This document shows positions 1 through 59,469 of a stretch of 59,469 bases of DNA, in pieces (positions within the stretch are counted from its first letter, which is position 1; every line of letters begins with the position of its first letter). Where the stretch lies: positions 1-59,469 of the IMG/VR virus record IMGVR_UViG_3300030207_002618, one strand, 5' to 3'. Source of the DNA: a virus (taxonomy: Duplodnaviria; Caudoviricetes). The translations under genes were made by a program, and so were the position numbers. The notes under the pieces are model-generated. The model searched no databases. It was not told where the DNA came from and saw nothing but the letters and a program-made list of their open reading frames with translations.

Positions 1-172
1 CGCAAAATACTGGGTCAAACAGGGGACGATGGACGGTGACGTTGTTGTATCAGTACTAAACGTATCATCAAAGAAGTCCGACATAATCAAACTTCTGAAC
101 AGTATAGATGGCAACAAATCATCCCATAAAGCAACGACTATTATGTCGTATAAATCAGAGATGGGGGGGTAG
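1..172 (+). CDS. Hypothetical protein, 5'-truncated (homolog of 50873-51136)
   Basis: Nucleotide match to the 3' part of 50873-51136; stop TAG at 170-172. Confidence 0.75.
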   Translation, partial: AKYWVKQGTMDGDVVVSVLNVSSKKSDIIKLLNSIDGNKSSHKATTIMSYKSEMGG

Positions 173-174
173 TG

Positions 175-453
175 ATGTCAGAGGAAGGATACTTTGAGTT
201 GCTTGTAGAACGCAACGATTTGAAACGAAACAATGCTCGTTTGATTGAAGCGGTTGAGTGTTTGCTTAGTGCAATCAAGATTGGACATTTATGCTTTAAG
301 GAGGATGCCCATACTGGTGATTGGTTGCTTGCAAAGTCAAAGGCTGAGTCTGTTGTTGCTCATTCAAAACCACAAGAGGTCGATGAAGATGGAATACCAT
401 TAGGTAGACCATTGCCATATCCAGAGTGTTGGCCTCCAGGCGGAGGTCAGTGA
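175..453 (+). CDS. Hypothetical protein (allele A-specific insertion)
   Basis: ORF with G-rich SD; TGATG coupling to next gene; absent at the equivalent junction in allele B. Confidence 0.65.
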   Translation: MSEEGYFELLVERNDLKRNNARLIEAVECLLSAIKIGHLCFKEDAHTGDWLLAKSKAESVVAHSKPQEVDEDGIPLGRPLPYPECWPPGGGQ

Positions 454-815
454 TGTCGTTTTCTCATAAGTTTCCAAGCACAGTAATGATTGCTGGGTAT
501 TTGGAAAACGTAAAAGCAATGCAACCATCAAAGCATTCAGGAAAGAGGTGTGTTGGTACTCTGTACAATCCAGCAGTTTGGAAAAACAAATCCAAGAATG
601 AGCCGGCAACAGCGCAGCAGTTTGACCTTCGTGTTCCGCTTATTGGATTCGGAAAGATTGCAGAACTAATGGTTCAGTACTCAATGCAGGGAGACCTCGT
701 TGCAGTTGTGGGCAGACTTGTGCAGCTACGTCAAGGCAAAGACCAGTTTGTAACTGGGTTATACATAGAACTCCTTAAAACTCTCGATGATGAGGAAGAG
801 TACGATGAGCATTAA
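453..815 (+). CDS. SSB-like OB-fold protein
   Basis: VMIAGYL...IGFGKIAE...GDLVAVVGRL resembles the SSB fold; acidic tail; homolog at 51136; start moved to ATG 453 (TGATG overlap). Confidence 0.6.
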   Translation: MSFSHKFPSTVMIAGYLENVKAMQPSKHSGKRCVGTLYNPAVWKNKSKNEPATAQQFDLRVPLIGFGKIAELMVQYSMQGDLVAVVGRLVQLRQGKDQFVTGLYIELLKTLDDEEEYDEH

Positions 816-1779
816 ATACAAAACAGTTAGTGACTTGGATGGAAATGAGTTTGATTTTCCAGAACTTTCAGAACAAATATCAAGCAGGCTTGCCAATCCG
901 GGTAGGCTTTACAGTGACGTTCATTGTGCAAAGAGTCTTGGAGAATCAATCCTTAGACAGTTGAGCGAAGAAAGGCACGCGACAGGTGGTCTTCGTTTAT
1001 CTCAAAGTGGAGCATGCATTAAGCAGCTTGCCTATCAGTACCATCACTACAAAACTGATGGAATGCAGATTGGTGCTGCATCTAAGATTGCTTTTACAAT
1101 CGGAGATATAACGGAGGCAATCATTGTCTCAGCTTTAGCTGAGTGTTTTGATTCACCGAAAAGCAAGTTGATGGGTGCGCTTACCTTTGCAGGTAGCGAC
1201 CAGGAAACAGTGCATATGGATGTAACTCTTGGCGAGGCCACATCCCAAACAGCCAAAATCCCTGGTCATCCAGACGGGACCATTGGCTTCATGGATAGCG
1301 AAATGAATGCTCGTTCAGCAATCCTTGAGGTCAAGTCAATGTCTGACTATGGGTACAGAAAGTTTGTAAAGGAGGGCCTGGGTCGAAGCGATTCATACTA
1401 TTCGCAAGTGCAATCTTATATGCATTGCAAGGGTTTGAAGTGGACCTACCTCGTTGCATACAACAAATCTGCTGGCGCAAGGGATGCAGAAGTCAGTGAC
1501 AATGGAGACTGGTTCCCTGTACCTGCACTCAGTGGTCAGTGGATTCCATATGATGAAGAGCATGCTCTTTACATTCAAGACAAGTTTAGACAGGTGATTC
1601 AAAGCAAGTCAGCCGAAGACTTTGCAAGACCTTACTCGTCTAACAAAAAGGGTCAGTTGGCATTTCCATGTGACTACTGCTCCTATTTCAAAACATGCTT
1701 CCCTCTTTGCAGTGAAGAGGTGGTCGAGTCCAAATGGTTAACAAAAAGCACCAAGATCAAGGTGATTGCAGGAGAGTGA
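805..1779 (+). CDS. Cas4-like PD-(D/E)XK exonuclease
   Basis: HPDG...LEVKS...YYSQVQSYM motifs; N-terminal Cys plus C-terminal CDYC-x5-C (Fe-S cluster pattern). Confidence 0.85.
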   Translation: MSIKYKTVSDLDGNEFDFPELSEQISSRLANPGRLYSDVHCAKSLGESILRQLSEERHATGGLRLSQSGACIKQLAYQYHHYKTDGMQIGAASKIAFTIGDITEAIIVSALAECFDSPKSKLMGALTFAGSDQETVHMDVTLGEATSQTAKIPGHPDGTIGFMDSEMNARSAILEVKSMSDYGYRKFVKEGLGRSDSYYSQVQSYMHCKGLKWTYLVAYNKSAGARDAEVSDNGDWFPVPALSGQWIPYDEEHALYIQDKFRQVIQSKSAEDFARPYSSNKKGQLAFPCDYCSYFKTCFPLCSEEVVESKWLTKSTKIKVIAGE

Positions 1780-1783
1780 TAAA

Positions 1784-2221
1784 ATGATCAATAAAGTAAT
1801 GTTAGTTGGTAAAGTCAAGAGTGAGCCTACGCAGCGTGGTGCTGCCGTTCAGTTCAGGATTGGCACTTGGAGAATCATCGCAGATGGCAGGAAGTTTGAC
1901 TCAACGCATAGTGTCGAGGCTTTTGGTCGGAACGGTGAGATTGCTTCTACACTAAAGGTAGGTGAACTTGTTGCAGTTGAAGGGTCTATTAAACATTCTT
2001 CGTATGAAAAGAATGGACAGAAGGTTTGGTTCACGAGTGTCAGTGCATCATCGGTCGGTCGAGCCGGAGAGCCTGCACAGGAAAGCTCTTCGCAAAGCAA
2101 TGGAGGCCAGGAGGTTGGTGGTGAATCACCCGCAAGCTATCCTCCGAATAAAGCTGAAGCCGGAAATGGTGGAAATGGTGAGGCTCCGTATGCAGGATAC
2201 GATAAAAGCTATGGCTTCTAA
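1784..2221 (+). CDS. ssb: Single-stranded DNA-binding protein
   Basis: MINKVMLVG, EAFG, GELVAVEGSI..SSYEKNG motifs; G/P-rich linker ending in aromatic residue. Confidence 0.9.
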   Translation: MINKVMLVGKVKSEPTQRGAAVQFRIGTWRIIADGRKFDSTHSVEAFGRNGEIASTLKVGELVAVEGSIKHSSYEKNGQKVWFTSVSASSVGRAGEPAQESSSQSNGGQEVGGESPASYPPNKAEAGNGGNGEAPYAGYDKSYGF

Positions 2222-2447
2222 TCAAAACAAAGTTTGTCCAAGTGATGATACTGTAGGTCCAATCCTTGTAATCCCTCACACTCCGTCCGCTATGGGGCGT
2301 AGTGTTGAGAGGATTGTAGATGATGGCGTTACTGTTGTTTCAGTCAATACATTTGGCAAAATGATGGGAGTTCTTTTTAGCGACGGAGATGAATCCTTGT
2401 ACTGGTACCGAGCCCCTGAGCGCGGTGCAGACTTTGGATTGAACTAA
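2211..2447 (+). CDS. Hypothetical protein
   Basis: Conserved with 52822-53037 (VIPHTP...LFSDGD..LYWYR); start re-assigned to ATG 2211. Confidence 0.75.
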   Translation: MASNQNKVCPSDDTVGPILVIPHTPSAMGRSVERIVDDGVTVVSVNTFGKMMGVLFSDGDESLYWYRAPERGADFGLN

Positions 2448-2980
2448 TGAATGCGACCAGTCATACAGAAAAGCAAAGTATTTACATTGGGATTGACCCA
2501 GGTAAAGATGGAGCCCTTGTTGCAATCGACTCCGATGGGAAGATTAAGGCAAGCTTTATGACTGGTCGTGATTTTACTATGACCATTGGTAAAGGTTCTA
2601 AGAGAGAGTACATGGTCTCTCGTATGGCGTATGCTTTAAAGTGCTTGGGAGGGCACAGTAATATAAAGTTAGCAGTCATAGAAAAGCAGTCTGCAAGACC
2701 AGGACAAGGTGTCACGTCAACATTCAGCACTGGGTACGGATACGGACTCTGGGTTGGGGTTCTTTCTGCAAATGGGATTCCATTTGTGGAGGTCCGTCCT
2801 AAGACTTGGGTTAGCTCAATACTCAAGGACGTTCCCGGTGAAGGCAAAAACCGCTCAGTTTACGCTGTGATGAATCGTTTGCCTGAACTGGACCTTACCC
2901 CTGGTAAGAAGCGTAAGCCCCATGACGGGCTTGCTGATGCAGCCTGCTTGGCACTTTACTCAATGCACCTTGAGGTGTAG
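2447..2980 (+). CDS. ruvC: RuvC-like Holliday junction resolvase
   Basis: IGIDPG, AVIEKQ, STFSTGYGYG, HDGLADAACLA catalytic motifs. Confidence 0.9.
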   Translation: MNATSHTEKQSIYIGIDPGKDGALVAIDSDGKIKASFMTGRDFTMTIGKGSKREYMVSRMAYALKCLGGHSNIKLAVIEKQSARPGQGVTSTFSTGYGYGLWVGVLSANGIPFVEVRPKTWVSSILKDVPGEGKNRSVYAVMNRLPELDLTPGKKRKPHDGLADAACLALYSMHLEV

Positions 2981-3043
2981 TTCAATTGGCAGAACGCCCG
3001 ACTGTTACTCGGGAAGTTGGTGGTTCGAGTCCATCCGCCTCAG
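2971..3043 (+). tRNA. tRNA-Asn (GTT)
   Basis: Acceptor TGAGGTG/CGCCTCA, D arm GTTC/GAAC, anticodon arm CCCGA-CTGTTAC-TCGGG, T loop TTCGAGT; CCA not encoded. Confidence 0.9.
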
Positions 3044-3048
3044 AATCT

Positions 3049-3113
3049 CCTTACCCTTCGCAATCACGTTGATGTTGCATGACATCATCTCCCACCGATT
3101 GCGGGGGGTAAGG
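3049..3113 (+). ncRNA. Putative structured ncRNA downstream of tRNA-Asn
   Basis: Long outer stem plus inner hairpin; core identical in allele B with compensatory changes in outer stem. Confidence 0.55.
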
Positions 3114-3128
3114 CTTCCACTTTAAGAT

Positions 3129-4019
3129 ATGGCAAGCAAACGAATATACAAAAGAAAGACTGACGTTTATCCCAACAAAGCATTCTATGAAGGCAGGGTA
3201 GATCTAAATAAACTTGGAATACCGATTGGTTGGTATCACAAGAAGAAAGGCAAAAAGACTAAGTGGACAATCTTGAATGCAGGATTGATACAGATTGGAA
3301 TCACAAACCATGTTCTCGGTCTTGCACCAGACAGGAAAGAAATCTTTCTGGGTAGGAACGGAAAGCTTTGGAGATACGAAAGCAAACTTCTGCCAAGCCC
3401 TGTCCCAAATACATTGGGATTCGATAAAGAGGACTTGAATGCATGGGCTGATGCTTGTGCAAGGATGGTTATCGACCGCCTTACACCGAGGAACGAAGCC
3501 ACATTAACAGAGCAATCCCACTACAGATACAGGAAGATAGTCCAAGCCCTTGTCAATCAGCGGATACTTGATTCAGCAGCCATTGGTTATGAGTGTACTG
3601 CGTTATCATTTGCTCGTGGCATATCTGTAGAATGGACAGCGCATGACTTGCTATATCCAAGGCACGCCACAATCAGGCACGCTACCCTGGTCGCACTTGT
3701 TCTTGCATTAGAGGCAGACAAAGCGGCACAGCTAATAGAGCTTGCAGCACTCATTGAAATGAGAATCCCTTTTATATCAAGAGAAGCTGCGCTATCGATA
3801 TATCAACAGGCAGTGTCATTGCTTGCAAGGCTTTGCCCGCAATGGTGGAACCAGGGCTACACATGTAGATGGGAACTCGTTGGTGACATTGACAAAGTAT
3901 TTAGAGCGCAATATATTCGTATTACAGAAAGTGCTTGGGACAACGGCATTCAATTTGAAACAGCAGGGGGGCTTGTCCTTCGGAATCTTATTGATTCTGA
4001 CCCCTTTGCAGAAGAGTAG
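3129..4019 (+). CDS. Hypothetical protein (allele A-specific)
   Basis: 296-aa ORF filling the interval; no recognised motif. Confidence 0.7.
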   Translation: MASKRIYKRKTDVYPNKAFYEGRVDLNKLGIPIGWYHKKKGKKTKWTILNAGLIQIGITNHVLGLAPDRKEIFLGRNGKLWRYESKLLPSPVPNTLGFDKEDLNAWADACARMVIDRLTPRNEATLTEQSHYRYRKIVQALVNQRILDSAAIGYECTALSFARGISVEWTAHDLLYPRHATIRHATLVALVLALEADKAAQLIELAALIEMRIPFISREAALSIYQQAVSLLARLCPQWWNQGYTCRWELVGDIDKVFRAQYIRITESAWDNGIQFETAGGLVLRNLIDSDPFAEE

Positions 4020-4026
4020 GAGGTAC

Positions 4027-4923
4027 ATGATGGGAAGAACCCGACATGTTTGGACAGATAAGATGATTGAATTGCTCGGAACAGACTCCGATGCAAACAT
4101 TGCTAAGAAGATTGGGTATAGTTCCACCACCGTTTACAAGAAAAGAAAATCTCTTGGCATTGCTTCTGCAAAAAAGAAGGAGATGGAAACGAGAAAAGAG
4201 GTCGGCGGCTACAATCGTTTAATGCCAGTAAAGAAAGCAAGGTCAGACCAGAAGTTGCTAAACAGATACCCAGGAATCTCTGAACACCTTGCATCAAAAA
4301 ACAATACTCTTGTTGGTGAGATCTATGGAATCAGCAGAGAGAGAGCGAGGCAGATAAGAGAGCAGTTAAATATACCAAGGCCAAAGCACAATATACTTTC
4401 TAAGCTTAGTGATGTAGACCAAGAGTTTATAAAGCAAAACATGGGCAAGATGCCCGACGCGCAGCTTGCAAGGATGCTTTCTGTAGCACAACAAACGATT
4501 ACAAAGTACAGACAATCTAATGGTATTGCTTGCTATCGTGACAAGATGCTACTTAAAAAGAAAGAGCTTATAAAGACTCAGGTTCATCGGCTTGGTATTG
4601 ATAGCGACCGACAAATAGCATCAGATCTTGATGGTGTTGAACAGCAAGATGTTTATAGGTTCCGCAAAAATCTTGGGATTAAAGCAAACAAAAAACATTC
4701 TCGTCGATGGCAGTCACTCGACCGTGAGACACGAGACTTTCTAATCACAAAGTTTTACAAAGACGGGTATACAGACGAACAGATTGCGGAACAGATTCAC
4801 TATGCCGAAACTACTGTTGCACAAATACGTAGTCAGCTTGGTCTCGTAAAGTGGAATCGAACGAACCAAGCGTCACGCGAGGATGATGCGCCCGAGTCGT
4901 ACACGGATGAGGCGGCTGTGTAG
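4027..4923 (+). CDS. Multi-HTH DNA-binding protein (five tandem HTH units)
   Basis: Repeated LG...D..IA....S...V...R..LGI units; one with sigma70 region-4-like SRERARQI; SD AGGAGG before ATG 4027; homolog 54358-55206. Confidence 0.75.
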   Translation: MMGRTRHVWTDKMIELLGTDSDANIAKKIGYSSTTVYKKRKSLGIASAKKKEMETRKEVGGYNRLMPVKKARSDQKLLNRYPGISEHLASKNNTLVGEIYGISRERARQIREQLNIPRPKHNILSKLSDVDQEFIKQNMGKMPDAQLARMLSVAQQTITKYRQSNGIACYRDKMLLKKKELIKTQVHRLGIDSDRQIASDLDGVEQQDVYRFRKNLGIKANKKHSRRWQSLDRETRDFLITKFYKDGYTDEQIAEQIHYAETTVAQIRSQLGLVKWNRTNQASREDDAPESYTDEAAV

Positions 4924-4980
4924 GCGCACACACGCGCACCTGGAGGATTTTTCCCTACTACGTAGGGCCAAGATCGCAGC

Positions 4981-5009
4981 TTGACAGCCCTGGGGGGGGC
5001 CGTTAACCT
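4981..5009 (+). promoter_or_regulatory. Sigma70-like promoter
   Basis: TTGACA-N17-TAACCT in intergenic region upstream of glycosylase gene. Confidence 0.65.
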
Positions 5010-5075
5010 GGGGTGAACTGGGGCCAGTCTGGACCAGTCAAACCAAGCCGTCAAAGTTGGCGGAAAGGATTAGCA

Positions 5076-5567
5076 ATGAATATATTCGTCGTAGATAAAC
5101 ACCCACAAACAGCAGCGCGAATGCTTTGTGATGAGCATGTAGTAAAGATGGCTCTTGAGTCAGCACAGATGTTGTGTACTGCAATCAACGAAAGCGGTGG
5201 ACAAGCTCCATACAAGTCAACACACAAGAACCATCCTTGCAATGTCTGGGCAAGAGAAACGCTTGGCAACTGGCTTTGGTTGTATGACCACGGGATGGCA
5301 TTGTGCGATGAGTACTTGCTGCGATTCCAGAAGGGCAATGCAGAGAAGAAAGACCACAAGTGCCGGTCGATTATGTTTGAGTGCCTTAAAATATTAGACG
5401 GAAAAAGTTTTATTACTGGTCTTGGAAAGACTCCGCATCCTCTTTGCATGCCCGACGAGTACAAGACAGACAACGTAGTTCAGTCATACCAAGACTTTTA
5501 CAACATGGAAAAGTGTGACTTTGCAACGTGGAAACACTCAGACCCACCGCAATGGTGGGCTTGGTAA
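5076..5567 (+). CDS. Pyrimidine-dimer DNA glycosylase family protein (DenV-related)
   Basis: MNIF...AARMLCDEHVVKMALESAQML...THKNHPC..W signature. Confidence 0.8.
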   Translation: MNIFVVDKHPQTAARMLCDEHVVKMALESAQMLCTAINESGGQAPYKSTHKNHPCNVWARETLGNWLWLYDHGMALCDEYLLRFQKGNAEKKDHKCRSIMFECLKILDGKSFITGLGKTPHPLCMPDEYKTDNVVQSYQDFYNMEKCDFATWKHSDPPQWWAW

Positions 5568-5592
5568 ACCGGACATATTGTGTCCACATTCA

Positions 5593-5676
5593 GCTTGGAT
5601 GGTGGAATAGGTATACACAGGAGACTTAAAATCTCCCGGCATTATTGCCATGCGGGTTCGATTCCCGCTCCAAGCA
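5593..5676 (+). tRNA. tRNA-Leu (TAA)
   Basis: Acceptor GCTTGGA/TCCAAGC, anticodon arm GGAGA-CTTAAAA-TCTCC, long variable arm, T arm GCGGG-TTCGATT-CCCGC. Confidence 0.92.
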
Positions 5677-5708
5677 CCTTCTCTGATACAGAGTAAACAA
5701 CACCTTCA

Positions 5709-6038
5709 ATGGAGGAAATCATGTCCTACAATCCAGAGAGTGCAATCGCACATCTCAATAACACTATCTACCTTTTGCATCAGCTTCATGATGACGCGAA
5801 AGTATTGCATGTATCTGCATCAAATGATGGTGCATCCGTTCAGCTTACCGAAGAAGACTTCGATGCATTTTGTGAAAGCTCAGGCATCGATGACTGCATC
5901 GTAAAGGTAGGTTCAAACGATACAATGCACTGTTCAGTAATCTTGCATCTTGGTGACTCACGAGTTGAGTTGATTACCGTCAAAGAGTTTGACCTTGATT
6001 TTCTAATCAAAGCAAGGCAGCAAGAGGAGGTGTTTTAA
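5709..6038 (+). CDS. Hypothetical protein (allele A-specific)
   Basis: ORF with TAATG coupling to next gene; start may be ATG 5721 after GGAGG. Confidence 0.65.
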   Translation: MEEIMSYNPESAIAHLNNTIYLLHQLHDDAKVLHVSASNDGASVQLTEEDFDAFCESSGIDDCIVKVGSNDTMHCSVILHLGDSRVELITVKEFDLDFLIKARQQEEVF

Positions 6039-6241
6039 TGCCATCATCAATCATAGAAGATCTTGCAATGGCAAGAGACGTATTGTCTGACATACGTTCA
6101 ACAATAAAAATCAAAAAGCATAGGTGCTCGGCCTGCAATGCAGAAAGCTGGGACAACTTTGAAAAGTACAAAATGAAACTCAACATTGATGGGGCATTGA
6201 GCCGCATTGACAAAGCTATGGAGATTGCTCGTGACATCTAA
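6038..6241 (+). CDS. Small hypothetical protein with CxxC
   Basis: Conserved with 56197-56403 (EDL..AR..LSDI...CxxC...LDGAL.R..KAMEI). Confidence 0.75.
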   Translation: MPSSIIEDLAMARDVLSDIRSTIKIKKHRCSACNAESWDNFEKYKMKLNIDGALSRIDKAMEIARDI

Positions 6242-6587
6242 ACTTATTCCACCTCGTCCCGTTGGTGTCGTTTCTGTAGAGCAGGAAGAGTACACATTGT
6301 CGATTGGTAGCTATTTGAATGGCAATCTTGCAATCATGATGCATACAAAACAAGGAGAACCTTATGCAGTAGTGTCCAAAAACATTCCATCTATACCCGT
6401 AGATGGTGATCAGTTCTTTGTGAACTGGTACAACTTGAGTCCTGTTATCCTTGACTCACTATCTAAATGCGGATTCTTTGAAGATACAGGCAGCAGAATC
6501 CGTCCCGATGGCTCTCATGTGGAGCTTCCGCTTTGGCAAATGAGTAGCCAGGTAAAAGTACTTCACATGTCAAGCAATGAGGAGTGA
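6231..6587 (+). CDS. DUF4313-like hypothetical protein
   Basis: Y.NGNLAI...GEPYAVVS.N...GFFEDTG pattern; conserved with 56390-56749. Confidence 0.6.
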   Translation: MTSKLIPPRPVGVVSVEQEEYTLSIGSYLNGNLAIMMHTKQGEPYAVVSKNIPSIPVDGDQFFVNWYNLSPVILDSLSKCGFFEDTGSRIRPDGSHVELPLWQMSSQVKVLHMSSNEE

Positions 6588-6602
6588 GAGCCCAGCCCAA
6601 AA

Positions 6603-6650
6603 GGGGGTGCTACACTCCCTGAACGAAGTGAAGGGAGGTGTAGCATCCCC
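6603..6650 (+). other. Conserved long hairpin with TGAACGAAGTGAA cap (copy 1)
   Basis: About 17-bp stem with a 3' purine bulge; homologous elements at 55210-55256 and 56766-56813. Confidence 0.8.
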
Positions 6651-6699
6651 ACCCTTCAAAAAAAATCACCCCGTCGGTAGTACCGGCAAAGGAAATCAG

Positions 6700-8493
6700 A
6701 TGTTTATTTTTCAATACACAAACCCAGACGGCAATAAGTCATTGTTCAAAAGTCATGACCGAGGTCAGGCCAGCACTGATGCACAGCGTGCATTCTTTGC
6801 TGATTACAAAGCAGGAAAGTGGGTCGGCATTGACAGCGAAAACTCTATTGTGGAGCTTGATGATGTTGTTGAACCTGCAAAGGTTGAGCCTGCTGCCCCT
6901 GTATTTGGATTGATGGACCCGACTACCTCTGTTGCAGACAGCGGGTATGAGCAGTTCATGCAGGATGTATGCACTGACGATGAGCCCTGTGAAGAGGATG
7001 TCGAAGACATGGCGTCAGAGTATGAGCAAACCAATGATGCAATGGATGCATTGTCTGAAGACATGAACGCCATCGCCACTGCTAATGCAACCACGTCACG
7101 TCTTGAGATTGCAATGTCTGAAGACCCTCAAGTTCGTGAGGATACTCCAGTATTCCAAGGCGGCTGGGGCTCTGGTGCTAACGGCGTAAGCAAGCATGGT
7201 GATAAGCGTACTGTTGATTACAATACTGTCAGTCAGGTTGCAGTCAGTCGCCAGGAGAATCACGATGCTTGGCTTGCAGAGATTGGATTGTCTCGACCAC
7301 CGAAGAATATCTCTATTACAAAGGCAGGATACAAACGCGGTACTGCTGCTGTTGACCTTGGTTACGACAATCTTGATGCTGCTCGTACTGTGTGGGACGG
7401 GAAGCCAGACCCATACACTGCTGTATCACAGTTCATGAACATTATTGGATCGGAGGATCGGCAGAGTGTTGACCTTCCATTGTCTGGTTTGCAAATGAGT
7501 GACGATGGAATGCTGTTGACCAGCCAGGGTAGCTTCCGATTGGAGGAGCATGGCCTTAAGCAGTTGCTTACAGCATCACGCTTTGGTGTTGGTGAGGACA
7601 TGGCATCCGGTGATTCATTGTTTCCTCGTGGCTTTCATACAATGAAGGCACTTGACCCAGACATTAGAGCACATGTTTTCAATGAGCACATGCGCCGCCA
7701 TTGCAGTCATGACAAGGTAATGAAGTTCCGCACTCGATTGAACGACGGTGCTCGTACCATCTTCGGTGTCGTTGGTACTGGGTACAAAGAGTATGATGCA
7801 GATCAAGTTGCAAACATGATTCAGCTTGCTGTTGATGACATGCCCTACAAAGCAGAGATTCAATACAACTCGAAGACTACGAACTTCACAATGGATGTGA
7901 CAATGCATGCACCGTCGGACTTGACCGACTTCAGTGCGGGTGATTTGTATGAGGTTGGGTTCCGCTTCAAAGCTAATGACCGTGGGGGCGGCTCCATCAA
8001 TGGCAGTGCTATTGCGTTCTGGAATGAATGCTTGAATATGATCATCCTTCACAGTGAGAAGGCTGAGATTATGAGAGCAATTCACACGGGCAATATGGAA
8101 CAGAAGATGCAAGCCATCCGTGAGGGTATGGCTAATGCGCGTCCTGCAATGGAAAGGTTCGCCCAGGACTGGGGTATCCTCGGACAGACTGCATCGGTGT
8201 CTGCAATCTCAAGCAAAGACATGGATGACTATGGATTCGATGGTGCCAATGGCTCTCAGATTCTAATCAAGAAGCTCGTTGCCGAAGGCAAGGTTGCATC
8301 TAACATTGGTCGCGATGCTGCTGTGCAAATGATGTTTGATTCATATGCAGACCAGGGTGGTGGTGACAGTGTTCAGGATGTCATCAATGCAATCACACGT
8401 ATGGCTCATCAGCACCTCGTTGATGATTGTGCTCGTGATGTATTGGAGCGTGAGGCTGGTGCCCTTGTTCCTGTACTTGTAGGAAGAGCATAG
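6700..8493 (+). CDS. DUF932-like domain protein with acidic N-terminal extension
   Basis: C-terminal GFRFKAND.GGGSI...FWNECLN.II resembles DUF932 RxxCxNG; SD AAAGGA before ATG 6700; homolog 56880-58688. Confidence 0.6.
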   Translation: MFIFQYTNPDGNKSLFKSHDRGQASTDAQRAFFADYKAGKWVGIDSENSIVELDDVVEPAKVEPAAPVFGLMDPTTSVADSGYEQFMQDVCTDDEPCEEDVEDMASEYEQTNDAMDALSEDMNAIATANATTSRLEIAMSEDPQVREDTPVFQGGWGSGANGVSKHGDKRTVDYNTVSQVAVSRQENHDAWLAEIGLSRPPKNISITKAGYKRGTAAVDLGYDNLDAARTVWDGKPDPYTAVSQFMNIIGSEDRQSVDLPLSGLQMSDDGMLLTSQGSFRLEEHGLKQLLTASRFGVGEDMASGDSLFPRGFHTMKALDPDIRAHVFNEHMRRHCSHDKVMKFRTRLNDGARTIFGVVGTGYKEYDADQVANMIQLAVDDMPYKAEIQYNSKTTNFTMDVTMHAPSDLTDFSAGDLYEVGFRFKANDRGGGSINGSAIAFWNECLNMIILHSEKAEIMRAIHTGNMEQKMQAIREGMANARPAMERFAQDWGILGQTASVSAISSKDMDDYGFDGANGSQILIKKLVAEGKVASNIGRDAAVQMMFDSYADQGGGDSVQDVINAITRMAHQHLVDDCARDVLEREAGALVPVLVGRA

Positions 8494-8637
8494 AACTGGG
8501 GCTGTGGATAACTTTACAGTCTTTATGATTCTGTTTTGTATTGGTTTATTTATATCAATGCAGGACTTGATTTAAAAACAATACACGGGGTGGCTTTGTT
8601 TCGGCCACCCCGTGTCCAAATAGCAAGGAGAGAAACG

Positions 8638-9000
8638 ATGCCTACACAAAATGATAGTTCATTTATGCAGCACAGAAAAAAATACGAAGGTATTCTTCGC
8701 AATGATCCCGAGTATGATTCCATAATAAAAACAATACAGTCATGGGAATACTTTAAGCATGCATTGAATGACACATTGCACGGTGTTTATCTGCACGGTG
8801 TAACGCTTGAGAAATGGGACAGACTTGGCGATGCATGCTGGGGCCCATATTCATTCCACAATAAAGATGGCGAGGTGAGACGATGCAGTAAGCGCGGACC
8901 AGCCACATTAGCAGAGCGTGTATGCACTCTGAAAGAGGCCGTTCGCTTAATGCAGCATGGGGATATTCCGGTTCCGATTGACCAACCTTTGTCCAAATAG
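8638..9000 (+). CDS. Hypothetical protein (WD..L..CWG...RVC.LKE family)
   Basis: SD AAGGAG; paralog of 9011-9472 and homolog of 59082-59405. Confidence 0.7.
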   Translation: MPTQNDSSFMQHRKKYEGILRNDPEYDSIIKTIQSWEYFKHALNDTLHGVYLHGVTLEKWDRLGDACWGPYSFHNKDGEVRRCSKRGPATLAERVCTLKEAVRLMQHGDIPVPIDQPLSK

Positions 9001-9010
9001 TGGAGGACTA

Positions 9011-9472
9011 ATGCTAATTAATCTTAATAATGTTGACGAAGTTTATGAGTCTAATCGAAAAGTATATGAACAAATGTTTCACGATGACGATATGTCAGAC
9101 TTCATTGTTAATGAATCATTTAATTGGCATCATTACATTGATGTTGTAAATGCATATCTGTTTTTTGATGACAAACATATGAATACTATTGAGCTTGACG
9201 ATTGGCAGGCCCTTGCAGATAAATGCTGGGGTACGTTCCCCTCCACATTAGGGCCTGACACGGAGAGCGACCGCGTAGCTGTACTCAAAGAATGCATGAG
9301 GATTCATGCCGAAAACTTTATGATTCGAGTAATGCAAACATGCGAGATTGTATGCAAAAACGATGCCGCCTATTCGGTTGTGGCATTCCTTCTTAGTCAA
9401 TCTTCGTATGAGCTATTGATAGAGATGAGTAAACTGATTGGACTCAAGCCAATACCCGACAATGGTAAATGA
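9011..9472 (+). CDS. Hypothetical protein (paralog of upstream gene)
   Basis: SD GGAGGA; shares W..L.D.CWG...GP.T...RV..LKE. Confidence 0.7.
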   Translation: MLINLNNVDEVYESNRKVYEQMFHDDDMSDFIVNESFNWHHYIDVVNAYLFFDDKHMNTIELDDWQALADKCWGTFPSTLGPDTESDRVAVLKECMRIHAENFMIRVMQTCEIVCKNDAAYSVVAFLLSQSSYELLIEMSKLIGLKPIPDNGK

Positions 9473-9491
9473 CGAGCGCATAAATACAGAC

Positions 9492-9533
9492 AAAAGAAAA
9501 GCCCCAGGGGAGCAATCCCGTGGGGCTTTTTTT
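9492..9533. terminator. Bidirectional intrinsic terminator
   Basis: AAAAGCCCCA...TGGGGCTTTTTTT flanked by A- and T-tracts at the convergence of + and - gene blocks. Confidence 0.85.
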
Positions 9534-9555
9534 GTATCAGTAATGTACTGTTTGT

Positions 9556-9945
9556 TTATCGTTTACTTAATATATTTTTATGCAGTGGGTATGACATAGG
9601 CAATCGGTATCCAATATGGGCATAAACATCGCGTTGAAACTGGCCCTTACCAAAGTGAACCATTGTTCTAATGCTACCATTTAGTAAGGATACAATCTCT
9701 ATCGCATCGTCCATTGATATTCCCTTACGTACCAGTTTGCTTACGGACTCAACCGACGATGAATAGCTATTCAAACCATGAACTTTGTAACCCTCCCAAT
9801 ACTCATGGGCTCTATCGAATAGCTCTTGTATATCACTTGGATATAAGTCCATAGACTCGCACAATGCATCAATGCTTAGATTGTCTTGTGTCGCGTTTAT
9901 CTCGCATAGCAATCGTGCAAACTGCACTAAGTTATTACTCCACAT
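9556..9945 (-). CDS. Hypothetical protein
   Basis: 129-aa ORF in leftward early operon. Confidence 0.7.
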   Translation of the reverse strand: MWSNNLVQFARLLCEINATQDNLSIDALCESMDLYPSDIQELFDRAHEYWEGYKVHGLNSYSSSVESVSKLVRKGISMDDAIEIVSLLNGSIRTMVHFGKGQFQRDVYAHIGYRLPMSYPLHKNILSKR

Positions 9946-10117
9946 TACTCATCTCCTTTGCTTTTTCGATTGCCTCTTTTGCCTCGCTCTCCAGACCAGT
10001 CATCAGGTGAACAAGTTCCCAATGCAACACGTCCCATTTGCAATCGCGGCATAGCTTCACGGTTTCGACCAGTCGCTCAGCCAGCGATAGCAAAGGTCCT
10101 TCTGTATGCTTAGTCAT
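9935..10117 (-). CDS. Hypothetical protein
   Basis: MTKHTEGP start typical of small phage early genes; TAATG coupling, SD GGAGG. Confidence 0.6.
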   Translation of the reverse strand: MTKHTEGPLLSLAERLVETVKLCRDCKWDVLHWELVHLMTGLESEAKEAIEKAKEMSNVE

Positions 10118-10593
10118 TACGCACCTCCCAAGTGCATAAGAATATCGTGGCCCTTACGAATGTCTACGCAGTAGGGTTGTTGCAATAAGAGCCACCATTT
10201 AGCTGGTCTCCAGTCCTCATCATATGAACCAATCATATCCTGCTCTATGATTGCATCAGACAGCCGGGGTAATGCATCTCGCGTTTTTGCAATAGCTTTC
10301 TGCTTTGTGTTGTGAATATCCAGAGAGCCTTCAATGCTCCGTGTGTAATCCACTGCGGGTTCATACCCTGGTTGAGTCCTACCAAGCGTAGCTTCGGCCT
10401 CTGATATTGCCATGTCCCATTCGCCTTGACGAATACCAAGCTCCTCCGCATGTTCAGACATTACGTGTCTATACAATGCAACGAATGACGGAACGGCCTT
10501 GCCGCTACGCCAATCGAACTTGCCCGTTGACCATTCACAGTGGGCGCATCTAAGTGCAGTAAGTTTACCCATTTTTATATACTCCGTGACCAT
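10117..10593 (-). CDS. Hypothetical protein, possible C2H2-like zinc finger
   Basis: CAHC...HVMSEH. Confidence 0.6.
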   Translation of the reverse strand: MVTEYIKMGKLTALRCAHCEWSTGKFDWRSGKAVPSFVALYRHVMSEHAEELGIRQGEWDMAISEAEATLGRTQPGYEPAVDYTRSIEGSLDIHNTKQKAIAKTRDALPRLSDAIIEQDMIGSYDEDWRPAKWWLLLQQPYCVDIRKGHDILMHLGGA

Positions 10594-10665
10594 CTTTGTG
10601 GTCTGTTATTGTGCTGAATACACAGTTAGTATGCAGGACCAACGCCCTGCATACATGCTTTACAT

Positions 10666-11310
10666 TCAGTACTGAGATGTAATCTCACCATATGTCTCAA
10701 TCATGTCCTCTCGAATCCGCTTTGACATTGCCAATGCATCTACGATGAGATTGCTAACGTCTGGATATTCAAACTGACCAACGCAAATGGGATTCACATG
10801 CACAGAGTCAGTAAACATAACCTGAGAGCAGTCGGTCATTGCGCTGGTATTTATTGCATTAGATGCAAGGTACCATTCCGATGCGACTGGACCCTGTACG
10901 ACCCAACAATCTGAAGGGGTCTTTTGTGATGGTAGCTGTGCAGAGGGAATAGCTACTGCGATATTGTAATAATGAACCCGGATAACGAACACAATACAGA
11001 ATGTATTATCGAGATTATGCACAATCATTTTCGGTGCAGTAAACTTGTAGTTCCCTGATTGCAATGCATCAGACACACTACGAATATCCTCGTTACCAAG
11101 ATTATCCGATTCGATTTGCTCTAATGAGCGTTGCGGGTTGGATACCAAAAGCTCCGAAGCCAATGCTACGCTGTAGCTATTAATGTATTTTTTTATAGCA
11201 TCGTGAACAGGACCATAGGTATTCAGTGGGTCCTGGTCTACGTATTGATGGAATGGCATTGTCTGCAAGTCAATGCATGTACAGTATGGAAGTAGTCTCA
11301 TTTTGAGCAT
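10666..11310 (-). CDS. Hypothetical protein
   Basis: 214-aa ORF, SD AAGGA. Confidence 0.65.
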   Translation of the reverse strand: MLKMRLLPYCTCIDLQTMPFHQYVDQDPLNTYGPVHDAIKKYINSYSVALASELLVSNPQRSLEQIESDNLGNEDIRSVSDALQSGNYKFTAPKMIVHNLDNTFCIVFVIRVHYYNIAVAIPSAQLPSQKTPSDCWVVQGPVASEWYLASNAINTSAMTDCSQVMFTDSVHVNPICVGQFEYPDVSNLIVDALAMSKRIREDMIETYGEITSQY

Positions 11311-11465
11311 GGTTTTTTATCCTTGGATTGCTTTGCAATCGCTTCGTCTGCAAGTTTTTGTGAGAAACGGGCCATCTCCATGGCCTGTTCTTTGTTTATG
11401 AGACCCATCCTTGCCATAGCAAGGAGAGTTTGAAGATGCATTGCATGAGCTTGGATGGGTGTCAT
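11298..11465 (-). CDS. Small hypothetical protein (55 aa, below ORF-track cutoff)
   Basis: MTPIQAHAMHLQTLLAMARMGLINKEQAMEMARFSQKLADEAIAKQSKDKKPCSK; SD AAGGA; fills gap in operon. Confidence 0.6.
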   Translation of the reverse strand: MTPIQAHAMHLQTLLAMARMGLINKEQAMEMARFSQKLADEAIAKQSKDKKPCSK

Positions 11466-11585
11466 TATTGCGTATCCTTGGAGTGCATTGCACTCATTTG
11501 AGGTCGAGTAAGATGGTCATGACCGCCATAAACATTATGACGGTCACAGCCATTGTATTGATTGCCATTGCAATACACTCAAGCA

Positions 11586-12491
11586 TTACGAGACCACGAC
11601 GAATGTATTCGTAGCAGCATCGTAGCTCTTAATCTCCGCATCGGAGACTGATGCAAGCAAAGCTTTCAATGCAGATGCAGGCACCTTGATTGTGGTAGCC
11701 TTCGGCTCTGCATTAGGGGTAGCCTTCGGCTTACGCTTTGCAATGGTCACATGCTCAATGCTCTCGGCCTTCGGCGGAGTGGGCATTACAGTCGCAGGCT
11801 TTGGCTGTGAGCCTGAAGCCCGTTCAAGCTTCGCTTTACGCCATGCTGCATTAGCATCTTCCCGGCTAAAGCCGGCAGCTACCCGAATACGAACATACCT
11901 TCCGTAGGAACCGGTCCCTTTCATCTCCTCTGGAGATGGCATAGGGCATTCGCCTTGTGCAATCGCAGGCTTTGGAGCAGGTTTAGCCGTAGGCTGTGGG
12001 GCAGCCATAGCTGGGGAACCCAGCATCGGTGCAGGAGAGTCTTGCATTACGGGGGCAGGCTTAGCCTCCGGCTCTGCAAAGACGCCATACTGACGATTAC
12101 CTACGGTACCCTTGGTCAGGGTCTTGGGGTCTGCACTAAAGCCGAAGGCTTTAAGAACCGCGATATTGTGAGCACCGTGCATTTGCCCAGGGCCTGCCTG
12201 CCATTGACCATCCCGACGACGACCACCCCAAAACATGCGCTTTGGAACGTGCATTTTGTGAGCAGCGCAATGGCCCTTAAGTGTTTCATCTTCGATGAAG
12301 ATGCGACCCTGGCTAACTCCTGCAAGGAGTTGTCCGCCTGAAAGCATCCCGTTCAGTGTCTGCAAAGCTTTGCTTTGCATGTCTGACTTTGCATTAGACG
12401 CGAAGGCTACCAGAGGTAGACCAGACTTTACGCAGTAAAGGGTTTGTGGGTTGAGCTTGAGTGTGTTTGTGTTTGCAGCCATGATGGGCAT
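11586..12491 (-). CDS. Pro/Ala/Lys-rich early protein
   Basis: 301-aa ORF, SD AGGAGG, first gene of leftward block. Confidence 0.8.
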   Translation of the reverse strand: MPIMAANTNTLKLNPQTLYCVKSGLPLVAFASNAKSDMQSKALQTLNGMLSGGQLLAGVSQGRIFIEDETLKGHCAAHKMHVPKRMFWGGRRRDGQWQAGPGQMHGAHNIAVLKAFGFSADPKTLTKGTVGNRQYGVFAEPEAKPAPVMQDSPAPMLGSPAMAAPQPTAKPAPKPAIAQGECPMPSPEEMKGTGSYGRYVRIRVAAGFSREDANAAWRKAKLERASGSQPKPATVMPTPPKAESIEHVTIAKRKPKATPNAEPKATTIKVPASALKALLASVSDAEIKSYDAATNTFVVVS

Positions 12492-12555
12492 GCCTCCTGT
12501 GGGTCCACTTGGGGACCGTGGTTTCAGCCGGTCAACCGTTGACTGGCCTCACGTA

Positions 12556-12600
12556 CATGTAACCCGGCAAACCGAAATCCCGTCAAGGATTTTTTTTTAA
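12556..12600 (-). promoter_or_regulatory. Possible leftward promoter with A-tract UP element
   Basis: AAAAAAAAATCC-TTGACG on minus strand; -10 element non-canonical (GTTACATGT). Confidence 0.35.
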
Positions 12601-13081
12601 CCCTTTAGGGTTAGTTTTTCGATTTTGAACTGAGAGCCTCGCGTCCGACTGCGCCGCAGAGGCATCATGCGAGCATCACACACGCATCATGCACTCGACA
12701 GCAGCGATTTTCAGCATCAATGCATAAAGCGTAGCTTTAAACGCTCTCAGATGGCTACAGAATCGGTTTTTGGTTCTATCCCAAGGGATAGGGGGAGGAA
12801 TGGGGTTACTGTCCTCTCAGAGCGAAATAAGGCTATCCGTAGGATAAATGCACTTTTGAGCAGCAAACGCGGGATTGCAATCGCGGGATGCTGTATGTGT
12901 GTGTGTAATGCATTATGCGCGTGTACATGCGGACATGCGTGCATCATGCGCGCGAGCAAGCCCCCAAAGGCGGGCGTCCCCCCCCGAAGGCACTTGATAC
13001 TATAAGAAACACTACGTCTTCAAAAAATATCCTATTGGGAACCTTTTTTCGGTAGACACATCTAACGATACTTTTTTTGTG

Positions 13082-13110
13082 TTGCCCCAGTTTGCGTCGC
13101 TAATTACCAT
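13082..13110 (+). promoter_or_regulatory. Sigma70-like rightward promoter
   Basis: TTGCCC-N17-TACCAT preceded by T-tract. Confidence 0.45.
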
Positions 13111-13238
13111 AGGGGTGGTGGTCGGGCTAGGGTACTAAGAGTAACTAAATATATTACTAGTATGTACTTATTATCTTAGAGAAGAATATATTAGTACTCT
13201 CTGTATTAGTACTCTACTAAAGAGTACTTGGAGGACAG

Positions 13239-13595
13239 ATGGAGTACGAAGAGGGAGCAAAAGAAGTTTTACGTTTGCTCAGTTTGATTGAAGACAGGTT
13301 TGTGAACCATTGTCGTTTTTATTGCGTAGGTAAGATCGAGGTTGACGGGGTTTACTTTCGATGGAATCCCAGGGCTCGCCAGATTCAGTATCGTGAAGGT
13401 TTCGATGAACAGTGGGTTCACGCTGGCCGGGTATTTGAAATGGAGATCCCTGGTATTCTGGTAAAAAACATTCAGGCGCTGTATGATGCTTGTGTTGATG
13501 AACAGTCCAGAGTTGCTAAGGTTCTTTCTGAGGCTAGTAGTACTGGAAACAATTTTATTGATATGCTTTTACTAGAACAAAGTGGAGATAAGTAA
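13239..13595 (+). CDS. Hypothetical protein
   Basis: SD GGAGGA, 118 aa. Confidence 0.7.
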   Translation: MEYEEGAKEVLRLLSLIEDRFVNHCRFYCVGKIEVDGVYFRWNPRARQIQYREGFDEQWVHAGRVFEMEIPGILVKNIQALYDACVDEQSRVAKVLSEASSTGNNFIDMLLLEQSGDK

Positions 13596-13802
13596 ATGCC
13601 GGGAACTTCTGATGCTATTGCAATCACAACCGAAGACATGCAGTTTGAAAAGGTTACGCCTGCTCAAGCTTATGAAATGGTTCAAGAGGCAATGAAAACT
13701 GGTCAAGATGCTTTTGATAATTTGTCTCCAAAGATTAAAAAGATGGCAAAGCAACATGCAGAAAAAGAGTTACCAGACGCAAGCTTCTCTGCTTACGAAT
13801 AA
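13596..13802 (+). CDS. Hypothetical protein
   Basis: Abuts upstream stop; SD GGAG. Confidence 0.6.
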   Translation: MPGTSDAIAITTEDMQFEKVTPAQAYEMVQEAMKTGQDAFDNLSPKIKKMAKQHAEKELPDASFSAYE

Positions 13803-13811
13803 GGAAATACA

Positions 13812-14129
13812 ATGGACGAAATGTCACCAGAAATGAAAGCATACAAGCAAGTAAAGCAAGCTCTTTCGCAAGGGCAGGCCGCTGTAGACGCTCTACCACC
13901 AGAGGTAAGGGAAAAGGCCCTGGAGGTTGCCGGCGACACGGTAAAGGACGTAGTAGACCGCTCAGAGATGGAAGGCTACACCCCTGTGCCTGGAATGACC
14001 CCACAAGGTCTTACAGACGAGGCCCGTGCATTAATTACAGAGGATACGCTTAAGGCAAAAGAATCCGAAGACCTTGAGCGCATGAAGGCCATGATTGAAG
14101 CAGAGCAACGCTTACGATCAAAGATGTAG
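13812..14129 (+). CDS. Hypothetical protein
   Basis: SD AAGGA; acidic helical protein. Confidence 0.65.
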   Translation: MDEMSPEMKAYKQVKQALSQGQAAVDALPPEVREKALEVAGDTVKDVVDRSEMEGYTPVPGMTPQGLTDEARALITEDTLKAKESEDLERMKAMIEAEQRLRSKM

Positions 14130-14134
14130 AAGGC

Positions 14135-14230
14135 TTAGTAGCCCTTCTTCTTAGGCTTTGAGTAAGAACCCTTGCGGGCTTTGTCTGCAAGGCCCTTGGC
14201 CATCTTCTTCTTGTCGCTTCCGTGCTTCAT
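14135..14230 (-). CDS. Very small Lys-rich protein (31 aa)
   Basis: MKHGSDKKKMAKGLADKARKGSYSKPKKKGY; ATGA overlap with upstream gene. Confidence 0.5.
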   Translation of the reverse strand: MKHGSDKKKMAKGLADKARKGSYSKPKKKGY

Positions 14231-14466
14231 GCTTTCTTACCTTTAAGTAGACCGTGTTGGGCAGATGCTTCGCCTTTCGCCAAGCTTTTTCGTTTCTTTG
14301 TTGTAGCCGCTGCATATTTAGAAGGACTAACCTCTGAATGCATTGCGTCTGGCAGATATGGTTCACCAGTGGCGTCTGGTCCTTGAGTGCTGGGCTTACC
14401 AGATCGAGTGCGGTATTTCTTTGCTCCCCAATTCTTTAAGCTTTGCTGTGTTTTTTTAAGGTTCAC
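14227..14466 (-). CDS. Small basic phage protein
   Basis: LKKTQQSLKNWG..K.RT.SGKPS...GE.YLP pattern familiar from aquatic phages; GTGA overlap. Confidence 0.7.
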   Translation of the reverse strand: MNLKKTQQSLKNWGAKKYRTRSGKPSTQGPDATGEPYLPDAMHSEVSPSKYAAATTKKRKSLAKGEASAQHGLLKGKKA

Positions 14467-14645
14467 TTGTAACCTCCGCCCTTTGCTTTGTATTGCTTTG
14501 CAAGCATCTGAGCTTTGCGGGCTGACCACTTTCCAGGTCTTCCGCCCTTTGAGCCAGCCATAATCTTCTTAAAAAGATTCTTTCTCATTGTGGGCTTTGT
14601 ATAGTTGCCCGCCTCGTTGACGCGGCTTTCGCTTTTCTTAGCCAT
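14463..14645 (-). CDS. DUF5872-like small basic protein
   Basis: YTKPTMRK...AGSKGGRPGKWSARKAQMLAKQYK..GGGY. Confidence 0.7.
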   Translation of the reverse strand: MAKKSESRVNEAGNYTKPTMRKNLFKKIMAGSKGGRPGKWSARKAQMLAKQYKAKGGGYK

Positions 14646-14956
14646 TACCACTTCACCTTGTTGGCCCAATACGCTGCGCTCATAAGGCCCTTAGAAATGT
14701 TTTTAGCGTGACGAGCCTTGAAGCTCTTTCGTTTTGCTTTCATTCGAGCAGTCTCGCCAGACTTAGGCTTACCAGCAGTCTTAGCACCCTGCTCTCCAAA
14801 ACGAATAGTCTTTACTTTGCATCCCTCTTTGGCCACAACAATGTGACTCTTCTTTGGATGACCCGGTGTTCTCTTTGGCTTGTTTACCCCCTTAACGCCA
14901 GCGGCCTTAACCCTGGAGGCTACCTTTTTAGCGAAGTTCTTTCCACATTCAGCCAT
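14645..14956 (-). CDS. Small basic phage protein
   Basis: KTIRFG.QG...RKSFKARH...SAAYWA.KVKW pattern familiar from aquatic phages. Confidence 0.75.
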   Translation of the reverse strand: MAECGKNFAKKVASRVKAAGVKGVNKPKRTPGHPKKSHIVVAKEGCKVKTIRFGEQGAKTAGKPKSGETARMKAKRKSFKARHAKNISKGLMSAAYWANKVKW

Positions 14957-14989
14957 ATTAACATCCGGTTACTTCGGGGCTAACGCCCC

Positions 14990-15373
14990 TCAGTATTGCC
15001 TCTGTGCCATTGGATTCGGCGGAGTAGCAGCAGATTGCCTAAATGCAGCTTCTTTTGCAGCATGTTCAGCAGCAGCCATTTGACTAAGACCAGCACCAAT
15101 AGTTGCGCCAGCACCACCAAGAGCCAATGCTTTAGCGCCTCCAGCCCCAGCCATTCCCAGTGAAGCGGCCAATGAAGGCGAAGCTGCACCTGCTGTTGCA
15201 ACAGTGGCTAAAGCTGCAAGACCAATACCAATACCTGTAAGAATATTCTTTTTGGTTTTTTGCTTAGTCGCGCCACTGCGAAGTCGGTCAAGTTCAGAGC
15301 GGGGCCTACTGGAGTCAGTTCCAGTTGAACCGCGCATGCCTTGTCCGCCTGGACCCAGGTTATCAGCAGGCAT
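14990..15373 (-). CDS. Gly/Ala-rich putative membrane or virion protein
   Basis: Hydrophobic ILTGIGIGLAALATVATAG segment; TAATG coupling. Confidence 0.6.
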   Translation of the reverse strand: MPADNLGPGGQGMRGSTGTDSSRPRSELDRLRSGATKQKTKKNILTGIGIGLAALATVATAGAASPSLAASLGMAGAGGAKALALGGAGATIGAGLSQMAAAEHAAKEAAFRQSAATPPNPMAQRQY

Positions 15374-15720
15374 TAGGCATCTCGCACAATGTATTCAACA
15401 TTACAAAATGTGTACTCTTTGCCTTGAGATTGAACTACTGCAAAGCGATTAGAGCCACATTTAAATGCAATTTGTTGGTATGCATTGTTGTAAGCCAATT
15501 GGTCATCAAACTTAAGTTCAAGTCGATCACTCGGTGTGACTACAATCATCTTGTACTCAGGCGCTTTTGGTTGCTGGACCTTGGGTGGTCGTCCTGGTCG
15601 TCGAACAGGTTGAGCATTGCTAATGTCTTTGACTGGATCGTCTTTTACAGTAACTTTTGCAGTTTTACGAACACCACTAGACTTCTTTGGTGCGGCAGGC
15701 TTCTTTTTCGGTGCGGGCAT
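15373..15720 (-). CDS. Hypothetical protein with basic N-terminus and AT-hook-like RPGRPPK
   Basis: SD GAGG; Lys/Pro-rich N-terminus. Confidence 0.65.
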   Translation of the reverse strand: MPAPKKKPAAPKKSSGVRKTAKVTVKDDPVKDISNAQPVRRPGRPPKVQQPKAPEYKMIVVTPSDRLELKFDDQLAYNNAYQQIAFKCGSNRFAVVQSQGKEYTFCNVEYIVRDA

Positions 15721-15833
15721 TTTTACCTCGTTAGGTTTTAAAAAATAGACATTAACATTTATCTGTTAAGCTACCTACATAGTTGGTAACACATAGTTAC
15801 AGGCGTTAGTAACCCGTTGAATAGGTGTCAAGC

Positions 15834-16115
15834 ATGTCAGACCAATCCAAGCCAACAGTAGATCCTCGGTTCTCTCTACAATCTTACCAGGGTATTATTC
15901 ATGTTTGTGAAGACGTGTTGAAAAACTATCGTACAGGAATTCTAGAAAAGAAAGACGTAGACGCAATTATGTCGATTGTTACTGTATCTAGGCAGACCCT
16001 TTCTGACAAAAGTAGGTATTCACAAAAAAAGAATCCCGCTACGCCAGAAGCAGACGTTTCTCAAACGCTTACATCAAACGGTCCGTTTAATGTTTTTAAT
16101 GGCGGTATTAAATGA
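15834..16115 (+). CDS. Hypothetical protein, possible terminase small subunit
   Basis: Position directly upstream of and overlapping terL; no motif recognised. Confidence 0.45.
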   Translation: MSDQSKPTVDPRFSLQSYQGIIHVCEDVLKNYRTGILEKKDVDAIMSIVTVSRQTLSDKSRYSQKKNPATPEADVSQTLTSNGPFNVFNGGIK

Positions 16116-17743
16116 GTTCCCAGGGTGGGCTTATACTTCCAAATCAAAAAGGTTTTTGGGATCCTGAAAAGTACTGCCACTTAAATAAAATAAGAGCTAA
16201 AAGTGGTGCGCTTGTTCCCTTTCAATTGTGGGATCATCAAAGAATTTTGGCTGCCGCAGTTAGGCAATGCTACCAAGATAATAAGTGGTTGGTTCATGTA
16301 AAACCAAGGCAGGAAGGTAGCAGCACTTTCTTTACGTGCGTTGCAACACAACATGCAATGTTTAGAAAAGGTTGTCGCGTTGGTCTTCTTGCACACAAAA
16401 AACAAATGGCACAAAACCTTTCAGAGATGGCCGTTCGTTTTCACAGGCATATGCCCGATTCTTTAAAACCAAAAAAGACAACAGGATTAAAAAGAACATT
16501 AGAGTTTCCGGGTTTAGACAGTCGAATGGTTGTCGCTTCTGTCAAAGATGAAGAGCCTCTTCGTGGTGAGACCGTTCAAGTACTAATGGCGACTGAGATT
16601 TCTGCTTGGTCAGAGGTTGCTGGACCAGAAGCATGGACATCCGCATTAAACGCTGTTCCAAGTAATGGTGGTTTTGTTATTGCAGAATCAACGCCCAGGT
16701 ATCATGGAGATCAGCTTCATGAGCTTTGTATGGACTCAGAAAACCCCCACAGTAAGTGGATGAAGGTTTTTGTTCCTTGGACTTTTGTAAATGAGTATTC
16801 AGTTCAACCACCGCCTGGGTGGAAACCAGATTCTCTTATTAGAGAATACTCAGATCAAAATAATCTGACAGCAGCACAAGCGTTTTGGATGCAAACAGAA
16901 GGTCTACAAAAGTGCCGAAATAATATAGAAAAGTTCAGGGCTGAGTATCCGGTAAACGAACTAGACTGCTGGGTTTTAGCTGGAGAGTCCATATTTAACA
17001 CAATGAAGCTGATGGACATGCTGAACTTAGTAGACAAAGGCACCGGACTAAATGCAGAAACAGAACCATACGTTGAGTTTTCTGCTCCAAAAGAAAAAAA
17101 CAGATACTTAATATTTTGCGACCCAGCAGGATCTTGGTCACAAAGAGACATGTTTGGAGTTCAAATCATAGATATTGATAACTGTGAACAAGTTGCGGAG
17201 TACTTGGGACACAACGAAGCATTTAAGATGTCAGACAACTTGATAAAGTGGTCTAAAAAATATAATGATGCTCGAATTTATATTGAAGCAAACGGTGTTG
17301 GCGAAGCAGTTCTTTCGCACCTTTTAGCGTCTGGCTGCCGAAACATTTACCACAGAAAAGCAAGCATGAACTATAAAGGTAGCAGCACAAGAATCCCTGG
17401 TTGGTACTCAACTGCTAAAAGCAAAGCGCAAGCAATTAGTTTTTTGCAGGAAATTATTGATGACTCTTCTCTTGTTCTTCATTCAACAAGATGTATTCGT
17501 CAGCTAATTAATTATCGTGGACAGTGGGATAAGCTTGCCCGAGATTCTTCTGGTGGTCACTACGATTTAGCTGCATCCATGGCTGGAGCAGCCTGGGCCT
17601 GGAGAGTTGAAATTGGCGCTAAGTGGGAAAATAGAAAAATGTCAGATAGAGATATTGCCAATAAAAACTGGAAACGATTAATGAACAGAATCGATAAAGC
17701 ATCTACAATAGGTGCCAACAGTCCTTGGGGTACCCACAGATGA
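16112..17743 (+). CDS. terL: Terminase large subunit
   Basis: KPRQEGSST Walker A variant, VLMATE Walker B, AESTP coupling motif, nuclease DPAG...IEANGVG...HYDL. Confidence 0.9.
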   Translation: MSSQGGLILPNQKGFWDPEKYCHLNKIRAKSGALVPFQLWDHQRILAAAVRQCYQDNKWLVHVKPRQEGSSTFFTCVATQHAMFRKGCRVGLLAHKKQMAQNLSEMAVRFHRHMPDSLKPKKTTGLKRTLEFPGLDSRMVVASVKDEEPLRGETVQVLMATEISAWSEVAGPEAWTSALNAVPSNGGFVIAESTPRYHGDQLHELCMDSENPHSKWMKVFVPWTFVNEYSVQPPPGWKPDSLIREYSDQNNLTAAQAFWMQTEGLQKCRNNIEKFRAEYPVNELDCWVLAGESIFNTMKLMDMLNLVDKGTGLNAETEPYVEFSAPKEKNRYLIFCDPAGSWSQRDMFGVQIIDIDNCEQVAEYLGHNEAFKMSDNLIKWSKKYNDARIYIEANGVGEAVLSHLLASGCRNIYHRKASMNYKGSSTRIPGWYSTAKSKAQAISFLQEIIDDSSLVLHSTRCIRQLINYRGQWDKLARDSSGGHYDLAASMAGAAWAWRVEIGAKWENRKMSDRDIANKNWKRLMNRIDKASTIGANSPWGTHR

Positions 17744-19491
17744 ATACATACGATGAACTTCAACAGGTATCAAAAGAAGAGCGGGAAGTAACGCGACTTG
17801 CTACTTTGGTTGCCCAGACAGAAGAAAACTTTCAAAAGCACCGCGCTGAAGAACTAATCAGAAATCTTGCTTACTATCGTGGTGAGTTTTGGATGGGCGA
17901 TGGTTACTCAGTGGGAACTGCACAAGACTCTGCACGACACTACACGGCTATTCAAAATGAAGTCTTTCCGATTATTGATACAATTGCATCGTCTCTTGCG
18001 ATGGACTTGCCTCAAGTTGAGGCGCTTGACCAAAGGGAAACGTCGTACAAAGTACCGTCCCGAAACCAAGACCCCACTTATGCCGGAAAGCGTGTTGCGT
18101 CTGCATTAAATTATTTTGCAGAAGAAGACTCATTAGATGAAAGTTTGCGCGAGCTTATCTTGCATGCGCTTATTTTTGATATGAGCGTAATTAAAGTAAT
18201 GTGGTCTTCAGACCTTGGGCGACCAATCTGGAGAACAAAGCTTCCGTGGGAAGTTCATTTTGATCCAAACGCAAAACGCATTGAAGATGCAATGTGGTGT
18301 TTTGAACGATTTGTCATCCACATGGAAGATTTAAAGTCTCGCATTGAATCCGGCGTATACAGCCAGCCTAAGAAGACAATTAAGGGAGACACTTACCCAA
18401 GAAGCCTTGTCTATAACCAAATGAAGGATGAGGCTGAAATTAAGCTTAGAGAGGCTGGACTAAAAGAGTATGTTTCTTTAGTTGAGTTTTGGGACTTTAA
18501 ACACAACAAGCTTTACCATATGCACCCAGACACTAAGCAGGTGCTTATGGAGTCAGAGATTCCTTATGGTCGTCCATACGAAGTATTGGTCTTCCATCCG
18601 GGTATTGGTCGTATTCGTGGAATTTCAGATGTAACCCTTGTTGCCCCGATTCAGCGAGACATCAATGAGCTTGTAAGTGCCCGTCGAGAAGTTGTTGCTC
18701 GTTTGCCTCGCCGCATGATGATTGATTCAAAGCTATTTCGTTCAGATGATGAGTTTGAGCGATTTAAGAATGCTCGAACGTGGGAGCCTACGTTGGTCCA
18801 AGGGCCACCAGATGGAACTATTGATCAGCACATTTTTGTTAGTCCAGAAATGCCTACGACGTTTGACTTCAATCAGCACCTTGGACAATCTGTAGACTCT
18901 ATTCGTTGGCTGCCTGGAATGGCGGATTATCAACAAGGTCAGGTCCGTAATATCCGAACGGCAGCAGAAGCAAATATGATTCGATCAGCTATTGAGGGTC
19001 GTTTAGCAATTCGATCTAGAAAAGTTGTTCGTGTAGTTACGACTATGTTTAGAAAAGCGTTGGATTCCTTTAAGTGGGCGCTTGCACACAAAGAAGTCTC
19101 TGGAATTGAGATAGACAAAATTTCACGATTTGTGCAAGATGATGTTGATCCAAGAACATTTGAAAACGAAATTTTAAACAAGTCTCCTAAGTTCCGCTTG
19201 CTTCCGTTTAGCCCGCTTATGGAGGATAAGATTACTCGACGACGACATCTTATCGATCTTATTCAATACCTCTCATCCGCTGGTCCAATGTCAGAAGCAA
19301 TCGACCAAAGCGAACTTGCAAGAGAAATTGTAGACTCATTTGGATTCCGACCATCGCTCGTCAAGAAAGATGCGCCATTAGAGTCTATGGGACAAGAAGA
19401 GGAACCAATCGATCCTGCATCAGCAATTGAAGATATGGCCGCTATGGGGGCAAACCCAATGATGGGAATGCCCGGTATGCCTGAAAATTAG
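17740..19491 (+). CDS. Portal protein
   Basis: Follows terL; ~580 aa; PWEVHFDPNA, GISDV..VAPIQRDIN, RTAAEA motifs typical of P22-like portals. Confidence 0.85.
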   Translation: MNTYDELQQVSKEEREVTRLATLVAQTEENFQKHRAEELIRNLAYYRGEFWMGDGYSVGTAQDSARHYTAIQNEVFPIIDTIASSLAMDLPQVEALDQRETSYKVPSRNQDPTYAGKRVASALNYFAEEDSLDESLRELILHALIFDMSVIKVMWSSDLGRPIWRTKLPWEVHFDPNAKRIEDAMWCFERFVIHMEDLKSRIESGVYSQPKKTIKGDTYPRSLVYNQMKDEAEIKLREAGLKEYVSLVEFWDFKHNKLYHMHPDTKQVLMESEIPYGRPYEVLVFHPGIGRIRGISDVTLVAPIQRDINELVSARREVVARLPRRMMIDSKLFRSDDEFERFKNARTWEPTLVQGPPDGTIDQHIFVSPEMPTTFDFNQHLGQSVDSIRWLPGMADYQQGQVRNIRTAAEANMIRSAIEGRLAIRSRKVVRVVTTMFRKALDSFKWALAHKEVSGIEIDKISRFVQDDVDPRTFENEILNKSPKFRLLPFSPLMEDKITRRRHLIDLIQYLSSAGPMSEAIDQSELAREIVDSFGFRPSLVKKDAPLESMGQEEEPIDPASAIEDMAAMGANPMMGMPGMPEN

Positions 19492-19502
19492 GAGATAAAA
19501 TA

Positions 19503-19901
19503 ATGCCAGGTATAAACTTCCACGATTTAGCAAAGAAAGCGAACTCTGGAGATAAAGAAGCACTTTCAATCTTAGTGATTGAAGCGCCCCCAGGAATGAT
19601 GTCAGACATGAGTCCAGAGGATTTTGCAAAGATGATTTCCGAAGACAAGTCAATGGCAGAAAAAATGGGAGGTATGGATCACTTCTCTAAAGACTCATAC
19701 GATGCTTATGCAGATAAAAAAGATGAAAGCCACTCTGAAAAGAAGTACCCAGATGATCATCACGAAGCGATGAAGCAAATGGCTGAAGAGTTGTATAAAG
19801 CATCAAAGCTTCATGCCGGTCAGGCAGACAAGCTTATGGAAATCTGCGAAGAACTTTATGGCGACTCTAAGTCAGAAAAGTCAGAAGGTAGCGACTACTA
19901 A
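19503..19901 (+). CDS. Hypothetical protein
   Basis: SD AGGAG; 132 aa. Confidence 0.65.
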   Translation: MPGINFHDLAKKANSGDKEALSILVIEAPPGMMSDMSPEDFAKMISEDKSMAEKMGGMDHFSKDSYDAYADKKDESHSEKKYPDDHHEAMKQMAEELYKASKLHAGQADKLMEICEELYGDSKSEKSEGSDY

Positions 19902-19902
19902 T

Positions 19903-20418
19903 ATGCCAATGTTTATGTACGAATGTTCTTCTTGCTCAAGCAAGTTTGAGGAACTGTTCCTTTCTCCAGGGGCAGAGACTGATCAAGCTGATTGCCATTC
20001 TTGTGGTAGTAAAGCTAATAAATGTGGAGTTCAAAGGTTTACTCATGTTGGACCGGTATTCGAGGGACTTGATGACTACTCAATTGCTTTTGGTAAAGAA
20101 GTAAAGACATACAAAGACATTAAGAAAATTGAAGAAGAAAATGGCTGGTCAAGAATGACTCGTGATTCTCAGAAGTACAAAGACTATGTTTCAAATAGTA
20201 AACAAGAAATGTACGAAATGGGTGAGGCATACAACAAAGGAAGTCATGTTGGGCTTGCTGATCACATTACAAAAAAAGAAATCCAAGATGGTACAGGCTG
20301 GTCGGACCACAAGTACCAAACCTGGAAGGCAAAATCAGACCAAGCAGAATCATTTGCTAAATCTGGAAATATTGACATTTCGCAAAAAGCAACCGCTAAA
20401 CCAAAGTCTGTAGACTAA
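19903..20418 (+). CDS. FmdB-like zinc-ribbon protein
   Basis: MP.F.YECSSC...FEEL...CHSCGS. Confidence 0.7.
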   Translation: MPMFMYECSSCSSKFEELFLSPGAETDQADCHSCGSKANKCGVQRFTHVGPVFEGLDDYSIAFGKEVKTYKDIKKIEEENGWSRMTRDSQKYKDYVSNSKQEMYEMGEAYNKGSHVGLADHITKKEIQDGTGWSDHKYQTWKAKSDQAESFAKSGNIDISQKATAKPKSVD

Positions 20419-20427
20419 GGAAGTAAT

Positions 20428-20952
20428 ATGATCCCTTCAGCAGAAGAACTCGCAACGATGCCCTTAGATCAGCTTGAAACAATGCTGATGGAAGAGAGTC
20501 AAAAGCTGAGTGATTTACTCGCAACCGGTGGGCCGGAAACTATTCCAGCAGCGCCCCCAATGGAAGAACCCATGGCCGACCCAATGCCACCAGCAGATAT
20601 GATGGAGGAAGAAGCTATTCCAGATATGGCAGTTTCTCCGATTATGAACGATGAAGTACCTTTAGATATGCTTTCTCCAGACATTATTCAGTCTGCAACT
20701 ACTGCTTTAGTTGAGGCTGGCTTTTTGGATAAAGCAACTAATCAAATGTCTCCTGAGCTAATTCAGGTAATGCAAGGGGTAGCTGACTTGCTATCCCCAG
20801 GAATCTACAACTTAAATAACGACTCAGACCTTATGGAGTTTGTCAATGGAATCTCAAACGGAACAGTCCCAATTACAGCCCTCGACGGAGCAGCCCCTGG
20901 ACCAGCAGGTGGAGAGCCAGCCAACATTGGACCTGCCGGACCAGCCCTCTAA
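20428..20952 (+). CDS. Acidic Pro/Met-rich head-associated protein
   Basis: SD AAGGA; position in head operon. Confidence 0.6.
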   Translation: MIPSAEELATMPLDQLETMLMEESQKLSDLLATGGPETIPAAPPMEEPMADPMPPADMMEEEAIPDMAVSPIMNDEVPLDMLSPDIIQSATTALVEAGFLDKATNQMSPELIQVMQGVADLLSPGIYNLNNDSDLMEFVNGISNGTVPITALDGAAPGPAGGEPANIGPAGPAL

Positions 20953-21721
20953 TGATTTAGATTCTTTAGAAGTTACTGGAACCGATGAAGGTTCTGAGCA
21001 GTCTTTAATTAATGCCGCTGAAGACAACCCTGACCTTTTGTCTGATCAGGAGACCCAGCAAGCAGAAGATGCTCCTCAAGAGCAACAATCTTTTGACTAC
21101 AATAATATTAATGACATTGATGTTTCTGCTTTATCAGATGACGTTCGTGCTCATGTAGAGCCTATTTTAAATCTTGTTCGACAAGAAACATCTTTATTAA
21201 ATGCAGAAAAAGAAGCTTTTGAAAATGCACGAAAAGAGTTCACCGAACTTATCGATGCTATGGAAAGCTCTGGATATGACGTAAAGCCTTTACAGAATCG
21301 TATCGATGAACAAAACGACTTCATCGAAAACATGTCTACAGACATGATTGACACCGCTTGGCAGGCTTTTACATCTACGCACCCCGAGTATGACAATGTT
21401 CCTGACAATGCACGACTGCTTTTTTCTCAAGAACTTGAACGTTTATTTGAGCGTCATGATGGAAAAACAGTCTTAGATCGAATGAATAATGCATATGATT
21501 ATGCTTTATGGCGGTCTGGGGTTGACAAGAAAACCCTTTCAGGGCAAAAAAGTGTTACTGTTTCTAACGAAACAACAAAACCTCGCGTCGAGAATAAGAA
21601 TGCTCCTAAACAAGCAGTCATTGCAGATGGACGAATCGCGACAAGCGCACCAATCCGAAGCGTTGACCAACTTGATTGGGGAGAAGTTTTAGATCGTCAC
21701 GCACATCTCTTGGACAGATAA
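20846..21721 (+). CDS. Putative scaffolding protein
   Basis: Acidic, disordered N-terminus and coiled coil, immediately upstream of capsid gene. Confidence 0.65.
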   Translation: MESQTEQSQLQPSTEQPLDQQVESQPTLDLPDQPSNDLDSLEVTGTDEGSEQSLINAAEDNPDLLSDQETQQAEDAPQEQQSFDYNNINDIDVSALSDDVRAHVEPILNLVRQETSLLNAEKEAFENARKEFTELIDAMESSGYDVKPLQNRIDEQNDFIENMSTDMIDTAWQAFTSTHPEYDNVPDNARLLFSQELERLFERHDGKTVLDRMNNAYDYALWRSGVDKKTLSGQKSVTVSNETTKPRVENKNAPKQAVIADGRIATSAPIRSVDQLDWGEVLDRHAHLLDR

Positions 21722-21742
21722 ACCCATTTTGGAGACTAAAAC

Positions 21743-22846
21743 ATGGCTCTTTTAGAGTACGCAACACTAACGGTACCGGACGTTGTAAAGAAGTCCGTTG
21801 TCAGCTTCTATAACCGCGATCCTCTTTTGAAGGCTCTGCAAAGCCGAATGCAAGTAAAGCGTTCTGGTGGAACTAACGTTCGCGTTGTCCGCGTTAAGTC
21901 AGGTCACTCTGACGTTGTGGAAATCAACGAAACAAACCTTTCAGTTCCATTGGCAAAGCGTGAAACGCTTAGTTCAATGACTGGTGATTGGGCGAAGTAC
22001 ATCAAGCCCGTCATTCTTCCGCACATCGATCGTGATCGTATGAGCAGCAAGGAAGAGGTAAAGCGTTTTGTTCAAGATGAGTCAAACGCTGCAATGCAGG
22101 CTCTTCGCAATGACGTGACCCGTCAGATCTACCTTGGTAGCGTTTCCAACTTGCTTGGTCTTGCTACACTTAATGGTGCTAAGACTAGCGGTACTGCATC
22201 TGGGTTTGCTAATGGAGCGATTCAGTTCCAAGGTCCAGCAGCACAAGCCACTGAGGGTCTTACGTATCTGAATGAAACTCGTGTTCATGATACTACAAAC
22301 TTCGTTGATAACTGGTTCAACCAGTTTGCTATCGGTACTCCAGGTACAACTTTCCTTCCCGCTGCGGAAGAGTTGAAGATTACTGCCGATACCTACGCTG
22401 ACGACGAAGAGGGAATCTCTCTGGGTATCTTGGGTATTGCTGATCACGTTCTTCTTGGCGATGAAGTCCGCACTACTGGTGTCTCTTCTGGACCACAACT
22501 TATGTACACTGTAGATGACATTACTTCTGGTAAGGCCAACCCTACAGTTCACATTGTGAACGGTGTTCAGTACCATGCAAACCGTTGGATGACCGCTGGT
22601 TCGGTTACTGCATCAGCAGGCAAAGCAGTTGCAAACCCTGTTTACTTGCTTAACCCCAACACGATTCAGTACTGGGTAAACGCGAACAACGACTTCCGGG
22701 TCACTAAGTTCACGGACCACCTTGAGACATCGAACGTGGATGCTGATGTTGGTTACATCATCATGGAAATCCAACTTGCTGTGACCAACCCGATGGCTAA
22801 CGGAGCAGTTGCTACTGCTGCTGTTAAGTCTGGTGATACCCCCTAA
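21743..22846 (+). CDS. Major capsid protein
   Basis: 367 aa, after scaffold, biased codons, followed by terminator; PLL..L, IYLG...GL, YLLN pattern of HK97-fold capsids. Confidence 0.8.
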   Translation: MALLEYATLTVPDVVKKSVVSFYNRDPLLKALQSRMQVKRSGGTNVRVVRVKSGHSDVVEINETNLSVPLAKRETLSSMTGDWAKYIKPVILPHIDRDRMSSKEEVKRFVQDESNAAMQALRNDVTRQIYLGSVSNLLGLATLNGAKTSGTASGFANGAIQFQGPAAQATEGLTYLNETRVHDTTNFVDNWFNQFAIGTPGTTFLPAAEELKITADTYADDEEGISLGILGIADHVLLGDEVRTTGVSSGPQLMYTVDDITSGKANPTVHIVNGVQYHANRWMTAGSVTASAGKAVANPVYLLNPNTIQYWVNANNDFRVTKFTDHLETSNVDADVGYIIMEIQLAVTNPMANGAVATAAVKSGDTP

Positions 22847-22856
22847 TCAATCTATT

Positions 22857-22880
22857 GCCCCCTACGGGGGGCTTCTTTTT
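22857..22880 (+). terminator. Intrinsic terminator after capsid gene
   Basis: GCCCCC-TACG-GGGGGC then TTCTTTTT (UNCG tetraloop). Confidence 0.75.
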
Positions 22881-22891
22881 GGAGACTTCTC

Positions 22892-23368
22892 ATGCCCGTA
22901 CCTGATATGGTTTATCTTAGTACCCCTACGGATACATCGAGCACCGCCTACGGCGTTACTGGTGAAATTCGTGTCCACCTGCATCCGACCTTTGGAATGC
23001 AGTACTACCGTATGATTCAAAACAACCGAGGAAGCGCAATCCCTGCTGGTCAGCTTTGTGCTTTTGACACTGGTAACCCTCTTAAGGTTACTCTTGCTGG
23101 AGCAAGTACACTTGCTGCTTCTTGTGCCGGTGTCGCTGTTGTTGAGATTCCTGACGGTTACTACGGTTGGGTTGTTTGCCGAGGCCAAGTAAGTGCTGAC
23201 GCAAGCGGAACAACTGTTGCTGGCGAAATGTGTCGTCCTGTTGCTGGTGGTCAAATTACCGCTGATGCAACGCCAAGTAGCTCTGTTGAAGCCGCTCAAA
23301 TTATTGGGTTCTGGCCAGAAGGCAGTGCTGGTTCTGGTCTCAAGACTGCATACATGACTATTATCTGA
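22892..23368 (+). CDS. Capsid cement/decoration protein
   Basis: GVAVVEIPDGYYGWV..RG motif; follows capsid gene. Confidence 0.65.
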   Translation: MPVPDMVYLSTPTDTSSTAYGVTGEIRVHLHPTFGMQYYRMIQNNRGSAIPAGQLCAFDTGNPLKVTLAGASTLAASCAGVAVVEIPDGYYGWVVCRGQVSADASGTTVAGEMCRPVAGGQITADATPSSSVEAAQIIGFWPEGSAGSGLKTAYMTII

Positions 23369-23389
23369 TAATAATAGCGACCTGCTAAG

Positions 23390-23428
23390 ATCCCCTAAGA
23401 GTGGTATGCTCTTAGGGGATTCTTTTTT
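23390..23428 (+). terminator. Intrinsic terminator
   Basis: ATCCCCTAAGAG/CTCTTAGGGGAT 12-bp stem plus T-tract. Confidence 0.8.
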
Positions 23429-23440
23429 ATAGAGGTTGAT

Positions 23441-24991
23441 GTGAACTTAGCTGAAATTAGAGAAGCTATTCGAGTAAAGACTGGCTACCCGGAACGAGGA
23501 AAAGCTGGAACAGACAGGTTGAACAACACAATCAACCAGTCGTTACGAACTTTGTGGGGTGAAATACCAGAAGTTTTGCTTAAGTGCGAGCATCGTCTTC
23601 AGCTTGAACCGCCTCGATCACTCACAGTCGCTAGAGATTCAAATGATCCAAAGGTTCTGGTTGCCCCACGCATAACCAGTGTTGCCGATGCTCCATTCTC
23701 ACCCGCTGAAGTTGAAAACAAGGTACTAAGCGCAAGATATGTTGAGTGGAACCACAATGGAAGGTGGTACCAAAGACGTATTGCAGAAGTCTACCTGCTT
23801 GGACAAGAGCCAGAGATTATGCCAGTCATTGTAGTTACTGAGCCAATACCGATAGAGGCTGCTAGCAGAACTACATTTATGAACTGCAACATATATACGT
23901 ATGAATACCCGTATGATGCAGATATTCAGTCTATTAAGCGAATCGTAAAGAACCCCGAATCAAACCCACGAGAGATACCAATCTCCGCTGTAGGGGGAGA
24001 GCTTAGTGGAGTAAAGATTAGCAACGGTTGGCAAAGCACTGGCCAGATTCAGTACTACGCAAGAGGCGACTTTTATCAGCAACCTGCTCCACACTATAAA
24101 CCTGAACTTAGCGCCACTGTCCGCCATGGCCCCTTTGAAAAGTGGGGATATGAGATAGGCTCAGGAGGCTTACCTGCAAATGAAAAAGTAGCGTATGGTC
24201 AGGCAGGAACTTTTTCTTATAAGGTCTGCCATGTTTGGGGTCGATTCCCCGAAGATATGCGTCAGATTGATGGTGGGGCAGATAATCCAGATGTCGGCTA
24301 TCCATACTACATTTCATCACCTTCTCAAGAGTCAGATAAAGCCTCAACAACCTGGGGTGGTCCTGCTATTGAAATAAGCCTTCCAGACATAGACTATATT
24401 TACGGGTACGGACAAGACAACACTATTAAGTCTTATCAAAAGTCTGGTATTGAAAAGTGGATCTTTAGGGCTCGACACGAAACCAATACAGATGTTGCTC
24501 CGGGTGCTGTCGGAAGTCGAAACAGCAAGATTATGGAGGATGATGGCATCTATTACTTGTGGAAGGTTGTCGATGCAGAAACCACTTCTTTGTACGATGC
24601 AGGTCAAATGGACCCAGTTTCACGTAGGTACCCTCTGAAGGAGTTCATGGGCCACTATCACATTCGATTTGATAAGAGACCATCAAGCAAAGACCAGATT
24701 CTTATCTCATGTACACGACGACCACCGTTGCTTAAGAATGACAGTGATAGTCCAAACCTTCCACCTGAGTGCTATGGTTGCATTATTGAACTTGCATGCT
24801 CCTACTTGCTTGGTGATCGAGATGGAGACTTAAAAAGAAAGGGTCTATACTATGATGCCCACCTTATGGAGCTTCAAAAGCTTAAAAGAATGTACTCATT
24901 TTCTGGTCATGAGAGGCCAGCATTTGGAAATGGAATCAGTAGCATGAGCTACTTTAGGACCGGAGACTATCCAGTAACGGAGAAAACCTGA
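23441..24991 (+). CDS. Head-tail adaptor / tail tubular protein A-like, with large insertion
   Basis: MNLAEIREAIR...LNNTIN N-terminus and L..DSD.P.LP.E....I...A C-terminus typical of podovirus adaptors. Confidence 0.6.
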   Translation: MNLAEIREAIRVKTGYPERGKAGTDRLNNTINQSLRTLWGEIPEVLLKCEHRLQLEPPRSLTVARDSNDPKVLVAPRITSVADAPFSPAEVENKVLSARYVEWNHNGRWYQRRIAEVYLLGQEPEIMPVIVVTEPIPIEAASRTTFMNCNIYTYEYPYDADIQSIKRIVKNPESNPREIPISAVGGELSGVKISNGWQSTGQIQYYARGDFYQQPAPHYKPELSATVRHGPFEKWGYEIGSGGLPANEKVAYGQAGTFSYKVCHVWGRFPEDMRQIDGGADNPDVGYPYYISSPSQESDKASTTWGGPAIEISLPDIDYIYGYGQDNTIKSYQKSGIEKWIFRARHETNTDVAPGAVGSRNSKIMEDDGIYYLWKVVDAETTSLYDAGQMDPVSRRYPLKEFMGHYHIRFDKRPSSKDQILISCTRRPPLLKNDSDSPNLPPECYGCIIELACSYLLGDRDGDLKRKGLYYDAHLMELQKLKRMYSFSGHERPAFGNGISSMSYFRTGDYPVTEKT

Positions 24992-27348
24992 TGTCATTTC
25001 CAGAATACCAAGGCAAAACGGTTGGTTTTGCTAAAGTTATGGCCGAGGTTCCGGTTTCAGATGGCAAGCTAGCATTTGAAATCATGAACTTTAGCCGCAC
25101 CAAAGATGGCTTTTTAGAAAATCGATTTTCATTGATGCCTTTGATTCCAGACCAGTGGAATGTTTCTGGCTTTGATTTCAATAAAGATGAAATAGTTACT
25201 GCACCACCAGAGCTAAAAAATGTTTTAGCTATGCAATACATGCTTTTTGATGGTGAGTGTCCTGAGCTTTTGATTCTTACAAGAGATGGTGTGTTCAGGC
25301 TTTTAACGTCAAATAGAACTGGAAATATTCCTTACGGTTCAATTGAAACAGATACTACGTCATCTCGTGGCCTAGTTGAACAATTTTACTACGACTCTTC
25401 AAACAACAAGGTGTCAGTAAAACCACAGACAAAAGCAATGTTTCCTGCTCAAACAGAGGTTGTTGGAAACAGAATTTATTTTACGTTTTGTGATGGTGGT
25501 GCAGCATATGTATGGGACGGAACTAGGGTTAGAGAGTTCGGATACAACCAAGAGCCGTCAGGTCCATATGTTTTAGGTCCGGCTTCAACAGAAGCTAATG
25601 GTCCAAATACAGGCGGATTTAGCGATGGTGGCCGTATTGGAACACTAAACTACAACCTTACTAGTGCTGATGAAGGCGGAAACGCAGTCACCACTGGTGG
25701 GATTGAAGCTGGTCTTTTTTATTACGCGGTTGTTTATGAGAATGAAGACGGCGCATATTCAATGACATCGCAAAGAAGCAGTCGTGTAAATATTGGTTTT
25801 CATGTTGTTAAACCAGACTCACAGCATGCAAAGCATGGTATTCAGTTTCTTAAACGCAGGTTCTGGGTTTGCGACATTCCTAAAGGGCCCATTGGAACAA
25901 AGGCTCGTGTTTTATTGCGAACCATGAATCTTGCATCTTTGCCGCCTGGAGAGACTGGACATTTAAGATTTTGTCATAGAATCCCAAACAACTCTGCTTC
26001 AGAATATATGGACGATATTCCAGATTCTGAACTTGGATCTCAGTGGGACCACAGGCGTAATGTTCCAAACGGGTTCTTCTTTATGAAGTTCTTTAGTGGT
26101 TCGATGTTTCTTTTGAGGACAGAAAAGTACTCCTCTCGCGTTTGGTGGAGTGAGCAATCGACAACTACTGGTTCTATTCCAGAAAGCTTTTTACATAGCC
26201 ACTGGCGAGACGTCTTCCCCGAAACAGGTCCAATTACGGGTGCATTTTCTGCAAGTATTAATGGAAAACAAGCATTGCTTGTCTTTAAAGAAACCGCATC
26301 ACATTATGTAGCAGGGTCATACGCACAGCCAGGAACCGAAGGTTGGACCTTTGGTACTATCAGCACAATCGCAGGATGCTCAGGTCCAAACCTATGTCAA
26401 TCATCACCAGATGGGCAGGTCATATGGTACGGAAACGGAACATTTTGGATGTTAAATACCGCAGAAAATGGTGGCGTTGTTGACATTGGAGTAAGCCTTC
26501 GGGGAAGACTTTCTAAAATCAACTCAGAGTATGAACAGTTTGGAGTTTCTTGGGTAGACAAACAAACAAAGGAAATGGTTTTTTGCCTTCCATACCGAGA
26601 TTCAACAAAGCCAAATCTTCAGTTTGTTTGGGACTACGTAAGCAAAGGCTGGCGATTGCGTCAAGATATGACGATGAATTGTGTCGAACAAATCAACGAC
26701 ATGACTCTTGTTGGTGGATCTTGGCGAGGAAGAGTCGGACCTTCTGGCGATTTAGTTGAAAGCCCAGTAACATTCAATCCAACAGAAGATACGATTACTG
26801 AAGGGCTGGCTACACTAGAGCCTACAAATAATATTTATGTTTATCGTAGAGGCTACCCTGGGTACCTTCCAGGCTCAGATTTAATATCTACCTACAAAAC
26901 TGGATGGACTGGATTTACTGAGTTCGGGCCACAGTTCCACGCATCACAGCGGGCTGCTGATTGCGTATTTACAATGCAAGAGCGTTCTGCTCGAATTGCT
27001 ACTGTTAAAACATATTCAGATTGGAACTTTGATTCCCCCGTTACAGATGATCTAGAAGTTTCATTAATTCATCCAGAAAACGACAGTATTGATGTGTACG
27101 AAGGAAGCACACCTTATCTTTTAAATGAGGTAGAGAATGCTTCTTCTGGTTCTTTTAGCACCTCTGTATATAGGGAAAATAGAACTTATACTCACAGGCT
27201 TCCAATAGATGTGCCTTCTTGCACCGTATTCAGCATTGAGCTTACGTCTTCCGCAATATCAGAGCCCATGTCTTTAATTAGTATCGACGCTTATGGACCA
27301 CTCACATCAGGTCCAGGTTCAAGAAGCCCTGCACTATACGAGAAATAA
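24991..27348 (+). CDS. Tail nozzle / tubular protein B-like
   Basis: 785 aa beta-rich; RVWWSE, GPITG, LLVFKE, GCSGP motifs; position. Confidence 0.7.
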   Translation: MSFPEYQGKTVGFAKVMAEVPVSDGKLAFEIMNFSRTKDGFLENRFSLMPLIPDQWNVSGFDFNKDEIVTAPPELKNVLAMQYMLFDGECPELLILTRDGVFRLLTSNRTGNIPYGSIETDTTSSRGLVEQFYYDSSNNKVSVKPQTKAMFPAQTEVVGNRIYFTFCDGGAAYVWDGTRVREFGYNQEPSGPYVLGPASTEANGPNTGGFSDGGRIGTLNYNLTSADEGGNAVTTGGIEAGLFYYAVVYENEDGAYSMTSQRSSRVNIGFHVVKPDSQHAKHGIQFLKRRFWVCDIPKGPIGTKARVLLRTMNLASLPPGETGHLRFCHRIPNNSASEYMDDIPDSELGSQWDHRRNVPNGFFFMKFFSGSMFLLRTEKYSSRVWWSEQSTTTGSIPESFLHSHWRDVFPETGPITGAFSASINGKQALLVFKETASHYVAGSYAQPGTEGWTFGTISTIAGCSGPNLCQSSPDGQVIWYGNGTFWMLNTAENGGVVDIGVSLRGRLSKINSEYEQFGVSWVDKQTKEMVFCLPYRDSTKPNLQFVWDYVSKGWRLRQDMTMNCVEQINDMTLVGGSWRGRVGPSGDLVESPVTFNPTEDTITEGLATLEPTNNIYVYRRGYPGYLPGSDLISTYKTGWTGFTEFGPQFHASQRAADCVFTMQERSARIATVKTYSDWNFDSPVTDDLEVSLIHPENDSIDVYEGSTPYLLNEVENASSGSFSTSVYRENRTYTHRLPIDVPSCTVFSIELTSSAISEPMSLISIDAYGPLTSGPGSRSPALYEK

Positions 27349-28239
27349 ATGCCTATTTATAAACCAAAAGGTAACTTTAAAAATGAAGTAATCGACCCTG
27401 ATCGCCTTAGTGATGATTGGGTATCTGCAAGAAATGTTGTTGAAAACGCAACATCATGGCAGTTCTTATCTCAAGAGCAAAGTGGTTTAGATTACTCGAC
27501 ACTTGCAAAGTCTGGCGCAGGCGTAAGCGTACTTCAAAAACAAATACACAGCTATATCGCCGCTGGCCAAAACAATGCTATTGACGGTACTTTTTTAAAA
27601 GGGCCAAACAAAGGCGCGAGGGGTTTTAGGCCCTGGTTGATTCCATACTTAAAAGGGTTTCAGGAAGTGTGGGATGGAGACTTAAATCTTACTTGGACAG
27701 CCACTTCAGAAGAACTTGTTTTAATTGGATACTCATCCTGGGTTTATCGACTTAGTTCGGCTCATGAAAACACAGGCAATGTAATAGGTGGAGATACGAG
27801 CACCGGCGGAGGCATAGGTCTTGATACATTCGACCCCGACGACCCGCCCCCAGGATCAACAACGCACCTTGGTGGAGATTTCTTTGGTGAGGAAATTAGA
27901 ATAAGAATTAAGCTTGGCCTTAAATTAGATGGACGAATTATCGAAGGCTCTGGTCCAGGCACAAACGTTGCTACAAATGCACCTGAAATGCACTATGGCG
28001 CTGGGTCAAGAGAGAAGGGAATTGTCACATCTAGTCAATCAATCCACCTTCTTAATGCTGGAACGCATACTCTAAGCCAAGTTGCTGCACAGGCACCATC
28101 TACAGAAAGAGATCTTTACGAGTACTATAATATTGATGAAATTAAGTACTCAAAAGGAAAAGAAAACACCGGAGTAGGTGTAGTTAACTCTAGACTCTAT
28201 GTAATTAGATTTCCTAGAGGAAAGATGCTTGGAGATTAA
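27349..28239 (+). CDS. Putative tail-associated protein
   Basis: Position in tail operon; beta-rich. Confidence 0.5.
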   Translation: MPIYKPKGNFKNEVIDPDRLSDDWVSARNVVENATSWQFLSQEQSGLDYSTLAKSGAGVSVLQKQIHSYIAAGQNNAIDGTFLKGPNKGARGFRPWLIPYLKGFQEVWDGDLNLTWTATSEELVLIGYSSWVYRLSSAHENTGNVIGGDTSTGGGIGLDTFDPDDPPPGSTTHLGGDFFGEEIRIRIKLGLKLDGRIIEGSGPGTNVATNAPEMHYGAGSREKGIVTSSQSIHLLNAGTHTLSQVAAQAPSTERDLYEYYNIDEIKYSKGKENTGVGVVNSRLYVIRFPRGKMLGD

Positions 28240-28241
28240 AG

Positions 28242-29390
28242 ATGACAGATTATCCAAAGTCTGGTGATAGGGTACTAAAAAGTGACATCGAGAAGCTTCA
28301 AAAAAGCGTATCGGGAGTTGGTAGTTCACTTTACAAAGAAAACATTGCCAGGGGGGCCATTGGTCCTGATGTTTTAAATGACTCGGTTTTATATTGCGCT
28401 AGAAACTTTGGAATAAATGAGCGTGTTAATTACAAAGAAAACTGCAACATTAAATTTCCGGTTAAGTTCCCAGAAACAATTGTTGGGCCGTACTGGGGTG
28501 TTGATGTTGCGCCGTTTGACGACATAACTAGATACCCTCTCGCAGATATTTATCACAGAGAAGAGCGTAGGCGATGGACAGAAATATCGTCACACTCTTC
28601 CAAGAGACTATTAGACGGCACAGATACAAATGTCTCTCATTTGGTTGAAACAGATGATTGGTATGGTGTAGGAGACTATTTTTCTGCTACCGAGAATCCA
28701 GGCGAACACAGGCAATTCTCAGTTGATTTTGGAAAACGTTTAATGAATATTCCAAATAGAGGAAATTCATATTCTTTGTTTTTTCATGCAGACTTAAACA
28801 TCTCAGAATCTTTAGATAACAACCTCAAGTTAGAACCAAAAGAATACAAAAGATGGCTTTGCGGTCATAGGGTTTGGACTGCTGTTATTTATTGTTTGCT
28901 CCCCAATAAAAACTCTAAACGAGTTGTTTGTTGGTCTCCTGGCCACATGATTGGCGCTAGTGCGTGTGAGGTTGCCTCTGGTCAACAGTCAAAGACGGGT
29001 CAGCTTCACTCTGCAAATCTTGCAATAACGCACTCATATACTGACATTATTCGTATTAACAACTCTTTTGTTACAAGGCTTTGCGAAGCTCAGGGTATCG
29101 ATCACGTTGCAAGAAACATGAAGCTTGATGAAACTTCGTACTTTGGTTGGAAAATTGTCGGGGGCGTAGACCGATGGGATGACGTATCTGGTAGTGAAGG
29201 AAGCGGTCTTTCTGGTCTTGTTGGTGATGTTTCTTCAGGAGCAGGCCCAGCAAGTGGTTCTTTGTCTTACAGAGACGGACAGATGGTTGTTGTTAACGGA
29301 GGTTCTGTTAATATTATGGCATTCAAAGACCCGGATGCTCAGGGTCTTCTAGAGAGAACATCAAGCTTACTAACATATCAAAGCGAGTAG
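28242..29390 (+). CDS. Putative tail-associated protein
   Basis: Position; SD GGAG. Confidence 0.5.
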   Translation: MTDYPKSGDRVLKSDIEKLQKSVSGVGSSLYKENIARGAIGPDVLNDSVLYCARNFGINERVNYKENCNIKFPVKFPETIVGPYWGVDVAPFDDITRYPLADIYHREERRRWTEISSHSSKRLLDGTDTNVSHLVETDDWYGVGDYFSATENPGEHRQFSVDFGKRLMNIPNRGNSYSLFFHADLNISESLDNNLKLEPKEYKRWLCGHRVWTAVIYCLLPNKNSKRVVCWSPGHMIGASACEVASGQQSKTGQLHSANLAITHSYTDIIRINNSFVTRLCEAQGIDHVARNMKLDETSYFGWKIVGGVDRWDDVSGSEGSGLSGLVGDVSSGAGPASGSLSYRDGQMVVVNGGSVNIMAFKDPDAQGLLERTSSLLTYQSE

Positions 29391-29394
29391 TTTC

Positions 29395-30339
29395 ATGGCA
29401 TTATTAAACGGAAACTTCTCAGCAGCTTCTGATTCAGTTGACATTGAAGAGATTTATCAGGAGTGCTTATATAATCCAACATCATTTATTAACGATGGCG
29501 GATCAGATTTTAGGCACACATTTGAAGCATTTAACGGTGGTCTAACCGCTGAAAATATTGCTGATTCAGAGCTTTCCCCCGAGACAACTCCTAATGGTCC
29601 ACAAGGACAGTTTACTTCTGAAACTTTTAGGTCTGGGTCTTTTGCTCGTGGTTATTTCTTTGGGTTCAACTTTCCTGATCGATACCACCCCGCTCAGTTC
29701 ACAATGGATAATGGTTGTGTAGACGATGACTTCAACCCAGAAAATCAGTATAGCAGGACACGACTAAGGAAAAGGTTTATGACCCCTTCCTATTCGTTGT
29801 CTGCAAATGTTTTTATACCTTGGGATTGTGTTGTATACGTAACTTATCAAGGATTTTTTGCGTCTAATGGAATCTGCGCCTCCGATGCGACAGACGCTTC
29901 AGGAACATTTAATCGTAAAACGTACATAGGAGATTTTTACGTAAATAGACTTTATATTGATGGTGAGTACCGGTATGGAACAGAGGTCCGCACTCCACCA
30001 TCTAGGCGTAAACAAGATCCAATGACGATTGCCTTTGAAAACAGATTTAGGTGGCATCACAAAGCAGCAGCCGTTCACCTAACAAAAGGCTATCACGACT
30101 TTTCAGTTCTTGTGGGCGCTAACATTATTAGCAATCCAGATAAGTATGAGGGAACCGCAAAGCAGCAGGTGTTTTGTGGGTCTATTTCAATACTATCTAT
30201 TAAGTCTGGTAAACAGGAAGAGGATGACGGAACGTTAGAATGGTATGGACGGGACTACCAAGAACCGCCCCCACCTGCACCACCAAAACCCGGTCAACAA
30301 GATCCTCCGCCACCACCACCACCTGCAATGTCAAACTAA
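29395..30339 (+). CDS. Putative tail-associated protein with polyproline C-terminus
   Basis: Position; ends EPPPPAPPKPGQQDPPPPPPPAMSN. Confidence 0.5.
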   Translation: MALLNGNFSAASDSVDIEEIYQECLYNPTSFINDGGSDFRHTFEAFNGGLTAENIADSELSPETTPNGPQGQFTSETFRSGSFARGYFFGFNFPDRYHPAQFTMDNGCVDDDFNPENQYSRTRLRKRFMTPSYSLSANVFIPWDCVVYVTYQGFFASNGICASDATDASGTFNRKTYIGDFYVNRLYIDGEYRYGTEVRTPPSRRKQDPMTIAFENRFRWHHKAAAVHLTKGYHDFSVLVGANIISNPDKYEGTAKQQVFCGSISILSIKSGKQEEDDGTLEWYGRDYQEPPPPAPPKPGQQDPPPPPPPAMSN

Positions 30340-30352
30340 TTAAGGTATTAAT

Positions 30353-30967
30353 ATGGCTGAAGAAACAACCACAGAAAAGAAAGAAGCAGCAACAGCAGTT
30401 GATGACAAAGGTGTTGCCCAGGCTGCTTCAATTAAAATTGGTACCGATGCCGCCTTAGCATTTACAAAGTTTATGCTTCGTCAGCAGGCAATCAATAGGA
30501 TGAGGCAGCAGCAAATGCGCGATGCTGCCGCCATTTCTAAACCAACGCTTACAGACAAAGATCTAGCTACAATTAATACTTTGTCTGATGCTGCCGTTCG
30601 TGAAGCAAAAGCTGAGATGGGTCGCGGTGGTAGCGGTTTTGATGCAGAAAGATTGCGTGCTGCAAGGGATAAAGCACTAAAGAAAGCAGCTACTTTCTTA
30701 AGCAAGAAGCAAGAGGGAGAGCTTAAGAAAAGAGAGAGTATTGCAAAAGGTATGCGTACTCGAATGGGAACAATTGCTAGTGCCCAAGAAACGCAGCGAA
30801 TGGGTGTTGTCGATGATGTCGGAAAGCTTTTAGCCAACGAGGAGCTTGCAGCGTCCCTTGGAAAGCTTGGAGAAAGACAAAGAAAGAAAGAAGGCCAAGA
30901 AACCGAAAAAGACATTGGTGTATTGGAAGAGATTAAGAAAGATGAAGACGCAGGAACGAGGACGTAA
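30353..30967 (+). CDS. Putative internal virion (ejection) protein
   Basis: Ala/Gln/Lys-rich helical; first of three increasing-size ORFs. Confidence 0.55.
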   Translation: MAEETTTEKKEAATAVDDKGVAQAASIKIGTDAALAFTKFMLRQQAINRMRQQQMRDAAAISKPTLTDKDLATINTLSDAAVREAKAEMGRGGSGFDAERLRAARDKALKKAATFLSKKQEGELKKRESIAKGMRTRMGTIASAQETQRMGVVDDVGKLLANEELAASLGKLGERQRKKEGQETEKDIGVLEEIKKDEDAGTRT

Positions 30968-30969
30968 TA

Positions 30970-33219
30970 ATGGCTGAAATCAAACAAGGTCAACGCTCTA
31001 CACCATACGCAGGAGCGAATGTTCTAGGTGCCTATCGTGCTGGTAGGGGTACTCCTACTGGTACCGGACTACAGCCAGAAGCGGAACAAATGATTCGCTT
31101 GGCTATTGTTGGCCAGCTATCCGACATTCGTCGAGCAGAACTAGATATTGCCCGACAAGGTATTACTAGCTACTCAAACATTGCAGTAGCAAGACTAAAT
31201 GCTCAGGCTGATGTCATTAATGCGGCAAGCAATATGGCACGAAGCCAGCAGATGGATCGCCAAACAACGCTGACATTGCTTACTCAATTAGCTTCTATCG
31301 CTGATTCATACTCGGGTATTGCTGGGCAGGACGTTCCAGATAAAGCTGCAAACCTTATTTCTACCTCGGGTCGAACCTTAACTCAGATGATGTCTGCTAC
31401 ATCAGGAACGGTAACACCTGCTGGTCTTGTAAAGCAAGCGACTGATGGTTCGTTTACAAATCAACAATTAGAAAATGCACTTACGTCTCAACTTGGTGGA
31501 ATTGTTGGACAGTATGTAAACGTTATTGGACCCACACTTGATGGTGAGTTTCGTACTCCTGGTATGGATGTTCGTACAATTGTAGATACAAAAAATCGAG
31601 CAGAACACGAGGCTGTTGCTGGAGTAGGATTAGGGTACGACAATATCTTACGGTCTCTCCCAAACACTGATCTTGGAAACCAGTATAGAAACTATTTAAG
31701 TGACCCTATGGTTAGGGCTAGGGTTGAAGCTGGTGCTCTTGGTATTGGATATGACGCAAATAAAACCCTGAAAGCAAGTGACCAAGAGAAAAGTCAGGCC
31801 AACAATCTAAGGAAAGAAAAACAAAAAGAAATTGAGATTCTTCGGCGGCAGATCGAAAGCTCCGGTGTCTCAATGTCTCCTGGCCTTACAGATAGTTTAA
31901 ACAATCTGTTTCAACAAACAGACGATATTATTGCTTTAGGTCCAGATGGCTTTGCAGAAAAGATGCAGAGCATGGAAACGCCTGTAGAAATGAGCGTAGC
32001 AAAGCAGCGTCTTCAGACATACTTAGATCAAATCGATAATCCAACAGATAAACTGTCAGAGTCTGTTGGCCGATTTCTGGCTGAGATTCCTTACGCAGAA
32101 AACTATATGGCCGCTATGGGTCTAAGCAGCCCCCTGGAAACTGTTCGGTACTTACGAAATAATCCAGAAGAGTTTCGAGAATACTACCGCATTGCAAGCA
32201 GAATCGGTCGAACAGACGATGCAGACCAGTTGCTTAGTCCAGACGCTATTCGTGAAAGATTGCGTGTTGCTGGCTCTTCAAATGCTAAGAGCATGTTCCG
32301 ACGCAAGAACCTTACAAAGCCAGTAGAGCGTCTTGTAGGCTTCGGAATCAACAGGCCAGAAGCTATGAGGTACTTTGCTGGAAGCAACACTTCTGAACAA
32401 CTTGATGCAGCAATTATTGCACTAAGATCTGATCCTGAAAGTTTTGATGATTTTGTTCGGGCGTCTTCGGATGCAGAAGATGGAGAACAAGTAACTAAAG
32501 AAACTGCATCAACAGCCCGAGCTTTTGCACAGTCTGTTCCAGAAGAAAAACGTGAACGGGTTGCCCGCGCTGCTGAACGTTTCCGTCGTCGTATTGGTGC
32601 TGCGCCCGAAGAAGAAAAGACTGGTAGGTTTGTTTTACCAGGGCTTACAACGGAAATGAGAGCAAAAGAAGAGAGGCCCGTATTAGATGCCGAGCCCGCA
32701 ACTCCAGTTCAAACAAAACGCACATCTCCGAATATTAGTGTTGGCGGTGGTCGCGTAAAAAGCAGACAAGAGATTGAAGCAGAAATAGCTGCTGAAAAAC
32801 AGGCTGAAGCCAATGCACGAAAAGAAAAAGTTGAAGCAGAACGAGCAAGATTGAAAGCAGAAGAAGAAGCCAAAAAGGCGCGTGAAGCAGAAGCAGCGGC
32901 AAATAGAGAGACTGTAGACCTTTCAACTGATGCAGCCAGCCAGCTAACTGAATTGGACGATCCTCGCTTAATGGAAAGCGACGTTAGTCCTGATGAGCCA
33001 GCAGCGCCAAGAAAACCAATTCAGATACAGGGTGACAGCGGATCACCGAATGTGACCGAACAGGATAAAGAAACCGCTACTGCTGCTGGAATGACTTCAT
33101 TTTTGAAGGAAAAAGACGGAACATTGGTTGAAGTAATCCCAAATAAGAAACGAGAGACCCCCGCAGACAGATTTAAAAACAGCGGACTTGGCCCAGATAT
33201 TAAGTCTGTTAAAAAGTGA
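30970..33219 (+). CDS. Putative internal virion (ejection) protein
   Basis: 749-aa helical protein between tail genes and giant protein. Confidence 0.55.
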   Translation: MAEIKQGQRSTPYAGANVLGAYRAGRGTPTGTGLQPEAEQMIRLAIVGQLSDIRRAELDIARQGITSYSNIAVARLNAQADVINAASNMARSQQMDRQTTLTLLTQLASIADSYSGIAGQDVPDKAANLISTSGRTLTQMMSATSGTVTPAGLVKQATDGSFTNQQLENALTSQLGGIVGQYVNVIGPTLDGEFRTPGMDVRTIVDTKNRAEHEAVAGVGLGYDNILRSLPNTDLGNQYRNYLSDPMVRARVEAGALGIGYDANKTLKASDQEKSQANNLRKEKQKEIEILRRQIESSGVSMSPGLTDSLNNLFQQTDDIIALGPDGFAEKMQSMETPVEMSVAKQRLQTYLDQIDNPTDKLSESVGRFLAEIPYAENYMAAMGLSSPLETVRYLRNNPEEFREYYRIASRIGRTDDADQLLSPDAIRERLRVAGSSNAKSMFRRKNLTKPVERLVGFGINRPEAMRYFAGSNTSEQLDAAIIALRSDPESFDDFVRASSDAEDGEQVTKETASTARAFAQSVPEEKRERVARAAERFRRRIGAAPEEEKTGRFVLPGLTTEMRAKEERPVLDAEPATPVQTKRTSPNISVGGGRVKSRQEIEAEIAAEKQAEANARKEKVEAERARLKAEEEAKKAREAEAAANRETVDLSTDAASQLTELDDPRLMESDVSPDEPAAPRKPIQIQGDSGSPNVTEQDKETATAAGMTSFLKEKDGTLVEVIPNKKRETPADRFKNSGLGPDIKSVKK

Positions 33220-33228
33220 TAATTACAG

Positions 33229-36200
33229 ATGGCTGAAAAAACACCGATTGCACCGGCTACAGAGGTATCACCTCAAACAGAAGGTTTTTCTTTTGAGCCT
33301 CCATCTGTTGATCCTATTGAAGAAGAGGTAGAAGAAGCCGAACAAAACGATGATGGCTATGCTTGGCTTTGGGATGATGATGAGCCCGAAGATCAAAACG
33401 ATGAGCGGTATGAATATGTACCAAGCAAGCAAGACTTCTCTCGCGCCTGGAGCGATGCAAAAAAAGCCACTGACCCAATTTCTGCAAAGGTTGCATTATC
33501 TCAATCGTTTAGCCCAAGAATGCAGGATGACATCCAGAGTAGAGTTGAAGAAGAAAGCAACATTGTTTCTGTTCAAAGAGAAGAACAACTTCCAAACCTA
33601 CTTAAAGAAGGCTTTGTTGGTGCCGTAGAAGCCGGTTCAGCCGCTGCTGATGTTGTTTCTGAATACACCCCAGAGCCAGTAAAAGAAGGGGCGTCATACG
33701 TCACAGACAAGGTATTGTCTTTTGGAGGAAACTTTGTCCTCCCGACTGTAGAAATGGTCGATGTTCCACGATCTGAAAGCTGGACAAAAACATACAAAAA
33801 TAACGCAAGAGTCCTGCCAGACACGGGAACCTTTTCAGGGGATGCATTAGCAGATGTTTTTTCTAGTTTTGCTTCTGGAATAGACACAGTTTCAAGACTT
33901 CTTAATGAACAAACAGAGTTTGAAAACGAGCAGTCTGAAGAGCAATATAAAGAAGACATAGACATATTAGCTAAATCAATCTACTCAGCATTTGCTGATG
34001 GTAAGCTGTACAAAGCAGCAATAGAGCGAGAGGGCTACTTCGTTGAGCGGCCTGAGCTTTTCGGTCTACTTGAGGGCTCTAACGCAACTGGTGAAGACCT
34101 AATCAATATTGCATTTCCGATTGATGTAATGCAAAGATTGAAGGCAAACTCACCAAAATCAAGACGCGATATTGAACTTGGCGGCCCACCGGGCGGATAC
34201 TCTATCACCGGAACAGCGGCAAACTTTACCGACTCTACGTATTGGATTGATCAACTTTCTAGTCCAGTATCTAGAATGGGTTGGGGTCTTGCAATGGAAG
34301 TTATTGCAGATCCTCTCTGGTTTGTTGGTGCTGCAAAAGGTGCAATTCAAGTCACATACAAAGGTACTGCTTACAATCTCAACCAGGGTGGTGCTCGCGC
34401 TGCACAAATCTTAGACAACTACTCTGGTGCGTCTGGTCGAAGCGGGATGCATGCACAAACGGTTGTAAGTGCTGTCATTGACTCTGCTGACGATGCTGCA
34501 AAGTCCAGAACCGTAATGAGGGAGGCAGCAGACATAGCCGAACAAGAAGCCAGAGCTAATATGGTAAAGGCTGCAAGGCTCTCTAGGCTTGCTGATATGG
34601 CTGATGATCCGTCAACTCTTCAGAGGTCAATGGATGGGCTGAGAAAAGAGCTTGAGAAAGACATAAAAGCTGTACAAAACATAGCCAAAAAATACTCAGG
34701 CGCAGAGTCTACTCCTGCCGTAAAAGCAAAGTACAAAAAAGCACTGCAAAAAGTAGAGGAAATCAAAGCTGATATTGCATCTCTAAATAAATTTAGCGGT
34801 AGACCAGACAAGGCAAAAGAGTCGCTACTTAATATGGCTGAAAAGCGAATAGCTAACGCTGCCGCTCACCGTGGTGCAGCCTCTGAGCTTAGATCTTTTG
34901 TTGAGCTAGCCGAGTCATCAACGCACTTAGGAAAAGCTGGAATCACAGAAGCAAGCTTATTGCCTGTTTTTGGAACTTGGCACATTCCATTTGGAACAAA
35001 GACTGGAACGATTGCAACTTCTAGTCAGCTACAATCCATTGGTTCTAAAATAAACAAGGCACTTGAGGGCCAAGACCAACTTGTAACAGCAATCAGAAAA
35101 GTATCTGAATCTACAGAAAAGTTGAGTATGAACTCAATCAACAAAAAGATTGCTGACAACCTATCTCAGGGCGTTGATACCCTTTCTGGTTTATCGGCGG
35201 GTGAAAAGCTTGCTTGGACAATGGGTCAAGGTTTTTCTAAAGCAAAAACTATATCCTACCGTGGTGCGGATCTTCTTGCTCGAATGGTCGGAACAAGGCA
35301 CTGGCAGGCGCTAACAGCATCTAAAGCTATTCAGGCTGAAATGGCGTACTACGGTTCAAGAGAAGGCATCATGATGGGTATGTCTGGCTCTAAAGAACAC
35401 ATTGTTAGGATGAAAAGATTGCGTCCCGACCTATGGGAAAACTATCAAAACAGTGTCACAAAGTATTTAAGGTCTTTAGACGGTCTTTCTGCTGACGCAA
35501 CTCGACGAATCGACATCCTGTATACAATGGCTGGAGGTTCAGATGGAAAGGGTGGTGCTCTTGCTGAGTGGAAAGCCGCTGTAAGAGAGCGGGATATTCC
35601 AAAGATTCAAGCAAAGCTTTCGTCCATCGATGAAGAGATTAATCGTTTATCAAAACTGCCCACATCTCCAGACGTAGCACAACAATTAAATGCTTTGAAT
35701 AGAGAGCGTGGTCTTACCTTGTCAGACCTGAGCGCAAAAAGAAGAATCCTCGATGATGACTTTGGCGTAAATGAGCTAATGGATGAGGTTGCAGACCTTA
35801 TTGAGACCGGTGCTGGCAAGATCGATGAAACGCCATGGCTAAAAGCTCTTACAAAAGAATGGTCTTCTATTGAGGCTTCGCTTGCAAAAGAACTAAAGAG
35901 GGACATCGAACAGGTTCGACAAGCTTTAGTTGCAATGGTTCGATGGGGTAAGGGCGAAAAGCAAGCAGCAGAAGATCTCGCTCGACGAATCGCTATTATC
36001 AATCAAGTTCTTGAATCAACCAAGCCATTTACTAACCAACAAAAAATGGCAATGGATCAGATTGTTGATGCATTAAATGTTCGTCTTACCAGCAAAAACG
36101 AATTGTTTAATGTTGTTTCAGAGAAGAAGCTGGCAGAGGTAATCTACCGAACCGTTAGTGTTTCTCGCGGAAGACCCTTTGGTGATGAAGTAATCCAAGC

Positions 36201-39200
36201 CATTGATGACACCTTGATGGAGGCATTCTCTGGAAACAGAGCCATGGTTGATGAAATCCTTGAGCTTGCTTCTGGTGCATATGGAAGGACTCCAGAAGAA
36301 TCTTTAATCTTGTTTTCAAGAGATATTCTTGGAGAATATAAGATATTAAAAGAGTCTATCGAAGCTGGAAAGTCACCAGTACATGATTGGCAAAAGCCAT
36401 ATCGATCAGGCTTAGATGGTGAAGATTTAGTTCATCCAAACTGGGATCCAAATCATCCCCAGATTGGCGACATTACTGCTGATATGAGCCTACTTGAGTT
36501 TGTTAAATACATTGAAAACAAACCAATTGAATATGGAGCGGTTTTTGATCTTAGAAACGGTCGAATGGTTGGAGCATCAAAGGGTCAAAAAAGCTCTGTA
36601 GACATTAAAGAAAACATTGATGTTGAAGTTTTTGAGAAATTAATTGCTTCGGGTGAGATTCTTACAATTCACAATCATCCGCCTGGTTTTGCTTTAGAGT
36701 TTCTTAAAGGTTTAAACAAAGAATTAAAGTTGTTTACTCCAAAGCAACTAAAAGATATTTCAAAAAGTCTTGCTGAAAGCGGTGCATTTAGCTTTCCTGA
36801 CCTGCTGAGTGAAGTAGCAATGAACTCACGCCGGGGAATCGTTGCTACACCAAATGGAACTCTCTGGATTGTTGACAGGCCAGCCGATGGCTGGAACTTT
36901 TCCCCAGGAAAATACACAGAAAGATGGGGAGAGAGAGTCGAAGCCGTAGAAGAGATGGCTGGACCATTTGAGCAACAAACAAACGCCATTCTTAAAGAAA
37001 TTATGGATGACTTGCCAGGGATTTTGGCGTATATTCAAGACGATTTTGCTGCCTTAAAGAAGGCTTTTGATAACGGCATCATTACAGAACGACAGTACAA
37101 GCAAATTAAAAAAGCCAAACAGAAAGATAGTCTTCTCTATCTTATGTCTTACGCTAGGGAGTCTTACAATGAAAAAGCAATCGACGTCTTTGAAGAAGTC
37201 TTCGGGGCAAGACCCTATCGGATCAACCTTAAGGCAAATAAATTCGAGGAGCGCCCACCAATACGTAGAGATGCTGTCACAGGTGACATCATTGTTGAGC
37301 GAGACTATACAGGAAGCAGAATCAGGGAAGCCATCAGGCTCGAAAAGTTCCAAACGAAAGGCGCGATTACCGAGATTAAAAACTTCCGTTTAGGAATCCT
37401 TGGAAAAGAGGATCTAAACTACGCAAGAGAAATTATAGAGTCTATTGGATCGAACAAATTCCAAGATCTTCAAAACATTACTCGTGATTTTGTTGCAAAG
37501 CACTACCAAATTTCTGCACCAGATGAGGTCGTAGAACAGGCCGACATATTTTTAGATGAGTTGTTTACGTGGGTAAGAACTGACTACCCGGTCGAAACGT
37601 ATGGTGGCGCAATATTTAAAAACAACCAACGAATCTCAAGAACAGCATCAGAATGGTTGGATGAAAAGCGTGCTCTTCTTGATATACCAAGTAGCGTTAC
37701 CGCAGAAGAAATTACATCTCTGTTGAACAAGACTATTTCTTCTCGTCAGGCTGCATATTCTGCACAGACAAGACTTGACGCTTTAGGTGCTGGCCAAAAG
37801 TCGCTCAAGGTGAAGCGTAGTGGAGAGTCACCGCTGTCTAAGGGTGTAATCCGTAAGCGTGCTAACGAAATGCAGTCAGAGCGTGTACAGGACGTTCTAG
37901 ATGCAGCTATGAAGTCGTCTGGTTCGCTTGAAGAAGTAACCGCAAAGATTCGTAGTGCATTTGATGAGTTGTTGGATGTCCCAGATGATGCGATTTACGC
38001 CAAAATGAAGGACGAAATGGCCGCAAAGCTGGCCGATATGACCTACAGAAGGAACTACAGCTTAAAGCCTGCACTAAAAGAGTCTAAAAAGGCTGGTCGA
38101 AAGCTGCTTAAGTCTGAACTTGCAGCACTAAAAGCCGAGCTTGCAGAAAAAATCCCAAGGCTTGAGATACCTGACGTTAAATCAGGGGAAACGGCAACAG
38201 TATACCTACAAGACTGGGAGATTCGTGTATGGGATGAGTTCAAGGAACTGACTCAAAACCTAACTCAAGAAGAAACACTTCTTTCGGCCTATGCTGCGCT
38301 TGCAAACTCACCCAAAGTCATCAACGAAAAAAGTATTGGTAAGGCGGCCTATGATGCGTTTAAAGAACGGTACAGGATCTTATCTGGACAGCGAATGGGA
38401 GATCTTCCAGAAGAGTTGAAGCCCGTAAAGGATGCATTCCTTTCTCTAATTAAGCATTACGAAAACATGTACCTTGAACATGGCATGACATTCGTAAAAA
38501 GCCCTGTTGAAATGCTCAAGCTTTGGGGTGTTGTTGACTATGTTCCTCACACTCCGATTCCTAGCAGAGATATTTTAGCAAATGGTCTTACAGAATCATT
38601 TTTGATTAAAGGCGCACCAAAGTCCTACAACCAAAGCCTTGACCGCTCTTTCGGTGCAGGGCTGGACCAGAAAAAGCAGCGACTTATTCGTGGCACAATG
38701 CGTGAAATCAACGCTGCTGCCAATGCAAGCGGAACAATGCTTGGGATTACCCCGAATACGCTTCTTGCTCGATACCTGAGAGCATCAAAGTCAATCTCAA
38801 ATCAAGAGTTTATGTACAGCCTATTAGCTGGAAAGGTATTGAAGCCAATCAAGCCAAAGAGCCCATATGACAATGCTCTTGAGTTGATTGCAAAAAGAAG
38901 AAAGATGGCTCTTGATGAGGACATCGAAAAGATGGACCCACAGGCACTAGATAAACTTGTAAGGGCAAGCGCATCTGAAGCGGAGATCAAGATTCTGGAT
39001 GATCTCATTCCTACAGTTGGAACAGGTGAGATGGTTCCAGCAGCGCAGCGTGCTGCGGATATGAACTATGTTCCTATTTTTAAAGATGCATCTAAATCTT
39101 TAAGCAATGATCTTTTGATTAATGGGAATGCCGCTGATTGGGCAAAAGCAAACCTTATTCCAAACCAAATGGATGATGTTCTTGAGGAGGCTGCAACCTA

Positions 39201-41355
39201 CTCTAAGACACAAAGAGAGGACAAGTTTGCCAAGTTTACTCGTGACACACCAATCATTAGACAAGCAGATGAAATCATTAGTGTTGTCTCAACAATTCGA
39301 GTAAACAACTACAAAAATGGAGAGCCACTTTACAATGTTCTTTCTCGATACCAAGACGAACTAAATGTAGAGCTAAATAAAATGGCTTCTGTACTTAAGA
39401 AGCGGGGTAAATCTACGGATGAGATTGCTGCTATTTTAAGTAAAAAGAAACCAGCGATGGAAAATAATGCCTGGAATGCAGTAGCAAAAGAACTAAATGG
39501 CATGGCATATGACCTCGGTCTTCCAACAAGGGTTCATGGTGGAGAGGCGCTTCGTACTTTTTACAATCAAACTGATGAAATGTGGAACCTATACGTTCCC
39601 AGCGTAGTGAAGCAATCAATCGATGACCTTTTTGCTCCGGTAGGAGAAAAGGGAAAGATTTACAAAGGAATGAAGCGTCTCAACGATTTCTGGAAGATTC
39701 GAGTCACAATCATTGCGGCGGCATTCCACGCAAGAAACCACTTATCAAACAAGTTTAGCAACCTGCTGGATACGGGTGTCCTTTCTTTAAACCCTAAAAC
39801 AGCATTTGATGCTGGTCAGCTTTCATCATTAGTTCACTATAGAGATCGATTTGGTTCTATTTCTGCTGCTAAGAAAGCCTTGTCTGCACCCAGAGGAAAA
39901 GCAGAAAGTGCTTGGAGGTACAAGAAACGCCAAGCAGAAAGAAGCTTACTAAATCAACTTGATTCTGGTGACCTTTCGTATGACTTAGGAGACGGAATCT
40001 TTCGAGATGCTGATGAAGCACTAAAGATTCTAGAAGAAAACGGTGTCATTGCAGGAAGTCTTCAGCAGTATGTTGATGTAAACCTTTATGAAACCAAGCT
40101 TGCCAATATCTACAACTCTGCTGGTCTTGAAAAAAACCTAAACAAAGCAAAGCGTTACATCAGTGGCATCGAAGATGGCGCTATCATGGCTTTGCCTGGG
40201 CTCATGACAGGCATGGTTCTTCCCATTGGATTACCAAAGAACCTTGGCTCTGCTATTGGTAGAAGTGTTGAGAATCAAGCTCGTCTTATCAACTTCATGA
40301 CCAACGTAAAGCAAGGCAGAAGCTATTCTGCGGCAGCAGAGCAAGTAAATAAGTTCTTATTCAACTATCGAGACCTTACTTCTGTTCAAAAAGATTGGAT
40401 GCGTATTGTATTTCCGTTCTTTACTTGGACTCAAAAGAACGTCGCTCTTCAGTTAGAAATGATGCAGAAGAACCCAGTGTTCTACTCTCAGTTCCAACGT
40501 CTATTGATTCATGGTGGTCCAGAAATTGTTGAAAGATACAACGCAGAAATTTCTGGAACCCCATACGTACCCGAAAGAAGCTCCTCCAGGTACTCGATGG
40601 CATTTAGGGATGACCATGCGAGGAACTACATTCGATTCCCTGTACCCGGTAAGCCTGGGTTTTATGTAGAAGGTCTTGGTCTTCCACAAGAAGCCCTATT
40701 TGATCAGCTTGAAATGCTTTCACAAACTAAGAATTTATTTGCAGAAGAGCGGCTTGATAAGAAACAAAAGGGATTGAGATTCCTTGGACAAACCCACTTT
40801 CTTACAAAGCTTATGTATGAGAGCATGCTTTCCAAGCGAAACACTTTCATGGATATGCCAATCTCTGATATGACCAGTGGTCGATTTGTTGGTCAAGTTC
40901 TGTCGGGAGTTAGAAATATTCCGCTTGCTGGACAAGGCATTGCAGGCGCTCTTGAAGACATGACTGGATACACTGCCCATCAGTACTACAATAGTAGATA
41001 TGGTCACTTTATGGATGACATCAGAGTTGATGGACATGCGAATCATTTGTTTCAAAACCTGCCCTGGGCACGAGTTTTAAAAGATGCTTCTGCTGCATCC
41101 ATGATGTACAACGCATCATATTTAGACAGACTTGATCCTGAACTCAGGGGAGAGTATCTACAGCCCGACAGCCTTGAACCTTTAAGCGATACATTAAAAA
41201 TATTAGATGCCTTGACAGGTATCAGGCTTATTGCAGAGAACAAAGAAGCGAGAAAAGCTCGTCTCGATTATGATATGAAGAAGAGGTATGAAGAAGCATT
41301 TAAACGTGCTGGCGTAACCGGGCAGTTTCCCATTGAATATATAAAGGAACAGTAA
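33229..41355 (+). CDS. Giant internal virion / large polyvalent protein with JAB-like domain
   Basis: 2708 aa; ADPLWFVG N-terminal motif; internal E...HNHP...S..D; C-terminal FNYRDLT...FPFFTW..KN typical of large ejection proteins. Confidence 0.75.
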   Translation: MAEKTPIAPATEVSPQTEGFSFEPPSVDPIEEEVEEAEQNDDGYAWLWDDDEPEDQNDERYEYVPSKQDFSRAWSDAKKATDPISAKVALSQSFSPRMQDDIQSRVEEESNIVSVQREEQLPNLLKEGFVGAVEAGSAAADVVSEYTPEPVKEGASYVTDKVLSFGGNFVLPTVEMVDVPRSESWTKTYKNNARVLPDTGTFSGDALADVFSSFASGIDTVSRLLNEQTEFENEQSEEQYKEDIDILAKSIYSAFADGKLYKAAIEREGYFVERPELFGLLEGSNATGEDLINIAFPIDVMQRLKANSPKSRRDIELGGPPGGYSITGTAANFTDSTYWIDQLSSPVSRMGWGLAMEVIADPLWFVGAAKGAIQVTYKGTAYNLNQGGARAAQILDNYSGASGRSGMHAQTVVSAVIDSADDAAKSRTVMREAADIAEQEARANMVKAARLSRLADMADDPSTLQRSMDGLRKELEKDIKAVQNIAKKYSGAESTPAVKAKYKKALQKVEEIKADIASLNKFSGRPDKAKESLLNMAEKRIANAAAHRGAASELRSFVELAESSTHLGKAGITEASLLPVFGTWHIPFGTKTGTIATSSQLQSIGSKINKALEGQDQLVTAIRKVSESTEKLSMNSINKKIADNLSQGVDTLSGLSAGEKLAWTMGQGFSKAKTISYRGADLLARMVGTRHWQALTASKAIQAEMAYYGSREGIMMGMSGSKEHIVRMKRLRPDLWENYQNSVTKYLRSLDGLSADATRRIDILYTMAGGSDGKGGALAEWKAAVRERDIPKIQAKLSSIDEEINRLSKLPTSPDVAQQLNALNRERGLTLSDLSAKRRILDDDFGVNELMDEVADLIETGAGKIDETPWLKALTKEWSSIEASLAKELKRDIEQVRQALVAMVRWGKGEKQAAEDLARRIAIINQVLESTKPFTNQQKMAMDQIVDALNVRLTSKNELFNVVSEKKLAEVIYRTVSVSRGRPFGDEVIQAIDDTLMEAFSGNRAMVDEILELASGAYGRTPEESLILFSRDILGEYKILKESIEAGKSPVHDWQKPYRSGLDGEDLVHPNWDPNHPQIGDITADMSLLEFVKYIENKPIEYGAVFDLRNGRMVGASKGQKSSVDIKENIDVEVFEKLIASGEILTIHNHPPGFALEFLKGLNKELKLFTPKQLKDISKSLAESGAFSFPDLLSEVAMNSRRGIVATPNGTLWIVDRPADGWNFSPGKYTERWGERVEAVEEMAGPFEQQTNAILKEIMDDLPGILAYIQDDFAALKKAFDNGIITERQYKQIKKAKQKDSLLYLMSYARESYNEKAIDVFEEVFGARPYRINLKANKFEERPPIRRDAVTGDIIVERDYTGSRIREAIRLEKFQTKGAITEIKNFRLGILGKEDLNYAREIIESIGSNKFQDLQNITRDFVAKHYQISAPDEVVEQADIFLDELFTWVRTDYPVETYGGAIFKNNQRISRTASEWLDEKRALLDIPSSVTAEEITSLLNKTISSRQAAYSAQTRLDALGAGQKSLKVKRSGESPLSKGVIRKRANEMQSERVQDVLDAAMKSSGSLEEVTAKIRSAFDELLDVPDDAIYAKMKDEMAAKLADMTYRRNYSLKPALKESKKAGRKLLKSELAALKAELAEKIPRLEIPDVKSGETATVYLQDWEIRVWDEFKELTQNLTQEETLLSAYAALANSPKVINEKSIGKAAYDAFKERYRILSGQRMGDLPEELKPVKDAFLSLIKHYENMYLEHGMTFVKSPVEMLKLWGVVDYVPHTPIPSRDILANGLTESFLIKGAPKSYNQSLDRSFGAGLDQKKQRLIRGTMREINAAANASGTMLGITPNTLLARYLRASKSISNQEFMYSLLAGKVLKPIKPKSPYDNALELIAKRRKMALDEDIEKMDPQALDKLVRASASEAEIKILDDLIPTVGTGEMVPAAQRAADMNYVPIFKDASKSLSNDLLINGNAADWAKANLIPNQMDDVLEEAATYSKTQREDKFAKFTRDTPIIRQADEIISVVSTIRVNNYKNGEPLYNVLSRYQDELNVELNKMASVLKKRGKSTDEIAAILSKKKPAMENNAWNAVAKELNGMAYDLGLPTRVHGGEALRTFYNQTDEMWNLYVPSVVKQSIDDLFAPVGEKGKIYKGMKRLNDFWKIRVTIIAAAFHARNHLSNKFSNLLDTGVLSLNPKTAFDAGQLSSLVHYRDRFGSISAAKKALSAPRGKAESAWRYKKRQAERSLLNQLDSGDLSYDLGDGIFRDADEALKILEENGVIAGSLQQYVDVNLYETKLANIYNSAGLEKNLNKAKRYISGIEDGAIMALPGLMTGMVLPIGLPKNLGSAIGRSVENQARLINFMTNVKQGRSYSAAAEQVNKFLFNYRDLTSVQKDWMRIVFPFFTWTQKNVALQLEMMQKNPVFYSQFQRLLIHGGPEIVERYNAEISGTPYVPERSSSRYSMAFRDDHARNYIRFPVPGKPGFYVEGLGLPQEALFDQLEMLSQTKNLFAEERLDKKQKGLRFLGQTHFLTKLMYESMLSKRNTFMDMPISDMTSGRFVGQVLSGVRNIPLAGQGIAGALEDMTGYTAHQYYNSRYGHFMDDIRVDGHANHLFQNLPWARVLKDASAASMMYNASYLDRLDPELRGEYLQPDSLEPLSDTLKILDALTGIRLIAENKEARKARLDYDMKKRYEEAFKRAGVTGQFPIEYIKEQ

Positions 41356-41356
41356 A

Positions 41357-41806
41357 GTGAGTATTCGTTCATGGAGTAGGTCAGCCTATTCGTATCATCA
41401 CAATTCTACGTCTCCCGCCTCATTAACAACCTCTTATCAAGTGTTTGAGGTGACGGAAGATCTTTTAAATTCACCATCATCCGAACGAGTTCCAGATACC
41501 TGTAATATTCAATCAATCGAGTTTGAATTTACGACCAAAGGCAGCGCGACAAGCGTAACGATGTTCTTGGCAAGGGATTCTTCAGGTAATGCAGCTATTA
41601 CTCCACCTGGAACAACAGGAGCTACATCTGCTATTGGCTCTGGTTTAGTAAATACAAAGGGTTCTGCGATATTTTCTATCGATAATGACTACCACTTTGA
41701 CTCCAGTGTTTCTGGCTCTAAAACCGGAAGTCTTTATGTTCTTGCGAAAGTAAACGACGCAACAGGAAGCCCTGCTGCAAACATTCGTATTAACTGGAGG
41801 GGATAA
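41357..41806 (+). CDS. Putative virion structural protein
   Basis: Ser/Thr-rich beta protein; TAATG coupling to tail fibre. Confidence 0.55.
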   Translation: MSIRSWSRSAYSYHHNSTSPASLTTSYQVFEVTEDLLNSPSSERVPDTCNIQSIEFEFTTKGSATSVTMFLARDSSGNAAITPPGTTGATSAIGSGLVNTKGSAIFSIDNDYHFDSSVSGSKTGSLYVLAKVNDATGSPAANIRINWRG

Positions 41807-43551
41807 TGTCTGATGTTTTTGATAACAGTATCTCTGTTGACGTTGATGGAAATGCCACGATTAGTGGTGATCTGACGGTTACCGGAACTACAACAACTAT
41901 TTCAACAACAAATGCAGTCGTATCCGATAAACTCCTTGAGTTGGCGAACGGGGCTTCAGGCACGCCAAGTGGAGACTGCGGAATCATTATTGAACGTGGC
42001 TCAAGTGCAAACGCGGCAATTGTTTGGGATGAAAGCCGTGATGAATTTGTTTTAGGAACAACCTCTGCAACTGGAGCAAGCACTGGTGATCTTACAGTCA
42101 CGCCAGGAAACGTGTCCGTTGAACGTATTGGTGCAGGAACAGAGCAAGCAGAAGCTGAAATACACGCAAAGCGGGATGCATCAAGTGGTGGCACTTACTC
42201 AAGCAACGCCCCAATCATTATCGAAGATGATGCACGACCTGCATTGCAGTTTGTTGGTTCGGCAAACAACATTGCTTTGATTGAGTTTGGTGACAATGCT
42301 GCTGCTGCGTCTGGTCAACTTTACTACGACCATAGCGCCGACAAATTACGGGTAGACTGCGGCGGTAACACAGACCGTTTGACTGTAGATGCATCCGGTA
42401 ACGTTGCTGCTGCTGGCACTGTTACTGCAACCGGTTTCACTATTGGTTCGGCGGCTATCACAGAAACGGAATTAGAAATCCTTGACGGTGCTACCCTTAC
42501 AACCACGGAATTAAACTATGTAGACGGCGTGACAAGTGCGATTCAAACGCAACTTGACGCCAAACAAGCTGCTGATGCGGATTTGACGGCTTTAGCGAGT
42601 TGTCAGACGGGAGGCGCATCTGCACTTGCGGCATTGACTGCAACCGAAATTGGCATTCTGGATGGCGCTACACTGTCAACGGCTGAACTTAATATTCTTG
42701 ACGGAAAGTCTTTTTTAGACGAAGACAACATGGCAAGCAATAGTGCTACAGGTATTGCAAGCCAGCAAAGCATTAAAGCATATGTTGATTCCCAGACATC
42801 TGGCGCTGGCAACATGGATAACTGGATTCTGGAGGACGACGACGGCACCGAAGTCACAGTATCCAACGGTAAAGAAGTAAAGTTTATCGGCTCTGGTATT
42901 ACTACTAACTTTACAGATACTGATAACGGCACAGATGCAGACCCATACGATCTTACATTTACAGTAGATGCCGCACAAACAGGCATTACTTCTATTGTAA
43001 ATAGCAGCCTTGAGATTGGTAAAGACGCAGACAATCGCATCAAGTTTGGTACAGACAACCAGATTATCTTTGAGGTTGATGGTGGCGACAACGTAATCTT
43101 TAAGACAAGCGGTGAAATCGAAGCGTCCTCATTGGATATTAGTGGTGATGCAGACATTGACGGTACGCTTGAAGCCGACGCAATCACAGTCAATGGAACG
43201 GCGCTTGATGAATTTATTCAAGACACCGTTGGCGCAATGGTTTCATCGAACACTGAGACTGGAATCGCGGTCACTTATGAAGATGGCGACGGTACACTTG
43301 ATTTTGTACTGGCCGCAGTAGGTACAAATGCCATCTCAGATGATGCAGTTACCGTGGCTAAGATCGAGGATCTTGCTCGCGGAAACATTATCTACGGTAA
43401 TGCTAGTGCCGAGACAGCGAAGTTAGCTCCAGGCAGCAATGGGCAAGTCCTTACTAGCGATGGCACCGACATCTCTTGGCAAAATGCTTCAGGTGGCGGC
43501 ACAGCAGTAGACGACCTAAACCTTATTCTTCACACTCAAGTTTTTTCGTAG
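41806..43551 (+). CDS. Tail fibre protein
   Basis: GDLTVTGTTTTI, T.TEL.ILDGATL repeats, G/T/D-rich, GQVLTSDG. Confidence 0.8.
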   Translation: MSDVFDNSISVDVDGNATISGDLTVTGTTTTISTTNAVVSDKLLELANGASGTPSGDCGIIIERGSSANAAIVWDESRDEFVLGTTSATGASTGDLTVTPGNVSVERIGAGTEQAEAEIHAKRDASSGGTYSSNAPIIIEDDARPALQFVGSANNIALIEFGDNAAAASGQLYYDHSADKLRVDCGGNTDRLTVDASGNVAAAGTVTATGFTIGSAAITETELEILDGATLTTTELNYVDGVTSAIQTQLDAKQAADADLTALASCQTGGASALAALTATEIGILDGATLSTAELNILDGKSFLDEDNMASNSATGIASQQSIKAYVDSQTSGAGNMDNWILEDDDGTEVTVSNGKEVKFIGSGITTNFTDTDNGTDADPYDLTFTVDAAQTGITSIVNSSLEIGKDADNRIKFGTDNQIIFEVDGGDNVIFKTSGEIEASSLDISGDADIDGTLEADAITVNGTALDEFIQDTVGAMVSSNTETGIAVTYEDGDGTLDFVLAAVGTNAISDDAVTVAKIEDLARGNIIYGNASAETAKLAPGSNGQVLTSDGTDISWQNASGGGTAVDDLNLILHTQVFS

Positions 43552-43560
43552 GATTAAATT

Positions 43561-43923
43561 ATGCCAACAATGTCAAAAGAAGTCCTTAGCGGATCCACAA
43601 ACGGTAGGGGCATCCTCGTCAATCAAACTGCCTCAAATAACGCTGTCACAATTCACACAGCAACAACCGGTGGCAGTAATACTGACATCGACGAGATTTT
43701 TATCTACGCTTCAAATCCGACCACTACCCAGAGACTGTTAACCATCCTCTATGGCGGTACGACAAGTGTTCAAGATGAGATCGCGGTCCAAATCCCCGCC
43801 CAGACGACATCGCTGGTTGTTCCTGGTCTAATACTCAGAGCGGGTCTTGAAGTAAAAGCGATATGTTCGGACAATGCCTCAGTCACTCTTCACGGTTTTG
43901 TTAACCGAATCGACCAAAGCTAA
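43561..43923 (+). CDS. Tail fibre-associated small protein
   Basis: LSGSTNGRGI...DEIFIYA...LVVPGLIL...HGFVNRI. Confidence 0.6.
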   Translation: MPTMSKEVLSGSTNGRGILVNQTASNNAVTIHTATTGGSNTDIDEIFIYASNPTTTQRLLTILYGGTTSVQDEIAVQIPAQTTSLVVPGLILRAGLEVKAICSDNASVTLHGFVNRIDQS

Positions 43924-44792
43924 TGGGTAAACGTACACGAATCCCTGGGCCGATTGCCAGAGACCAAAACTTAGGTAACTCTGGTAGACGCGTTGAACCG
44001 GGTATCAGTAAGTGGCAAAGCCTTGATGTCAATGATGGCAGTTGGACCCTGTACGACCCAAACAATACCCTTGTTAGTTGCTCAACCAGCACATCTGGTA
44101 TGCGTATACAGGTAAATAAAACCAATAATAACTTGCGATGGAACAATACTAATCAACAGCTTTATCGATACCATCGAAGGTTGGTTGGTCCAGATGGGGA
44201 GTTCCTTTCTTGGTCTGATTTTTTCAGCGTAGACATTATGGTCAAGCTGGAAACTTTGCATGCTAATAGTAATGTAAGCAACAATGAATGTGACCATCAT
44301 GGCGTTATGGTAGGTATTGCAAGCAATGATGTCACAGACTCTGTAAGCGCAATTAACTGGGCTGGTGCTGGTCCTTTAATGCACTACGATGATTCTGCTG
44401 GATTGCGTAGCGTTGTTGGTGGTGACGCTCATACTATTAATGACCAAAACGCAAGCTGCGAAAAGATTCTTGCCCATATTTCTGCTCCTCTTGATGAGGG
44501 TGACGCTGACGGTAACCCCAGCACTCGACATCTTTATTGTTTTTGTATCGATAGTAATGATCGAATCACTGGCACAGGCAATAGTGCAGACGCATCGCGA
44601 CCTAATGTTCAGACTCATGAGTACACAGGAACAGACAATGTGTATTTGTTTTTAGCTGGCAACTTTGGATCAACAGCCAACACAGGTAGCATCGATAACC
44701 CTGATGCTACTTGGAAGGTCTGGTATAGAATCAACCAAGCCAGAGACCGTATTGCACCATCTTACATCCCTGGCGGCGGCGAAAGCGGCTGA
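43923..44792 (+). CDS. Putative tail/receptor-binding protein
   Basis: Asn/Asp/Ser-rich beta protein in tail cluster. Confidence 0.5.
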   Translation: MGKRTRIPGPIARDQNLGNSGRRVEPGISKWQSLDVNDGSWTLYDPNNTLVSCSTSTSGMRIQVNKTNNNLRWNNTNQQLYRYHRRLVGPDGEFLSWSDFFSVDIMVKLETLHANSNVSNNECDHHGVMVGIASNDVTDSVSAINWAGAGPLMHYDDSAGLRSVVGGDAHTINDQNASCEKILAHISAPLDEGDADGNPSTRHLYCFCIDSNDRITGTGNSADASRPNVQTHEYTGTDNVYLFLAGNFGSTANTGSIDNPDATWKVWYRINQARDRIAPSYIPGGGESG

Positions 44793-44832
44793 TTATTATT
44801 AATATTACTAGATTATAAGGAAGAATTAAATT

Positions 44833-45210
44833 ATGGCTCTTAAGGTATCAGGCTTCAGTAGTGCAGCTTTATCGTACAAAATTGTTCATTTTGATAATCA
44901 ACAAACGCCCACATCTGCCATTAATGAAAATGTGACTGGTACATCTGGTCGTTGGTACTCTATTGATGCAGACAACAAGTCTGGGTCTCCAGTTTACGTT
45001 CGATTATCAGACGGTGCAGCGCCTGTTCTTGGAACAACTGCGGCTGATTGGCAGTTTTTTATTCCTGCAACAACTAGTAAGCGCATTGAAATCCCAGGTG
45101 GTGCGCCGTTTAACATTGCTTTGAACCTTTGGACTGGAAGCAATAGCGATCCAAAAAGTTCTAATGCTCCTGCCACTAATGGCGTAATCGTAACTGTTGT
45201 TTGTTCTTGA
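44833..45210 (+). CDS. Small virion beta-sandwich protein
   Basis: Paralog of 45219-45602. Confidence 0.6.
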   Translation: MALKVSGFSSAALSYKIVHFDNQQTPTSAINENVTGTSGRWYSIDADNKSGSPVYVRLSDGAAPVLGTTAADWQFFIPATTSKRIEIPGGAPFNIALNLWTGSNSDPKSSNAPATNGVIVTVVCS

Positions 45211-45218
45211 GGTGAACC

Positions 45219-45602
45219 ATGGCTGTAACTGTAAGTAATATTGCTGATCCGCTTGGATCAAAACTGATCATTGATAATGATTCTAATGCAACAGCAGAGG
45301 ATGATGTCACTGGTGCAGATGCAACTATTATCTATCAAATTGAAGTAGATAATGGACAAAACAATGTTCCTGTCTATACAAAACTTGCTGACACTGGTGA
45401 TGCAACTGCTGGTACGACAAACCCATACGACATGGTAAAGGTCGCTGCGGGTCAAAAGGAAAGCTACATTATCGGAACCGGTTTGTCTTATGGAAACCTT
45501 TCGTTTTGGACTGTTCTTAGCCCATATACATTTACGTCTGATAACAGCAATGCAAACCAACCACCTGGAAGCCAGGTAGTCGTAAAAATCTTAGGAACTT
45601 GA
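45219..45602 (+). CDS. Small virion beta-sandwich protein
   Basis: SD GAGGTG; paralog of upstream gene. Confidence 0.6.
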   Translation: MAVTVSNIADPLGSKLIIDNDSNATAEDDVTGADATIIYQIEVDNGQNNVPVYTKLADTGDATAGTTNPYDMVKVAAGQKESYIIGTGLSYGNLSFWTVLSPYTFTSDNSNANQPPGSQVVVKILGT

Positions 45603-45609
45603 GGTAGTT

Positions 45610-45801
45610 ATGTCGTTTTTAAATGCTTTATTTTCTTCTCAAAAACGTGTTTCATGGCGTCGTCTTGCCGTTTTAGTGCTTGGTAGTTGCTTGCTGATGG
45701 CTGGGTTGGTCGATTCTGAGCAGTGGCTGTACCTTAGTCTTGCATATATTGCAGGAGACTCGGCAGAAAAGGCGATGTCGGCCATCTCTAAGAAGTCGTG
45801 A
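45610..45801 (+). CDS. Holin-like membrane protein
   Basis: 63 aa, two hydrophobic segments, basic N-terminus. Confidence 0.55.
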   Translation: MSFLNALFSSQKRVSWRRLAVLVLGSCLLMAGLVDSEQWLYLSLAYIAGDSAEKAMSAISKKS

Positions 45802-46043
45802 AGACGTTTTGGAAATGGTTGGTAGGCGTAGTCACAGCAATTGTGGCTGCGCTTTTTATTTTTAGGAAAAACAAGAAGTCACCTTCAAAAGATAGTCCAC
45901 CCAAAAATCCCATTACAGAAGTTGTTGTTGAACAAATTAATGACGACCTGGAGGAGGAGGTAAGCAAAGTTAAATCTGCTGTTGAAGGCTCAAGCGCAGC
46001 AGAAGACTTGGCTAAACTCGGAGACTTGAGGAGTAGAAGTTGA
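45798..46043 (+). CDS. Membrane-anchored lysis-cassette protein (i-spanin-like)
   Basis: N-terminal TM followed by helical domain. Confidence 0.45.
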   Translation: MKTFWKWLVGVVTAIVAALFIFRKNKKSPSKDSPPKNPITEVVVEQINDDLEEEVSKVKSAVEGSSAAEDLAKLGDLRSRS

Positions 46044-46483
46044 TTTTACTTTTTATGATTGGTGCTGCCTTGGCTTTATCCCCTTTGCCAGAGCGTCCCC
46101 CGCCACCACAAAAAGTAGCTGGCGAATGCAGTCTTAATTTTCCGATTAGTCAGGGTCAGCTATTGCCGGACGGTATAGCCTCTTCATCTGTCCAAGCACG
46201 CTGTTCGGCGGTAGCTGTCCCGCTTTCTCAATATGCAGACCTGCTCAATACAGAGCAGTGGTGTCTTGCTGTAGACAAAAGATATGCAATTGATACACGC
46301 TTGTTGATAAGCGAACTGGACTGGTATAAAACAAAGCTTGCAGAAGAAACAAAACAGAAACCTTTTTTAGAAAGGCCCGCAAGCCAACGATGGATTGGTA
46401 GAATAGAAACACTAATCGTCGTTGGAATAGTAAGCGCCAGTCTAGGCGCAACTTACTACTACAGTTCTGGAGCAGGAAAATGA
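46040..46483 (+). CDS. Exported membrane protein of lysis cassette
   Basis: Signal-peptide-like N-terminus, Pro-rich linker, coiled coil, C-terminal TM. Confidence 0.45.
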   Translation: MILLFMIGAALALSPLPERPPPPQKVAGECSLNFPISQGQLLPDGIASSSVQARCSAVAVPLSQYADLLNTEQWCLAVDKRYAIDTRLLISELDWYKTKLAEETKQKPFLERPASQRWIGRIETLIVVGIVSASLGATYYYSSGAGK

Positions 46484-46767
46484 CATTTAAAGACTTTGCC
46501 ATCCCTGCTATGACAATAGTATTTGCTGCGGGAGTATCATTTGCATCATTTGAATCTGCTGCACAAGATGTAGAAGATGTAGAAAAACGTGTTGATGATC
46601 TTGAATCTAAGTCAGGCAAACAAGAAGTTGTTGATCTGAAGATTGAAGGTGTAGAAAAGCGTCTCGATAAGATGGAAGAACTTATGGGCAAAATGCTTGA
46701 AGTTCAGCAGCAACAAGCCATTAATCAGGCCAAGATTTGCGCCGCCACTAATGCGAGTTGTAACTAA
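46480..46767 (+). CDS. Membrane-anchored coiled-coil protein
   Basis: N-terminal TM and heptad repeats; TAATG coupling to endolysin. Confidence 0.55.
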   Translation: MTFKDFAIPAMTIVFAAGVSFASFESAAQDVEDVEKRVDDLESKSGKQEVVDLKIEGVEKRLDKMEELMGKMLEVQQQQAINQAKICAATNASCN

Positions 46768-47342
46768 TGAGACCACTTATTCTTGATTACGTCGATTCCC
46801 TTGGACACGCCGTTTTCGAGAATGGTGAATACAACTTAAACATCATTGGTATTCGCAGCAAAGACCACCAAGCCAATAGCTTTGATGATCGTATATGTGT
46901 GGCATTTAAAGACGAGCAGGGTTGGGTTGTTCGCACTTGGGAATGCACTACTGAGCCTGGACGTTACTGGCTTGAGAACCCCAGCAATGTAAACGGAACT
47001 GCTATCCTTGTACCGGGTCAGTATCGATCTGTATGGAAGATCGACAAGCACCAGGGACGATACGATGCGCTCTGTCAGAGGAACGGTACGGTCAAGGTTT
47101 ATCGGGACGACAATAAAGACGACATTATTGATCTTGATTTACAGTCTATTACTGAAGGCTATTATGGAATCAATATCCACAAAGCTGGGTCAGCGTCTAC
47201 ACAAGTAGACAAGTGGTCTGCTGGGTGCCAAGTATTTAGTCACAGCAAAGACTTTGAAGAGTTCATGAGCATTTGCTACGCTGCAAGGGAGAAGTGGGGC
47301 AATAGCTTTAGCTACACGCTTATTGACGAACCGGAGTTCTAA
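46767..47342 (+). CDS. Putative endolysin, L,D-transpeptidase-like fold
   Basis: NIIGIR, TTEPG, GINIH.....VDKWSAGCQV (His...SxGC catalytic pattern). Confidence 0.7.
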   Translation: MRPLILDYVDSLGHAVFENGEYNLNIIGIRSKDHQANSFDDRICVAFKDEQGWVVRTWECTTEPGRYWLENPSNVNGTAILVPGQYRSVWKIDKHQGRYDALCQRNGTVKVYRDDNKDDIIDLDLQSITEGYYGINIHKAGSASTQVDKWSAGCQVFSHSKDFEEFMSICYAAREKWGNSFSYTLIDEPEF

Positions 47343-47647
47343 TGGAAGTCCTGGTTGATTCTTTACTTTCAGACGGACACTTAGGTGTGTTTGCTGCGTT
47401 TCTTTTGTATCAGTTTGTAATGATGCAAAAAAGACTGGATAAGCTTGTGCTCGGATTTCAAGAGCAAGTGGATGAAATGCGTTCGGAGTATGGAGAGCGA
47501 ACAGAACGAATGAGAGAGCGGTACGACAATGTAATTACAGAGTACCGACAAAGAGAAGACAGCCAATCAAAAGACTTTCTCATTACAAGAACAAAGGTTC
47601 ACAATGACATCGTATCAAAGTTAGATAGGATTCTTGAAAGAAAATAA
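47342..47647 (+). CDS. Holin-like membrane protein
   Basis: N-terminal TM (LGVFAAFLLYQF) plus coiled coil after endolysin. Confidence 0.5.
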   Translation: MEVLVDSLLSDGHLGVFAAFLLYQFVMMQKRLDKLVLGFQEQVDEMRSEYGERTERMRERYDNVITEYRQREDSQSKDFLITRTKVHNDIVSKLDRILERK

Positions 47648-47648
47648 T

Positions 47649-47834
47649 CTACTTTAAACCATAGTTATCTTTTGCCCACCCACTACCACGCAAAAGAAAT
47701 GATGTAGCAGAAATAAGTTTTTTCATGTCCTTATCACTTGTACATTTACAACACTTTGGTGGATCATCAGATAGCTTTTGAAGCACGGACGTTTCAAAGT
47801 TGCACTCAGAACATCTGTATTCAAACACAGGCAT
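47649..47834 (-). CDS. FmdB-like zinc-ribbon protein
   Basis: MPVFEYRCSEC...C..C...MKKLIS.TSF.LRGSGWAKD.Y; homolog 54159-54347. Confidence 0.8.
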   Translation of the reverse strand: MPVFEYRCSECNFETSVLQKLSDDPPKCCKCTSDKDMKKLISATSFLLRGSGWAKDNYGLK

Positions 47835-47839
47835 ATTAT

Positions 47840-48049
47840 TTACCCCTTTGTAAGAGCATTTCTTAGCATTGTATGGCGGCATTGTTTTATTTTTGAGCAT
47901 GTTTTGCAAGTAATGTGTGCGCCATTTTTGCTCCATCCTCTGGGCAAAAAGTGGTTGTTGTCTCTTTTTGGGCATGTGACTGGGAACTTACGTTTACACT
48001 TGTCACATCTTACGTATGTCCGTATTGCACTAAGCTCTATTCTTTGCAT
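47840..48049 (-). CDS. Small zinc-binding protein
   Basis: RTYVRCDKC...PRGW...CKTC; homolog 53957-54172. Confidence 0.65.
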   Translation of the reverse strand: MQRIELSAIRTYVRCDKCKRKFPVTCPKRDNNHFLPRGWSKNGAHITCKTCSKIKQCRHTMLRNALTKG

Positions 48050-48297
48050 TCGTTTAGTGAACCAATAACTTTTAAACAGTCTCGTGTTGACCACTCTAAA
48101 ATGTTTTTTATTTTAATGAACGTCGTGACTGATGGCACGCGCTGGCCAGACTCGAAGTAGCTCACGGATGCTGGCGTCACGTCCAGGCGTCTCGCAAGCT
48201 CGCGCTGAGACATGCCCAGGTCACGCCTACGAGTCCTGATCACGTCGGAAAAAACCAAGGCAAAGCCTTGGTTCGGGTCGTTTTCGGGGTCTTTCAC
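48037..48297 (-). CDS. XRE/Cro-C1 family HTH regulator
   Basis: IRTRRRDLGMSQRELARRLDVTPASVSYFESGQRVPS; SD AAGGAAGG before GTG 48297. Confidence 0.85.
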   Translation of the reverse strand: MKDPENDPNQGFALVFSDVIRTRRRDLGMSQRELARRLDVTPASVSYFESGQRVPSVTTFIKIKNILEWSTRDCLKVIGSLNECKE

Positions 48298-48345
48298 TTG
48301 CACCTTCCTTGACCCTGAGTTAACCTGCCCCAGTCGGCAAGTCAA
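48298..48345. promoter_or_regulatory. Overlapping divergent sigma70-like promoters centred on GTTAAC
   Basis: + strand TTGCAC-N17-TAACCT (48298-48326); - strand TTGACT-N17-TAACTC (48345-48317). Confidence 0.5.
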
Positions 48346-48380
48346 CCGACCAAGCTCAACACCCTGCCATCGAGGCTCCA

Positions 48381-49775
48381 GTGAATCTCAGACCCAGCCA
48401 AACCGAACGTCAAGTACTAGGTACTCTATTAGTAACTAATTCTAAATTATCTCTAATTGAGGATGTAATTAAAGTTAATTACTTCTTCGAAGAGAAACAC
48501 CAATTATTGTACTCTTGGATTTTAACCAGAGTTTCCGAGGGTAAGTCAGCAGATACAGTATCGCTCGTTGAAAGCGTTGGACAAAATACTATCAGTAACT
48601 TTGGTGGTATCTCTTATGTGTGCTCTCTTGGTGATAACACCATCATGGGTGATACAAATCTTCGCAACTATGCAAAGCGAATAGCTGAGTTTCACAGACT
48701 TAGAAAACTTAGCTTGGCAGCAAAAACTATTCTTGGTCATTTGGATGACCTGTCTCTTCCTCCGTCTGAAATCATTAATGTAGCTGAAGCTACGATACTT
48801 GATGTAAGTGGTGAAAGCGATTCGATGGAAGGCATTCTTTCAATGAAAGAAGCTGCAAGTGAGCGTAAAGCATCTTGGGGACGAATCATTGATGGTGAAG
48901 AGGTTGAGTATGTTCCTACGGGATTCAATACATTTGATCAGCACTATGTAGGTTGGCCCCGTGGGTACATGACAATCATCGGTGGTCGTCCAGAGATTGG
49001 TAAGACCATGTTCTTGGTGTCTGCTGTGCTCCGTGCTGCAATGACAGGCATACCCCAGGGTGTGCTATCCATTGAGATGCCGAGATGGAAGCTGGTGGAC
49101 CGTATGGCTTCAATCATTGCTGGTGTGCCCATTACTGCCTTGCATGAAAAGAGTGCAAATGAGACAGAAGCAATCATGGATGCAGCAGACCTACTATCTA
49201 AGGAGCCCATATTCCTTGACGACTCCTCCTCTACAGCAGATTCAGTTGAGTCTGCTATACGTAGAATGGCTCGTCAGCATAAGTGCCAAGTTATATGGGT
49301 AGACTACTTACAGTTGATAAGGCCCCCAGCACACTTACCTGCAAGTAGAAACAGGGCTTGGGAAGTAGACGAGATAAGCGAAACTTTACGTCGTTGTGCA
49401 AAGCAAGAGAATGTTGCAATCATATCTTTGATGCAGCTAAATCGTGGGACAGAAGAAACCTTTACGGAGGGCCGAAAGGGTGTCCCAAGTTCGCATCACT
49501 TTAGGGGGTCGGACAAACCTTTGCATGACGCTGCACTTGCGTTTGGTTTGTACAGACAGTTCCAGTACAAGAAACCCAAGAAGGTTAACAACGAAGATTA
49601 TACGAACGATGAGTTGGCTGGAATGCACCAACCCTTTGAACTCATTGCTCTCAAGAGTCGCGACCACTCTAAGAAAAACGTAGTCCTTTGGTCGAAGCTT
49701 AGATTGCAGCGTGTCTATGACTCTTGCGATGAAGGCTTCAAGAAACCAAACTGGTCTCCAGATTTTGTAGAGTAA
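48381..49775 (+). CDS. dnaB: Replicative DNA helicase (DnaB family)
   Basis: GGRPEIGKT Walker A, SIEM, VDYLQLI, QLNR motifs with DnaB N-terminal domain. Confidence 0.92.
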   Translation: MNLRPSQTERQVLGTLLVTNSKLSLIEDVIKVNYFFEEKHQLLYSWILTRVSEGKSADTVSLVESVGQNTISNFGGISYVCSLGDNTIMGDTNLRNYAKRIAEFHRLRKLSLAAKTILGHLDDLSLPPSEIINVAEATILDVSGESDSMEGILSMKEAASERKASWGRIIDGEEVEYVPTGFNTFDQHYVGWPRGYMTIIGGRPEIGKTMFLVSAVLRAAMTGIPQGVLSIEMPRWKLVDRMASIIAGVPITALHEKSANETEAIMDAADLLSKEPIFLDDSSSTADSVESAIRRMARQHKCQVIWVDYLQLIRPPAHLPASRNRAWEVDEISETLRRCAKQENVAIISLMQLNRGTEETFTEGRKGVPSSHHFRGSDKPLHDAALAFGLYRQFQYKKPKKVNNEDYTNDELAGMHQPFELIALKSRDHSKKNVVLWSKLRLQRVYDSCDEGFKKPNWSPDFVE

Positions 49776-50053
49776 TGGGAAAGAAACGTAAGACGGCGGA
49801 TATTAGCGCAATGTCTTTCAAGCTAAGACTTCAATTGCTATCAGCAGCCAAAGGCAAAAGCTTAAAACAAATACATTCGGAAGCTGGTGTGAATCCCCGA
49901 CACACCAGAGACATCATTTCACGGGGCAAACAACCAACCTTTCTACTGTTGGAAAGGCTTTTAAAACCGCAAGGCATATCGATTCTTCGATTTACCGGAG
50001 ACATCAAAAGCTTTGCTTTATTTCTCAAAAAGGAGAGTAATCATGGAACTTGA
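49775..50053 (+). CDS. Small HTH-like DNA-binding protein
   Basis: KGKSLKQIHSEAGVNPRH..DII.RGKQPT resembles XRE HTH. Confidence 0.55.
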   Translation: MGKKRKTADISAMSFKLRLQLLSAAKGKSLKQIHSEAGVNPRHTRDIISRGKQPTFLLLERLLKPQGISILRFTGDIKSFALFLKKESNHGT

Positions 50054-50876
50054 TTGGAAAACTGTATGCAATAAACTTGCTGAACCATTCGCAGATGAGG
50101 ATGTGTTCTGGCGTGTAGATAGATCGTTTGGTAGCTGGGCACGAGTGCTTTGTTATCTCGATGCTCGCGCTGTAATGGACCGCCTGGATGCAGTAGTTGG
50201 TCCGCAAAACTGGCGTGATGTTTATGAAGAAACGCAGAGTGGTAAAAACATCTGCACTCTTTTCATTCGTGTTGGTAATGACTGGGTAAGCAAAAGCGAT
50301 GGCGCAGGCAATACAAACATTGAAGGCGATAAGGGTGGACTGTCCGATGCATTCAAACGTGCAGGAGTAAAGTGGGGCATTGGTCGTCACTTGTATTCAT
50401 TGGGAGAAACCAAGGTAAACCTTTCAGAGCAGCGGCCAAACTGTCCAAAGCATTACCTTGTTGTTGCAAGTAAGAGGGGGGAGAAGACTAAGTACGGCGT
50501 TGCCCCATCAATACAACAAATGCAAAGTCACTTGTATCCACCGGACCCAAGAGATGAAGCACTTGAAAGCATTCGCTCTGTCCTTCGCAGTGAGTCTGTT
50601 TTGCGTGAAAGGATTCCTATTGTAATGGAGGCTGCAACAGCAGAGTACAAAGACGGAAAGTTCTTAGACGTTGGACGCGACTTTGACCCACATGAAATGT
50701 CGGTTGATGAGCTTCAGGAAGTTTCTTCACGTTTGTACATTTGGCACAAAGAAGGTGTGTTCGACATTGCAGTTGGAAACTACGAAACCTTTAAACACAA
50801 TCTGATGAAAGCTGAAGCAGAAGAAAGCAAAAGCTTAGAACAAATACATTCTGAATTTGTTGAAGGGGGTGAGTGA
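50043..50876 (+). CDS. Rad52/Rad22-family (Sak-like) single-strand annealing protein
   Basis: YLDARAVMDRLD.VVG..NW, KGGLSDAFKRAGVKWGIGRHLY. Confidence 0.88.
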   Translation: MELDWKTVCNKLAEPFADEDVFWRVDRSFGSWARVLCYLDARAVMDRLDAVVGPQNWRDVYEETQSGKNICTLFIRVGNDWVSKSDGAGNTNIEGDKGGLSDAFKRAGVKWGIGRHLYSLGETKVNLSEQRPNCPKHYLVVASKRGEKTKYGVAPSIQQMQSHLYPPDPRDEALESIRSVLRSESVLRERIPIVMEAATAEYKDGKFLDVGRDFDPHEMSVDELQEVSSRLYIWHKEGVFDIAVGNYETFKHNLMKAEAEESKSLEQIHSEFVEGGE

Positions 50877-51136
50877 TGAGAATCTACCAACTATACAAAT
50901 GGGACAACCACATGGGGCCATCAGTTACATTCTTTAGCAACAAAGCTGACGCCACTAAATCCGCAAAATACTGGGTCAAACAGGGGACGATGGACGGTGA
51001 CGTTGTTGTATCAGTACTAAACGTATCTTCAAAGAAGTCCGACATAATCAATCTTCTGAACAGCATAGATGGCAACCGATCATCCAATAAAGCAACGACT
51101 ATTATGTCGTATGAATCAAAGATGGGGGAGTACTGA
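50873..51136 (+). CDS. Hypothetical protein
   Basis: Coupled to Sak gene; conserved with 1-172. Confidence 0.7.
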   Translation: MMRIYQLYKWDNHMGPSVTFFSNKADATKSAKYWVKQGTMDGDVVVSVLNVSSKKSDIINLLNSIDGNRSSNKATTIMSYESKMGEY

Positions 51137-51450
51137 TGTCATTCGGACACAAGTTTCCAACCAGCGTAATGATGATTGGATACATAGAAGATGTAAAGAA
51201 GCTTACCCCAAGCAAGCATACTGGAATGAGGGTGCTGGGTAAGCTCTACAACCCAAGCGATAGAGACAGGAAATACGATTTACGTATTCCTATTCTGGCT
51301 TTTGGTAGACCAGCAAAGCTTATGACGGACTTCGGAAAGTCTGGTGACCTCGTAACTATTGTTGGAAGAATGAGCACAACGGCTGGATCTGTGTGTGTGA
51401 TTGCAGAACGAATCAAAACTTTAGATGAGGATTCTAACTATGATATTTGA
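51136..51450 (+). CDS. SSB-like OB-fold protein
   Basis: Homolog of 453-815. Confidence 0.6.
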   Translation: MSFGHKFPTSVMMIGYIEDVKKLTPSKHTGMRVLGKLYNPSDRDRKYDLRIPILAFGRPAKLMTDFGKSGDLVTIVGRMSTTAGSVCVIAERIKTLDEDSNYDI

Positions 51451-52405
51451 GCAACAAGTAGACTTGTCAGGTAACTACGTTTGGCTTCCCGATTTATCAC
51501 AAGTAATAATGCAGCGACTGTCCAACACGTCGCCTCTTCTAAGCGATAAGCATTGCGCCAAATCAATAGGCGAGTCTGTCCTTAGACAGTTGGACGAGTC
51601 TCGTGACCAGACAGGAGGTCTTAGGCTTTCACAAAGTGGGACATGCGTAAAGCAACTTGCGTATCAGTACCACCATGCTGAAGGTAATGGTATGCAGATA
51701 GATGCAGCGTCTAAGATTGCGTTTGTAATCGGGGACATTACTGAATCAATCCTTGTGTCTGCATTGATGGAGGGCTTTGAGCAGTCCGGTCTTGGCCATC
51801 TGTATTGTGCTGGTGCCGACCAGGAGACAGTATACCTACCCGTTACAATTAAAGACGGGTACACAGCGTCTATAGCTGGCCACCCTGATGGGTCTATGCA
51901 GATAATGACGCAAGACAGTAAGCCTATAAGCTGCATTCTTGAGGTCAAGTCGATGTCTGACTACGGCTTTAAGAAGTTCCGTAAGGAGGGGCTTGGTCCT
52001 GATGACTCTTATTACAGTCAAGTACAGGCTTACATGGCAACAAAAGGATTCTCGTGGGCTTACCTTGTAGCCTACAACAAGACGGCAGGAGCTAAGGATG
52101 CAGAGATATTAGAGAACGGTCAGTGGGTTCCAGTACATGCAGTACACGGACAATGGATTCCATTCGACCAGGAACACGTGTTCCACATTAAAGAGAAGTT
52201 TAGGTCTGTCATTCTAAGTTCTGACCCAGAGCAGATTGATAGACCTTATGGTCCAGACAAGAAGGGTAAGCTGTCTTTTCCTTGCGACTATTGCAAGTAC
52301 TACAAGACATGCTTTCCCTTCTCTGAAGAGCAGGCAGTTGAGTCTAAATGGTTAAACAAAAGCACCAAGATCAGGGTGTTTACAGGAGAGCAACATGATC
52401 AATAA
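51440..52405 (+). CDS. Cas4-like PD-(D/E)XK exonuclease
   Basis: HPDG...LEVKS...QVQAYM...CDYC; homolog of 805-1779. Confidence 0.85.
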   Translation: MIFEQQVDLSGNYVWLPDLSQVIMQRLSNTSPLLSDKHCAKSIGESVLRQLDESRDQTGGLRLSQSGTCVKQLAYQYHHAEGNGMQIDAASKIAFVIGDITESILVSALMEGFEQSGLGHLYCAGADQETVYLPVTIKDGYTASIAGHPDGSMQIMTQDSKPISCILEVKSMSDYGFKKFRKEGLGPDDSYYSQVQAYMATKGFSWAYLVAYNKTAGAKDAEILENGQWVPVHAVHGQWIPFDQEHVFHIKEKFRSVILSSDPEQIDRPYGPDKKGKLSFPCDYCKYYKTCFPFSEEQAVESKWLNKSTKIRVFTGEQHDQ

Positions 52406-52832
52406 AGTAATGTTAGTTGGTACAGTTAAGAGCGAGCCTCAACAAAGGGGTGCTGCAATAGCATTCCGAATGGGGACGTGGAGGATTATCCAAGACGGAA
52501 GGAGGTTTGACTCTACTCATAGCGTTGAAGCCTTCGGACGTAATGGTGAGTTAGCTTCTACATTAAAGGAAGGTGAACTTGTCGCAGTTGAAGGGTCTAT
52601 TAAACATTCTTCGTATGAAAAGAATGGACAAAAGGTATGGTTCACAAGCGTTAGTGCATCATCTGTCAGCAGGGTTGGAGAGGCAGGTCCGTCGGTCTCT
52701 ACACAAAGCGGTCAGGGCACGCAAGGCAATGGGCAGGCGCCGTCAAGCTATCCTCCGAATCAACCTGACGCCGGAAATGGCGCAAGCCATGTTCAAGCAA
52801 ATGCAGGATACGATGAAAAGTATGGATTCTAA
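52395..52832 (+). CDS. ssb: Single-stranded DNA-binding protein
   Basis: Homolog of 1784-2221. Confidence 0.9.
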   Translation: MINKVMLVGTVKSEPQQRGAAIAFRMGTWRIIQDGRRFDSTHSVEAFGRNGELASTLKEGELVAVEGSIKHSSYEKNGQKVWFTSVSASSVSRVGEAGPSVSTQSGQGTQGNGQAPSSYPPNQPDAGNGASHVQANAGYDEKYGF

Positions 52833-53037
52833 TTCTGATACAGTTGGTGAGATCTGTGTAATCCCACATACACCATTGGCTATGAGTCAAAGCGTTCCAC
52901 GAATCATTGAAGAGGGGGTCATGGTTGTTTCCGTTGACCCGTTTGGTTCACTAATGGGCGCTCTATTTAGCGATGGTGACAAGGGTTTATACTGGTATCG
53001 CTCACCAGATAGTGGGTCAGACTTCGGAATAAACTAA
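52822..53037 (+). CDS. Hypothetical protein
   Basis: Homolog of 2211-2447. Confidence 0.75.
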   Translation: MDSNSDTVGEICVIPHTPLAMSQSVPRIIEEGVMVVSVDPFGSLMGALFSDGDKGLYWYRSPDSGSDFGIN

Positions 53038-53038
53038 A

Positions 53039-53569
53039 GTGACGGCGACGATTATGAGTTTTCCTAATGTATACCTTGGAATAGATCCCGGAAAAGACGG
53101 TGCTCTTGTAGCAATAAACGAAGACGGGAAGGTAGAGGCAAACTTTATGACTCGCCGTGACTTCACTACAACCATTGGTAAAGGGAGTAAGCGAGAGTAT
53201 CTTATCTCTCGAATGAACTATGCGGTGAGGTGCTTAGGGGGTAAGCGCAATATCAAACTCGCTGCTATAGAAAAGCAATCAGCACGACCAGGACAAGGGG
53301 TCACGTCTACATTCAGCACTGGCTATGGCTACGGTCTATGGGTTGGTGTGCTATCAGCTAACGGTGTTCCATTCATTGAGGTACGACCCAAGACATGGAC
53401 ATCGAAAATGCTGAGAGACGTTCCCGGTGAAGGTAAGAACCGCTCAGTTTACGCTGTAATGAATAGGTTACCTGACCTTGACCTTACCCCTGGTAGGAAG
53501 ACAAAGCCTCACGATGGGCTTGCTGACGCTGCTTGCTTAGCCCTTTACTCAATGTACCTTGAGGTGTAG
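53039..53569 (+). CDS. ruvC: RuvC-like Holliday junction resolvase
   Basis: LGIDPG...IEKQ...HDGLADA. Confidence 0.9.
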   Translation: MTATIMSFPNVYLGIDPGKDGALVAINEDGKVEANFMTRRDFTTTIGKGSKREYLISRMNYAVRCLGGKRNIKLAAIEKQSARPGQGVTSTFSTGYGYGLWVGVLSANGVPFIEVRPKTWTSKMLRDVPGEGKNRSVYAVMNRLPDLDLTPGRKTKPHDGLADAACLALYSMYLEV

Positions 53570-53632
53570 TTCAATTGGCAGAACGTCCGACTGTTACTCG
53601 GGAAGTTGTTGGTTCAAGTCCAGCCGCCTCAG
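53560..53632 (+). tRNA. tRNA-Asn (GTT)
   Basis: Cloverleaf as in 2971-3043 with pairing-preserving substitutions. Confidence 0.9.
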
Positions 53633-53637
53633 AATCC

Positions 53638-53702
53638 CTCTGTCCTTCGCAATCACGTTGATGTTGCATGACATCATCTCCCACCGATTGCGGGGGGCAG
53701 AG
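53638..53702 (+). ncRNA. Putative structured ncRNA downstream of tRNA-Asn (allele B)
   Basis: Covaries with 3049-3113. Confidence 0.55.
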
Positions 53703-53720
53703 CATTTACATGGAGGAAGA

Positions 53721-53978
53721 ATGCCTATTAAGATATTCGGCAGACCCTGGAAGGTTCTTAACTACGTAGTGAATGAGCCAAATGAGTGGACTACAAGGCA
53801 GATTACAGAAGACCTTGATGAGGTATTGCCAGCAATGGTTAATACTGTTATAAAGTTAAAGCGGCTTGGCTACGTAAAGCCAGGAAGAACGGTAGGAAAA
53901 TCAAGAACATTAGTTCCTACAGACGATGGAGTTAGGGCACTCCAAGAGGCAGTTAAATGGCAGTCAGAACATATGTAA
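53721..53978 (+). CDS. Winged-HTH protein (allele B-specific)
   Basis: TTRQITEDL...V..LKRLGYV...LVPTDDG MarR-like pattern; SD GGAGG. Confidence 0.6.
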   Translation: MPIKIFGRPWKVLNYVVNEPNEWTTRQITEDLDEVLPAMVNTVIKLKRLGYVKPGRTVGKSRTLVPTDDGVRALQEAVKWQSEHM

Positions 53979-54172
53979 GGTGTGACATTTGTTCACGCCG
54001 ATACCCTGTCACCTCAGTTGAGAGGGGTAACAATCAGTTTATGCCGAGGGGCTGGACCAGATCTGGCATAAGCATAGCATGCAAGAGGTGCTCAAAGAAC
54101 ACAAAGAAAAGCAATCAAGTAACACTAATTAAAAACACTTTACCAAGAGGCAAGAGCGATGCCGGTCTATGA
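53957..54172 (+). CDS. Small zinc-binding protein
   Basis: RTYVRCDIC...PRGW...CKRC; homolog of 47840-48049. Confidence 0.7.
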   Translation: MAVRTYVRCDICSRRYPVTSVERGNNQFMPRGWTRSGISIACKRCSKNTKKSNQVTLIKNTLPRGKSDAGL

Positions 54173-54347
54173 ATACAGGTGCTCAGAGTGCAACTATGAG
54201 GTCACCGTTTTCCAAAGTATGGATGCACCGGCACCACATTGTAACTGTGGGTCAAAGGAAGAAATGAAACGGCTCATCTCTAAGACCAGCTTCTCCCTAA
54301 AGGGAAGGGGTTGGGCGAAGGATGGGTACTCATCTAAAGGCAGATAA
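54159..54347 (+). CDS. FmdB-like zinc-ribbon protein
   Basis: MPVYEYRCSEC...TSFSLKGRGWAKDGY. Confidence 0.8.
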   Translation: MPVYEYRCSECNYEVTVFQSMDAPAPHCNCGSKEEMKRLISKTSFSLKGRGWAKDGYSSKGR

Positions 54348-54357
54348 GGATTACATT

Positions 54358-55206
54358 ATGGGACGAAAAAAATTCAACATACCTCAAGAATATATTGACT
54401 TGCTTGGCAAGGTTAGAGATTCAGAAATCTCAAGGTTGTCTGGCATTAGCTACCAAAACATTAGGAACAGAAGGATTGCGCTTGGCATCCCCAAGTTTTC
54501 TGATGCAAAAAAAATCAGCCACACAAAGGGGCAAGTAATCCTTAAGAAGGGACAACAAGTAAACGTTGAAGCACTAGATAAAAAGTATCCAGGCATTGTT
54601 AATAAGCTTGGAACTCAAACTGACTCATCGATTGCTAAGCAATACAACATATCCAGGGAAAGAGTCAGACAATTTAGATCTATGCTTTCCTTATGCAAGG
54701 TTGAGCGTAACCCTATAGAAAAGCTATCAACAGTAGATAGAAGGTACTTGGACGACAACCTTGGTTTAATGAGTGATAAGTCTCTGGCCCAACAGCTTGG
54801 GCTTAAGCCTAATGTTGTCAGCCAATACAGAAAAAACAAAAATGTAAACTCCCTTGGTGCGAACAGAAGGCAGCTTGTCCTTACTCAAAAGCATAGGCTT
54901 GGTAAGGATAGCGACAGTGTTATTGCAAGACACCTAAATCTTTACACCAACCTTGTTCGTGATGTTCGTATTGAGCTTGGTATAGAACCAAACCCAAAGA
55001 ACAATCCGAGATGGGGTTCGGTAAAAGCAATAAGGGAAACAAGAAACAAAAGAATTTCTGAAATGTATTACGCAGGATGTTCTGACCAGGAGATAGCAGA
55101 AGAGCTTTGCCTCGGCGTTACATACATTGGGGGTCTTAGGAGAAGGCTTGGATTGTTTCACCGCAACTGTCGTGGCGCGTACAAGAAGCGTGCATCGAAC
55201 GAGTAG
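54358..55206 (+). CDS. Multi-HTH DNA-binding protein (five tandem HTH units)
   Basis: Homolog of 4027-4923; SRERVRQ unit. Confidence 0.75.
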   Translation: MGRKKFNIPQEYIDLLGKVRDSEISRLSGISYQNIRNRRIALGIPKFSDAKKISHTKGQVILKKGQQVNVEALDKKYPGIVNKLGTQTDSSIAKQYNISRERVRQFRSMLSLCKVERNPIEKLSTVDRRYLDDNLGLMSDKSLAQQLGLKPNVVSQYRKNKNVNSLGANRRQLVLTQKHRLGKDSDSVIARHLNLYTNLVRDVRIELGIEPNPKNNPRWGSVKAIRETRNKRISEMYYAGCSDQEIAEELCLGVTYIGGLRRRLGLFHRNCRGAYKKRASNE

Positions 55207-55209
55207 ACT

Positions 55210-55256
55210 TGGGCTCTCTACCCCCTGAACGTAGTGAAGGGGGATAGAGAGACCCA
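55210..55256 (+). other. Conserved long hairpin with TGAACGTAGTGAA cap (copy 2)
   Basis: Different stem sequence, same pairing and same 3' purine bulge. Confidence 0.8.
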
Positions 55257-55303
55257 CTTCGTCAAAACCAAACCACCGGCATCGACCGGAAAAGGACACC
55301 GAG

Positions 55304-55783
55304 ATGAACATCTTTGTTGTACACAATCACCCAAGAAAAGCAGCGCGAATGCTTTGCGATAAGCATGTCGTAAAGATGGCTCTTGAGTCAGCACAAATGT
55401 TGTGTACTGCAATCAACGAAAGCGGCGGTCAAGCCCCATACAAGTCCACACATAAGAACCATCCTTGCAATGTCTGGGCAAGGGAAACGCTTGGCAACTT
55501 CTTATGGCTTTATGACCACGGACTAATGCTTTGTGATGAGTACTACTCACGCTTTAAAAAGAAACACAAATGCAAAGACGTAATACTTAAATGCTTAGAG
55601 TTGCTACGTCCTGAATACGGCATTTTAATTACTGGTTACGAGCGAACCCCCCATCCTCTTTGCATGCCTGATGAATACAAAGGTGATGATGTAGTTGCTT
55701 CATACCGAGACTTTTACAACATGGAAAAGTGTGGCTTTGCAGAGTGGAAACACACCGACCCACCCGACTGGTGGGCTTGGTAA
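55304..55783 (+). CDS. Pyrimidine-dimer DNA glycosylase family protein
   Basis: Homolog of 5076-5567. Confidence 0.8.
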   Translation: MNIFVVHNHPRKAARMLCDKHVVKMALESAQMLCTAINESGGQAPYKSTHKNHPCNVWARETLGNFLWLYDHGLMLCDEYYSRFKKKHKCKDVILKCLELLRPEYGILITGYERTPHPLCMPDEYKGDDVVASYRDFYNMEKCGFAEWKHTDPPDWWAW

Positions 55784-55809
55784 GCCGGACATAATCTGAC
55801 CTTTTGTAA

Positions 55810-55893
55810 GCTTGGATGGTGGAATAGGTATACACAAGAGACTTAAAATCTCTCGGCTTTATAGCTATGTGGGTTCGACTCCCACTCCAAGCA
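55810..55893 (+). tRNA. tRNA-Leu (TAA)
   Basis: Cloverleaf; AGAGA/TCTCT and GTGGG/CCCAC stems covary with allele A copy. Confidence 0.92.
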
Positions 55894-55996
55894 CCTTACC
55901 CAACACAGAGTCAACCTTTGCAGTTTTGAAAACTCTATAATCTAGCAAGGTTAAAAGCTGCACTTTAAACAATAACCTACAAGAGAGGTACATAAA

Positions 55997-56200
55997 ATGA
56001 GAGCGTTCAAGGTGGTGGTTGAAGCCATCATTACAACAAACAGTAGAGATTCAAAGCAATCAAAGACAATAGCAGATGTGACCACATGGAGTGTCGATGA
56101 GGTCATAGAGTACTTGAATGTAAATGAAGAGTCTTGCGACATTCAAAGCTGTGTAGAGTTGTCTGCAAAAGAACCAGACAAGACATGGGAGATGACATGA
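55997..56200 (+). CDS. Hypothetical protein (allele B-specific)
   Basis: SD GAGG; ATGA overlap with next gene. Confidence 0.55.
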   Translation: MRAFKVVVEAIITTNSRDSKQSKTIADVTTWSVDEVIEYLNVNEESCDIQSCVELSAKEPDKTWEMT

Positions 56201-56403
56201 AGAGGGATGTATATGAAGACCTCGTAACTGCAAGAGCAATACTGTCTGACATTAAGTATTCCATCAAGCTTAGTAAACATGCGTGCCCAAAATGTGGACA
56301 CGAAAAGTGGGACGACTGGAAGGGATACCAAGTGCGAAGCAACCTTGATGGTGCATTGACCAGGGTTGAGAAGGCAATGGAGATTGTAAATGGAAACAAG
56401 TAA
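56197..56403 (+). CDS. Small hypothetical protein with CxxC
   Basis: Homolog of 6038-6241. Confidence 0.75.
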   Translation: MKRDVYEDLVTARAILSDIKYSIKLSKHACPKCGHEKWDDWKGYQVRSNLDGALTRVEKAMEIVNGNK

Positions 56404-56749
56404 TCTTATGCCGCCACGACCCGTCGGAGTTGTATCAGTAGGCGATGAAAACTATACGCTTTCAATCGGAAGCTACATGAATGGCAATCTCGCAGTCATG
56501 CTTCACAGTAAAGACGGTGAACCATACGCTGTTGTATCCAGAAACGTACCGTCTATACCAATAGAGGGTGACCAGTTCTTTGTTGGAATGTATGACCTGA
56601 CGCCAGGAATAATGGATGGCCTTAGTAAATGCGGTTTCTTTGAAGACACAGGAGCACGGATAAGACCGGAGGGCTCTCATGTAGAGCTTCCATTGTGGGA
56701 AGTAAAGTTCTTTCCTACTGCAAAAATGACTGAAGCTTACGAGGAGTAG
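56390..56749 (+). CDS. DUF4313-like hypothetical protein
   Basis: Homolog of 6231-6587. Confidence 0.6.
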   Translation: METSNLMPPRPVGVVSVGDENYTLSIGSYMNGNLAVMLHSKDGEPYAVVSRNVPSIPIEGDQFFVGMYDLTPGIMDGLSKCGFFEDTGARIRPEGSHVELPLWEVKFFPTAKMTEAYEE

Positions 56750-56765
56750 GCCAGCCACCAGGAGA

Positions 56766-56813
56766 TGGGGTGTTCCACTCCCTGAACGTAGTGAAGGGAG
56801 GTGGAACATCCCA
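56766..56813 (+). other. Conserved long hairpin with TGAACGTAGTGAA cap (copy 3)
   Basis: Two compensatory base-pair changes relative to 6603-6650. Confidence 0.8.
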
Positions 56814-56879
56814 CCCTCATCAACCCCAGCCGACATAGCTCGGCACAACGGACCAACTGTCCATCAACCGGAGATAAAA

Positions 56880-58688
56880 GTGGAATACACATTCACTTAC
56901 ACAAACCCATCAGGCAAAGTACAATCATTCACCAGCCACAAGTGGGAGGATGCTCGAAACAAAGCACAGTTTGCTTTCTTTGAGGATTACAAGGCAGGTA
57001 ACTGGGAAGGCAAGTCAACTGATGACGCTGTTAATGAAGTGCAGTCAGAAGAGTTGGATGCTCACGATCAGTTCATGCAAGACGTATGCAATGACGATGC
57101 TCCTACTGAGGAGGATGTCGAAGACATGGCGTCAGACTATGAGCAAACTAATGATGCAATGGATGCTGTATCAGAGGACATGAACCCTATTGACGGTGAC
57201 GTTTGTTTTCTTGACGTTGTTATAAGCAATGGGAAGGATGAGCCAGAGGAAGGCAAGACTTATGCATTGACTTCGGACGGCACCACCCCATCCATTGCTC
57301 ACGGCAATAGCTATTCTGAGTCTGTTGTTGAGGAGCCAGCCCCTACATTCCTTGGTGGCTGGGGTTCTGGTGCTAATGGCGTAAGCAACCATAGCGATAA
57401 GCGTACTGTTAACTACGGTAAGGTCAGCGAGGTTGCAGTCAGTCGCCAGGAGAACCACGATGCTTGGCTTGCAGAGATTGGGTTGTCTCGACCGACGAAG
57501 AACATCTCCATTACAAAGGCGGGATACAAGCGAGGCACTGCTGTCGTTGACCTTGGTTACGATAACCTTGCTGCTGCTCGTACTGTATGGGATGAGAAGC
57601 CAGATGTACACACTGCCGTATCACAGTTCATGAACATCATTGCAGAGGAGAAGCGGGAGAGCATTGAACTTCCATTGTCTGGTTTGCAAATGCGTGATGA
57701 TGGAACGCTGAAGACCAGCCAGGGTGACTTCCGATTGGAAGAGCATGGCCTTAAGCAATTGCTTACAGCATCACGCTTTGGTGTTGGTGACGACATGTCA
57801 TCCGGTGATTCATTGTTTCCTCGCGGCTTTCATACAATGAAGGCACTTGACCCAGATGTCAGAGCATATGTTTTCAATGAGCACATGCGGCGTCATTGCA
57901 GTCACGACAAGACAATGAAGTTCCGCACTCGGTTGAATGGTGATGGTCGCAGCATCTTCGGAGTCGTTGGTACTGGTTACAAAGAGTATGATGCAGACCA
58001 AGTTGCAAACATGATTCAGCTTGCTGTTGATGACATGCCTTATAAAGCAGAGATTCAATACAACTCGGACACAACCAACTTCACAATGGATGTGACAATG
58101 CATGCACCGGAGGACTTGACCGACTTCAGTGCAGGTGATTTGTATGAGGTTGGGTTCCGCTTCAAAGCTAATGACCGTGGTGGTGGCTCCATCAATGGTA
58201 GTGCTATTGCGTTCTGGAACGAGTGCCTGAACATGATCATCCTTCACAGTAAGAAGGCTGAGATTATGAGAGCAGTCCACACGGGCAATATGCAAGAGAA
58301 GATGGAGGCTATCCGTAAGGGTATGGCTGACGCCCGTCCTGCAATGGAACGGTTCGCTCAGGACTGGGGTATCCTTGGACAGACTGCATCGGTGTCTGCA
58401 ATCTCAATGCAAGATATGGATGACTATGGATTCGAGGGTGCCAATGGCTCTCAGATTCTAATCAAGAAGCTCGTTGCCGAAGGCAAGGTTGCATCTGGTA
58501 TTGGTCGTGATGCTGCTGTGCAAATGATGTTTGATTCATATGCAGACCAAGGTGGTGGTGACAGTGTTCAGGATGTCATCAATGCAATCACACGTATGGC
58601 TCATCAAAACTTGGTCAACGATTGTGCTCGTGACACATTGGAGAGAGAGGCTGGATTGCTTGTACCTGTACTTGCAGCACAAGCATAA
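56880..58688 (+). CDS. DUF932-like domain protein with acidic N-terminal extension
   Basis: Homolog of 6700-8493. Confidence 0.6.
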   Translation: MEYTFTYTNPSGKVQSFTSHKWEDARNKAQFAFFEDYKAGNWEGKSTDDAVNEVQSEELDAHDQFMQDVCNDDAPTEEDVEDMASDYEQTNDAMDAVSEDMNPIDGDVCFLDVVISNGKDEPEEGKTYALTSDGTTPSIAHGNSYSESVVEEPAPTFLGGWGSGANGVSNHSDKRTVNYGKVSEVAVSRQENHDAWLAEIGLSRPTKNISITKAGYKRGTAVVDLGYDNLAAARTVWDEKPDVHTAVSQFMNIIAEEKRESIELPLSGLQMRDDGTLKTSQGDFRLEEHGLKQLLTASRFGVGDDMSSGDSLFPRGFHTMKALDPDVRAYVFNEHMRRHCSHDKTMKFRTRLNGDGRSIFGVVGTGYKEYDADQVANMIQLAVDDMPYKAEIQYNSDTTNFTMDVTMHAPEDLTDFSAGDLYEVGFRFKANDRGGGSINGSAIAFWNECLNMIILHSKKAEIMRAVHTGNMQEKMEAIRKGMADARPAMERFAQDWGILGQTASVSAISMQDMDDYGFEGANGSQILIKKLVAEGKVASGIGRDAAVQMMFDSYADQGGGDSVQDVINAITRMAHQNLVNDCARDTLEREAGLLVPVLAAQA

Positions 58689-58696
58689 CAATAAAT

Positions 58697-58718
58697 GCTG
58701 CCCCCTTCGGGGGGCGGC
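58697..58718 (+). other. GC-rich cUUCGg hairpin without U-tract
   Basis: GCTGCCCCC-TTCG-GGGGGCGGC right after the stop codon. Confidence 0.55.
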
Positions 58719-58753
58719 TCATCTAATCACACCTACAAAGAGAGGTAAATACA

Positions 58754-59095
58754 ATGAAGCTACTAACTAAATGCTGTAAAGCATACGATACTTTTCATGG
58801 TGACTTGCACATATGCAGGCAATGCGGACAACCCAATCCAATAATGTTTGAGCCCGCCTATCTTGTATTAAGGGACGGCATAGAGGGATACTCTGTTAGC
58901 TATGCAATCATTGGCCTTTATAAAGATAAAGATAAGGCCGAAGCTGCAATGAAAAAGCATGAGGCATACTATCCATCGTGCTCCGAACATGGCTGGGTTG
59001 GAATGTATACCCTTGCAATGGATGAACCATTCGACAAGCAACTACAGGAAGACTTTATTTATCACATTGATGGAGGACAAAATGCAAGTAAGTAA
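58754..59095 (+). CDS. Hypothetical protein with zinc ribbon (allele B-specific)
   Basis: TKCCKA...ICRQCG; SD GAGG. Confidence 0.6.
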   Translation: MKLLTKCCKAYDTFHGDLHICRQCGQPNPIMFEPAYLVLRDGIEGYSVSYAIIGLYKDKDKAEAAMKKHEAYYPSCSEHGWVGMYTLAMDEPFDKQLQEDFIYHIDGGQNASK

Positions 59096-59405
59096 GAAGC
59101 ATAGAGATGCAATGGCGGAGATGCTATCCATGTCTACCGATAAGGATACAATCGTGCGTATTGTATTGGAAGAAACTAAAGATATGAACTTGGATTCAGA
59201 AAGGCTATCCAACTTAAACAACATATCTTTAAAAGCATGGGACCACCTTGGCTGTCGGATATGGGGGGAGTACCCGTCCAAGCTTGGGCCGCGCACACTA
59301 TCCGGTAGAGTGTGCCTATTGAAGGAGGTCGTAAGGCAGATACAGGACGGCACAATACAGCGCGTTGATACTGCAGTTTCGCTTGACCAACCTTTGTCCA
59401 AATAG
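59082..59405 (+). CDS. Hypothetical protein (WD..L...WG...RVC.LKE family)
   Basis: Homolog of 8638-9000 and 9011-9472; SD GGAGGA. Confidence 0.7.
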   Translation: MQVSKKHRDAMAEMLSMSTDKDTIVRIVLEETKDMNLDSERLSNLNNISLKAWDHLGCRIWGEYPSKLGPRTLSGRVCLLKEVVRQIQDGTIQRVDTAVSLDQPLSK

Positions 59406-59415
59406 TGGAGGACCA

Positions 59416-59469
59416 ATGCTAATTAATCTTAATAATGTTGACGAAGTTTATGAGTCTAATCGAAAAGTA
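59416..59469 (+). CDS. 5' fragment of the 9011-9472 gene
   Basis: Identical to 9011-9064. Confidence 0.8.
   Translation, partial: MLINLNNVDEVYESNRKV

What the first reader, a model, noticed from the sequence alone, without database searches (positions are those of the whole stretch)
6603..6650. Thrice-repeated covarying hairpin with invariant TGAACG(A/T)AGTGAA cap: candidate new cis-acting element
Seen: copies at 6603-6650, 55210-55256 and 56766-56813, each intergenic just after a stop codon. All form ~16-17 bp stems with a single purine bulge on the 3' side after the sixth pair. Copies 1 and 3 differ by two fully compensatory pairs (A-T to C-G, C-G to T-A); copy 2 has a largely different stem with the same geometry. 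The cap can fold as tandem GA/GA mismatches, then A-T, C-G and a GNA triloop. Known: C(GNA)G triloops and sheared tandem G.A pairs are exceptionally stable in single-stranded DNA; N4 virion RNAP promoters are triloop DNA hairpins; T7 early mRNA is cut at intergenic RNase III hairpins. Inference: a protein-recognised ssDNA or RNA hairpin (promoter, priming/recombination signal, processing site, or REP-like mobile repeat).
Basis: partly seen in the sequence, partly recalled or inferred. Interest (0 to 1): 0.75.

Follow-up and report, generated by a model that had tools for sequence, protein, structure and literature searches.

The report
Capped hairpin shared by many phages
The three hairpins are real copies of a widespread, apparently undescribed phage DNA/RNA hairpin with a nearly invariant 13-base cap, which in other phages sits inside replication-initiator genes beside origin-like repeats, so it most likely marks a site where DNA replication is primed.

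Summary
Observation confirmed. The three copies are exact, gene-sense, intergenic, and the most stable local folds in the window. A covariance model built only from other phages finds these three and nothing else.

The window is a whole marine phage record that runs past one genome unit. Copies 1 and 3 are therefore the same locus in two diverged haplotypes, so there are two loci, not three.

The cap TGAACG(N)AGTGAA sits on unrelated stems in more than 100 IMG/VR contigs. Its inner A-T pair covaries with G-C, while single changes never carry a stem. Rfam and sequence searches of papers find nothing.

Two contexts exist:
- **Class I:** a short hairpin antisense inside the linker of phage replication-initiator genes, next to iteron-like repeats, laid out like the lambda origin.
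- **Class II (this window):** long hairpins on the gene-sense strand, 2-5 per genome, between early genes.

Best reading (about 0.4) is a single-stranded-DNA priming or primosome-assembly signal. The main rival (about 0.3) is an intercistronic RNA stabiliser or processing site. An N4-type hairpin promoter is disfavoured, because the GNA loop lies on the wrong strand.

The parts
6603..6650 (+). Capped hairpin, locus B, haplotype 1 (cap 6620-6632, TGAACGAAGTGAA)
   Evidence: Sequence. RNA fold -33.7 kcal/mol. Covariance model R1 scores 31.7 bits.
55210..55256 (+). Capped hairpin, locus A, haplotype 2 only (cap 55226-55238, TGAACGTAGTGAA)
   Evidence: Sequence. RNA fold -30.0. R1 scores 31.7 bits. 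The same locus is present in relative L360 at 2841-2869.
56766..56813 (+). Capped hairpin, locus B, haplotype 2 (cap 56783-56795)
   Evidence: Sequence. RNA fold -31.8. R1 scores 36.3 bits. Nearly identical to the L360 copy.
6673..6687 (+). Small second hairpin (GTCGGT-AGT-ACCGGC) between the capped hairpin and the start of the downstream gene
   Evidence: Centroid fold. A counterpart is present downstream of every copy, and also in the relatives that lack the cap.
55276..55289 (+). Small second hairpin (CCGG-CATCGA-CCGG) downstream of copy 2
   Evidence: Fold. Also listed on the - strand.
56829..56844 (+). Small second hairpin (GCCGA-CATAGC-TCGGC) downstream of copy 3
   Evidence: Fold.
4980..5008 (+). 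Promoter-like CTTGACA-N17-TTAACC. It occupies the place of hairpin A in haplotype 1.
   Evidence: The same kind of replacement (CTTGAC-N17-TTAAGC after a CTCCC-TTCG-GGGAG hairpin) is seen at locus B in L362 and L363.
6700..8493 (+). 597-aa gene downstream of locus B (602-aa counterpart at 56880-58688). phrog_1362, with a DUF932-like lead.
   Evidence: PHROG hit. No Pfam hit. The atlas lead is a cluster in which 24% of members carry DUF932; this is a lead only.
54322..55206 (+). 294-aa multi-HTH protein that ends 3 nt before hairpin A
   Evidence: PHROG and Pfam HTH hits, plus a weak 'homing endonuclease' PHROG hit.
55304..55783 (+). Pyr_excise-like (phrog_624) gene downstream of hairpin A

Best explanation
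The hairpin is a strand-specific signal that works as folded single-stranded DNA. It is a single-strand-initiation or primosome-assembly type site.

Proposed mechanism: when the cap-bearing strand becomes single-stranded, the rod-shaped hairpin forms. Its apex consists of a U/T-A pair, a tandem G.A, A-T, C-G and a GNA triloop. A conserved host replication factor binds this apex to load helicase or primase and start complementary-strand synthesis. PriA-type primosome assembly is my specific guess.

What is shown:
- The structure and its covariation.
- The asymmetry between the two strands.
- The occurrence of the same cap next to iteron-like repeats inside phage initiator genes, arranged as in the lambda origin.

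What is inferred:
- That the window's intergenic, gene-sense copies do the same job. They lie in the module with the DnaB-like helicase, Erf, exonuclease, SSB and resolvase genes.
- That the strand is exposed by strand displacement or transcription.
- The identity of the binding factor.
For: 1. The cap strand is the folding strand. Non-Watson-Crick positions inside the stems are G.A 35 against C.T 2, and G.T 10 against A.C 3. By class, intergenic copies show G.A 18 against C.T 2 and G.T 5 against A.C 0; class I shows G.T 4 against A.C 0.
2. In 64 of 129 hairpin-bearing instances, that strand is antisense to a gene and lies in its linker. An mRNA of that sequence is not expected there.
3. Those genes are replication initiators. 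Pfam DUF1376 matches 11 of 17. PHROG families annotated replication initiation, DnaD-like helicase loader, replisome organizer or primosomal protein match 14 of 16.
4. Repeated 7-mers lie on one side only. The mean score is 16.4 on the 3' side of the cap strand against 1.2 on the 5' side, and 23 of 36 loci against 2 of 36 pass the threshold. Examples include nine tandem 12-mers. The order iterons, A-rich tract, hairpin equals that of lambda ori as read from the record.
5. The inner pair is strictly Watson-Crick. Stems accompany A-T in 58 of 114 matches, G-C in 11 of 124, G.T in 0 of 104 and A.C in 0 of 106. Intolerance of G.T is more DNA-like than RNA-like.
6. There is a precedent with the same placement. 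The phiX174 hairpin just after gene F, on the sense strand, is at once the T_F terminator, ori(-) and a PriA site (passages of bioRxiv 10.64898/2026.07.25.740675). It folds with a 2x2 GA/GA loop between a C-G and an A-T pair, which is the same local motif as the base of the cap.
7. The cap is identical across phages of 31-69% GC. This argues for a very conserved partner.
Against: - The window copies have no iteron-like repeats nearby, and no initiator gene was recognised in this phage.
- Every intergenic (class II) lineage I inspected by eye is gene-sense, directly after a stop and 10-70 nt before a start. That is also what an RNA element would show.
- At the same spot, relatives L362 and L363 carry a C(TTCG)G-capped hairpin, a loop typical of stable RNA hairpins. 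The window also has another such hairpin at 58700-58715.
- The model finds nothing in lambda ori, phage G4 or the N4 early region.
- 0 of 6 named phages with DUF1376 initiators have the hairpin, so it is not required by that kind of origin.
- With DNA parameters the fold program leaves the cap as an open 11-nt loop, and the strand difference shrinks to about 1-2 kcal/mol.
- No binding or priming was tested. PriA as the partner is a guess from a resemblance.
Confidence: 0.4

Rival explanations
1. RNA-level intercistronic element. The hairpin is transcribed within the polycistronic early mRNA. It acts either as a 3'-end protective barrier or as a double-strand-specific (RNase III-like) processing site, in the way the hairpins between phage T7 early genes do. 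The cap would be a very stable or protein-bound apex.
For: - All class II copies seen are gene-sense and intergenic, a few nt after a stop and 10-70 nt before the next start, with 2-5 per early gene cluster.
- Stem plus structured cap gives about 22-27 stacked pairs.
- They are the strongest folds in the window and lack a T-run, while a canonical terminator with a T-run exists at 9489-9544.
- Relatives replace the hairpin with a C(UUCG)G hairpin plus a promoter-like site.
- In group 4 the 3' foot of the stem overlaps the ribosome-binding site.
Against: - This cannot explain the same cap on the antisense strand inside initiator genes in 64 of 129 instances, unless antisense RNAs exist there.
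- RNase III needs no specific loop, so near-invariance of 13 nt across hosts of 31-69% GC is unexplained.
- G.U at the inner pair is never found on a stem (0 of 104).
- G.A outnumbers G.U among the stem irregularities.
- No RNA data are available.
Confidence: 0.3
2. Recombination linker or selfish palindromic cassette. The conserved cap and its pyrimidine/purine flanks are short shared homology at module boundaries. This spreads by recombination between phages and mediates gene or domain shuffling, as proposed for the PeSL motifs of T4-type phages. There would be little function of its own.
For: - It lies at mosaic junctions. Alignable similarity between the two haplotypes breaks at the hairpins.
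- Locus A is present in one haplotype only, and locus B in 3 of 5 relatives.
- In class I it sits exactly between N- and C-terminal domains of different families.
- It is sporadic among DUF1376 initiators, 0 of 6.
- The lambda record marks recombination junctions at 39157/8 and 39165/6, beside its ori palindrome.
Against: - Stems differ completely between lineages yet stay paired. Nine of 19 pairs show compensatory changes within the window lineage alone.
- The cap pair covaries strictly.
- The two hairpin alleles are kept identical, apart from the loop's N, between genomes whose flanks are only roughly 60-70% alike by my reading.
- This is selection on a folded structure, not merely on shared homology.
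- No associated transposase or nuclease family was found. Clustering of neighbours gave only within-lineage families.
Confidence: 0.15
3. DNA-hairpin promoter for a phage-encoded (virion) RNA polymerase, as in coliphage N4.
For: - The triloop is C(GNA)G, as in N4 promoters. In the N4 record the P1 and P2 hairpins read GCGAAGC and C-GGA-G on the template strand.
- The copies are clustered upstream of early genes.
- The window, G001 and G004 each encode a giant virion-type protein of 2708, 2618 and 1671 aa.
- At two loci the hairpin is exchanged for a promoter-like site.
Against: - The GNA loop and the favourable mismatches are on the sense strand, not the template strand.
- Stems are 16-23 bp, so a start about 11 nt from the loop would fall inside the stem.
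- The giant proteins are not homologous to one another, and only the close relative G005 shares the window's protein.
- They have no DxDxD motif, and those of the window and G001 have no PDB sequence match.
- Model R1 finds nothing in the N4 early region.
Confidence: 0.07

Closest known systems
phiX174 F-G intergenic hairpin (T_F terminator / ori(-) / PriA primosome assembly site)
   Same: It is an intergenic hairpin on the gene-sense strand right after a stop codon. It functions as folded ssDNA recognised in a structure-specific way by a host replication protein (passages read). It contains a 2x2 GA/GA internal loop with an A-T pair on the apical side (fold).
   Different: It has a different apex (a long A/T stem with a 4-nt loop) and no 13-nt cap. 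Model R1 was not run on phiX174, and its neighbour G4 gives no hit. phiX174 is an ssDNA phage in which exposure of that strand is obligatory. Here the genomes are dsDNA, and exposure of the strand is inferred.
Lambda-type origin inside the initiator gene (iterons, A/T-rich tract, palindrome in gene O)
   Same: Class I relatives have the same order and the same strand asymmetry inside the initiator's linker. Passages of PMC12663957 describe the iterons in O and the unwinding of the adjacent AT-rich region.
   Different: The lambda palindrome has another sequence and is not matched by the model. The window's own copies are intergenic, have long stems and lack iterons.
N4 virion-RNA-polymerase hairpin promoters
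   Same: Both have C(GNA)G triloop DNA hairpins upstream of early genes, several per early region. The properties of these promoters are recalled from the literature, not read here.
   Different: In N4 the loop is on the template strand and the stems are 4-7 bp. Here the loop is on the sense strand, the stems are 16-23 bp, and the cap adds a tandem G.A extension. No shared polymerase gene was found.
T7 early-region RNase III sites; REP/BIME elements
   Same: These are intercistronic, gene-sense, multi-copy long hairpins without a U-tract (recalled knowledge).
   Different: Those elements have no invariant apex shared across unrelated phages and hosts. REPs are abundant in host chromosomes, whereas this hairpin was almost absent from GTDB genomes (2 of 148 matches had stems).
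PeSL promoter/stem-loop cassettes of T4-type phages (PMC2839356, PMC4122927; search listing and abstract starts only)
   Same: They are repeated intergenic motifs that bracket small early genes at mosaic boundaries.
   Different: PeSLs are described as composite promoter-terminator motifs confined to T4-like phages. Here no promoter is attached, the cap is shared across many lineages, and the element also occurs inside genes.

Membership tests
Any Rfam 15 family | Score at or above a family's gathering threshold | tested here: not met
   The whole window gave only 4 tRNAs. Positions 6560-6720 in E-value mode gave only chance-level hits of 15 bits or less. Twelve loci with copies gave only tRNAs.
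Intrinsic (rho-independent) terminator | GC-rich hairpin followed directly by a T/U run | tested here: not met
   The tails are CACCCTTCAAAA, CTTCGTCAAAA and CCCTCATCAACC. None of the three is listed by the terminator scan. A canonical terminator does exist at 9489-9544.
N4-type hairpin promoter | Short (about 5-7 bp) stem with a 3-nt purine-centred loop on the template strand upstream of the transcribed gene (recalled definition) | tested here: not met
   The GNA loop is on the sense strand and the stems are 16-17 bp. N4's own hairpins were read. R1 gives no hit in N4.
N4-type hairpin promoter | A virion RNA polymerase encoded by the phage | tested here: inconclusive
   The 2708-aa protein has no Pfam, PHROG or PDB sequence match and no DxDxD motif. 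A fold comparison was not done.
REP-like host repeat | Abundant, stem-bearing copies in bacterial chromosomes | tested here: not met
   The GTDB contig scan gave 148 cap matches, of which 2 had a stem score of 12 or more.
Lambda-type origin (iterons + A/T-rich + hairpin within initiator gene) | Tandem iteron-like repeats adjacent to the hairpin, inside an initiator gene | tested here: not met
   Not met for the window: there are no repeat families near the copies and no enrichment in intergenic copies. Met for class I relatives, at 23 of 36 loci, and their genes are initiators.
Primosome assembly / single-strand initiation signal | Strand-specific ssDNA hairpin | tested here: met
   Mismatch asymmetry favours the cap strand. 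The cap strand is fixed relative to the iterons in class I.
Primosome assembly / single-strand initiation signal | Binding by PriA or primase and orientation-dependent priming of complementary-strand synthesis | not testable with these tools
   Needs biochemistry or an M13-type rescue assay.
RNase III processing site | About two turns of double-stranded RNA in an intercistronic transcript | tested here: met
   A 16-17 bp stem plus 5 stacked cap pairs, gene-sense and intergenic.
RNase III processing site | Cleavage by RNase III in vivo or in vitro | not testable with these tools
   No RNA run holds the sequence.

The most novel reading that the evidence does not exclude
A single 13-nt capped hairpin is a pan-phage 'replication start' mark, read as folded ssDNA by a universally conserved host replication-restart or priming protein such as PriA. 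It is embedded in the initiator gene at iteron origins of temperate phages, and scattered on the displaced (sense) strand of the early region in lytic phages. If so, phage origins and priming sites could be called from sequence alone across hosts of 31-69% GC.
Probability: 0.25. Interest if true: 0.85.

Novelty: new variant of a known kind. Interest (0 to 1): 0.75.

Why it matters
Phage origins and priming signals are known for only a handful of model phages and cannot yet be predicted in metagenomic genomes.

A compact motif with clean covariation, found in more than 100 unrelated viral contigs and absent from Rfam, would be useful in three ways:
- It is a ready marker for replication modules.
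- It is a handle for finding the conserved factor that reads it.
- It is an unusual case of a nucleic-acid structure kept inside a protein-coding linker, where it is always read as SSLRSE.

If it proves instead to be an RNA element, it would be one of the most widely shared cis-RNA motifs of phage early operons.

Tried and rejected
- **Rfam:** three searches gave nothing.
- **Full-text searches for the cap sequences:** only chance primer or marker matches, in 7 and 4 papers, none on phages. Word searches on replisome organizer/origin/repeats and on ssi/primosome found no description of this motif.
- **RNA evidence:** no RNA holder was listed for window 52000-59000, only DNA-type runs from marine or seawater metagenomes and two coded organisms.
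- **Sigma-70 promoter and terminator scans:** counts were at or below shuffle expectation for promoters and uninformative. CTTGAC is not enriched.
- **GC skew:** follows gene strand only.
- **Relatives of the phage among named isolates:** the terminase gave only hits below 60% identity, the listed ones at 22-25%, and the 597-aa protein gave none.
- **Class II copies in named phages:** BLAST with two hairpin regions gave candidates, but 0 of 5 fetched regions had a model hit.
- **A protein family shared by all hairpin-bearing loci:** only within-lineage clusters were found.
- **Automatic strand calls for intergenic copies:** too noisy because of spurious ORFs, so I relied on inspection.
- **Resemblances considered from memory and dropped:**
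  - 5S rRNA: the similar bases are not a local hairpin there.
  - Lambda boxB.
  - The rrn boxA.
  - attC sites.
  - The CS-6 loop motif of plasmid ssoA origins.
  - The sarcin-ricin loop.
  None of these was tested beyond reading sequences, and none fits all copies.

Full report
**1. The observation**

The 19-nt core CCCTGAACGWAGTGAAGGG occurs three times and never in 100 shuffles.

As RNA they fold at -33.7, -30.0 and -31.8 kcal/mol, and 0 of 200 shuffles fold as well. The predicted anatomy is as described: a long stem with one 3'-side purine bulge, a U-A pair, tandem G.A/A.G, A-U, C-G and a GNA triloop. The opposite strand folds 2-6 kcal/mol worse. With DNA parameters the stems are kept, the cap is left open and the strand difference is about 0.3-1.7 kcal/mol.

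The three copies are the three most stable 56-nt windows on either strand of the window.

Each lies between + strand ORFs, 3-16 nt after a stop and 47-66 nt before the next start. None is followed by a T-run. A canonical terminator with a T-run does exist at 9489-9544.

**2. What the window is**

It is a complete IMG/VR virus record held in marine metagenomes. It encodes:
- terminase, portal and capsid proteins;
- a 2708-aa protein of no known family;
- a DnaB-like helicase;
- Erf, a Cas4-type exonuclease, SSB and a RuvC-like resolvase;
- two tRNA pairs.

Positions 1-9064 are colinear with 50962-59469 in 8 blastn segments of 70.8-94.4% identity. The record therefore runs past one ~51 kb genome unit, and its two ends are diverged versions of the same region.

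Copies 1 and 3 are thus one locus (B, upstream of a 597/602-aa gene) in two haplotypes. Their three compensatory pair changes are genuine covariation between homologues.

Copy 2 (locus A) has no counterpart in the other haplotype. There the spacer holds a CTTGACA-N17-TTAACC promoter-like site.

**3. The family**

In 58 of 114 distinct matches the cap is flanked by a stem, and the stem sequences are unrelated (AT-rich to GC-rich, 6-23 bp).

The inner A-T pair of the cap gives a clean test:

| Inner pair | Matches with a flanking stem |
|---|---|
| A-T | 58 of 114 |
| G-C (double change) | 11 of 124 |
| G.T (single change) | 0 of 104 |
| A.C (single change) | 0 of 106 |

The two single-change sets also serve as the chance control for flanking stems.

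The closing U-A pair is replaced by C-G in some copies. The triloop's middle base is free: among the 129 hairpins it is T 73, A 47, G 6 and C 3.

In GTDB bacterial and archaeal contigs only 2 of 148 cap matches had a stem.

I built a covariance model from 34 hairpins of other phages (8 bp plus the cap). These were selected for pairing, so their own pair counts are not independent evidence. The model finds the three window copies at 31.7-36.3 bits, and the next best hit scores 12.2.

**4. Conservation in relatives**

Five contigs encode relatives of the 597-aa protein at 64-77% identity.
- Three carry the hairpin roughly 50-70 nt upstream of that gene, and one of them also has locus A.
- Two carry instead a CTCCC-TTCG-GGGAG hairpin followed by CTTGAC-N17-TTAAGC.

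The two stem 'alleles' of the window recur unchanged in other genomes, apart from the loop's N. The flanks are much more diverged. Across eight copies of this lineage, 9 of 19 predicted pairs show compensatory changes.

**5. Two contexts**

Of 205 distinct cap matches, 129 have at least 6 Watson-Crick pairs.

*Class I.* Sixty-four lie antisense to an open frame of at least 180 codons. They are always in the frame that reads the reverse complement as (S/P/T)SLRS, about 100-250 codons in, with short stems (median 6 bp). At least one of the 64 (L092) is a long-stem intergenic copy misfiled because of a spurious frame.

The proteins are replication initiators:
- DUF1376 in 11 of 17.
- PHROG families annotated replication initiation, DnaD-like helicase loader, replisome organizer, primosomal protein or O-like in 14 of 16.
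- An annotated 'replisome organizer' in a GenBank record, and hypothetical genes of Komagataeibacter phage phiKX1 and Acetobacter phage phiAX1.

Their N- and C-terminal domains belong to different families, and the hairpin sits in the linker between them.

On the 3' side of the cap strand come short tandem repeats and then iteron-like repeats, for example nine tandem 12-mers. Repeated 7-mers score 16.4 there against 1.2 on the other side, and 23 against 2 of 36 loci pass the threshold.

Read in gene sense, the order is iterons, A-rich tract, hairpin. This is the order in lambda ori inside gene O, which I read from the record. The stems differ between loci but stay paired even though they are coding.

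The hairpin is not universal. None of 6 named phages with DUF1376 initiators has it.

*Class II.* Fifty-two instances are intergenic with long stems (median 17.5 bp), and 13 are ambiguous.
- In every lineage I inspected, the copies are on the gene-sense strand, after a stop and before a start. These lineages are the window's, L092, the L076 group, the L102 group, L079, L446/L444, L394/L423, L384 and L078.
- Whole records hold 2-5 copies within 1.5-5 kb on one strand.
- No iteron-like enrichment accompanies them.
- Neighbouring genes include ArdC in one group. In the window the neighbour is a protein with a DUF932-like lead.

**6. Which strand, and DNA or RNA?**

Irregular positions inside the stems are overwhelmingly those tolerated on the cap strand: G.A 35 against C.T 2, and G.T 10 against A.C 3 (by class). 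The cap strand is therefore the one that folds.

In class I that strand is the template strand of the initiator gene. A sense RNA cannot carry the cap there, so the shared partner must read DNA, or an unknown antisense RNA. This is my main reason to prefer a DNA-level function.

Further support comes from:
- the origin-like setting;
- strict Watson-Crick covariation with no G.T;
- the excess of G.A over G.T;
- the phiX174 precedent.

On the phiX174 precedent, a preprint I read in passages states that the hairpin after gene F is at once the T_F terminator, overlaps ori(-) and is a PriA site. It folds with a GA/GA internal loop between a C-G and an A-T pair, as at the base of this cap. That likeness is a lead, not a test.

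Against this reading, and in favour of RNA:
- class II copies are uniformly gene-sense and intercistronic;
- relatives exchange the hairpin for a C(UUCG)G hairpin;
- the window has another such hairpin at 58700-58715.

**7. The N4 idea**

In the N4 record the early promoter hairpins (TTGC-TTC-GCAA at about 92-102, AGAAGC-TCC-GCTTCT at about 557-575) have their GNA loops on the template strand. Here the GNA loop is on the sense strand and the stems are far longer.

The giant proteins of three class II phages are not homologous to each other. They lack a DxDxD motif, and those of the window and G001 have no PDB sequence match. I rate this reading at 0.07.

**8. Verdict**

- The element is real and strongly structure-constrained.
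- It is widespread in phages and rare as a hairpin in cellular genomes.
- It is not in Rfam, and my searches did not find it in print.

Its function is not shown. I commit to a strand-specific ssDNA replication-priming or primosome-assembly signal at 0.4. The rivals are an intercistronic RNA stabiliser or processing site (0.3), a recombination linker or selfish cassette (0.15) and a hairpin promoter (0.07).

Noticed in passing
window 1-9064 vs 50962-59469: The record overruns one genome unit. Its two ends are colinear but only 70.8-94.4% identical in 8 blastn segments, with gene replacements (for example a 366-aa against a 294-aa HTH protein). This could be two co-assembled strains, or a tandem of two related genomes.
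   Followed up: partly
window 2970-3044, 5593-5678, 53559-53633, 55810-55895: tRNA-Asn(GTT) and tRNA-Leu(TAA) are each present twice because of the overrun. tRNA-Leu lies between the two hairpin loci.
   Followed up: no
window 58700-58715: A GCCCCC-TTCG-GGGGGC hairpin without a T-run lies 12 nt after the stop of the 602-aa gene. It is absent at the matching place in the other haplotype (8494 onward).
   Followed up: partly
window 9489-9544: A strong bidirectional terminator-like hairpin (A-run, stem, T-run; -30.7 kcal/mol) lies at the point where + and - strand genes converge.
   Followed up: no
window 33229-41355: A 2708-aa ORF has no Pfam, PHROG or PDB sequence match. It is shared only with the close relative G005, where the match lies in pieces at both ends of that contig.
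   Followed up: partly
L090 (IMG/VR contig end), five copies at a 70-nt period: A tandem array of a 70-nt unit, each unit carrying the cap with N=G (CTGAACGGAGTGAAG) on a weak stem. Its nature is unknown.
   Followed up: no
L009, L101, L455 (phiKX1), L457 (phiAX1): Class I genes with two capped hairpins in tandem. The first has a C-G closing pair, and the peptide reads ...SSLRSE..PSLRSG...
   Followed up: partly
GTDB loci L171, L239, L142, L233, L218; viral L019, L120, L252: A short hairpin family, gtcattcTGA(A/G)CG.AG(T/C)GAAgaatc, in bacterial MAGs and genomes shares the same cap architecture. I recall similar repeats as common in Bacteroidota and Chloroflexota, but did not check this.
   Followed up: no
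L111 (IMG/VR contig of 9750 bp): The contig is an inverted duplication of itself, with the same hairpins on both strands at mirrored positions. This is probably an assembly artefact.
   Followed up: no
L464 (lambda) 1362-1372: The bare 11-mer GAACGAAGTGA occurs by chance inside lambda gene P, without any stem.
   Followed up: no
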